In this document: positions 1-64,000 of the stretch, piece after piece
Layout of the letters: each line of letters begins with the position of its first letter
Numbering within the stretch: position 1 is the first letter of the stretch
Assembly: GCA_040954595.2 (NCBI GenBank)
Contig: CM082581.2
Location: forward strand, 5,944,699-6,008,698
Length of the DNA stretch: 64,000 nt
DNA from: Balanoglossus misakiensis
Taxonomy: Eukaryota; Animalia; Hemichordata
Direction: 5' to 3'
Translations under genes and position numbers: made by a program
Notes under the pieces: generated by a model
What the model saw: the letters and a program-made list of their open reading frames with translations, nothing else
What the model was told of the DNA's origin: nothing
The model's database searches: none

Positions 1-2820
1 GAGGCAATTTTTATATACTATTGACCTTAAGTGTCCTGGGACTGAAGAATTATTTTAGGTTTCTGGTAAAATAATTTGCTTTTTTTGCAACAACAAGAAT
101 TGTTGAACCGCTTGAAGATTTGACTACACATATATGTTTGCTAGGCTGTTGGCAACATTCATGCACAGAGCAATCTTTCATGCACGATCAGTTATGTCAG
201 CGCAAGGCCATTTCACTCGCGAAATGCGTCTTAAACTCTGAAATGAGAGTTTTTCCACACTTGTACACACAGGTGATTAAGCACACAAGATAATTCTTCA
301 GGAAATAACGACTAAACACTTCTATCACGGACTGAACGGAACCATTGTTTGTGAACTTATTTAAATAAAAAGTCTGGCTTTGCATGTAATAATGCGAAGC
401 TTGAAAATATATAAAAAATGTACTTTTTCCCTTGAAAATGTTAAATAGGAGCAACAGATTATACATGAGATAATGTGTGAGTTTATTTGACCGTCCTTGA
501 AGAAGATTGATGTGAATTACACTCCACAGGCCCCGCGGTTGATATCATCGTGTGTAATTCTGTCAAATTCAGGTTTATTAGGAAGCTATAAAACAAAGCA
601 GACATCAAAGTAATGTGTGCAATGGCCAGAACGCTCAATCTTGGCTTTTATGAGCCAACTCAATTGCTTGTTGTGTTATCTGATCTGATGTGATTTTTAG
701 CTAGGCAATGGTTGATGCATTGCCCAGCTATGGGGGAGGTCTGATAATCTTCAAGTATCTAGGAAACCATGCGCCAATAATTCCTGCTTTGATTGGTAAT
801 ATACTTAGACTCACATTCATGTGTGTAATGATATAACTTGTTGCTATGGTGACACAATGTGAATGCAATGTGAATCAGCCATATTTCTGTAAAAATTAAT
901 GGAAATTTGTTTTCTTTCATTCTTTGTAATAATGTTCATATAATACATCAATGTAATAACAAAGAAGATTGTATGTCAGACTCAACAGGTTTTTAGAATT
1001 TTGCAATTTTTTTTGTAAATGGCCCATTACTGGTAATTAGTTTTCCATGAAACATTCCGACAAGTTTCAGATTTCTGAAGAAATTCAACTGTGTTTATTG
1101 GTTGGTCTTTGCAGAAATGGACTTTTTTTAACTTGGGCATTTAGGGGGTTTGATTGCTGTTGCTGTTTATGTGCGTCTGTCTGGTTGCAAGTGTGGTAGA
1201 GGTTTTTTTTTCCAGTACAACTTTTAACAGAAAAGATATCAAAGATATGAGAAGTCAAGCTTGGTGTACAGTAGTTCTCTCTCACCAAACTGAATGTAAA
1301 AGTCGAATTTAATGCCAGCAGGATGTGTTTGTATTGACCCGGTAAATAAATAGATGATGGGTGATTACAATTTGTCTGCATGAACTGAACAAACATGTGA
1401 AACAGATCATAACACTTACACATGTACAATGCAAGTATAATAAAAATTTGATATCACAGTTTAAAAGGTTGCATAAGAAAAGTGAAAGCTCGGTTATTGT
1501 TATAATCCCAGAGGTGAAATTAGTTTTTGAACTTACTCAAATGAACCAAAATCAACTTATTCCTTATTAACAATGCACAGTTTATATGAACCTTCACCAA
1601 CCTGATGAGGCTTTCCTATATCTGAACCCATAAAAAGTCCAAAATCAAGTTCTGCCATTTTTCAAATACCCCTTTTCTGATTGCAAACATTGAAATCATA
1701 GCAACAAAAGGCTGTCTTGCTACCAAGTCATGAGATTAAATTACAGGAAATAAAATAAAAGGTAAAGTAAACACGCCGATTATTAAATTTTTGTAAATTT
1801 CTGCGGCAAACATTGTAAAATACAGATGTTATAGGCAGGCTTGGTTGCAATGAGGGGACAGGTGCTCTTTGTGTGCACATGGCTTTGAAGGTTGGATCTT
1901 CAGGAACTTGGCAACAGCCAAGTTGACTATGTGAAGTTGTTACCGCTTTGCTGACTGGCAATTCCATGTTTATTTAGAATGGTTACCCTGGGAAGATCAG
2001 TCGTCGTGGAAACTTGGGTGCGTGTCTCTCGTCTGAGATCTATGAACCAGATCATCTAGTTTAACCCTGCATGCATTTATTTTAAGACACATTTTTTTTC
2101 AATTTGAAAAAAAAAGAACTCACAGTGACATCACTGGCATCAAATTGATGATTTTCTGCTCATTGCAAGATCTCATGAGACTTGGTTATTATAATTACAC
2201 TGAGCTGCAGCCGGTTACTGTCAAGCTCTGTATGAAAGTAGAATGTGCGTAGATTTTAAGAAACATTATAACTTGGACAATTTAACATGATATGTTGTTT
2301 GTCCTGTGTTGCATGGCATTATGTCTGCCCATGTAATGATGTACGTAGCCATGTGAGATCTTTATACAGAGTCTCATCGAGTTTGGAAATTGGTCTATTG
2401 AAATAGATCACAGAATGAGATCCCGTATTTGATTTGGGTTTAATCTGGACAGTCAGCTTATTTCTGGCTGGATAGCTTTCTTCAAAATTTGAGCAGATTA
2501 CCCTGCTCCTGATTTTCTTTTCTGATTTATGGGACACTAATGTGCCAGTAAAGGGGTCAACAACCTTTTGATCATTGTACGTACTCTTCTAGTGTGGCCT
2601 TTAGGGCAACATTAAAGCGCTGACAATGTTTGACTATCAGAGAATATCAATTAATGTAAATGTTACATGAAGAAAATATGGAGAAAGTCATGAAGTTATT
2701 GCATTTTGTGAAAGAAGATGACATTTGGTCTTTAACATTAAAATGATTAATATCTACTTACAGGTTATGATGAATAGGTTAGAGATAGGATGGAAAATTA
2801 CATGAAAATGGGAGTCAGAT

Positions 2821-2917
2821 CAATCTGATTAAAATCAGATGTAGAGAAAGGCACCGTCTTTTTCTTTACTTTATCACCAAAGGTAAAGACAGTACCTACC
2901 TAATTGTAATCAGATTG
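2821..2917. mobile_element. MITE family A (CAATCTGATT...AATCAGATTG termini, 9-bp TSD), copy 1
   Basis: Flanked by a perfect direct repeat GAGTCAGAT (2812-2820 and 2918-2926). The left TIR is identical to the copy at 8372. Confidence 0.75.
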
Positions 2918-3200
2918 GAGTCAGATTAGACAGTGCCGATCGAACCACAGTGCTAAATATAGGCTTGTACAGAACTGATAGAATCAATTGACAAAAAAAT
3001 GAAATTATCTACTTTAAAGTTACCTGGACACACGCTGGGTTTTAATCACTGTCAGCCAGACATATCATGTGGTGAAAATGACAAAAGTTATGCAATCAAT
3101 GTTGGAACATGTAGTATACACCATGATGACTGTTGACTGTCAGTAAACAGTAGCTGATATGAGACCAGAGCAAATGTTGAAACAATTTGATCATACGATA

Positions 3201-3413
3201 TACTGTAAAACGGGTTATTTTTGCGACAGGAAATTTTCGCGATATCATAAAAGGCAACTGTTAGGCGAGGAATAATTTTCGCGTTTTCTTATTTCATTTA
3301 CTGCATTGTATCTCCTCAAAACATTTTACACGACTTTTTATTTTCACGTTTTATTTACTCTCGCGTATTTCGCGAAAAAATGTTGCTCACGTAAAATAAC
3401 CCGTTTTACAGTA
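3201..3413. mobile_element. MITE family B (TA-flanked, CTGTAAAACGGG TIR), copy 1
   Basis: TACTGTAAAACGGGTTATTTT ... AAAATAACCCGTTTTACAGTA terminal inverted repeats with TA flanks (Tc1/mariner-type target). Confidence 0.85.
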
Positions 3414-3508
3414 TACATGGATCACAAAGCTTCCAAGGTTAAAATGGATGTTGGTTACTGTAATATGTATAGGAAAGAGGAGTTCAGAAATGCACAGTAC
3501 ACCATTAA

Positions 3509-3726
3509 TACTGTAAAACGGGAAATTTTCTTGAGAGATAAATTTTCGCAAACTACACGAGAGCCAACAAAAGGTGAAAATAAAATGTCACATAAAAAGA
3601 TTTTCAGAGATAATGATTCAGTGGAATATGAGAATGTGTAAGTTTATCGTTGCTTATTAACAGTTGCCACTTTTGCATTTGCGAAATTTTCATGTTCAAC
3701 TTGAGAGAATTTCCCGTTTTACAGTG
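3509..3726. mobile_element. MITE family B, copy 2
   Basis: TACTGTAAAACGGGAAATT ... AATTTCCCGTTTTACAGT. The interior resembles the copy at 7914. Confidence 0.8.
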
Positions 3727-6700
3727 TTACATAATGTGACTTTTTCAATCAGTGACAGTGGCTGTAACTGTTAGAGTGTTTTTTTTTCCGTCTGTACACT
3801 ATTCGTTTTCGCTTTCTTCTCTCCGAGACAAGTTAAGATGCCCATTGGCTTGTACGTTGTAAATGCAACCTGTTTGACCAGCACTTACTGTTCTGCGCAC
3901 TTGATTTCAAGTCTGGAATTGAATTGAATTAGCGACAATGAAATCAATAAAAAGCTGAGTGCACATCGACAGAGTACTGACAGCCCCTCAGCACTTCAAG
4001 GTATCTGTGCAGGGATTGAAACAAGGTTCAGTCAATACATGGAACAAACGCAGTTGTCAAGAAACTGTCAAAAGGTGTCACACTGCTTCTATTTCACTCA
4101 AGGTCAGCTGGAACACAGATTGTCCAGCGATCATTATCAGTAATAAGATAAAACATCATTCAGGGTTCATACTTGACTCCCTTTTATTTAAGGCCCTGGA
4201 AATATTATTAGTAAAATTTGCTCCTGGAAACCGTTGGAAAATTAAATCTAGCCACTTATGCTTTTATAAAATGCCTGCAATGATTGTAAAAAAATGACAA
4301 AAATAACTGCACAGTCAGTTCAGTAATTGCGTTATCCTGAAATATCACTGGAAAGAACTGTGAGGTCCTGAATTTTGAATGACTTTGAGCATATGCACCG
4401 TAAAAGATACATAGGAAATGACATATGACAATTCTCATTAGGGTAATGTTATGTTCACGACACAAAAAAAAACTTGAGAATATTGAGAAAGAAAACTGAT
4501 TCAGTAATGAAGGGAAAAGCAATACTTTGGGGGCGAAAATATATATAGCTTTGGCAGATGCAGCCAGCAGTTTCAAACTACAAACTATATATGAGAAAAG
4601 TAGCACACTTAATAGTAGTAATAAATATTGGCCTTGAACTCTGAACCTCACAATGGAGGAATTTATTTACTGGGTCACTGTGACCATAAAGTGTTAAAGG
4701 TGTAAGTAGCATAAATGGACATCAAAGGTTTAGTGTCTGTCAAATTTTAACAAATGACCTATTTGAGTTATCAGCCGTGTCAAGTTGTTAAACTTTGACT
4801 TGCCCTGTCCTAGAAGTGTGTGAAATGTAAAGGGCCGATGATCGTCTTACGCGCATGTGCATAATTTTGTGTGTACAAACATTACGTCCAATTCAAATGT
4901 TCTGCAAATTTTGCCAGAATATCATGGGTCACCATCATCTTGTCTGTTGTAAGGACAGCACGTACTACTTTATGGCATTGACTGCATACAATTTTTGTAA
5001 CCAGAGTCTCTGGTTTGGCACATGTGCATAAGACAATCGTGGCCCTTTAACTGCTTCAGCTGAAAAGTTGAGTAGGGTATTGTCTGTGTGCAAAGCGATT
5101 TTGGAAGAACTGTTTTATCTGATTGCATCATCACCCATTTAATTAAATTTGGCCCAATGGTGACAGCCCTGTCAGTAACAGTTGTTACAGACAATATATG
5201 CACTGTGTTATTGTGCAACATTATAATGTGCATCATTTTGACTTGAACCTGCCACTCCCAAGTACCAATGGGGACCATGTCATCAATGATGACTGCCCCT
5301 CCCTTGTGTCAGCGTGGCATGTGGGGGTGTATGTACATGGTAACAGTTCTATTTGTGGTAGTTCTACTGTTGTAAATGTTGTTAATACAGCCCCTTCTGT
5401 TATCTGGCAATTACAGTGCCTTCATGATGAGTGAAAACAAGACTTTGCAATCACTATCTCATAGATAACACTGTTGTTAAGGAATAAATACGCATTCTGA
5501 CCTTTTGCATTCTTTTTTTCTGGGACGGGTTCACTGATCTGAGGAACTTGGGGGGAAATGACACATTATTGTCAGAGGTGCATGCATGACTAAACCTCTC
5601 ATGCAGAAATCAATGGAACACACTTGGAAGTCTGTAAACATCTTGACATATAACAGTTAGAGACTGGCTCTGTGTTCATTCTAGGGGTTTGCGTGCGAAT
5701 GGCAATTGGCTAGCAACTGTTAATCACAGGCTGGTGCCAAGTAGATAATTACTGTGGTCAAACCATGGTGCAGGTACATACATATATCTACCCATTGTGC
5801 AGTTGTATTCCTCGCAGACTTAAGGAGCCTTTTATTGCTTCAGTTCAACATTCCGTGCATGTATCGTACCTGTAAAGTTTAAAGCAACACCCAACCGCGG
5901 GAGAGTTTCCACAGAGCGAGGGATATCATTAATGATTTTACCATCATCCAGTTCAGCTTTACCGATAACAAACTGTTCAACTTGGACGAGGAAAATTTTC
6001 TGAGTGATTTCATCGCGGTTCTGGTTATCTTTTTAAGAAACAACACAGGTAAGTTTCTGAAAAGTAGACAGTCAGGTTGATTTCGTTGTCGTCGGTTACG
6101 GTTGACAGGTCAGAGCAAATCAGGTGCTATGTTTGATTTAGCAGCATGTGTCGATTGGTCAAAAACAGCACTTTTTTTGCTTTTTAGTATAAGTGAAGTT
6201 ATTGATATCACCATGGAAACAAGTTGTTTCAAATTTCGGAAAAGTATTCATATTAAATAGAGAAAAAAAGTTTTTGAAATCTTTTGGGGAAGTCAAGTAG
6301 ATAGGGTTGACTGAAGGGCAATTAACTGCAGGCATGTCAGGTCATGTATGAAATTAAGCCAATATTTTAGATAGTGAAACAAAAGAACGGTTGAATTGAA
6401 CAAACTTACAAATGAGGTCAAAAGACCCATGCAGAGATGACAGCGAGTGGGATACAAAACTCACAAGGTCTTCTGTCAAAGTAAAGTACAGGATTCTGTA
6501 TTGTGATATTTTATTTCAGTCAAGTACTTAGTGTAAAACTTGTAAGGAGAGAGATGAAGGGTTGATTTGAAACTGACCACCAAGATGGGACTGCATGACT
6601 CACATGTAGTAGTACGTGTGTTTAATAGTATACTGCAGATGAATTTGACACTTGACTGATATGTCAGTTTTAGTGTGTTATCAAGACCCAGGGCCACCTC

Positions 6701-7913
6701 TGGAGTACAATGTCCAGCCAGTCCCTGTATTAATCTATAATCCACAACCAAAACTAAGTTGAGATCAGAAACCCTAGGGGAGTGGTCCCAGATTTACCCA
6801 AAGATAAGAAATCACTTGATTAGTTGTTTAATCTAACTTTAATATCAACCCAGCAGTCAGCTTTTATGCTAAAGTTTAATGTCTTGCTATAGCTGTGCAC
6901 TAAACAAATGCATCAATATATATTGCATTGTAGAAGTTAACTTTTTTGTTGATATAACGGTCTGTCAATATTGACTTAAGATTGTTATCTTCACTCGGGC
7001 TTTGTTGTGACATTGAAATGCTGATCTCTATAGTTATCCTAGTATTAAAGGTATTAGGTAGACTGTGACCTTAAAACTAAATGAAATCCACCAGTTCCTT
7101 GGCAGTAAAGCCTGAGTGAGTGAGTTAATGGTACCTATCGATTTTGTAAAATAAGTGATCAGTATTTTTTGCAAGAAATACATGTAACTTTAATTGGGTT
7201 TATTGTAAACATGTGGTATTTGCTGAACAACACACGTTTGTTTAATTGAAAATATAAAATAAACTCCACTTTATTGACAAATTCGTTCCATCATAATTTT
7301 TGGCCTGGCCTTTCTTTCTTTTGGTTTGACAACTTTAATTTTTGGGTCTTGCATCAAAATAAAAAATATTTGTGACCAAACGTGCCTAACTTCTTAGCCA
7401 TATTATGGTGTATGTTGTAATATTTGGCAGGCATTCTGTACTTTTCAGGGTCATTGTACGCCAGCAAGATCTCTGTTTTGTAAGTTCAAATGTGCTTCTT
7501 TGCATGATGTTTGTAGTACAACATTAGTCTGATGAAAAATGTTCATGTTTCAACAAATTCTGTTTACGTTCCCCTTTTGCCCCCAGCTCAACCTTGCCAA
7601 GAGGGTTACATTAAAGAAACAAAATAGAAAAGACACCCTAAGGGCTGTGAAATTTTACAGTGGCTTTCAATTTGTGTCTGTCATTATTGCTCATCATCCA
7701 TGCCTGAAATGATTCCTAGTGACAGTGTAAATTGCCCGATACCCTGATTGGCAATTTGCTAAAAGGCACTCCTGTTGGTTCTGAACATTTCATTTCCCGT
7801 CACTTGTTCGCAGAATACGTCTTAAGACATGTGTTGTCTCACTGTTGCCTTGGTAAAACTCAAAGATGTATGAAAAATCAACACAAACATAAGTTTTTTT
7901 TACGTGTTTCATC

Positions 7914-8110
7914 TACTGTAAAACGGGTTATTTTCGCGAGCAATAAATTTTTGCTAAATACGCGAGAACCCAAAACATATGAAAATAAAAAGTCTCGTAA
8001 AACGTTTTTCGGATATAACGATGCAGTTAGTGAAATAAGAGAACGCGAAAATTAAGCCTCTCATAACAGTTGCCTCTGCTGATGTTGCGAAAATAACCCG
8101 TTTTACAGTA
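7914..8110. mobile_element. MITE family B, copy 3
   Basis: TACTGTAAAACGGGTTATTTTCGC ... GCGAAAATAACCCGTTTTACAGTA, 24-bp perfect inverted ends. Confidence 0.88.
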
Positions 8111-8371
8111 TATTGTTACTTAGAATCTGACCCATTCATTTTAGTAATGCGGCTTCAGATATGATTATCGCCACATGAAAAAAATATAACCGTTCGGATT
8201 AATATTCATGACAAGCAAATTTTCAAATGTCTACTTTGCAGATTAATTTTCTGCAGAATCAGTAATTTCAGTTGTGATGTCATATCTGACATTTAAGGAC
8301 TTTCAAAAAAATCATCTCAATCTCATTAGAATCAGATGAAGCGGTGTTGTTTGGTCTTCTAACCCTTACAT

Positions 8372-8503
8372 CAATCTGATTAAAATCAGATGTAGGGTAC
8401 GGTGACTTCTTTTATTAAGTGGTGCGGTAGTGTGAGGCTACAACATACGAAAACCGCACAGCATAAGTAAAAGATCTAGTGACATCTGATTTTAATCGGA
8501 TTG
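8372..8503. mobile_element. MITE family A, copy 2
   Basis: TIRs CAATCTGATTAAAATCAGATGT ... ACATCTGATTTTAATCGGATTG; 9-bp TSD CCCTTACAT / CCCTAACAT (one mismatch). Confidence 0.8.
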
Positions 8504-8909
8504 CCCTAACATGTAAGGATTGCACCATGAGAACTCTTGCCACAGGAACATCATCTGGGATGGCATCAGCAGGGGGTTTTCCCTCCTTGCCAGAATATTT
8601 GGGGGGGGGGGGTTCAGTCTGACAATTCCACGTACTGGGGGGGGGACTGTAATATTTTATCAATTATTTGTGTGTATTACCATGACTGACACCATTTCCA
8701 GGGACATGCTGTTGTCTGAATTTCAAGATCAAGAAAGTCTTAGGTAGAGTGCCTCACCGCTTACTTCATCCAGATTCTTTTGTTTTTATACTTTCTGCTG
8801 TGTTTGAAAAGCCTTTGTGGAGTTAGAAATACGAGGCAAGTCAATGATGTGAGAGTAAAAACTCGCCCAAAATGAATAAATGGTAGAGACTGATTATTCA
8901 TTTTGGCAA

Positions 8910-9062
8910 GTTTTTTTCACTCTCGTGTCTACAAACAGGATGGAAGATGTGCGTGGTTGAACATTGATTCACTATATATACACATATACATAAACATAAA
9001 CGGTGTCTTGTATCAAACATAATTAATGGAAGAGAGAGAGAGAGACTTTGTCCCTTTAATGG
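8910..9062 (+). repeat. Dispersed repeat fragment, copy 1
   Basis: Shares GTGGTTGAACATT..ATTCACTA..ATATACACAT..GTGTCTTG..ATCAAACAT..ATTAATGGAA..AGAGAGACTTTGTCCCTT with 20028-20176. Confidence 0.8.
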
Positions 9063-12000
9063 GAAGTAGAACATAAATAATGAAAATTCTTACAGTATTA
9101 TCCTTGTGGCCTATGCACAGAAATGTTTTCCTATTATTTTTTAGCATGTGTTGTATATTATGTGACCAACACATAGGCCAATAGGAGGTTGCAAGAGACT
9201 GTTATTGTCTGCAAATGTCAGTTGATACCTTTGTTTTCATTCGCTGGCAGTGAACTGACCTAATTTAATAGTCGTACATCATGCGATGGTTTGCATCAGA
9301 ATTCATCAAAATTGTAGACTTTCATTTTTCTTCAAAGTTTCATTCATTTTTGGTATTTTTTCATCACTGGCAGTGTAATATTTCTTGTGAAGTATGCATT
9401 GTTCATTTGAATCTATGTGAAAGGCAGATTTCTTTTTTAAAGGAAAATTTTGCACTGAGACCAATGAAAAAAAATCAAGTGACCCACAGAAGTGCATGTG
9501 TGTTGTATAAAATGCTAGCTATCCACTTTGACTCACTTTTAAACGGTCAGAGGATTCTTGCAGAATGTCAAGGCCTCATCTTTTAACACATGGTAATGAA
9601 ATCAACTGCATAAAGGTTTTTGCGTGTCATTATTGGGAGATGTGTCATCATTGCCAAGATCATGGTATATATATGCATGCTTGCTTCTCTACAAATAAAC
9701 TTCCGACAGGAGATCACTTTACCAGGGGTCTAGATCTCCCCCCTCTCTTGGAGTTCATGTCAGGACGCACATCGTCCAATTGGCAGTATTGGGGGATGCG
9801 TATAAACACACGTCAGAGGTCACACTGTCATAATCAGTGGTGTAGCTCGAGTGGCGGCCAATCAGGGCAGGCCCCAAAGTTTACAGATGTCTGCCAGGAT
9901 GTCTTGCAGAGTATAGGAACACTGAGGAAACAGGCCTTGATAACACAGAGTATTAAGCCAGTATGGAGCGATCCTGAGAAGTTGATCAACACAGATGGCG
10001 GAGGAGTAGAGGTCGTTTATAACCACCGTCGGCAGGCAGGCAACCCGGGCAGTTATGGATTCCAGAGTTGGCGCAAACTTCCACGGATTGACATTCTGCA
10101 TCTACATCTGTCCCAAATTCTACCTGACCAGTTTTAATTCCTTAGTCACCGGCACCAGATGGGGACGAGGCGCCGGTTTGGCCGAGCGGACCAGATTCTG
10201 TTACCAAGTGGTGGCCGGGTATCCCAAACTGGTGGGTATGATGCACATATACACTTGCATGTACGGTGCATGTAACTGAAACCCAGACAGCTGGCGAATC
10301 CATTAAAACTCCACGACGATGACTACTAGTTTACCCTTGACAGTGGCACGCACATACAAGTTGTGTTTCAAGGTTGAAATCTACAGGACTTCATACTTCA
10401 GAGATTATACCCACTGAAAAAAAAGTCGTTGCTACTGGGATTGTTAAATTCATGTTTATTTTCATGTCGGATTTATCATTGTTTAATCCAACTGAGAGCA
10501 ACCCGCAGAGATTGAGATGTACTCCCAAGTTTGTGTACAATAAGCAAGTTCGTCAGCTCCAGGAAATTTAGAACTTTCTGTGTGGTTGGTCCATCACTCC
10601 ATGTGTTTTCTGTCAACAGTGCAAGATCACGGCCAGTGTGAAAGTAGAATAATGATGTTTTAAATATTAGGCTGCTGTTAGCACGCATATAAGTCAGTGC
10701 TGAAGTTTTTTTATATCTGGTGATGCAATTTGAACACGCTATATATTAAAACGGTGCCACACCAATTTAATCAGCCTCCATACAAACAGTATGTATCTAT
10801 CGTGGTATGCGTCGCCAAGAGATGACAAACTGATGCAAATGCAAGTAATACTAGTATGGCTTAATGGTGAGGATTTCAGAGGATAGGGAATGTATTTGAA
10901 GTATTTTACTGTGGAAAAAGTATGTGAAATTTGGGCAGCTATAGAAGGTTTTAACCAACTAAACCAACTTGATTCTCGGTAATCTGACACAAAACAGTGG
11001 CACTCAGATGCATGATTGAATTTTCAAGGCACAAGGCATTGATCGATCCACAAGGACAGACTGATGTACAACATACGATAGACTTGTGGGAGGTGGACAA
11101 TGAAACGAAGCATCCCTTGTACAAGCGACTGTATGCTCCAAGCCTTGAAATCCATCTCTGAGTCCAAAAACATTGCCTATAAAGCCGACAAATGATCCAG
11201 AATTCATTCACCCTGGAACGCAGTGTATTTGTTACATTGCAACCTGATCCGACCTTCATTTTTTTGAGGTTGAAAGTTCTTTTTCTTTTTTAACTTCGAC
11301 CAACAAAGACTCGGAGGAGCCCTTTGTACAATTCCATACATAGCTTCGTAAGTCTGTGTCTGATCCTTTTAAAAACAACATCAGACATTCAGTGCTGGCT
11401 ACGTGGTATCATACATGCACACAATCAGCTGCGACTTTTAGCGTAATCATGAAAACAGTCGTCTGCAGTATATGGCAGAGCTTATAAATGTCAGACTGTT
11501 TGGGTCGTCTGCACTTTGTCTTTTTTAAGGATGAACAGTCGGTGAAGTTTAAAGTAACGTTACTTTGTTTACTTGCAGATTTGTAGATTATTTTTGGATT
11601 ATCCTTTGAGGTGCAAGTGTTATCAGAACCGGCATTAAACATCAGGGTCACTGAAGCCCTTGTGAATTTAGCTTGGAACTGTCATTTAAAAACAATTAAG
11701 CCGACTATTAAAGGCTCACTGGCTTCAACTGACCGAAATTTGTGAACCTCAAATATCTTCCAAATTTGTGGAAGAATGAGTATTATTAAAAAGAAAACAC
11801 TTCACCATACTTGATTTTTTTGGTAAATCTCTTTTGATATTTTCACCATGTGCAGGAAAACATTCCAAGTGCGAGAAAAGTGCTGACTCAGCATTTTCCA
11901 CAATATTTTAGACCCCGTAACTGAAAAAGTAGTTTCCTCTTTATTTCTGTATTTAAAATTCATTGATATATGTCATATATATATAAATCAGGAAAATGGC

Positions 12001-15000
12001 AATATTCTTAATTTTGAGTATACAACTACCTTAACAGTGTTTTGTTGGAGATTATGTCAATCGGCCAAACACATAAATGTCTGAGAACATTTCAGTGATG
12101 TAGATGGGTTTTATTACTGGTCAGCAAGGAATACAAACAGCTAGTCCAGGCACATAAAACTTGCACATATAATGTGTGGGCTTTTTATGGGATTACCAAA
12201 GGTCACACGTTGAGTTAATTCGGGGGTTGAATTGATGTGTACCACCTCATCATGAGACTCACTGGAACATTTCTTAAAGCTATCTAGAGAAGACAAGAAA
12301 CTGGAGTTGGTACTTGGAGAAAAATACTGCTAAAATTTGGGTTGCACTGGGGCTTTCATATCGAGACAAGTGACACGTACATCAAGTGTCTGTGCAAGTT
12401 GATCTACCAGTCCGAGAACAACTAATAATGTTTCTAATTAGTGATATATATATTTGAAACTGATCAGATTGGTGCTGGTATCGATGGCTTTCAACATACC
12501 AAATGAAGTGTTCTAAAACTGTTTGCATTTTGCCCAAAGCAAAAAGTCAGTGCATAGTCTGATTGTGGCTACTATAAATGTGAACGGCCAACGTTCCTGA
12601 AAAAATCACATACTGAGCTCTAACTGATGGCTTACAGCTATGTGAGGTCACAGTGTCTGGTTCATATGGAGATTCCACAATAAATTCGTGTTTTTCCTTC
12701 CAACCAGCGACCATTTGAGCAAAACCGTAAATGAACTTGAGGTGGAAGTTGTTTGATCAGCAGTCGTGCACGTTTTTTTCGGGGCACATCAAGTGGTCGA
12801 CCGGGTCAAAGATCGTCTGGAAGCCAGTAACACCTGCGAGTAATTAGACCACATGTGTGCTGTAATCTTGAGCCTGGTCTTCCTTCTGGATGTCTGACTT
12901 CGACTTGTGTTTCCATTGCAATACTGGTTTATTTTACTACGATGGATGAAAGTTGTAAAAACAGCTGTGAGGTGTAATCCTCAGTTTTGGGCTGGAACCA
13001 CTGCATTCACTGATTGACTTGATTGTACACACTGAATTTTACTGTGGTAACATATAAAAGTGCCGAGTGAAGTTAATTGATCGACACGCTGTCATTAAGT
13101 AATTGATCTGAAGACAGGGTGAGATTTCATCAAGCTGTTCCAATTTATCACCAAACTTTAAGGTCAGGTTAGCCAAATACAGAGGTAAACTTCTGTCATA
13201 TCAAATGTCGCATACACATAAAAAAGGTAAATTATAGCACTTGCAATTTTACATTTCTATTGAGGTACCCAAGGGACTTATAGTTTACGTTCAGAGCAAC
13301 TTGATCCAAACAAATTTCTGAATTTACAGGCCGTACATCTGCTGGAATTCGCAAATCGTGTGTGCCCCACGTTGCGTTCGATAGTCTGTGAAATGTTTCT
13401 CACACTCCGCCAGTGAGGCAGGGAATTTATAGAAATTTCTTTGCGGTAGCCTAGCCCTATTGATACCCTTTTACATCAATTGGATCATGTGGATAATTCT
13501 TCTGCGTCATCAGTTTAAAGTTTGTTGCGTCAGTGATGTGTTGTATTGCGTCGGCTTGGAGGGCACAGTCTGAATGAATTAACAGAAATCTTCATGGATA
13601 ATACACCAACTCCCACTGGAAAATGTTCAACGCATTGCTACCTGACATTTACTGACAGTGAAAGTCTTTAAACTCCATCAAATAGCTGTAACATTAGCAC
13701 ATTTTTTATATCATTTTCTTTAACCCAGCCAATTGGTCATTTTGCAAGTTTTGTGACCTCTGGATGTGAAACATTCAAGCGAGGAAGCTTGAAATTCAGT
13801 GTTTTACTATAAACAATAACGAGAGCCTGTCCTTGTGTTAGTATGTAATTATCTTGCCCTTGTGTGTATTTTGCCCGTGGGTGATATTTCAGCCAGTCAC
13901 TGGAGGCAACCCCAGTTGCACTCAGAAAACCCGTGGGAGCAGACCTCAAGGGACCTCTCGCATTTGCACAACAAATAAAGACATGCCCACAAGTTGACTC
14001 ACCTTAAGGGCACATACTTGTTGATTCCACAATCTCTAAAAGGTGCTACATAACTTCAAGTGATGCGTGTACATGTGTGTGTTTGTGTGACAGCTAGTAC
14101 CGGTGTATTGTATGTTTACAAATCACACACTTTGAGAGGTAGTATATGTTGTGATTTGTGGTTGGGATTCCAAGGCAAGGCCAGTGGAGCATTCATTGCT
14201 GTCAAGATGTGTCTTTGCAAATTTGATGATTGGGGGGAAAGTCAAGAGTGTGATTTGTTTCTGTACTTCAGCTGTTGGTTGTTTGACAGTGATATTCTCC
14301 TGGAAAGGTACATAATACATACACTCATTATATTTTGATAAAAATTCAACACCTAGGTTTCCTTTCTCCTGTTTTTCCACTAATAATGTTTTGACCCTAT
14401 CATTCATGGTGGCAATTGGCCAGACCTATACAGGGAAACAGGGTGTAAATTGTTGATTTGAACCAATCTATACATAATCGGGTTAAAGGCTAGTGAGCTT
14501 CTGGAAATTACTAGCCTAAAGTACGGACCCTCTTTGTACAGTCTGACTGCATATCCGCTGTTTGTGATTCTTCATAAAATTGTACATTGTCGTGCGGAGA
14601 ATGGGACGTTTTGAGAATGTGCAGTGAGGCGCGTTACATCGCATGCCAGACTTGAGGACACTGTGTTCGGAACCAAGTCACCTATGAACTGCCGGGGACG
14701 TGGCCCCTCCCCTAGACAATTTTCAGTCAATAGGTGTAATGTTCATCAACCCCCCGGGTTACAACCCCCTCACAATATTTTTAGTACAGAGCGGTGCCTG
14801 AATGTTTGTCCAGGTCTCTGTATCAGCCAGTGTCCTGTACTTTTTAAAGTCGTGGACTGGATATGATAAAAGCCGTGTGTGACTTGCCGTCAAGAAGGAT
14901 CGCAGAGTCTATATCTTTTGTGAATTAACCCAGTCATGGTCAGTGCTAATACGCCAACCTTGAGATCGAAATCTTAAGTGTATTATCTTATCCTCTGTCT

Positions 15001-15166
15001 TTTGCCGGAATGTTAAAAACAGTTCACTGCACACACAGGGACAAATTCCATGCTTTAATTTCCTTTCATTGACGCGCAGTTTTACAGCATATTTTAAGTG
15101 TTAATTATAATTGCGCTGATAATTATCGCAGGTGTAGCGAAGGACTTGATTCGTCGCAGCATTTTA

Positions 15167-15928
15167 ATGGAGTTGTCCGTTGTATTTCAGTTGCAGCAGC
15201 TGATCGTCAGCGGAGGGCTGTCATGCGCTTGGAAGGAGGGCGGGAGACCGGTTGGTCAGTGGTCGGACTGGGAGGGACAGTGGGGGAGCAACAGTTGTAA
15301 ATCGGACGAGGAGACGTACACCTATGAACGCGGCAGAGAGAAGAGAAAGATGATGATGGAAAGACGTCGTCGTCTGAGGCGCTCGCTGCCCTCGGATCTC
15401 GGATTAATCGACATCCAGTCCAGCGAACGCAGCGGGAAGGTCCCGGGAGGGGCGCGGGGAGACGGCGTACGCGAAGTCCACGAAATCGGCCCGGCCAGGT
15501 GCGCGTACCGGTACCGACGGAAGGGCCAGGCCGTTTGCAGCAGGTTCCCATGGCAATGCGACAACCAGGTGGACAGCGATGAGGACGAGCTGCTGTCGTA
15601 CAGCCGGCATCTTGGTTGGCCGGAAAGTAATCAAGGAAAAACGGGAAAGGTGTCATCCGTGGAAAGTGTCCATGGAAAGTGTTTCTCCGCAACGGTCGAC
15701 AAACTGCCAGACTACCTACCCAAAGGGTACATAGAACTAAAGAACATTGCCAAGCTGGTGAGAAGGCAGTACCACCAATACGGTCAGTTGTATGGCGTGG
15801 AGGCAGACCAAGTCAGTGCTGAGAGACGGGCCAGACAGTTGTACGTCCCCATGTGTATGGATTTACCAAGCCACAGCTGTAAGGTCTGCTACGTCAAAGA
15901 TCTCTACGGGACAGAGCTAGCCAAACTG
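15167..15928 (+). CDS. PLCE1: PLC-epsilon N-terminal coding exon (start uncertain)
   Basis: GC/CpG-rich 294-codon open frame ending at CTG|GTATGT (phase 0). It joins in frame to the acceptor at 20343 (TELAKL|[10 protein letters not shown]). ATG at 15167; alternative acceptors at 15132 and 15191 are possible if further exons lie upstream. Confidence 0.7.
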
Positions 15929-18900
15929 GTATGTTACATTTACTTGCTTCAGAAGATTAATTACCGCTTACAGAGAGATTGATTGAGTCATCGAGATTTG
16001 ACAAAAGATAATGTTTTCTCATAAATGTCTATCTTGCCATTGGTGATATAGTGATACTTAAAAAAATGTTAGTTCCCACGACAGATTGTAGAAGAAGTAG
16101 CTATAATGTAACTTTTAAAACTTTGCATGTTTTTGTTCTGTCTTTCAACTGCTCACACAGTTGTGATGAAAATCATTCAAAGTCTTCAGCTTGTCAACAC
16201 GGCCTTTATTGTTGTTATTGTTGGCATTTAAATTCCAGCCTTGATGACAATTCAATAGTCATCACAGACAACAATGCACATTACACACACACACGGACTG
16301 CAAGTAGTCATTGAAATACAAACAAATTATGCAGAACAATAAGATTGTACAGATTAATTGATTTAATGGTAAATGAGACAACCCTGTAGACCTTATCCAA
16401 GAATGTCCTTACATGTAATTTCTTGTTAAAGGGACTAAAAAGTAAGATATGTTCATTTATGATTTTGTCTCAATGTCAAATATACATTCAATACATACTT
16501 AGGAGTGGGTTTCTTTCCCAATGCATGGCTTGAAGTATGTCAACAATTACCTCCCAGCTCTTTACACCAAGGTTCAATGTCCCTGAGGTCAATGTCGCAA
16601 TTTGAACCAGTAACCATGCTGAGTGTTTAATGTATGATAGGTTTACATGCTATGTGAGTGTACAAATAATAGCGAAACATTTCTGTAGGGGTGCTTAGTT
16701 TCATTTGTTTAAAACTGTGTTTGGAGTGATACCAGTATTTGGCTTTGAAGAATCTAAAGACATTCCGGGGGTGTCTGTAATCTTAAGTGGCATAGCCATC
16801 CATAAAGCAATTACTACCAGTCATTTCACACCACTTATCTGCTTATACATCTTCTTGCAAATCTCCAGTCTGCACATGACATACTCATGAGCTAGTGTAC
16901 AGTCAGTGGAATGTTAATTGTGCTAAGTAAACATCTGATGTCACCTTTGCCTGGTTTTGCTGCATGCATGTCCGCACATCCGTACAAAATTAGCCTCTTT
17001 ACTACTTTAGTGGCCATATCCTCTGCAACAACTGTCGTGGTGAAAAGTAAAAAATGCGACCACCTGTCTGTCATGCTCCGTAAATTCCCAGGTGTCGAAT
17101 GGGGTGTTTTGACACTGCCATAAAAAACACACCTTCATTCATCGTATCACCCTGAGACAGCAATAAATAAATAAAGTTTTAGAAATTAGAAAAAAATTGC
17201 GCAAGTTTGACTCGAGAAATGTTTTCGGTTGCCTCTCTCAGTCATAACCTTTGCGAGATGAGAGGAGGAGGCTTATGGTTGTGAGTTGCATCCAAGCATT
17301 CCAATGGCCTGGATGATTTGTGTAAGTCGACAATCTGATGACAGCTACATCTTACTTTCCTAGACATCTAAATTAAACTGTTTCTCAGACAGTGTTTGAC
17401 TGACGTACATTGCATTCCCTTGCTGAGACTACACATATGCTGTACATGGAATTATCTGTGTCAGCTTTGGGACAAAGTTATGTAAATAAAATACTTCAAA
17501 AATACAGTTCGTTCTAGTTATCATACTTTTTTATTGTGTCACAGATTTTGATGACATGATAGTACAGAGACGGTATCTTTGTTGAGATAATATATTAAAT
17601 TTCCCGTCATTGTGGACGCAGTATATATATTGAAGTTGGGGTGGTACTGACATTAACCTGATGCAAATTTATTTAAATATCAAACCTAATGATTTCATAC
17701 TTTAAGATATTAGTGGAGAGTTGATACATCGAGCATGTAATCAGACCTAAAGGTATTTTGAAAATGCCGGCATGTTTGATTTCAATGTGTAACTGTCTGG
17801 AGATGAAATTGTTCATTCATACATTAATACTACATGTACATGTCGTTGTTCAATCTAATTAACTGTTGAAAGAATTGGACAAAGTCAGATATTTGGGTAT
17901 ATATTATTTCATTGTACAAAACCCTGGCAGAAAAAGTCCACTGAAATTTTTTTTCGACAAAAAGGACTGAAGCTGAAAGTTGGAAAAGTCCACCTACAGT
18001 TTGATAACTGAATTTCCTAGCCAGTATTTATAATGATTTTCAGTTTTTGTAAAAATTGCTTTGACCTTTGAAAATAGAAACAGATATTTGATGGAAAGGA
18101 ATATTCAAAATTATATTATATAGACTACATAATGTCAAACTTCTTGGTCTAATATGATATAAATGGCAACAGTTGAAAGCCTTAATGATCAGTTCTTTTT
18201 CAGGTATTATGGGCTGTTTTACCCATCATGCATTTCATTTGTTAAGTTAATGCTTTTAATGAAATGTTCTTTAGAACTTAAAAAGTCTTGAAATTGTACA
18301 GCCAAAAGGTTCAGAATAACAATTCCGGGTTGTTGAAAGCTTTTTCTAAATGTTTAACATTTCTGGTGCAGTCGATGGTTATTTATTCAGTAAAAGAATA
18401 GTCAAATCTAAATGTTTTGTGCACGCCACTGATTATTGCCTGTCAACACAGCGTGTTTTCGAGCTGCCGACAGTGTGTATTTACATCCTACACTGAAAGA
18501 TCCGTTGGCTTGCCGGTGGGCTGTGTGTCCTTCACCCAACAAGCTCCGTGGTCAGCCCGTGTTAGAGAGACCGGTGAATGCTCACAGTGCCGGAAGAAGA
18601 AAAAAAAACACCACTCGGATCTCAAAGTCTGATATGTGCCCGCTGTATCCGAGGTGTGTGCACCTGCATTGATGACCGGAATTTTCTAAAATCGGACCGA
18701 CCCACTGGGTCCGGGCTTCAAAGGCATTGCTGGCATACTTGGCACTTTGTTCCACTCTGTCCGAATCGAACCGTTTGTTGGAGGTCGGTCGGTTCATGAG
18801 TACACATCGCTGCAGCGTGCAGACGTGTTTATGGCTGTTTCTGGATCGAGGCATGACTGAATGGACTTGCTGATGCAAATAAAAAACGCGATGAATTACG

Positions 18901-21900
18901 CGACACGTACCTGCGGCAATTTGCACTATTTTTGGCTGATTCGTATTTCTAATTAAACACACAAGGGTCACCGCATCCAATAATTGACTCTGAATTAAGC
19001 AGATGATGTGAAAAATGGCTGAGTCAGTACCGGTATTTCTTTGCCTGTAATTACCTGTGGTAGAAAATATTTCAGGTCACAATAAAGGAAAAACTGCTTT
19101 TTCTCAAATCCTTTCAATTCAAGTGAACATTTTGACCTGATAGCTAAGCTATTATCTCCCCATTGTCTCTGATCCAGTCTTGTAAAGTCATGTTTATGCC
19201 GTTGATGGCATTAAGTCTGATCAGACACATTAACCAGATTTATATGGTAATTAAACTTCCAATCTGCTCAGAAAAGATTTTGATGATTGCAGACCGAGAA
19301 GCAATCACTCACAAGGGAGCAGAAGATAGCCTCCATTATTGAGGAGTTCACTGAGCTGAGCAAGCAACCTGGGAGAGTATTTACCCCGTTTGAAATTATT
19401 TCTCGTTATTCTCCTTTGCCACTGGGAAATTGCTGAAATGTATCGATTTGATTGCCGCAAACTGTCTCCCGGTAGAGAGATGGTGAAAGTAATCACACAC
19501 TTTAATAGCCACCCACTTTGCCGAATTAACCCCCTACTGGACTTCTCAGTGAAACCACTGTTGACATTTCCATTTGTTGCAATGTTTCAAGGAGGAATTT
19601 TTCGCTCCCCGTGGAAAGCAAACCACAAACTGGCCTCTCTGCGGATCAAAACATGGCTGCATGTGGGAGGTAGGATTGCTATTTAGTAAAACCCACAGCT
19701 TGATTGGATCACAAACGGTGACAATGATATATGGCTAGTTATTTCTCAACATCTTGATACTCAATTGCAGTGCAAAATATTTTGAAGCTGTCCTGTTTCT
19801 TACATGTACTATTAAGGTCCACAGATTGCAACTAGCCACGAGTGTATTGAGTGGAAACTGGCATTCTTTGAATGGATGTCACTCTTCACTCAATGTCACA
19901 TAACTTTCACAATCAAGAGGCTTATTAAAATGAAAGTTTCTGGATTATGAGATGAGTTGCCCGTGGGCAAGGATACTGTTTGTCCTTCTTACTGGTCATG
20001 TGCATTCTGGAAAAAAATTGCCAAAATTTTTTACTCTCATATCATACAAGCAGTTGTGTGTGGTTGAACATTCATTCACTACATATACACATACAGATTA
20101 ACGTAAACAGTGTCTTGCATCAAACATTATTAATGGAAAAAGGGCAGCGATAGAGAGACTTTGTCCCTTCATTTGGTATCATAATTAATGTTATTAATAT
20201 ATGACTTTTGCAGAATAGAATGGATACACATTTTTTATTCCTTTCAATCATATGATATGATATGCAACTGCCAAATGGAGAAAAACTTTTTGTAAATCTT
20301 GTAATTTTGACTTACAGTATGTTTTCTTTGGTCTAAATCTAGGCAGAGATGTTGCCATATATCAACTCAGGAAACAAAGGCCTGTTGAGTAGCTCCAGCA
20401 AAACTCTGACAAGCTGCGTTTCTGGCAGCAAAATACAGGAATTACTCAGCAGGGACGGCCGATCAAGAGAAACGACAATTTTTGAATTTCGCACAAACCA
20501 GTGGGTGGTCCAGACGCCATTGGAGTCCTCTCTGAAAGCGATCTCCACGACTTTGCGGGACTCGATGAGAAATCCAGAACGGGGCAAAGGGAGGAACACA
20601 AAGGGAGATGATGCCAACAAAAGTTCAAGTGAGTTGTGAATGTATATCACCTCTCACAGCGGTGTTTTGGTTCAACCGTATTGTTTTGAGTGGCATGGGT
20701 CAAACCATTTACACAGGATTCAGGGTGACTAGCATTAATCAGGTCTACATTTTCAAAATAAAGTTATAATTTTTTGTGTGCAAATTGAATCTACTCTTAA
20801 AATTCATAGTAACATTATGACTGATATTAAAATTTGAATAGATACCAAACTCCTGTACATGTGTTAATTCTTGTGGAAGAATTGTTTTTTTTTGGAGAGT
20901 GTGCTTTTGTTTTTATGTTCCACTCATACTTTGAAAACAGTGGCAAGACTTTGTTAGGACTTGTGTTGTAACGACATCTGTGACTGCTGTAACAGTTACT
21001 GTTTTCTGGAAGTGTCAGTTATTTAAGCTTAAAGATATTTGTGAGACCCGCAGTGCCACAGAAGATGTTACTATTCTTTTGCTAAACAAGAACCAATCTT
21101 TCACTCTAGGTGACGACAAAGCAAAACATTCCAAGATGTACGCAGAAGACTTGCGACAGAGCGAGAACCTTCTGCATTTTCCAGAAGAAGTGGCGTATCT
21201 TCTCACGGACACAGAGTATGAAATATTTAACAGTATCCCAGCTGTGTGCTACATACGACACGTGACAAATGACATTACACAGAAAGGTCTGTTGCTCAGT
21301 GATGACTCGGGGCCAACTGTACAAACACTGGTAGATAGATTTAATGAGGTGAGTGTACTATTTTATGTGAAGTAAATTTATGAATAATAGCCATGTATTG
21401 ACCAGGCCTCTGTATTTGAGACACTGAGATGAATTTCTTTAAGAAGATGCCAGCTGGTAAAGTTATAACAATCTTTGCATACTTGAAAAAACAAAAGCCC
21501 CGTCATTCTTTGTCCATAGAGGGCGCAAATAAAAAAAAACGCCACACGTATACATGTAATAGTCAGATACATATGCGTCATTTCTGATTAAAAGTGGTAA
21601 TACAGTGCTGCATGCTGTTAGCAATCTGTTTGTATCATCTTCGTTAAATTGTTCTAGGTAAGCTCTTGGGTAACCAACACAGTTCTATGTGCCAAAAGCA
21701 ATGAGGATAAAAAGAATGTGATAGCCAAGTTAATACGGGTTGCCAGCGCATGCTGGAATATTGGCAACTTCAATGCTGTCATGGAAATCATATCAGGACT
21801 CAGGTGAGTACAGGCAATCATATTACATTTGGGGTTTTAAAGTGCCATTTTGTTGCTATTATGGAATTTATTTTTATTTTTTTGGTTATTTTTAGTTTAC

Positions 21901-24900
21901 CTAAATTATCGTGGTGTTAACGAAAATTACTGAAAGTGGTTTCAGCTCAAATCTTTGTTTATGTGTATGTGGCCATGGTGCTGGTATGGGAATATATGTA
22001 CTGGCATGATATAATTTCTGATATTGACAAAAACTGTTCATTATATTCTATTTAAAAAAATACGAGTTCAGCAACATTTCATAATGGCATACACACAGGT
22101 TGGACTGGTTGAAACCGCTGTGGCTACAGATGCCAGTCTCCGCCCAGGAATCAATGAACACCTTGAGGGAGATGATGAGAGCGGACGAACAGCTGTATCG
22201 AGACGCTGTGGAGAAAGCCCTCCAGACCACGGGGTGCAAAGTAGTGCCCTACTACGGATGGTTTGTGGATGAGCTGAACAAGATCTTCAATGATTCCATG
22301 ACAGTGCTTGCAGTGGATGTGTACAACCAACATCGAATTGTGGTGAGTTCAGAAGATTATCGTTTTTTTTTGCTCATTGTCTACAGACTGTGTTAAGGAT
22401 GAACATAAACTGGAAAACTGCACGTATTTGTCTTTTTCCATAGGATTACATTGAGAATAGCTAGAAAACTCACTTCTACTTTAGTCATTTTCATGAAATT
22501 TTACACATATGATAGCTCAGTCAAGTAAACATAAATTCATTGGTAAAAAAAATCGGAGTCACTTCGCTCTATTTTGAGATAAATTGTGTTACAATTTTTG
22601 CCCATAGACAAACCATTGGTGAAAAATGCTGATTCAGCAGTTTTCTTCTTTTATTGACTAAATTATATAATTTTTTTAAATTTCAGCTCATCTCAGAATT
22701 CCACGGAGAAGACCAGTTTTTGTCACGGATTGGAGCAGGAGGAATAAGTAACAAGGAAAAAGTGAAGAGGGCGCATTGGGTTTTGCATGATATACAACAA
22801 TGCCAAAAACAATGTGCAATGTCCACCAACACTGCCAGTGATGAAACACTCACTAATTCCAGGTATTTGATATTTGGTAGTTGTGTTCTTTTGAGGGAGT
22901 CTTCTGTTTGTTGTATCAAAATAATTTATAGGATTAATGGAAGTATCATTTGTATGAATTCACTGAAATCAGCACTCACTTTAACCCTTTCACCACCATG
23001 GTTTGGTCCAAATCCATTGTTTTCTATGGTGAAGTTGGATCTCTAAAGAGGGAACTGGGGGGTGAAAGGGTTAAAGTTGATGACAAGTTCTTTTTGTGCA
23101 GTTTTTGACTGGTGTTCTGGCACACTTTAAAATCTTTTTTTCTGTTTTCTTTTGGTTTGTAGAGAAAATTTGTTATTGTGCACAGGTGAGAATGACGGTT
23201 ACATGGAGACGTGGTATCCAGTACCGACACGGGAACCCCCCAAAGTGCAAGTGATTTGGGCCAAGCTCGCCCGACTGGACACTTTCAACATACAGAGCAT
23301 GCACAGGGGAACCCTGTGCGTTCACTGGACTCAAGACAACGAACGCTCGGCCGTGTGCCTCATCAAACTCAACCGGTGCAATTCCGTTCTGCAGTGGACA
23401 AAGTACGGCGATTACATCCGATCGGACTCGGACCCGTCGTTGCCGTCGCTAGCCAACCGGTACTACCAGAGATCGGGGTCGGCGATACAGGACGGGCTGG
23501 AGGAAGGATTCATCGATCTCACGTGTGCCAAGGACGTCTTTCTGGGGTGCAACGAGGTCGACCTGACGGCCGTGTCGCGCCGGCATTCTCTGCAGGACCT
23601 GTGTCACCAAGACCACTGCTTCTCCATCCTCTACGGGAGCAGCATCTCCGAAAACAAACTGGTTCACTTCGTGGCGCCCACCTGCACCGCCAGGCTGTGG
23701 TACCGCGGATTGAAGGGGCTCATCGAAGCCAGCAAAAGACAGCAGAGGTGTTATGCCGACCGGAGGATAGCATGGCTGCAGAGAGAATATTTGTCTCTCT
23801 ACAGTGATAACGATGTTGGTCCAAGTCCCACAGATGCAATAAAGGTAAGTTTGAACGACATGAATACATTTTATAGGGAATTAAACAAATTATAGAAAAT
23901 TGTAATATCTGAATTATTTGCTACCTGTCAAGGTCTTTGGGGGAAAGAACTGGTCCATGATGACTGGACCACCGAGTTACAGAGAAAAAACGAATGCAAC
24001 AGAAACAACCAACCTCAAGAGAAGTGGCACCATGACAGCAAAATTTAAGAAGAAAGGTATTTCGAAGGTGAGTTCACTATTCTTAACAGTGCATATAAGA
24101 ATCACAGTGATGCTTAGTTCCGTTCCCATAGCTTCTAGTGAATGATAGTTAGGAAGTATTGTTGATGTAATATGAGGTATGTAACCATATACCATTGATA
24201 CATAATAATTTATCGTTCTGTATGGGTAATAACTAATGCTCACAAATAGACTTCATGAATTTGCTAACTCACATCATGCTTTGGGTAAAGTTGGGGGCAA
24301 GACTGAGAGCTGGTGGTGTTAGTCAAGCATGTCATGTAGCTATTGCAAGCTGAAATCACCATATTCTGTACATCATATGCCCGTAACACCAGTGAGTATT
24401 TGCTTGTCCGTCATGTTCTTCACTGTAAAGCACATGGTCTTGAAATATGATCAGTGCTTTGAAAGAGTGTAAACTGTAAATGTTTTGTTATTGCAGGAAG
24501 ATAAATTACTCACAAGTAACTTCAAGAGAAGTGACAGTATGAGATCGATTAAAATGAAGACAAATCATCTGAAGTCACGGGAAGCTGCCAATATGCCAGG
24601 TAGGTCAAACTTGCAACATTTTTACAAATGTTTAGGATTGAAAACAGCAAATGCACACCTAGTCTCATATATATGACCATTTCAGACTTTTATAACGTTA
24701 ACTTGAGTACACATGTATAATGTAAATTTCCAGAACTTCTGTGTTGGCATGAGATCGCTGATGCTCTCATAGGTTTAGCCATTTTGTATTTAATATCAAC
24801 ATCTACTGAGAACCATCAGTCTACTAAATGAATGTATTGTTTTCTCTCATTAAATCTATATACATGTAGTTCACCCGTGGGCGTGACATGTAATTTTGTA

Positions 24901-27900
24901 GACTTTTCAGGCCTCCTTCTTTAGCTGTATTCATTGTGCCTGTACTGTGTAAAACACAAATTCGATTCAATTACATTTATTAAGACATCCATGCATGTGG
25001 TTTTGCAAATTTTCCTTCTATCCAGGGAGTGAAAAAGTGACCCAGAGATATTCTACTGCCAGCCTTGGGGGATATGATTCCAAGTACAGCGGTTCCGGGG
25101 GTTGTAGGAGACACAGCACTGCGTTCAGCTGGTACAGGAAGAAGAAAAGCAAAGAGGGAAAATCGAGGACCAACACGGAGAAAAAAGAAATGCTGGCATC
25201 ACCCATAACCATGATGTCTAATATGAATTTCAGTGGTAAGTATACAGTAATGTCTTTATGAATAGTACTGCTTGTTTGTACAGTCAAACCTGTGTTAGTG
25301 GAGACCTGTCTATAGTGGCCAATTTGTGACAGTCCTTGTGCAATTTACATGTACATCAATTGACCTGTTTATAAAGTCAACCTGTCTATAAAGGACAGTT
25401 TAGGAAAGTCCCTTGACTGGCCAGTATAGACAGGTTTGACTGTATGACTTAATGTATCACTTTTTTTGATTCCATGTGTTTTGTTCTTATCCATGCTTCT
25501 GCTTTTAATATGTCCCGAATGCTTTCAAGAATAATTAGTGTTGAACTTCAAATGAGATTTTAATTAACCTTTCCTCATTCTCTTTTTCCTTCTCGCAGAA
25601 TTTCTGGAATTATTCAAGTCTTTCAGTTTACGGTGTCGTAAAGATCTGAAAAACTTGTTTGAGAAATTTGCAGTCGCCAACAACAATGTGAAAGGCTCGT
25701 CCATGTCAAGTTCATTGTCAAATTTGGTGACGTCACCTCTGGAAGCTTCCACTGCAGCCACTGAAGGTAAGCTAACCAGAGGGGTCAGTCCAGTAATGTT
25801 ACCAATGTTGCATTACGTCACATTCACAGAATCACAGCATTTCATTGAAAATATAGAATGCCCAAACCAAGGTTTGAAGTGGAGATATTGGCGATTTTCA
25901 TTTAGTCTGATTATTGGAATCACAAATTTAGCACAGAATTACTATAATCAGACTTGACATTTGTTCATATTGCTGAATTGAAATTGAAATCTAGGATGTC
26001 CTGCTTTTGAAGGCATCATTCTGGATGTTAGTAATAGCAATTTTCAGATCAAAATCAGAATGAATTTAGTAAAGATTAAAAGGCACAAAGTGTCTCAATG
26101 TAATTTTTTACCCAATAAAGCAAATTCAAACATGGAACTCTTTTTTTTGATTTCCAGAAAGTCTGACAAGGAACACAGCTGAAGACATTTCCTATGAGAA
26201 TAACAGGAGAGTAACGGACGCCATCGCTGCGTCCAGTGTAGCTAACAACAGCACTGGAGTAGAAACCACGTCATCGACATCACAGGTCATCGGAGTCACG
26301 CAACTTCAGGATTTCCTCCGAAAAGAGCAAGGCCAACAGCTGAGTGAGGAGGATGTTACTACAATCATACTAGTGAGTATAGTAAAACCTGTCTAAACAT
26401 TGGTAGAGGACAACATAGCCTTCCTGTCGATGAAGTCCATAGCAGTTTTGTAGTTTTGACCACTTACTGTCATTACTGTGAAACTAATGTGCTCTGTGTT
26501 TTTTTAACTTAATTCCTGGTACAGAGGCATGAACCGAAAGCCAGTATGAGATCCAAGAACTGCTTCTCGTTTGAAGGCTTTGCCCGGTTTATGATGGACA
26601 AGGATAACTATGCCTTCCCTAATGAAGAAACGATAATCTGTCAACAGGTGTGTATTATTTGTCTTCTCAATCAACTCTTGCCAGTCTTAATGTCAAAATA
26701 TAATGATCCAGTCAATACCTGGGTATGATACCAATTAAGGAAATGACCAAAAACATAATTTATGCAATTTCAATTTTATACTGAAACATAAATTGTATTG
26801 ATTTCATTTTTGTGTAATGACAGGAACAGCACCATCCATTGTCTCACTACCTCATCGACTGCTCACACAACACTTATCTGACGGGTCATCAATTGAAAGG
26901 AGAGTCTTCAGTGGAAATCTACGCCCAGGTAATTAGCCATCATGAAAAATTGTGTTACTGATTAGAGATAATAGTCATCAGAATTCTTGTAATATTGTTG
27001 GTGTAACTAAATTAACAACTTGAACTGTTTAGATCTTACTGACTGGATGTCGATGTGTTGAGTTGGATTGTTGGGACGGTGATGACGGTTGGCCTATAAT
27101 CTATCATGGACACACACTGACAACGAAGATCAGTTTTAAGGTGAGTTTTTTGGAGAATTTATCAGAGTTTCCACTTACATAAGTGATTGCACTGTGGTAG
27201 AAAGCTTGTACGGGTAACATAGCAAATTTTGCTCAGCTTGAGCCAATGTTAAATGATGCAGTTATTCAAGACTTCTGTATGCCAGTACCACAACTACATT
27301 GTATCTGACATAAAGCAATACAGCAAGGTGCGCTGCTTCTGATATCAGCATTATTGATAATTGACATTTTTGTTATCGTTTTTTCTTCTTCCAGGAAGTA
27401 GTAGAGGCCATTGATCGAGCAGCATTTGTATCATCAGACTACCCTGTCATCTTGTCCATAGAAAATCACTGCTCAATATTACAGCAGAAACGAATGGCCC
27501 AGATATTTGTGGTAAGCCATTGCATACTCTCCTTTAAATTTCCACTATTAGCATGATTTGTACACTGTTTCAGACGGCATCATGTGGGAAAAAAATTCTT
27601 TGACATTTTGTTACATTTTTAATAGAAAACTCTCCCACAATAAACATGAAGATGGTTTGTTTCTCTGTGTATACACTTTATTCCCCTATCGGAGGACGAG
27701 CCAATAATATTATAATATAGTGTAGTCAAAATAAGTTTGCCCAGACGATCGAGGTACAGCAAGGGGGCCAGCCCTCTCCAGTGGTGAATATCAACAATAA
27801 AGTGTCTAACCTAGAAACTGCTGACTTCAGTAAAAAAAATCCTGTTTTTAATTCTTTTTTTTAAATATTTTTATTTATCCATAGCAAGTATTTGGAGACA

Positions 27901-30800
27901 AATTAGTCACTGATTTCCTGTTTGACTCCGACTTCAGTGATGACCCTCACCTGCCGTCGCCCGAGCAACTCAAACGCAAAATTCTCGTCAAGAACAAGAA
28001 ACTGAGGGCCTATCAAATGCCACTGAATATGCTAAAACAAAGGGTAAGTCAAGTTTAAATTTTGTCAGTTTGCAAAAATGTCTATAAGCTGTGTTGGTGC
28101 AGTGGAAACATACAACCTATGTTGCTAAGCTGAATAGAGGACATTTCATCATTGCCCTAGAGAGTCAACAACAAGAAGATGCTGTTGATTAGCAAAACTA
28201 AAATAATTCTGAAAAATTGGCCCAAAGTTACAGAAAATCAACCTTTAAAATCAGTTCATTGATGGAGGAAGATTTTGTATATGACTTATTATTATTACAC
28301 ATAATTAGTACTATTATATATTTTCCCTTAATTTTATAATACAGGTTATGAACATGATGAATCAACAGAAAGAGTTGACTTCGTCGCCTATCAGTACATC
28401 ACCCGTGGCCACGTCGCCTGCGACTGACCGTACATCCAGTTCTCTGCAAGAACAATCGGACGAAGAAGAGGACGAAGATGATGATGACGATGAAAATGAA
28501 ACCTTGGATGGTAAGGCAGGGTATAGAGATATATAGAAATGGCTCACTTAATTCACATATTAACTGATCAACGGAGATTGCAGGTATTTTTCATTGCATC
28601 GCAGGAGTGGATGCAGTCTTTCCTGCTGTGCTGTGATGACAGCGAACAGTGCCGACTGGTGTTGAATATTAGAAATATTTTTGTTTTTAATATTGACAGT
28701 TGTCATCGCCTTATCTTCAACTCTCTGTCATTTTCAGAACAGAAGATGATTTGATGTACAACATCAATTTTAAATCATGATATTGAGAATTTTTTTCTAC
28801 TGATATCTGATTTTGTTACTTTTTTTTAGACAATGTTCAAATGAAAACGGTTGAGGGCAATCTTGTGGAAGAGACAATGTCCAATGGCAACTCACCTCTG
28901 TTGAACGGTCGGCCTCCAAAACCCAGTGATGAAGATTTGTCGCCATCGTACAAATATGACACTATAAAACGGTCCAAGTCAGAAGAGAAGAATATCAAGT
29001 AGGTTTATTGTCATAGTCGTCCAACATGTGGTATTGTAGCTGTTCTGTTTGTCTGATCCAACACCAAGAGTCTTCAAAGTGATAAACTTGAACCTCACTC
29101 TTTCCTTCATTTGTGTTGTAGGAGAACTCAATCCATGTACGGCGAAGACACCTTTATTATGCCGCCGAAGAGCAATCGGAAAGAAACCAGTCACATTGCC
29201 AGAGAGCTGTCGGATTTGGTCATTTACTGCCAAGCTGTCAAATTTCCAGGTGAGGGTGAGAACCTGTTGGTTCCTACATAAATCTACTTCAAAAAATTGA
29301 AATTGTCATACAAGTTGCTCTTTGCTGGTTTCCCTATTATACATGTACTTACCTGAACAAATCCATAAGTTCTAAATGTGGTGTGTTTATTATGTGTAAA
29401 ATTCATATTGAACCAAACTAAATCATGTAGCAAAATAAAGCCTTAATTTTATGATAAACAATGCAGGATTTCCTGAGGAAGCAGCCATTTCCAACATGAA
29501 GCAGAAGATGCCAAGTAAAAAGAATTTACAGAAGACTTCATCGAGTAGTATTCAAATAGCAACCAGTCCCCAGTCTCCAGGATTACTTATAGGTAATTTT
29601 AGTATAAATGCAGATTTTTGAATTCTCCAATGAAATATAAGGATCACCGTGCTTGGTTGTAAAATTCAAGGTTGTGAATTTAGTTGATAATGGAAAAACT
29701 GCTGAGTCAGCATTTTTTTGCCAATGGGGTTTTTCTATGGGTGAATACATTCAACGAATTTTATCACAAAAATGAGCGCGGTGATCATACGATTTTATTC
29801 GACCGCTGAATTAAATTTCATTTGTCTGAGCTACGTGTAAATCTTCTTGAAAGTGACAATAGTGGAAGTGGGTTTTCTAGCAATTCTCAATGTAATCCTA
29901 TAGGAAGAGACAAATTCACGCGGTCATAGTGTACCTAAAACCTTAATGTTCACATTCTTGCAATGGTTGATTTCAGAGGGCGAGTCCAGCCCCAAAGTCG
30001 GCCGAGCAGATACCAGACAGGTCGGCAACGCAGACCCACTCTCAAAGTTCATGAAGACACCCAAGTGTTATCACATGTCGTCCGTCAATGAAACTGGTCT
30101 CAAGAAACTCTTCAGGAAGTTCGCTGCCAAGTTCATTGAATATCCTTTTGCAAAAAAAAAAAATGAAAATGTGAAAGTTGCGCACATATATGTACAGACT
30201 GAAGTGACAGGAATTTAATATACCTGCCAGAGTGCCGATCAATACTTCTTTTATGCAGGATATTAGACATGTAGAAGTATTTTGATTGATATTTGTGTGG
30301 CTGCCAAGCTATAGATTAGAGTGTTAGCAGCTAAGAGTGGCATGAACTATTTCAGCTAGGCATACTTTAGCCTTTTCGGAAATGATCATTTTCATCAAAA
30401 ATTTTACATTCTGATCCTTAACCATTTTTTGCTCACGCATACCGAAGATCAACTGATAAGGACCTATCCAGCTGGTATGAGAATTGATTCCTCCAATTAT
30501 AACCCAATTATTTATTGGGCATTCGGAATTCAATTGGTTGCTCTGAACTACCAAACAGAAGGTGAGAATTTTGCTTCGGATACAGAAGCGACAGAAGAAG
30601 GAAGATTAGAATGGATATTTTTTACTACATGTTGCACTTTCTTGACTTCTTAAAGAATGTTCAGATTAGGAAGCTTTTCTGTAATAAACAGTGACAGGCC
30701 TTTATAGGAAAGTTTTGTAGGCCACCCTTTCAACCTGAGTCGAAATTACTATTTGAAGTTGAAAGTAGCCTTGGATGTTGGTGATGATGACGACGACGAC

Positions 30801-30864
<64 letters not shown>

Positions 30865-33800
30865 GTGATGATGATACATACTGTATATCTGATTCATCAC
30901 TTATTCTGTCTTCATTTCACAGACCTCAACATGGCCCTGAATAGTGCCTTATTTGAACAGAATGGACGGTGTGGCTACGTTCTGAAACCGGAGTATCAAA
31001 TCAACAAATCACACCCACTATTCAGTAAATTCAACGGCTATGAGAAAGATATCGATGACATGGTTCCATGGTCTGTTGACATAACAGTAAGTAGAAAGAG
31101 TGAATCAATATTGTCCTGAAAATGTTAATTAGTTGACTTCATATCATTCAAACAAATAAAGTTGCTACCAAGTGCATTCTGTTGTACTGTTCTTATATTC
31201 GATTTGAATACTGATTGATGTTTCCCCGATGACACTCACAACAGGTGATTTCCGGCCAGTGGGTGTGTCCGAGCAATTTCACGGGCAGTCCTGCGGTCGA
31301 AGTGGAGATTCTGGGGATACCATCGGATTGTGCCAGGGGCAAGACCAAAGTTGTGTCCAGAAATGGTGTCAATCCAATATGGGGAGAGACTTTTACATTC
31401 CAGGTGAGAGTCTATTATCTTTGGTCAGTGTTTTGTTTAAATCTCAGACCCGTGTACTAGGAATAACCATATGCCTGGGCCAGGGAATAGAATAACGCAG
31501 GGTGTTGTGGGACAGTTTGCGTTCTGAGCGCGTGCATTAGCCATGTACTAGACGCTATGTTGAATGCAAATTATACCATCATGCATTGCACATACCCTAT
31601 CAGCGAAGTGGTCTATGGTGAGTTTGTGGTAATGAATGATTTTAGTTTGTTTTCTGTGCAGCAAGTACAATATAAAAATAATTATACATGTGAAGCTCTT
31701 AATAGCTAAAAAGACATAAATTTAGATAAACACACAAATTGTGAGTGTAAATTTAACCTTGCTGTTGTTGTTTGATCTTGTTTCACAGGTGGCATTACGA
31801 GATCTGGCCTTCATCAGATTCTCTGTGAATGATTCCAGTGGTTCTGGTTTGACTGCACATCGTGTCATACCCCTCAAGTGTCTTAAACCAGGTCAGTTTT
31901 GAATAACATGTCATATATTCAAATCTATTATTTTAAACATTTTTGACAGTTTGAATGTGCATGTTGTTGTCTTCTGTCAGACATTTTGTTGAGAAGTTCA
32001 TTATGATTATGATTCAGGTTTCTATTATCTATTATTTCTGATTATTAACCACATTTCCAACATCAATCCCCTCCTCGCACCCTCCCCCTATTTCCTACGT
32101 ATTCCCTCATTGCGTAAATCTCTCCACACCCTATCACACTCACTCATTACATACATTACCACATAACCAATCTACCCATCTACACTGACATCTTCCCACA
32201 CATCGACATGTGAGCACAGTGCCCTTGGCGCTATTTTTAGTAAACACTCTTGGAAAATGTATTATAAAATAATGAAATTTTATTTTGTCCATGTTTTCCT
32301 GCAGGCTACCGCCATGTGAGGTTACGAACTCCTCAAAACTATCCTCTTGAACTGGCAACACTCTTCATATGTACCAAGTTGAAGCAGGTTGAAAATGCAT
32401 TGCAGAGAAATGCCTTTGACGGCGAAAACCGAAAACAGTTCAAATCCAATCTTCTGTACTACAACATTGGTAAACTGGACACAGACAGCAAATCTGATTT
32501 CAGTGAGGTAAGAAACAGGGAGCCCTTCCACCCCCCAGTTTCCTCTATAGAGGTCCAACCTTACCATAGAAAACAATGGATTTGGACCGAACCATGGTGG
32601 TGAAAGGGTTAAAAATGTGTTATTAAAATTCTGTTCTGATTATCAAGGAATTAATTACCCAGATTTGACTGACAAAATGTCTGTGTTCAAAAACTGAATT
32701 TATTTGAACTCTTTTCACCCCAGTTGGGGTATCCTTCAGTGTGAGGTCATCCTCAGTAACAAAAACATGTTGTTTTGTTTGTTTTTAGATATTTGGTGAG
32801 GGTAAGAAGAGGCGAACATTTACTCTGGTAGTATTTGGATTGATTCCAACAGAACCATGTACAAGTCTTAAAGTGACACAAGAAACAATCACACAGGAGT
32901 TGATTGCACAGGTGAATGATTCTATAATCTCTGCATTTCTTTCAGTAATTAATCCATATCACAATAATGAACGTTATTTCTTTATTCTCTCTGAATGTTA
33001 TCCTTGCCTTGCTTTAAAAAAAACTTGCTTTATTCTGAAGAATGAATTTCTAAGAAAGATTTACGCATCAATAGCAGTGATTGCGATTTCCCAATTCGTG
33101 AATAAAACAGAATGGTTCCCTCACAATATCACATCCCATTTCACTCATACATCATTTCTTGATATCCCGTTAATGGATACACGGTTGACATCCGTTTAAT
33201 GGTTATTGCAATATATGTGCGTGTTGGCGCATGTTCTAATTTGATTTTGTTTCTCGGGCACCTTATTTATAAATCAGTCAACAAGATATACGCGTTTCAC
33301 TACTTCGTCAAATAGATTTACAGTTTTTGAGTTCGTGTGTCTGTTGACTTGTCCACTGAGCCAGCTAGAGCCCTTGTATTCACCATTGTTTGATGAATAC
33401 TTGATTAAAAATTATATATATTCTTGTTTTAACAGGCACTCGGAAAAGCGGGTAAATCACTCGATGAACTCGGTGATTTCACAGTGATGGAGGAAGTCCA
33501 GGATGGGTGGGGGGAGGAAAAGACTCCCGGGAAAACGTACAGAATCTTGGAAAAAGATGAAAAACTCCTGGAAGCCCAGGCCAAGTGGAAAGGAAGCGGT
33601 AGATTTATCTTCAAGCGGAAAGACGACGTGAGTATATCGGCTTTCTGTAAAACGCGATTGAGTGAGCCCAGACTGTCTACGATTTGCTCGTCCTCCAAAG
33701 CTTAAAGCTGACAGTCTGATCTCGCTTCTCGGATATTTATAGTAAGTGACATTTCGCGGAATTATACCGACGTGCTTTAGACAGTACAAGATTAATGAAA

Positions 33801-36094
33801 GCAGCTTAAAGTCAGACATGCTTGGATGACATAGAGATTTGTTATTTAAGACCACATGGTACCGGTGTGGACTGTTTCAGGGATTGATTTTGGATGTGCT
33901 AGAAAAGAGATTGTGTAAATGACGTATATTAAAAGGTGTTTTTACTGTGGGATCATTTCAGCTGCATAATACAGAGAGAAGGACACAGGTTTTTAGTTTG
34001 ACAGAAAAATACATGGTCAAGCTATTACTAATATCCAGTATATATTTAATCTGAATTTTTTTACATTGCCTTTGTCAAATTCCCATGTTTTGAATATAGT
34101 ATTAGTATGAATATGTATCCAAATATCAGTACTGCATGTGATAAGTGTTATTCCAAAAAAAATGTTTAAAGTGTATGAAATATATATAGTGCAATCTTTC
34201 TTCCTGCTGTGGTGGTCTGATAATTCGATGTGAAACCAACAATAATTTTCCATCATACAGAACACACTGTACACACGTGTTCAGGGTATAGTTTTTAGCA
34301 TTATTTTTTTTTGTCGTCTCCAAAGGTTTCAGAAGGTCACCCCAGTGATGTTGACAACGAGACGTTTCTGATGTGTGTGTACAACGTGTCCAAGGAACAG
34401 CCGTACACCATTTTCCGCTGCCCTGTTTCCAGCACTGCACAGGATGTCATCGCACAGGTAAAAAAACAGTGCTGGCATTGCACTCAGTAGCTGTTTCTAG
34501 AATTATTAGAGCAGCATATTGCTTGCAGATGAACACACTTGGTACCACACATGAAGCCCATTAAAGGTATACAGTCACCTCCAATTTAAATATGCCCACA
34601 TATGGCAGAAATGGCGTATTTGAGCGTTCTAAAGAACATATGGTGGCGCTCCTTTTTTTCGCGTGTGCCACCCCCTGAAAATCTGTGATTGGCTAGATCT
34701 CAATTTGCCATGGTAACTATAGCTAAATTTCCATAGGTGACCGTTAAAAATGCTTCTTCAGTTTGATATATGCATATTATTGTATTTACTGATCTACCAA
34801 GCTGTAATGTCAAAGAAAGCCATGATTAACTTTACCATTCCGTTGATGTGCTACACACATGCATGTACGTACTTTCTAATTTTTCATTTCACCACAGGCA
34901 ATGGCCAAAGCCAGACGACAAACAGGCGACGCAAAAGACTATGTCTTGGTGGAACATCTGAACAGTGAACTCACCGTGCACAGTGACTACACCAGCAAGA
35001 AAACAAACACTGCCAACAGCAAACCCAGACAGCGAGTCTTGGATGATTTTGAGAATGTCTGCCAGGCGCAAAGCCAGTGGAAGTCGACTGGGAAGTTCTA
35101 TCTCAGGGAAAGGGAACCGGTAGGACTCTTTATGACACCGGAATACTTGTTAAGGAAAAAAAAAACACTATTGAAGATTCATTCAAATTTAAATGCCATT
35201 ATTTTTGAAAATTATTTCATCTTATGATTTCAGGAGAAGCGAGGGGGCTCATTTTCACTGAAATGTCTGACGTCAGTGAGGAAGCTGTCTTTTGGCTCTG
35301 CTGTGCCATCAAGCAGTCTATCAACATCTATAGAAAACTCACAAGGTATGTTGAAAAAATGTTGCTATGTCTGTCACTTTGCTATATGTCTGTCTCTTAG
35401 TACATCCATCTATTCATCAATCCATTCAATCATCAATCCATTCAATCATTCATTCATTTGTTCATTCATTCGTTCGTTCATTCATTCATTCATCCATCCA
35501 TTCATTCATTCGTTCGTTCGTTCATTCATTCGTTCATTCATTCATTCATTCATTCATTCATTCATTCATTCATCCATCCATTCATTCATTCGTTCATTCA
35601 TTCATTAATTATTCCATTTATTCATTCATTCATTTTTTCATTCATTCATTCATACATTCATTCATTCATTCATTCATTCATTCATTCATTCATTCATTCA
35701 TTCATTCATTCATTCACTCATTCATTCATTCATTCATTCATTCATTCACTCATTCATTCATTCACACAATCATCTGTCAGTCCATCCATCTTATGGAAGT
35801 GTTGGTCAAACCGCCGTTGTTAATATCTGTTCAAATTTCACTCATTCCAAAACAGAGGACGACTTCCATGAACGTTCGAAGACGCTTCCTAGTAATTTCC
35901 GTGCAAGCAAGTCCCTGGACAATATATTAAAAGACAGAGGGAAGGATGCGGGCAGAATCGGCAGTCGAGATGATGACATACCACCCACCACTACCAGTAT
36001 CACAGTGTATAAAAAACACAGTCGACAGGCCGCCAAGCAACTCAAGAAACTCTCCTTCAGTAACTTCATGAAGACTTGGAAATCAACGAGCTAG
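15167..36094 (+). CDS. PLCE1: 1-phosphatidylinositol 4,5-bisphosphate phosphodiesterase epsilon (phospholipase C epsilon), 33 coding exons, ~2167 aa
   Basis: Phase-consistent exon chain read by eye: 15167-15928, 20343-20628, 21110-21348, 21658-21803, 22099-22342, 22687-22862, 23163-23844, 23933-24067, 24497-24599, 25026-25235, 25599-25766, 26158-26372, 26525-26647, 26824-26928, 27033-27140, 27395-27511, 27885-28043, 28345-28510, 28830-28998, 29122-29249, 29467-29592, 29977-30139, 30437-30561, 30923-31086, 31245-31403, 31789-31891, 32305-32507, 32789-32911, 33436-33627, 34326-34457, 34898-35119, 35234-35345, 35856-36094 (TAG). Total 6504 nt, divisible by 3. The combination of RasGEF, PI-PLC X/Y, C2 and two RA domains is diagnostic of the epsilon class. 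The start codon and first exon are the least certain part. Confidence 0.95.
20028..20176 (+). repeat. Dispersed repeat fragment, copy 2
   Basis: Direct-orientation match to 8910-9062. Confidence 0.8.
21110..22862 (+). CDS. PLCE1: PLC-epsilon CDC25/RasGEF domain exons (21110-21348, 21658-21803, 22099-22342, 22687-22862)
   Basis: Spliced peptide [12 protein letters not shown]...LVDRFNE|VSSWVT...[18 protein letters not shown]|...[11 protein letters not shown] matches the RasGEF motifs of PLC epsilon. Canonical GT-AG boundaries. Confidence 0.93.
22393..22652 (+). mobile_element. Dispersed repeat with TTAA-GG terminus (Kolobok-like non-autonomous fragment), copy 1
   Basis: Aligns by eye, in reverse orientation, with 29691-29946 (TAGGATTACATTGAGAAT..CTAGAAAAC..CACTTC; TGCTGAnTCAGCAGTTTT). 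The superfamily assignment is an inference. Confidence 0.7.
22981..23074 (+). mobile_element. piggyBac-like MITE (TTAA-CCCTTTCACC...GGTGAAAGGG-TTAA), copy 1
   Basis: TTAA target duplication with CCC...GGG ends; related copies at 32523 and 56482. Confidence 0.85.
23163..26647 (+). CDS. PLCE1: PLC-epsilon PH-like and EF-hand-like region exons
   Basis: Exon 23163-23844 (GLEEGFIDL...CFSILYG...LVHFVAP...LWYRGL) is PH-like. [18 protein letters not shown] and [14 protein letters not shown] are typical of the PLC epsilon EF-hand region. Confidence 0.9.
25279..25444. mobile_element. Tc1/mariner (pogo/Tigger-like) MITE in PLC intron
   Basis: TA|CAGTCAAACCTG ... CAGGTTTGACTG|TA, with internal repeated ACCTGTCTATA motifs. 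Confidence 0.85.
26824..28043 (+). CDS. PLCE1: PI-PLC catalytic X-box exons (26824-26928, 27033-27140, 27395-27511, 27885-28043)
   Basis: [81 protein letters not shown]. Both catalytic histidines are present. These short exons are missing from the ORF track. Confidence 0.97.
29122..31086 (+). CDS. PLCE1: PI-PLC catalytic Y-box exons, including the epsilon-type Y-box insert
   Basis: [19 protein letters not shown]...(insert)...CYHMSSVNE...[18 protein letters not shown]...[11 protein letters not shown]...[14 protein letters not shown]. Confidence 0.96.
29691..29946 (-). mobile_element. Dispersed repeat (Kolobok-like fragment), copy 2, inverted
   Basis: Reverse complement of 22393-22652; ends CC-TTAA. 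Confidence 0.7.
30140..30436 (+). other. U12-type (minor spliceosome) AT-AC intron in PLC epsilon
   Basis: 5' site ATATCCTTTT at 30140; branch point TCCTTAAC at 30415-30422; 3' end AC at 30435-30436. Removing it joins KFIE|[11 protein letters not shown] in frame (phase 2). Confidence 0.93.
30782..30876. repeat. (GAT)n microsatellite (intronic)
   Basis: GAT/GAC triplet run between PLC exons 30437-30561 and 30923-31086. Confidence 0.95.
31245..32507 (+). CDS. PLCE1: PLC C2 domain exons (31245-31403, 31789-31891, 32305-32507)
   Basis: VISGQWV...[13 protein letters not shown]...[14 protein letters not shown]|[15 protein letters not shown]...IPLKCLKPG|YRHVRLRT. Confidence 0.95.
32523..32612 (-). 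mobile_element. piggyBac-like MITE, copy 2 (inverted)
   Basis: Reverse complement of 22981-23074 (CCATAGAAAACAATGGATTTGGACC...CCATGGTGGTGAAAGGGTTAA). Confidence 0.8.
32789..35119 (+). CDS. PLCE1: Two Ras-association (RA1, RA2) domain exon pairs (32789-32911 + 33436-33627; 34326-34457 + 34898-35119)
   Basis: RA1: ...[28 protein letters not shown]2: [31 protein letters not shown]|AMAK...DYVLVE...[27 protein letters not shown]. Both RA domains have a phase-0 intron at the equivalent position. Confidence 0.92.
35410..35765. repeat. (TCAT)n / (TCGT)n degenerate microsatellite (intronic)
   Basis: Long tetranucleotide run in the last PLC intron. It explains the FIHS/SFIH ORFs in the track. Confidence 0.95.
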
Positions 36095-38760
36095 TTTACA
36101 CTGTGCCTGCTTGAGTTCAAGCCACAGCACTTTAACCTGCGTTGGAACTGTCCATTGGTATGGATCTCATATAACACAGTGGGTGCGAAGTGTAACTGCA
36201 AACAATGTGCTTGTTACATTGTATTACACTTGTGTGGGGTACATCATGCATGGCAGACTGCGTGTGGTATACTTTTATCACATTTCCAAGTTACACTGCC
36301 GTAACATGTATTTGTTGGCTGGGTCTCCCTGAACAGTGGAAACTATGCTGATGGCAAGAGTTGCACATGTGCAGTTAGGACCACTCTCCGGGACCCCTGT
36401 AACTGTCTTCTCCATATCCACAGACCCAAAATTAACAGTGAGAATTACGTCAGCTGGAACCAGGGCAAATGTAATGTACATACATTTCACACAGGTTCAT
36501 AACCTAAACCTCCTTTGTATCCCTGGACTAGACTAGACTGGCTTTGGTCTGACATAGCATGTCCACACTATATATTTTGAGTATACTCACAACCTACATG
36601 TACACCAGCAAAGGCCGACCTCAACTATGTTACGTGAACCCCGCAATTTGTCTTTCCCACTGTAGTCAAAAGCATTTGACAAACCAACAGTACTGCATTA
36701 TCTTCAGTCAATATAAAGTAGATTTGAAGTGACTGATATTTATTTCATGTCAAACGCGCCTACAGAAGTGTAGTTATATATATTTTAGCACCACAATATA
36801 AATATTTAAAAGCATTTTGTGTTCTGTAAGGCATTTTGATGCTTGTATTTTTAAAAGTATATACAGTACACCAATGATTTTTTACATGTTTAGGACCCTG
36901 ATCATGTCTTTTAGATTGAAGGTTTTAGTATATTTTATTAGATTATAAGAATAATCATGTATTCCTATTTAATGTAAAGTTGAAAATGATTTTAGCCTCC
37001 AGCGATATGGAGAACTATAGTTTCTTTTTACCCTATGTTTATGAACATATATGGTGTTTGGTTTTTGCCAACTGTAAGGGTTATGTTGGTGTATTTATTG
37101 CAGTGCGTACTATGACACCCATTTTTATAACGCCAGTACTTATTTTAATGCTTTTATCAAAAGTCATGGTCATATTACAAATTGTATACAGCAACTATTG
37201 TAAGATTTGTATCTGAAACATGATCCACGCCAAATCAATTTGTGAACTGAGACGTCACAAACAATTCTATTTCATGCGTCTACCGTACTTTAAATGCCAG
37301 ATGTGATTTTTACAAAGGGTTGCCCCCCAGAATTTAACAGCTGTGTCTAATAGGAGTTTTACAGTACTAGTTAGTTTTGGAGGGGGTCAAAGGTCACTTT
37401 ATGATTACCAAGATAATCATTTGTGTAATCCGTGAGATCATCTGCACCAGAAGGGCAAAATTGAGTTGATATAAAAATCACTGCAGGATATGCGCTTTGA
37501 AGATATTATTAATGGGATGGTTTTTTTGTGTGTCTTTTGATACCTCTGTCCGCTATTGAAAATGGTGATTTCATTTTCCTAGCGCAGCTGAGTCTATTAT
37601 TGATCGGTAGCTGATTATTTCGAATTCGCACTTGTTGCATTTTACGAGGATTAAAAGCGCCCAGTGAAATTGTGGCGTATGAATCAGCACGAAAGTTTCA
37701 CTGCTGTCTCCGTGAAAAGGGCTTAATTTATTTTTTAGGATGTTTTGATTTTAAATGAATCCTACGTGTTCCAGTGTTTATTTGTTGGTATGTTTGTCAT
37801 TTACAATATTCTTGAGAATTTGTACCGATATTGTTCTTTAATAAAAAAAGAACACTGCTAAATTTTGAACAAATTTTTATCTTCAATAATTTTACCATTA
37901 TACAAAGTGCTATAAATTTTTTAGGCTTCCGTGGCATTTGAAATTCACCAAAAATACAATCTTACAAAAATAAATGTATTTATGTATGCAGTTACATGTA
38001 TATTGTTTTTAATTGAAATTTGGTTTTTCACAATTCAAGAAGCAAAGAATTTCAGTACTTGATTGGAAATAAAATTAATAAACTGATATACGATGTATAA
38101 CAAAAATTTCAAGTTGCTTGTTAATGTAATTTTGTCAAGCTAATCTGTTAGCGGTTAGCAGCCCATTAATTGGCATGTCAAAAGGTGCTTGTCCAGAAAT
38201 GTGGATGATATTACAGTGACTTTGCTACAGATAAATTGCGAATGGAGTTGATACAGGGGATATGCAATTCAGAAATAGTGAAATATATTCCTTTATTGGA
38301 CAAGGGTGGTAGAAATCGCAAAAAAAAAGAATAGAAAAACGGTGGACATGTCTTGTTCACAACCCCAGTAATGCCATTTGCACACACCTCACATCTATAC
38401 ACCTCGGGCAAACATGAACAAATCATCCATTTGTAGGAGCAATCTGTACTGAGTCTTCAAGATGTTTGTAAGTGATTGGCAAAAACAGCTTAGCGGAAAG
38501 GGCCCCCAAGTCTATATGTCACAGAGACCCTTGAAAGGTTTTGCATGGAAAAAAGGGCCAATTCCAAGAAAACGTTTTTTTTTTTCAGCAGCGTGTTCTG
38601 TTACGTTGATCAAACTATTCTGTGTAAATAATATAAATGCAGGTACGATGCATAATCGCAATGTCTTTCAATTTTAATCGTTTTCAATCATGAAGAACGT
38701 ATATTGTTCTTGAAAAATTTCAAGAAAATAAATCCTAAAATGTGTACTTCATAAGCTTGA
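36095..38760 (+). other. Probable long AT-rich 3' UTR of PLC epsilon with candidate poly(A) signals
   Basis: Follows the stop codon at 36092-36094. Several AATAAA hexamers; the last (38727-38732) is followed by GT-rich sequence (tgtgtctt...gatgtgtatgttc) just before the satellite. The true 3' end is not determinable without RNA data. Confidence 0.45.
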
Positions 38761-38920
38761 ATTGTGTCTTCTGTAGATGTGTATGTTCATCACGGACTGT
38801 TTTGTACCACTCAGCCAAAACATGGAAAACGCACTATGATGTACATTATGCACCTGAATTTGTATTGCGTTATGAACCAATATGGCTGGCATTTCTTTTG
38901 TGATAGATAAACAATCTACT

Positions 38921-41900
38921 CAAATGACAATTTTTCATTTTTTGAAAAAAATCATGGGTTATAGCTCATGAAAATCACCCAAAAATGACAATTTTTCGAC
39001 TTTGCGAAAGTTCAAAATTTCTTCATTTTCTGACAAAAATCATGGGTTATAGCTCATGAAAATCATCCAAAAATGACAATTTTTCGACTTTGCGAAAGTT
39101 CAAAATTTCTTTATTTTTTGACAAAAATCATGGGTTATAGCTCATGAAAATCATCCAAAAATGACAATTTTTCGACTTTGCGAAAGTTCAAAATTTCTTC
39201 ATTTTTTGACAAAAATCATGGGTTATAGCTCATGAAAATCATCCAAAAATGACAATTTTTCGACTCTGCGAAAGTTCAAAATTTCTTCATTTTCTGACAA
39301 AAATCATGGGTTATAGCTCATGAAAATCACCCAAAATGACAATTTTTCGACTTTGCGAAAGTTCAAACATTCTTCATTTTCTGACAAAAATTATGGGTTA
39401 TAGCTCATGAAAATCACCCAAAAATGACAATTTTTCGACTTTGCGAAAGTTCAAAATTTCTTCATTTTCTGACAAAAATCATGGGTTATAGCTCATGAAA
39501 ATCATCCAAAAATGACAATTTTTCGACTTTGCGAAAGTTCAAAATTTCTTCATTTTCTGACAAAAATCATGGGTTATAGCTCATGAAAATCATCCAAAAA
39601 TGACAATTTTTCGACTTTGCGAAAGTTCAAAATTTCTTCATTTTTTGACAAAAATCATGGGTTATAGCTCATGAAAATCACCTAAAAATGACAATTTTTC
39701 GACTTTGCGAAAGTTCAAAATTTCTTCATTTTTTGACAAAAATCATGGGTTATAGCTCATGAAAATCACCCAAAAATGACAATTTTTCGACTTTGCGAAA
39801 GTTCAAAATTTCTTCATTTTCTGACAAAAATCATGGGTTATAGCTCATGAAAATCACCCAAAATGACAAATTTTCGACTTTGCGAAAGTTCAAAATTTCT
39901 TCATTTTCTGACAAAAATCATGGGTTATAGCTCATGAAAATCACCGAAAAATGACAATTTTTCGACTTTGCGAAAGTTCAAAATTTCTTCATTTTTTGAC
40001 AAAAATCATGGGTTATAGCTCATGAAAATCATCCAAAAATGACAATTTTTCGACTTTGCGAAAGTTCAAAATTTCTTCATTTTCTGACAAAAATCATGGG
40101 TTATAGCTCATGAAAATCATCCAAAAATGACAATTTTTCGACTTTGCGAAAGTTCAAAATTTCTTCATTTTCTGACAAAAATCATGGGTTATAGCTCATG
40201 AAAATCACCCAAAATGACAATTTTTCGACTTTGCGAAAGTTCAAACATTCTTCATTTTCTGACAAAAATCATGGGTTATAGCTCATGAAAATCACCCAAA
40301 AATGAAAATTTTTCGACTTTGCGAAAGTTCAAAATTTCTTCATTTTCTGACAAAAATCATGGGTTATAGCTCATGAAAATCATCCAAAAATGACAATTTT
40401 TCGACTTTGTGAAAGTTCAAAATTTCTTCATTTTTTGACAAAAATCATGGGTTATAGCTCATGAAAATCATCCAAAAATGACAATTTTTCGACTTTGCGA
40501 AAGTTCAAAATTTCTTCATTTTTTGACAAAAATCATGGGTTATAGCTCATGAAAATAACCCAAAAATGACAATTTTTCGACTTTGCGAAAGTTCAAAATT
40601 TCTTCATTTTCTGACAAAAATCATGGGTTATAGCTCATGAAAATCATCCAAAAATGACAATTTTTCGACTTTGCGAAAGTTCAAAATTTCTTCATTTTTT
40701 GACAAAAATCATGGGTTATAGCTCATGAAAATCATCCAAAAATGACAATTTTTCGACTTTGCGAAAGTTCAAAATTTCTTCATTTTCTGACAAAAATCAT
40801 GGATTATAGCTCATGAAAATCATCCAAAAATGACAATTTTTCGACTTTGCGAAAGTTCAAAATTTCTTCATTTTCTGACAAAAATCATGGGTTATAGCTC
40901 ATGAAAATCACCCAAAATGACAATTTTTCGACTTTGCGAAAGTTCAAACATTCTTCATTTTCTGACAAAAATCATGGGTTATAGCTCATGAAAATCACCC
41001 AAAAATGACAATTTTTCGACTTTGCGAAAGTTCAAAATTTCTTCATTTTCTGACAAAAATCATGGGTTATAGCTCATGAAAATCAACCAAAAATGACAAT
41101 TTTTCGACTTTGCGAAAGTTCAAAATTTCTTCATTTTTTGACAAAAATCATGGGTTATAGCTCATGAAAATCATCCAAAAATGACAATTTTTCGACTTTG
41201 GAAAAGTTCAAAATTTCTTCATTTTTTGACAAAAATCATGGGTTATAGCTCATGAAAATCATTCAAAAATGACAATTTTTCGACTTTGCGAAAGTTCAAA
41301 ATTTCTTTATTTTTTGACAAAAATCATGGGTTATAGCTCATGAAAATCATCCAAAAATGACAATTTTTCGACTTCGCGAAAGTTCAAAATTTCTTCATTT
41401 TCTGACAAAAATCATGGGTTATAGCTCATGAAAATCATCCAAAATGACAATTTTTGGACTTTGCGAAAGTTCAAAATTTCATCATTTTCTGACAAAAATC
41501 ATGGGTTATAGCTCATGCAAATCATCCAAAAATGACAATTTTTCGACTTTGCGAAAGTTCAAAATTTCTTCATTTTCTGACAAAAATCATGGGTTATAGC
41601 TCATGAAAATCATCCAAAAATGACAATTTTTCGACTTTGTGAAAGTTCAAAATTTCTTCATTTTTTGACAAAAATCATGGGTTATAGCTCATGAAAATCA
41701 TCCAAAAATGACAATTTTTCGACTTTGCGAAAGTTCAAAATTTCTTCATTTTTTGACAAAAATCATGGGTTATAGCTCATGAAAATCATCCAAAAATGAC
41801 AATTTTTCGACTTTGCGAAAGTTCAAAATTTCTTCATTTTCTGACAAAAATCATGGGTTATAGCTCATGAAAATCACCCAAAATGACAATTTTTCGACTT

Positions 41901-44900
41901 TGCGAAAGTTCAAATATTCTTCATTTTCTGACAAAAATCATGGGTTATAGCTCATGAAAATCACCCAAAAATGACAATTTTTCGACTTTGCGAAAGTTCA
42001 AAATTTCTTCATTTTTTGACAAAAATCATGGGTTATAGCTCATGAAAATCATCCAAAAATGACAATTTTTCGACTTTGGGAAAGTTCAAAATTTCTTCAT
42101 TTTTTTGACAAAAATCATGGGTTATAGCTCATGAAAATCATTCAAAAATGACAATTTTTCGACTTTGCGAAAGTTCAAAATTTCTTCATTTTTTGACAAA
42201 AATCATGGGTTATATCTCATGAAAATCATCCAAAAAAGACAATTTTTCGACTTTGCGAAAGTTCAAAATTTCTTTATTTTTTGACAAAAATCATGGGTTA
42301 TAGCTCATGAAAATCATCCAAAAATGACAATTTTTCGACTTCGCGAAAGTTCAAAATTTATTCATTTTCTGACAAAAATCATGGGTTATAGCTCATGAAA
42401 ATCATCCAAAATGACAATTTTTCGACTTTGCGAAAGTTCAAAATTTCTTCATTTTCTGACAAAAATCATGGGTTATAGCTCATGAAAATCATCCAAAAAT
42501 GACAATTTTTCGACTTTGCGAAAGTTCAAAATTTCTTCATTTTCTGACAAAAATCATGGGTTATAGCTCATGAAAATCATCCAAAAATGACAATTTTTCG
42601 ACTTTGCGAAAGTTCAAAATTTCTTCATTTTCTGACAAAAATCATGGGTTATAGCTGATGAAAATCATCCAAAAATGACAATTTTTCGACTTTGCGAAAG
42701 TTCAAAATTTCTTCATTTTTTGACAAAAATCATGGGTTATAGCTCATGAAAATCATCCAAAAATGACAATTTTTCGACTTTGCGAAAGTTCAAAATTTCT
42801 TCATTTTTTGACAAAAATCATGGGTTATAGCTCATGAAAATCATCCAAAAATGACAATTTTTCGACTTTGCGAAAGTTCAAAATTTCTTCATTTTCTGAC
42901 AAAAATCATGGGTTATAGCTCATGAAAATCACCCAAAATGACAATTTTTCGACTTTGCGAAAGTTCAAACATTCTTCATTTTCTGACAAAAATCATGGGT
43001 TATAGCTCATGAAAATCATCCAAAAATGAAAATTTTTCGACTTTGCGAAAGTTCAAAATTTCTTCATTTTTTGACAAAAATCATGGGTTATAGCTCATGA
43101 AAATCACCCAAAATGACAATTTTTCGACTTTGCGAAAGTTCAAACATTCTTCATTTTCTGACAAAAATCATGGGTTATAGCTCATGAAAATCACCCAAAA
43201 ATGACAATTTTTCGACTTTGCGAAAGTTCAAAATTTCTTCATTTTTTGACAAAAATCATGGGTTATAGCTCATGAAAATCATCCAAAAATGACAATTTTT
43301 CGACTTTGCGAAAGTTCAAAATTTCTTCATTTTTTGACAAAAATCATGGGTTATAGCTCATGAAAATCAACCAAAAATGACAATTTTTCGACTTTGCGAA
43401 AGTTCAAAATTTCTTCATTTTCTGACAAAAATCATGGGTTATAGCTCATGAAAATCATCCAAAATGACAATTTTTCGACTTTGCGAAAGTTCAAAATTTC
43501 TTCATTTTTTGACAAAAATCATGGGTTATAGCTCATGAAAATCATCCAAAAATGACAATTTTTCGACTTTGCGAAAGTTCAAAATTTCTTCATTTTTTGA
43601 CAAAAATCATGGGTTATAGCTCATGAAAATCATCCAAAAATGACAATTTTTCGACTTTGCGAAAGTTCAAAATTTCTTCATTTTCTGACAAAAATCATGG
43701 GTTATAGCTCATGAAAATCAACCAAAAATGACAATTTTTCGACTTTGCGAAAGTTCAAAATTTCTTCATTTTCTGACAAAAATCATGGGTTATAGCTCAT
43801 GAAAATCATCCAAAATGACAATTTTTCGACTTTGCGAAAGTTCAAAATTTCTTCATTTTTTGACAAAAATCATGGGTTATAGCTCATGAAAATCATCCAA
43901 AAATGACAATTTTTCGACTTTGCGAAAGTTCAAAATTTCTTCATTTTTTGACAAAAATCATGGGTTATAGCTCATGAAAATCATCCAAAAATGACAATTT
44001 TTCGACTTTGCGAAAGTTCAAAATTTCTTCATTTTCTGACAAAAATCATGGGTTATAGCTCATGAAAATCACCCAAAATGACAATTTTTCGACTTTGCGA
44101 AAGTTCAAACATTCTTCATTTTCTGACAAAAATCATGGGTTATAGCTCATGAAAATCACCCAAAAATGACAATTTTTCGACTTTGCGAAAGTTGAAAATT
44201 TCTTCATTTTTTGACAAAAATCATGGGTTATAGCTCATGAAAATCATTCAAAAATGACAATTTTTCGACTTTGCGAAAGTTCAAAATTTCTTCATTTTTT
44301 GACAAAAATCATGGGTTATAGCTCATGAAAATCACCCAAAAATGACAATGTTTCGACTTTGCGAAAGTTCAAAATTTCTTCATTTTTTGACAAAAATCAT
44401 GGGTTATAGCTCATGAAAATCATCCAAAAATGACAATTTTTCGACTTTGCGAAAGTTCAAAATTTCTTCATTTTTTGACAAAAATTATCGGTTATAGCTC
44501 ATGAAAATCATCCAAAAATGACAATTTTTCGACTTTGCGAAAGTTCAAAATTTCTTCATTTTTTGACAAAAATCATGGGTTATAGCTCATGAAAATCACC
44601 TAAAAATGACAATTTTTCGACTTTGCGAAAGTTCAAAATTTCTTCATTTTCTGACAAAAATCATGGGTTATAGCTCATGAAAATCATCCAAAAATGACAA
44701 TTTTTCGACTTTGCGAAAGTTCAAAATTTCTTCATTTTTTGACAAAAATCATGGGTTATAGCTCATGAAAATCATCCAAAAATGACCACTTTTCGACTTT
44801 GCGAAAGTTCAAAATTTCTTCATTTTTTGACAAAAATCATGGGTTATAGCTCATGAAAATCATCCAAAAATGACAATTTTTCGACTTTGCGAAAGTTCAA

Positions 44901-47900
44901 AATTTCTTCATTTTTTGACAAAAATTATCGGTTATAGCTCATGAAAATCATCCAAAAATGACAATTTTTCGACTTTGCGAAAGTTCAAAATTTCTTCATT
45001 TTTTGACAAAAATCATGGGTTATAGCTCATGAAAATCATCCAAAAATGACAATTTTTCGACTTTGCGAAAGTTCAAAATTTCTTCATTTTCTGACAAAAA
45101 TCATGGGTTATAGCTCATGAAAATCATCCAAAATGACAATTTTTCGACTTTGCGAAAGTTCAAAATTTCTTCATTTTTTGACAAAAATCATGGGTTATAG
45201 CTCATGAAAATCATCCAAAAATGACAATTTTTCGACTTTGCGAAAGTTCAAAATTTCTTCATTTTTTGACAAAAATCATGGGTTATAGCTCATGAAAATC
45301 ATCCAAAAATGACAATTTTTCGACTTTGCGAAAGTTCAAAATTTCTTCATTTTCTGACAAAAATCATGGGTTATAGCTGATGAAAATCATCCAAAAATGA
45401 CAATTTTTCGACTTTGCGAAAGTTCAAAATTTCTTCATTTTTTGACAAAAATCATGGGTTATAGCTCATGAAAATCATCCAAAAATGACAATTTTTCGAC
45501 TTTGCGAAAGTTCAAAATTTCTTCATTTTTTGACAAAAATCATGGGTTATAGCTCATGAAAATCATCCAAAAATGACAATTTTTCGACTTTGCGAAAGTT
45601 CAAAATTTCTTCATTTTCTGACAAAAATCATGGGTTATAGCTCATGAAAATCACCCAAAATGACAATTTTTCGACTTTGCGAAAGTTCAAACATTCTTCA
45701 TTTTCTGACAAAAATCATGGGTTATAGCTCATGAAAATCATCCAAAAATGAAAATTTTTCGACTTTGCGAAAGTTCAAAATTTCTTCATTTTCTGACAAA
45801 AATCATGGGTTATAGCTCATGAAAATCACCCAAAATGACAATTTTTCGACTTTGCGAAAGTTCAAAATTTCTTCATTTTTTGACAAAAATCATGGGTTAT
45901 AGCTCATGAAAATCATCCAAAAATGACAATTTTTCGACTTTGGAAAAGTTCAAAATTTCTTCATTTTTTGACAAAAATCATGGGTTATAGCTCATGAAAA
46001 TCATTCAAAAATGACAATTTTTCGACTTTGCGAAAGTTCAAATTTCTTTATTTTTTGACAAAAATCATGGGTTATAGCTCATGAAAATCATCCAAAAATG
46101 ACAATTTTTCGACTTTGCGAAAGTTCAAAATTTCTTCATTTTTTGACAAAAATCATGGGTTATAGCTCATGAAAATCAACCAAAAATGACAATTTTTCGA
46201 CTTTGCGAAAGTTCAAAATTTCTTCATTTTCTGACAAAAATCATGGGTTATAGCTCATGAAAATCATCCAAAATGACAATTTTTCGACTTTGCGAAAGTT
46301 CAAAATTTCTTCATTTTTTGACAAAAATCATGGGTTATAGCTCATGAAAATCATCCAAAAATGACAATTTTTCGACTTTGCGAAAGTTCAAAATTTCTTC
46401 ATTTTTTGACAAAAATCATGGGTTATAGCTCATGAAAATCATCCAAAAATGACAATTTTTCGACTTTGCGAAAGTTCAAAATTTCTTCATTTTCTGACAA
46501 AAATCATGGGTTATAGCTCATGAAAATCACCCAAAATGACAATTTTTCGACTTTGCGAAAGTTCAAACATTCTTCATTTTCTGACAAAAATCATGGGTTA
46601 TAGCTCATGAAAATCACCCAAAAATGACAATTTTTCGACTTTGCGAAAGTTCAAAATTTCTTCATTTTTTGACAAAAATCATGGGTTATAGCTCATGAAA
46701 ATCATCCAAAAATGACAATTTTTCGACTTTGCGAAAGTTCAAAATTTCTTCATTTTTTGACAAAAATCATGGGTTATAGCTCATGAAAATCATCCAAAAA
46801 TGACAATTTTTCGACTTTGCGAAAGTTCAAAATTTCTTCATTTTTTGACAAAAATTATCGGTTATAGCTCATGAAAATCATCCAAAAATGACAATTTTTC
46901 GACTTTGCGAAAGTTCAAAATTTCTTCATTTTTTGACAAAAATTATCGGTTATAGCTCATGAAAATCATCCAAAAATGACAATTTTTCGACTTTGCGAAA
47001 GTTCAAAATTTCTTCATTTTCTGACAAAAATCATGGGTTATAGCTCATGAAAATCATCCAAAATGACAATTTTTCGACTTTGCGAAAGTTCAAAATTTCT
47101 TCATTTTTTGACAAAAATCATGGGTTATAGCTCATGAAAATCATCCAAAAATGACAATTTTTCGACTTTGCGAAAGTTCAAAATTTCTTCATTTTTTGAC
47201 AAAAATCATGGGTTATAGCTCATGAAAATCATCCAAAAATGACAATTTTTCGACTTTGCGAAAGTTCAAAATTTCTTCATTTTTTGACAAAAATCATGGG
47301 TTATAGCTCATGAAAATCATCCAAAAATGACAATTTTTCGACTTTGCGAAAGTTCAAAATTTCTTCATTTTTTGACAAAAATCATGGGTTATAGCTCATG
47401 AAAATCATCCAAAAATGACAATTTTTCGACTTTGCGAAAGTTCAAAATTTCTTCATTTTTTGACAAAAATCATGGGTTATAGCTCATGAAAATCATCCAA
47501 AAATGACAATTGTTCGACTTTGCGAAAGTTCAAAATTTCTTCATTTTTTGACAAAAATTATCGGTTATAGCTCATGAAAATCATCCAAAAATGACAATTT
47601 TTCGACTTTGCGAAAGTTCAAAATTTCTTCATTTTCTGACAAAAATCATGGGTTATAGCTCATGAAAATCATCCAAAAATGACAATTTTTCGACTTTGCG
47701 AAAGTTCAAAATTTCTTCATTTTCTGACAAAAATCATGGGTTATAGCTCATGAAAATCATCCAAAAATGACAATTTTTCGACTTTGCGAAAGTTCAAAAT
47801 TTCTTCATTTTTTGACAAAAATTATCGGTTATAGCTCATGAAAATCATCCAAAAATGACAATTTTTCGACTTTGCGAAAGTTCAAAATTTCTTCATTTTT

Positions 47901-47945
47901 TGACAAAAATTATCGGTTATAGCTCATGAAAATCATCCAAAAATG
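38921..47945. repeat. Satellite array, 88-bp monomer (some 87 bp), ~102 copies
   Basis: Consensus AAAAATCATGGGTTATAGCTCATGAAAATCATCCAAAAATGACAATTTTTCGACTTTGCGAAAGTTCAAAATTTCTTCATTTTTTGAC. Period confirmed by CATGGGTTAT at 39041 and 39129. Head-to-tail, highly homogeneous, no unique spacers. Confidence 0.98.
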
Positions 47946-48074
47946 TATGTATGTATGTATGTATGTATGTATGTATGTATGTATGTATGTATGTATGTAT
48001 GTATGTATGTATGTATGTATGTATGTATGTATGTATGTATGTATGTATGTATGTATGTATGTATGTATGTATGT
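47943..48074. repeat. (TATG)n microsatellite fused to the end of the satellite
   Basis: ~33 perfect copies that begin at the ATG of the last truncated monomer. Confidence 0.97.
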
Positions 48075-49912
48075 ACTGTAAAAAGGATTCCCGTATTGAT
48101 GTTATTTTTTTATTTTACAAATACTGCAAGTAATGGCTCATAAGGTTATTTTTGGCAAATCCGAGCGATTGACATAAGCCAAGTAGGCGAACACTATCAC
48201 ATAAATTTTTCACCGTGTAGGCAATTCACTGGAACATCGAATTTAATTAAATTGGAAAGTCTCCTGTGTTCTCATTAAGCCATCCATTTGTAACCTACAA
48301 AACAAACACTCCAGGACAGCCAACCGTGCCGGTGAAAACACTCGACTTTTAAGTCTAATGGCTGTAACAATTTCTCCGCGACGCTTGAAGCTCACTTGAC
48401 ATAAATCTCCAACAACACACTGGGAAATGTTGTGTCGAAGCGATGGAGAGCTTAACGCAAGAGTAGTCAAATCAGAGTGCGAACTATGCTTATTTTTAGA
48501 CAACGTCTGCTCAGTGTAACCATGGATGTAATATTTCCAGTTCACCCAAACGAGTTTTATATTATTCTCATGTCGCGCCAAACCCGATTTCCAATTGGAT
48601 TGCTCGCTGATAGTGCAATGCGACTCCGTGTGATATAGCAACGCTATCTCCTATGTCATATGTTTTTTTAATTTCAGTTCGTCTGTATATTCCACAGTTA
48701 ACTCCGTCGGATTGTGTTTACATTTTCGCTGCAATAAATATGTCTTTTCAAAGATACTCATTTCACAGTTGACGTAAAGATGTCTATTACTGTCGTTACT
48801 GTGAGGATCTGATTGCACATAATCAAAATTTCCGCGAACAATTTGTTTTGAAAGGCACTTTTCTATTGCCCAAAATGTTTGGCTGAGTGGACCGCCTGAC
48901 AATGGGCCACGTGATTGTTCGGGTTATTTCGAGTTTCTTTTGAGAAAACTCAATCACTTGCAACAAGCGGAACCTGTCTTATACAATTTATCCGTGCAAT
49001 CCAAGTACAGGCGCCAGAGTTTTGATTGAAGCGTTTAGTTCTATATTTTCAAACAAATACACGATGATGAAATCCAGGTGACGCCAGCAACCCTGGGTGG
49101 TATATCTACCTTGAATGAAGAGATTTTCCGTCCAAACATGTTTTCAGAAATCCTCGGCAGTGGAGTGTTTTATGTGGTGATTTTTGTTTCAAACTATAGG
49201 TTATGTCACTTCATGTGACATACATTTGTAGGACATACAACAAAAGTTACATTTCTGTTCAACTCTAATCTAGTTTCACACAAACACTTGACAGGCAAAC
49301 CGTTGCCAAGGTAATTAACCAAGTCTCACGATTTTTTTTCCGCGAAAGGGATCGTGTCTGAATAAAAGAGGCGATACACCAGATTGTTTGCGTGTGTGTG
49401 TGTGTGAATATGAAAATAATCATCCATGTCAACGCAGCGTAATACAATTACACATAACCTCAGAGTTAACTTTCTACATTCATTTATCTCAAACTGTCGT
49501 AAATCGGAAGAGCGCACTCAAGATATAATTAAGTAACCATGACAACAATGCACTGGGAACATTTTTGTTACATTCGGAATGAATGAATGAAAATCAATGA
49601 ATTATGAATGTAAAACTTTCATTTGAGATGTCCACTCCTATTGGGAAGCTAAGTGGGCTTTTTATTCTTATTTGACACAGCAGTGCTCGCAAACAGTAGT
49701 CTCCTTCGTTTCAACAGCGTACACTCGTTCAATCATTTGATTGTGAAGCACTACCGAAGTTCAAAGATCAATTATAGGCTTCAGATATTACGTTGATGTG
49801 GGAAGAAATGGGGTGATTATAAAAAATGCTATGTTTGTGTGAAACGGAGACATGGTTGAAAGGCGATGAATAAGACTGTTATTACAGTAACATTGATTTA
49901 TGTGGTGACTTT

Positions 49913-49987
49913 GAGGAGGAGGAGGAGGGAAGGAGGGAGGGAGGGAGGGAGGGAGAGAGAGAGAGAGACACACAGAGAGAGAGAGAC

Positions 49988-50018
<31 letters not shown>

Positions 50019-50019
50019 G
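49913..50019. repeat. Compound (GGA)/(GGGA)/(GA)/(GACA) microsatellite
   Basis: Directly visible purine-rich simple repeats. Confidence 0.9.
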
Positions 50020-50750
50020 AATCTGGTCATTTTAAAACAGGCAATAATTAAAGTCTCGTCAGATTGAACACGGGACATGAATAGCGGCAGACTAAAAGCT
50101 GTAATTTGCTGCTACGTAATAATGAGTACACCGAAGTTCTACATCGCCCTTGTCATAACAGGTGCAGGGTCTAACAAAAGAAGTATACCCTATGCATTCT
50201 GATGCACTATCTCCAGTGAATACCTTATTCATAGCATCTCAACGCAGGTACAATGTACTATTCCCTTGATTAAAGTAACATGCATAAGATTGCAATCACG
50301 TCGGTATTTTTATGGCGTTTTTTTAACGGAAACACCGGTATATATATAAAGGTATGTACGAGTTTCGTCGTCGAGAAAGTCTGACTGCTTAGTTTACCAA
50401 TGCTAATTCCGTAACTCGATTAATCCGAGTTAATCTAATTCCGAGCGTTGCCATGGAAATGAGTTTAATACCTGTAATCGTCATTCGGCGGCGTATAACG
50501 TGGCTATCACACAGGCGCTCAGCACGGTGTCAGAACTAGCTCTGCGCGGTGCACGTTGGTTTTAACTGAAACCTCGGAGAGTGAGCAAACAAAAGGATAC
50601 ATCCCGATCACGTCTGCCCGGGTACATGATGTACATGTACGCAGCTCCGAAAACATCAACCCGACGACGCGATTCTCTTCACTAGCAGAGCGGATTACTA
50701 ACTAGGCAAGCTTCCATATTGGTGCCGATCTGACAGTACACGCTGCAGGC

Positions 50751-60309
<9,559 letters not shown>

Positions 60310-60982
60310 TCCAACAAATACATTTGTTGGTTGTTGCTATCTCCAACGACCAAAATCTGGCGGTCATTGGTCAATCTTTGCTGACGACAGTTAAAACCCC
60401 GACGCCTGTGCTGCGATTCTGGCTATGTAATATTGCATATTAGGGGGTTTAAATGAAACATGTAACAACAAAATATTGATTTGTTCCATAGACACCAATA
60501 TGCAATTTTTACAACATAGCGACGGGAATGATGACCTCCACTGTCAGTTCTTTTCACGTTATCATCACGTGATCATTGTAAAAGTGTTATGTTTTGTTTT
60601 GTTTTGTTTTTTTTGTTTTGTTTTCAAGTTGTTTTGTTTTGTTTGATTCGTGTGTTTTTTATATTTGTTATCGGTCTTCCGTAGCAATATCAATTATTAT
60701 CACATTCGTATCAGTCATTCTCAACACGTCAGTGGTTTGTTTAGATGCAAAGAGATAAGCACACGAAAGTTTCTTATTTAATGAAAATAAAAAAAAAAAA
60801 TTGGCTGTTTCTGGCAAAAATGTTCGTTGCGATTGATTTTTATAATCCAACCGAGGTTTTGGTGATGGCATTATAGATTAACATTTCTGCTTAAGAAATC
60901 AATCATTTTCCATCACTTTGGATTTTTCCTGTCTGACATAAAACCTTTATGTTGCAATCAATATGTTTAGATTTCTTTTTTG

Positions 60983-63900
60983 TTACTCTCCGTCAACATG
61001 GGGGATTGAAAGGAATTCGAACGTCGGTGTGCCATTCGGACCAATGTTTGGATCCCCATCTGGGTGGATTGGAGTCTTGACCAACTGGCGACCGAGCAGT
61101 TCGATTTTGGCCATCATCGACATGCACGTTTTCATCTCCCTGGGATTTTCGTTAAACGCCCGGTGAATGCAGCGCAGGAGATTGGAGTATTCGGTATTGA
61201 AACGGTAAGATAAAAGTCTCGCTTTCGACTCTTTGGGATAGCTGTGTCTCTGTGGGTCATCAATTATGGGCCATATCCCACCAACGTGAAATGGAATCTT
61301 CTCTCCAGTGAAATGATAAGGTACTTTGCACCTCTCGTGTACGTACATCTGGTTGCATGGTTCGTCATTAGTCCCGCAGGCCTTAATAGTATATCTATCA
61401 GCATAGTCAACAGCACAAGCGTCGATGGCGGTTCTTGCTTCGTACGCCTTCAGCGCCGAATACTTGTCTAGTACGAGTCTGTTGCCCATAACAACCTCAA
61501 GAAATTTGAAGTAGTGAGAGAGATTACCGTCAGAATCAAATGGCTGTGTCGGAGAACTTCCCTCTCCCTCCTCTGTTATTACTTGAATAGCCCTTCTTGC
61601 GTCTTCTATACTCTGAACGGGAAATGGTCTCTTCACTGTGTGGCTATACCAATCATCTTCAGTAATCTGCGTGCTTTTGCTTCCGCATCTGAACAGGTTT
61701 TTGTCTTTGTTTGCATGGAACCAGAGCGATTTCCATATTTTCTTATAGTAAAACTCCCCAATTGTGTTATAGTGATGCTTCAAGTGCGGTTCAGAACTCG
61801 ATTCGTGTTCTGTGCTGTAAAGAATACTCTGACGTAGCTGAATAGGAAGTGTGTCATCTGGTTCCTCTATTTTCATGAAGACATCCTCTATCAGACCTTT
61901 GCCGAGTCTTTGGAGTGACACAGTCAATCCTGGGTGAACTCCACCCGGTAATTTTGACGGATACTTAGGTACCACCCTTACATCGTCCAGTACTGGATGA
62001 CCACATATACTCCTCAGGATGTTCGCCACCAAGGTCATATGGAGCATTTCTTCCATCGCAATACTGCGTAAAATGTTCGAAATCTCTATATTGTGTCCCC
62101 TTTTGATTGAAAACCATGCAGTCAGATATGGAGGAATAGTAGCGAGCTCGATTTCCAGTGCTGTTTGTAGATGATCTTTAAGCTCCTGTAGACTTAATAT
62201 CGGGATATCACCGAGCTGTGGGTCATCAAGCCATCGCAGAATCGATTGTTGCTTTTGTTTGGACAGGTCTCTGGTAAAAGGCATAAATGCTGGATCCGTA
62301 TCCGGCAGGGACATTGTCAACTTCACCATTTCCTTCTTACGCAGAATATCTTCATAAGAAGCCATGTTGACGACTTTGTTCATACTAGGAAACATGTTTG
62401 CATACATTTTGAATATTGGATAAATGTCCTGATACCAAGTCGGTCCACCATCTGAAAGATGAAAGTCGTCGTACATGAGGATAGCTATTGGCTGGTTAGA
62501 AGTGAACGGTTCTTTCACATGGACTTGGATGTCAAAGAGATACAGCTGTCCATCAATTATTTTTCTTGGGTTTCCAGGGCTTTGTCCCGTGAAGTCTAAC
62601 CAGGTAACGCCATTATTATCCGTTATCTGATACTGGGAATGCTGGACAGCGCTTGTAGACTCTCCGGTTTTTTTTTCGACTGGTCTAGACATTTTCATTT
62701 CCAGTGAAACGTTGTGTAAAGGTCTTCCAAATGCGGTCAAGAATGTTTGCACTTGCCAGACATCTCCAGGATTTTGTCTGAATATTCTTTCGCCTAAAAC
62801 ACCAACTGCAACCCCGTCAACTCTCTCTGCAAGTACGACGCGCAAACAGGCCTGTGTGTTTCTATCCAACTGTCGGATCATCAATGGTCGATGACGGATA
62901 TCACTGAGCTGCTGTTGGGTGAGATCAGAATCTTCGGGAATGCTGATGACTCCTCCTGTGGTCTCATACCAGTTTGGACGTGTATAATTAATTTGATCTA
63001 GGACTTCGACATGTGTGTCACAACTTAAAGACTGGGTCGCCTGAGCAGAAGGAAATGCAACCTCCAAGATTTGATTGAGATGCAAATCTGGGGATCCTGA
63101 AAGGTTATGCATGAGGGTGTTTCCAAGGTCAATCAATATCTTACCACGGTCCGGAAAGACTCTAAAATTCGCCATTCCAAAGTCCTCGGTATCTAACTGC
63201 CCAAGCTGTCGATGGCGAAGTCCATGCAATGGCAGAGCAGAACCGGCAATACCTATGCTTCCAACAATTCTACCAGTGAGAAAATGTGTCGATGTAACAT
63301 CGGAATTATAAGAATCCAAGTTAAATTTTATGGACAGCACATTCTGATTGCCGCTGGCATAGCTGTGTTCCTTTAACTCTTCCAAAATGCGCGAATGCTC
63401 CAGTTTATTTTGCCAGTCCACGTCGACCAGCAAGGAAAAGAATTCGACGCCGAGGGCGCCATCACGTTCAGCATGAGGCATTTTATGAAATGCATTCTCC
63501 ATGGCTGTTTCAAGTAGATTGGCTGTGAACGCACCTGGTAAATGTAGAGTCATTCCAAAAATGGCTGAAACTTTCTTGTACTCGGGATCCAAGTCCGCCA
63601 TCTTTGCTTGAGAACGTTTAACATTACCTGAAGGAAGCAATATTAAAACATGTTATCTTCGACTCTGTTTGCTAAATGTATTTTACATGCCTGATCGTAA
63701 AATATCCATGTTGCGATTCACCTCCACGCTTTCTATTGTGATAGAACTTCTCCAGTTTAGTCAGGAACATTTGAAATGCAAATTTGTCGGAATGGTTACC
63801 ACACACTTACTCAAGATATGTGTTCCGATCAGGGAATCCTCGATCGAATGAGTGACGCATTCGCCTCGTCTGTAGCAGACGCTAGTCACTTTACACTTCA

Positions 63901-64000
63901 ACAGCTGGAAGGATCCCGAGCCGTCGGGGTTGTATCCTAAAATATCTGGTCTCTGCCGCAGCCGTTCATCGAAGGTCGTGATGTCGTAGTTCTCCACCTT
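60983..64000 (-). CDS. VioB/RebD/StaD-like (iminophenyl/indole-pyruvate dimer synthase-like) protein with C-terminal ferritin-like domain; 5' end outside window; exons >64000-63811 and 63627-60983
   Basis: The 885-codon ORF plus the upstream ORF 63761-63997 are joined by a 183-nt GT-AG intron (63810-63628, phase 1), giving ...GYNPDGSGSFQLLKCKVTSV...DSLIGTHILS|NVKRSQAKMADLDPEYKKVSAIFG... Motifs: PTWYQDIYPIFKMYANMFPSM...DPAFMPFTRDLS (cf. VioB YYMPSTRELS) and ferritin-like LQTALEIELATIPPYLTAWFSIK, IAMEEMLHMTLVANIL, TIGEFY, AIQVITEEGEG, SHYFKF. Family assignment is from recalled motifs, not a search. Confidence 0.85.
63628..63810 (-). other. Spliceosomal GT-AG intron in the VioB-like gene
   Basis: Minus strand: donor TTGA|GTAAGTGT and acceptor tgttttaatattgcttccttcag|GTAATG. 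Splicing restores a continuous frame across two segments that both resemble the bacterial N-terminus. Confidence 0.85.

What the first reader, a model, noticed from the sequence alone, without database searches (positions are those of the whole stretch)
60983..64000. Bacterial-type VioB/RebD/StaD-like enzyme encoded in an animal genome: candidate domesticated horizontal transfer
Seen: an intact >=944-aa reading frame with one 2.6-kb exon, next to intron-rich animal genes (PLC epsilon, an orphan TM gene) and animal-type repeats. It has the two-part layout I recall for VioB-family proteins: an N-terminal region with NPxGSGxF..CKVTSV and AKMxDLDP, a mid-protein FMPFTRDLS motif, and a C-terminal ferritin-like module with candidate metal ligands (LEIE, EEMLH, EEGEG, SHY). 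Established: VioB (violacein), RebD (rebeccamycin) and StaD (staurosporine) are bacterial haem-binding enzymes that oxidatively couple two indole-3-pyruvate imines. They are not standard metazoan genes. Inference: an animal has captured and kept this enzyme, perhaps for its own bis-indole or pigment chemistry or for chemical defence. Several marine invertebrates, including acorn worms, are known to contain halogenated indoles or indigoids. The protein may instead belong to the wider, uncharacterised bacterial ferritin-like family, so the activity is unproven.
Basis: partly seen in the sequence, partly recalled or inferred. Interest (0 to 1): 0.92.

Follow-up and report, generated by a model that had tools for sequence, protein, structure and literature searches.

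The report
Ancient animal family of VioB-like oxidases
This acorn-worm-type gene is a real, intron-bearing member of an unstudied family shared by sponges, corals, jellyfish, amphioxus and sea squirts; it was likely taken from bacteria once, early in animal history, and is predicted to make a secreted haem-plus-iron oxidase distantly related to the violacein enzyme VioB, with an untested substrate.

Summary
In detail: a minus-strand gene with a 2,645-bp last exon, a 183-bp GT-AG intron and at least 944 aa, near phospholipase C epsilon. Its closest relatives are acorn-worm proteins (46-60%). It is not VioB (9.5 bits against a cut-off of 1250), but is a full-length distant homologue of VioB/StaD (profile E 1.8e-56, 15% identity), closest to an uncharacterised bacterial ~900-aa family (30-33%).

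It is not a recent capture by this animal. The family occurs in sponges, cnidarians, hemichordates, amphioxus and tunicates, and the animal sequences form one group apart from the microbial ones (98/97). Most have a signal-peptide-like start (36 of 45; bacteria 0 of 99). This fits one ancient transfer, then secretion, expansion and many losses.

The fold model shows a ferritin-like di-metal domain and, before it, a small domain with two invariant methionines whose best structural matches are c-type cytochromes (Z 5.9, weak): a candidate bis-Met haem site, also present in VioB/StaD. Indole-pyruvate coupling is unsupported: 0 of 80 bacterial loci have a VioA/StaO-like neighbour (controls 9 of 9). 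No RNA data; activity untested.

The parts
63811..64000 (-). Internal coding exon, open at the window end (63 codons + 1 base)
   Evidence: 74% identical to Ptychodera P0001 residues 70-130
63628..63810 (-). 183-bp phase-1 GT-AG intron
   Evidence: donor GTAAGT, acceptor TTCAG; splicing restores the frame; inferred from sequence, no RNA reads
60983..63627 (-). 2,645-bp last coding exon with stop codon
62819..63627 (-). N-terminal beta-rich region (continues into the upstream exon); holds conserved D75/D77, R203 and E331; fold not searched alone
   Evidence: model secondary structure; conservation
62468..62818 (-). Ig-like beta-sandwich domain (model residues 271-387)
   Evidence: VIA Z 10.0, rmsd 2.6, 104 aligned to InvE 5n40
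62225..62437 (-). Small helical domain, predicted cytochrome-c-like without CxxCH; candidate haem site
   Evidence: PccH Z 5.9; 7 of top 9 rows c-type cytochromes; not seen by Foldseek
62381..62383 (-). Invariant Met479, candidate haem axial ligand 1
   Evidence: 125 of 125; 76 of 76
62282..62284 (-). Invariant Met512 of the MPxTRDLS motif, candidate haem axial ligand 2
   Evidence: 125 of 125; 76 of 76
61016..62209 (-). Ferritin-like (PF12902) domain with candidate di-metal ligands E557, E590, H593, E651, E752, H768
   Evidence: PF12902 E 1.1e-55; 3hl1 Z 27.0, rmsd 2.2, 254 aligned; ligands in 96-97% of 116 family rows and 9 of 9 VioB/StaD rows
20935..36094 (+). Host context: exons of a phospholipase C epsilon-like gene (extent approximate)
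   Evidence: RasGEF, PI-PLC-Y and RA hits
59870..59980 (+). Host context: hydrophobic TM-like exon of a convergent unannotated gene
   Evidence: translation

Best explanation
This is an intron-bearing acorn-worm-type gene of a pan-animal family, likely acquired once from bacteria before sponges and other animals split, and predicted to encode a secreted haem-plus-di-iron oxidase of the VioB/StaD superfamily. Shown: gene structure, family range, one animal group in the trees, domain layout, conserved residues. Inferred mechanism: the ferritin-like domain binds two irons (E557, E590, H593, E651, E752, H768) and reduces O2 or H2O2; the neighbouring cytochrome-c-like domain holds a non-covalent haem between Met479 and Met512 and relays single electrons; the beta domains bind an electron-rich aromatic or enamine substrate, which is oxidised to a radical and coupled. 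In animals this would happen outside the cell, in mucus or matrix, most plausibly for defence or pigment chemistry. The substrate is likely not the indole-3-pyruvate imine of VioB. Odds: genuine animal gene 0.97; single early origin 0.65; haem plus di-metal oxidase 0.7; secreted 0.85.
For: Top 8 of 125 hits are hemichordate, 46-60% identical. Named members in Branchiostoma (28 of 59 rows), Ciona, Styela, Clavelina, Dendronephthya, Sanderia, Montipora, Oscarella, Corticium. All 27 animal or animal-like rows form one clade (SH-aLRT 99) in the 72-row N-terminal tree; the animal/microbial split has 98/97 in a 28-row ingroup tree. Hydrophobic N-terminus in 36 of 45 named animal proteins against 0 of 99 bacterial ones, plus animal-only cysteine pairs. 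EGF, LDLa-like and TSP1-like fusions in coral, amphioxus and tunicate members (LDLa PF00057; TSP1 recognised by eye). Profile-profile match to VioB/StaD over 847 columns, E 1.8e-56. Model pLDDT 88.3; 3hl1 Z 27. Both methionines invariant, and the only conserved histidines are the two in the ferritin domain. Isolated domain: 7 of top 9 and 11 of 50 rows are c-type cytochromes. VioB/StaD/RebD are described as haem oxidases (PMC10847564, PMC3640393, passages).
Against: The cytochrome-c match is weak: Z 5.9 is below the tool's own caution line of 8, Foldseek found nothing significant, the second look on its 69 chains gave no cytochrome, and Pfam and PDB sequence searches with the domain gave none. 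No coordinates were available to measure the Met-Met distance. The root is unstable: animals nest inside bacteria (97) but sit beside them (supports 24 and 59), and form an unresolved base in the full-length tree. Branching among animal phyla is poorly supported in the reduced trees. A single early origin needs many losses. The window's own signal peptide lies outside the window. Only 30 of the unnamed hits were looked up, and only 150 of 2,710 representative hits were listed, so the range in other eukaryotes is not settled.
Confidence: 0.6

Rival explanations
1. One reading: the enzyme couples two indole-3-pyruvate (or other aryl-pyruvate) imines, as VioB/StaD do, and gives animals their own route to bis-indole or diaryl-pyrrole compounds; a secreted L-amino-acid oxidase would supply the imine.
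For: Full-length homology; all candidate cofactor ligands plus D75, R203, E331, R418 and R516 are shared with 9 of 9 VioB/StaD rows. 13 of 80 bacterial loci lie in ebo clusters, which export the indole-derived scytonemin precursor in Nostoc (PMC6282210, abstract). PF12902 genes lie next to fungal lodA-type amino-acid oxidases (PMC4417212, passages). Sponges, ascidians and acorn worms are rich in such compounds (recalled).
Against: 15% profile identity; TIGR04492 9.5 bits against 1250; 0 of 80 family loci (1.24 Mb) and 0 hits in the window for VioA/StaO/VioC, against 9 of 9 control loci; AU p=0.003 against grouping with VioB/StaD.
Confidence: 0.2
2. An extracellular peroxide-handling enzyme (catalase, peroxidase or ferroxidase) with no biosynthetic substrate, protecting filter-feeding surfaces.
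For: Ferritin-like fold with Dps, bacterioferritin and Mn-catalase among the matches (Z 9-11); weak Mn_catalase hit, E 0.23; no consistent biosynthetic neighbour in most bacterial loci. Catalase side activity of RebD/StaD is recalled, not read.
Against: About 400 residues of beta domains with invariant polar residues suggest a substrate site; repeated paralogue expansion fits diversifying substrates better than one housekeeping task.
Confidence: 0.15
3. Several independent transfers into sponges, cnidarians and deuterostomes instead of one early transfer.
For: Patchy range; unresolved base in the full-length trees, where homoscleromorph sponges stand apart; a separate unnamed clade of 11 sequences sits deep inside the bacteria, which suggests the family can move more than once.
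Against: One animal clade at 99 and 98/97; hemichordates, amphioxus and tunicates group together with two unnamed rows (96); shared secretory features.
Confidence: 0.2
4. Bacterial contamination or misassembly.
For: One very long exon; no listed contig piece bridges the gene to PLC epsilon.
Against: Spliceosomal intron; nearest relatives are hemichordate proteins on chromosome-scale sequences of up to 39 Mb; the window protein nests among ptychoderid sequences; exon GC 0.45 in a 0.38 window.
Confidence: 0.01

Closest known systems
VioB / StaD / RebD (imine-dimer or chromopyrrolic acid synthases; TIGR04492)
   Same: Colinear over the whole length; same two methionines, MPxxR motif and six candidate di-metal ligands; similar size.
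   Different: 15% profile identity, 23-27% in local BLAST over 144-395 aa; far below the family cut-off; separate clade; animal members secreted and disulfide-rich; no tryptophan-oxidase partner nearby.
Uncharacterised bacterial ~900-aa 'ferritin-like protein' family (Chitinophaga, Undibacterium, Chromobacterium, Streptomyces and others)
   Same: 30-33% identity over 96-99% of the query; same architecture and conserved residues.
   Different: No signal peptide (0 of 99); often split into a ~600-700-aa N-terminal gene and a separate ferritin-like gene (44 fused, 30 short, 3 open domain hits); 13 of 80 in ebo clusters.
PF12902 ferritin-like domain, Caulobacter CC_0557 (PDB 3HL1)
   Same: Z 27.0, rmsd 2.2 over 254 residues.
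   Different: 3HL1 is the stand-alone domain; this protein adds about 540 N-terminal residues and a cysteine-rich insert (low pLDDT, 732-766 in the model).
Class I cytochrome c fold (Geobacter PccH, 4RLR)
   Same: Best structural match to the helical domain (Z 5.9, rmsd 3.0, 78 aligned); a Met-Pro motif before the last helix, as at the distal ligand of c-type cytochromes (recalled).
   Different: No CxxCH in 144 family proteins checked; an invariant Met stands where the haem-binding His would be expected (inferred).
Microbe-derived deuterostome genes of Simakov et al. 2015 (PMC4729200)
   Same: Animal gene with introns whose closest outside relatives are microbial.
   Different: This family is also in sponges and cnidarians, so it fails their deuterostome-only criterion; not named in the main text or the two readable supplements.

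Membership tests
VioB (TIGR04492 equivalog) | Score above 1250 bits | tested here: not met
   9.5 bits, E 0.18; true VioB loci score 1779-1857, a StaD-like protein 830
VioB/StaD/RebD clade | Groups with VioB/StaD in a tree | tested here: not met
   Separate clade; AU p=0.003
VioB/StaD/RebD pathways | Adjacent flavin tryptophan oxidase (VioA/StaO/RebO) | tested here: not met
   None in the 64-kb window or in 80 bacterial family loci; 9 of 9 controls positive. The rest of the genome is not held, and animals rarely cluster pathways
VioB/StaD/RebD | Couples two indole-3-pyruvate imines | not testable with these tools
   Needs an assay
VioB/StaD/RebD | Binds haem | tested here: inconclusive
   Candidate bis-Met site in a cytochrome-c-like domain; weak Z, not confirmed
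VioB/StaD superfamily (broad) | Full-length homology: beta N-terminal module, MPxxR domain, ferritin-like module | tested here: met
   hhalign probability 100, E 1.8e-56, 847 columns
Ferritin-like PF12902 | Pfam score above 22.3 bits and four-helix fold | tested here: met
   189.3 bits; Z 27.0 to 3hl1
Ferritin-like di-metal enzymes | Carboxylate/His ligand set | tested here: met
   E557, E590xxH593, E651, E752, H768 conserved; roles inferred from sequence, geometry not measured
c-type cytochromes | CxxCH covalent haem motif | tested here: not met
   0 of 144 family proteins
Domesticated horizontally acquired animal gene | Spliceosomal intron, animal neighbours, orthologues in related animals | tested here: met
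Domesticated horizontally acquired animal gene | Animal clade nested inside bacterial diversity | tested here: inconclusive
   Nested at 97; root between animals and the bacterial family; all outgroups used are bacterial
Domesticated horizontally acquired animal gene | Spliced transcript | not testable with these tools
   See Tried and rejected; relatives are annotated gene models in several animals

The most novel reading that the evidence does not exclude
The last common ancestor of animals captured a bacterial haem/di-iron coupling enzyme and made it secreted; its expanded descendants in sponges, corals, sea squirts, amphioxus and acorn worms are the host-encoded enzymes that dimerise indole, pyrrole or aryl-pyruvate units into marine alkaloids usually credited to symbionts. 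The same bis-methionine, cytochrome-c-like domain is the so far unlocated haem site of VioB, StaD and RebD.
Probability: 0.2. Interest if true: 0.92.

Novelty: new variant of a known kind. Interest (0 to 1): 0.72.

Why it matters
It points to an uncharacterised, secreted, repeatedly expanded enzyme family in exactly the sessile and filter-feeding animals known for unusual alkaloids (recalled), giving concrete host genes to test. It adds a candidate bacteria-to-stem-animal transfer. It also offers a testable cofactor model (two methionines and six metal ligands) for VioB/StaD/RebD, for which a profile search found no solved structure.

Tried and rejected
No genome is held for the window, so partner enzymes (amino-acid oxidases, halogenases) and copy number could not be searched. 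No RNA holder listed; this says nothing about expression. DNA contigs of runs X1 and X2 (one sample, possibly the source) cover gene and flank, but no listed piece spans the stretch. VioB search in class-level samples found 0 of 401 and 1 of 401 genomes; genus-level searches supplied VioB (4 of 36) and StaD-like genes (18 of 401). L065 was a wrongly picked ORF in the first tree and was dropped from then on. The AU test on 72 rows did not finish; a 32-row set without the mixture model was used. Foldseek on the whole model gave only 3hl1 and Ig-like matches. The N-terminal beta region was not folded alone. The Atlas returned only PF12902 clusters and one unnamed cluster; the domain-only query did not complete. 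Pfam on 41 cluster representatives and 94 of 124 selected neighbour ORFs gave no recurring partner except ebo genes and a few P450s. Literature: no report of the animal family (0 papers each); some searches listed other topics (listings seen; passages read for PMC10847564, PMC12710047, PMC3640393, PMC5133447; abstract for PMC6282210). PF12902 appears in 3 papers, 2 listed: lodA (passages) and a Schistosoma vesicle proteome (passage), which probably concerns ordinary ferritins (not checked). The Supplementary Information PDF and data2 of PMC4729200, which hold the curated transfer list, could not be read and may mention this family. Primary RebD/StaD biochemistry papers were not held. UniRef already auto-labels some members 'Iminophenyl-pyruvate dimer synthase domain-containing protein'. 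Earlier scan findings: none. No complex prediction was run.

Full report
1. Observation. The minus strand holds an open frame from 63652 to 60983. A GTAAGT donor at 63810 and a TTCAG acceptor at 63628 define a 183-bp phase-1 intron. The upstream exon matches residues 70-130 of Ptychodera P0001 at 74%, so the full protein is probably about 1,010 aa. The window also carries PLC epsilon exons, a 9-kb satellite and microsatellites. No genome is held.

2. Identity. Pfam gives PF12902 at E 1.1e-55. The VioB model gives 9.5 bits against 1250. The best 8 of 125 homologues are from Ptychodera (3), Glandiceps (1) and Saccoglossus (4), at 46-60%; next come bacterial ~900-aa 'ferritin-like' proteins at 30-33% over nearly the whole length. 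True VioB and StaD-like genes were fetched. BLAST against them is weak and local (E 1.5e-8 to 6.8e-4), but the family profile aligns with theirs over 847 columns (probability 100, E 1.8e-56, 15% identity). So the protein belongs to the VioB/StaD superfamily but to a different family.

3. Range in animals. Named members were found in homoscleromorph sponges (Oscarella, Corticium), cnidarians (Dendronephthya, Sanderia, Montipora), amphioxus (28 of 59 rows) and tunicates (Styela, Ciona, Clavelina). A large unnamed clade from ENA/Logan assemblies has animal-like sequon density (median 8.9 per 1,000 aa; bacteria 3.1) and groups with the sponges (95); I read it as probably sponge, which is an inference. 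No echinoderm, protostome or vertebrate name appeared in these lists, but only 150 of 2,710 representative hits were shown and 30 were looked up.

4. Origin. The window protein nests among ptychoderid sequences in every tree. In the full-length PMSF tree of 55 rows, hemichordates, amphioxus and tunicates group with two unnamed rows (96), the microbial fused forms group (96), and the base is unresolved. In the N-terminal tree of 72 rows, which adds 17 split bacterial forms, all 27 animal-type rows form one clade (99) inside bacteria (97). In a reduced 32-row tree the root fell between animals and the bacterial family with low support (24 and 59). Without outgroups the animal/microbial split has 98/97, and grouping hemichordates with VioB/StaD is rejected (AU p=0.003). 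One origin for the animal copies is therefore well supported; exact nesting is not. Since all known outgroups are bacterial, transfer into the animal stem followed by loss is the simplest reading (inference).

5. Domestication. A hydrophobic N-terminal stretch is present in 36 of 45 named animal proteins and 0 of 99 bacterial ones (a hydropathy rule, not a signal-peptide predictor). Cysteines such as C48, C266/C324, C605/C711 and C883/C898 are conserved in hemichordates and absent from 45 of 45 bacterial rows. Some members carry EGF, LDLa or TSP1-like modules. The window's own N-terminus is outside the window, so its secretion is inferred from its orthologues.

6. Anatomy. The model (pLDDT 88.3, pTM 0.80) has a beta-rich N-terminal region, an Ig-like domain (271-387), a small helical domain (398-468) and a ferritin-like domain (474-871; 3hl1 Z 27.0). 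E557, E590, H593, E651, E752 and H768 are kept in 96-97% of 116 family rows and 9 of 9 VioB/StaD rows; no other histidine is conserved. M479, M512, P513 and R516 are invariant in 125 of 125 rows and 76 of 76 domain rows. Folded alone, the helical domain matches PccH best (Z 5.9, rmsd 3.0, 78 residues), and 7 of the top 9 rows are c-type cytochromes (FoxE counted as such from recall). No family member has CxxCH (0 of 144). Against this, Z is below 8 and four other searches saw no cytochrome. Since VioB/StaD/RebD are haem oxidases (PMC10847564, PMC3640393; passages) and lack a spare conserved histidine, a bis-Met haem in this domain is my preferred model (about 0.6). Many bacteria encode the N-terminal module and the ferritin-like module as adjacent genes, which marks them as two functional units.

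7. Substrate. VioA, StaO and VioC queries hit 0 of 80 family loci and nothing in the window, but 9 of 9 control loci. The one recurring context is the ebo cluster, in 13 of 80 loci from Undibacterium (5 incl. one unnamed relative), Streptomyces/Kitasatospora (4), Methylobacter, Nitrospirillum, Photobacterium and Aliidongia. That cluster exports a scytonemin precursor in Nostoc (PMC6282210, abstract), which hints at small-molecule metabolism without naming a substrate. I therefore commit to radical oxidative coupling of an aromatic or enamine substrate outside the cell, and give the exact VioB reaction 0.2.

8. Novelty. Databases already auto-label some members by the domain name. Ten literature searches found no description of the animal family or of the haem site; the library lacks most subscription papers, and the key supplement of the hemichordate genome paper was unreadable. 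Interest 0.72.

Noticed in passing
window:38929-47945: 9-kb AT-rich satellite, 88-bp unit, about 103 copies at 97% match, just downstream of the PLC epsilon exons.
   Followed up: no
window:60983-64000: Contigs at 90-95% identity, loose ends at 60992 and 63804 and higher summed depth over the gene (32-96) than over most of the flank (20-48) in run X1 hint at close paralogues in this genome; the tool warns that depth is not copy number.
   Followed up: no
P0061, P0063, P0066, P0068, P0072, P0074, P0147, P0149, P0157, P0160, P0177: An unnamed clade of 11 proteins with N-terminal extensions sits deep inside the bacterial family; it may be a second transfer into a microbial eukaryote. Slime moulds make lycogalic (chromopyrrolic) acid (recalled), a lead only.
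   Followed up: no
L004-L007, L044, L031, L032, L034, L040, L059, L069, L073, L075: The bacterial gene lies inside or beside ebo clusters in 13 of 80 loci from two phyla, in both fused and split forms.
   Followed up: partly
L049:8001-15721: One Acidobacteriota locus holds two N-terminal-module genes and ferritin-like genes; the second (13877-15721) branches between this family and VioB/StaD.
   Followed up: partly
L038, L043, L045, L048, L029, L066: Cytochrome P450 genes recur near the gene in actinomycete loci, suggesting a biosynthetic cluster.
   Followed up: no
P0165 (Sanderia): The jellyfish member has lost several candidate di-metal ligands but keeps the two methionines: possibly a pseudo-enzyme.
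   Followed up: no
window:59540-60330: Small plus-strand exons of an unannotated single-pass membrane protein gene ending convergently near the 3' end of the finding.
   Followed up: partly
window:15098-15982: GC-rich 294-aa frame with no Pfam hit, possibly an upstream PLC epsilon exon.
   Followed up: no
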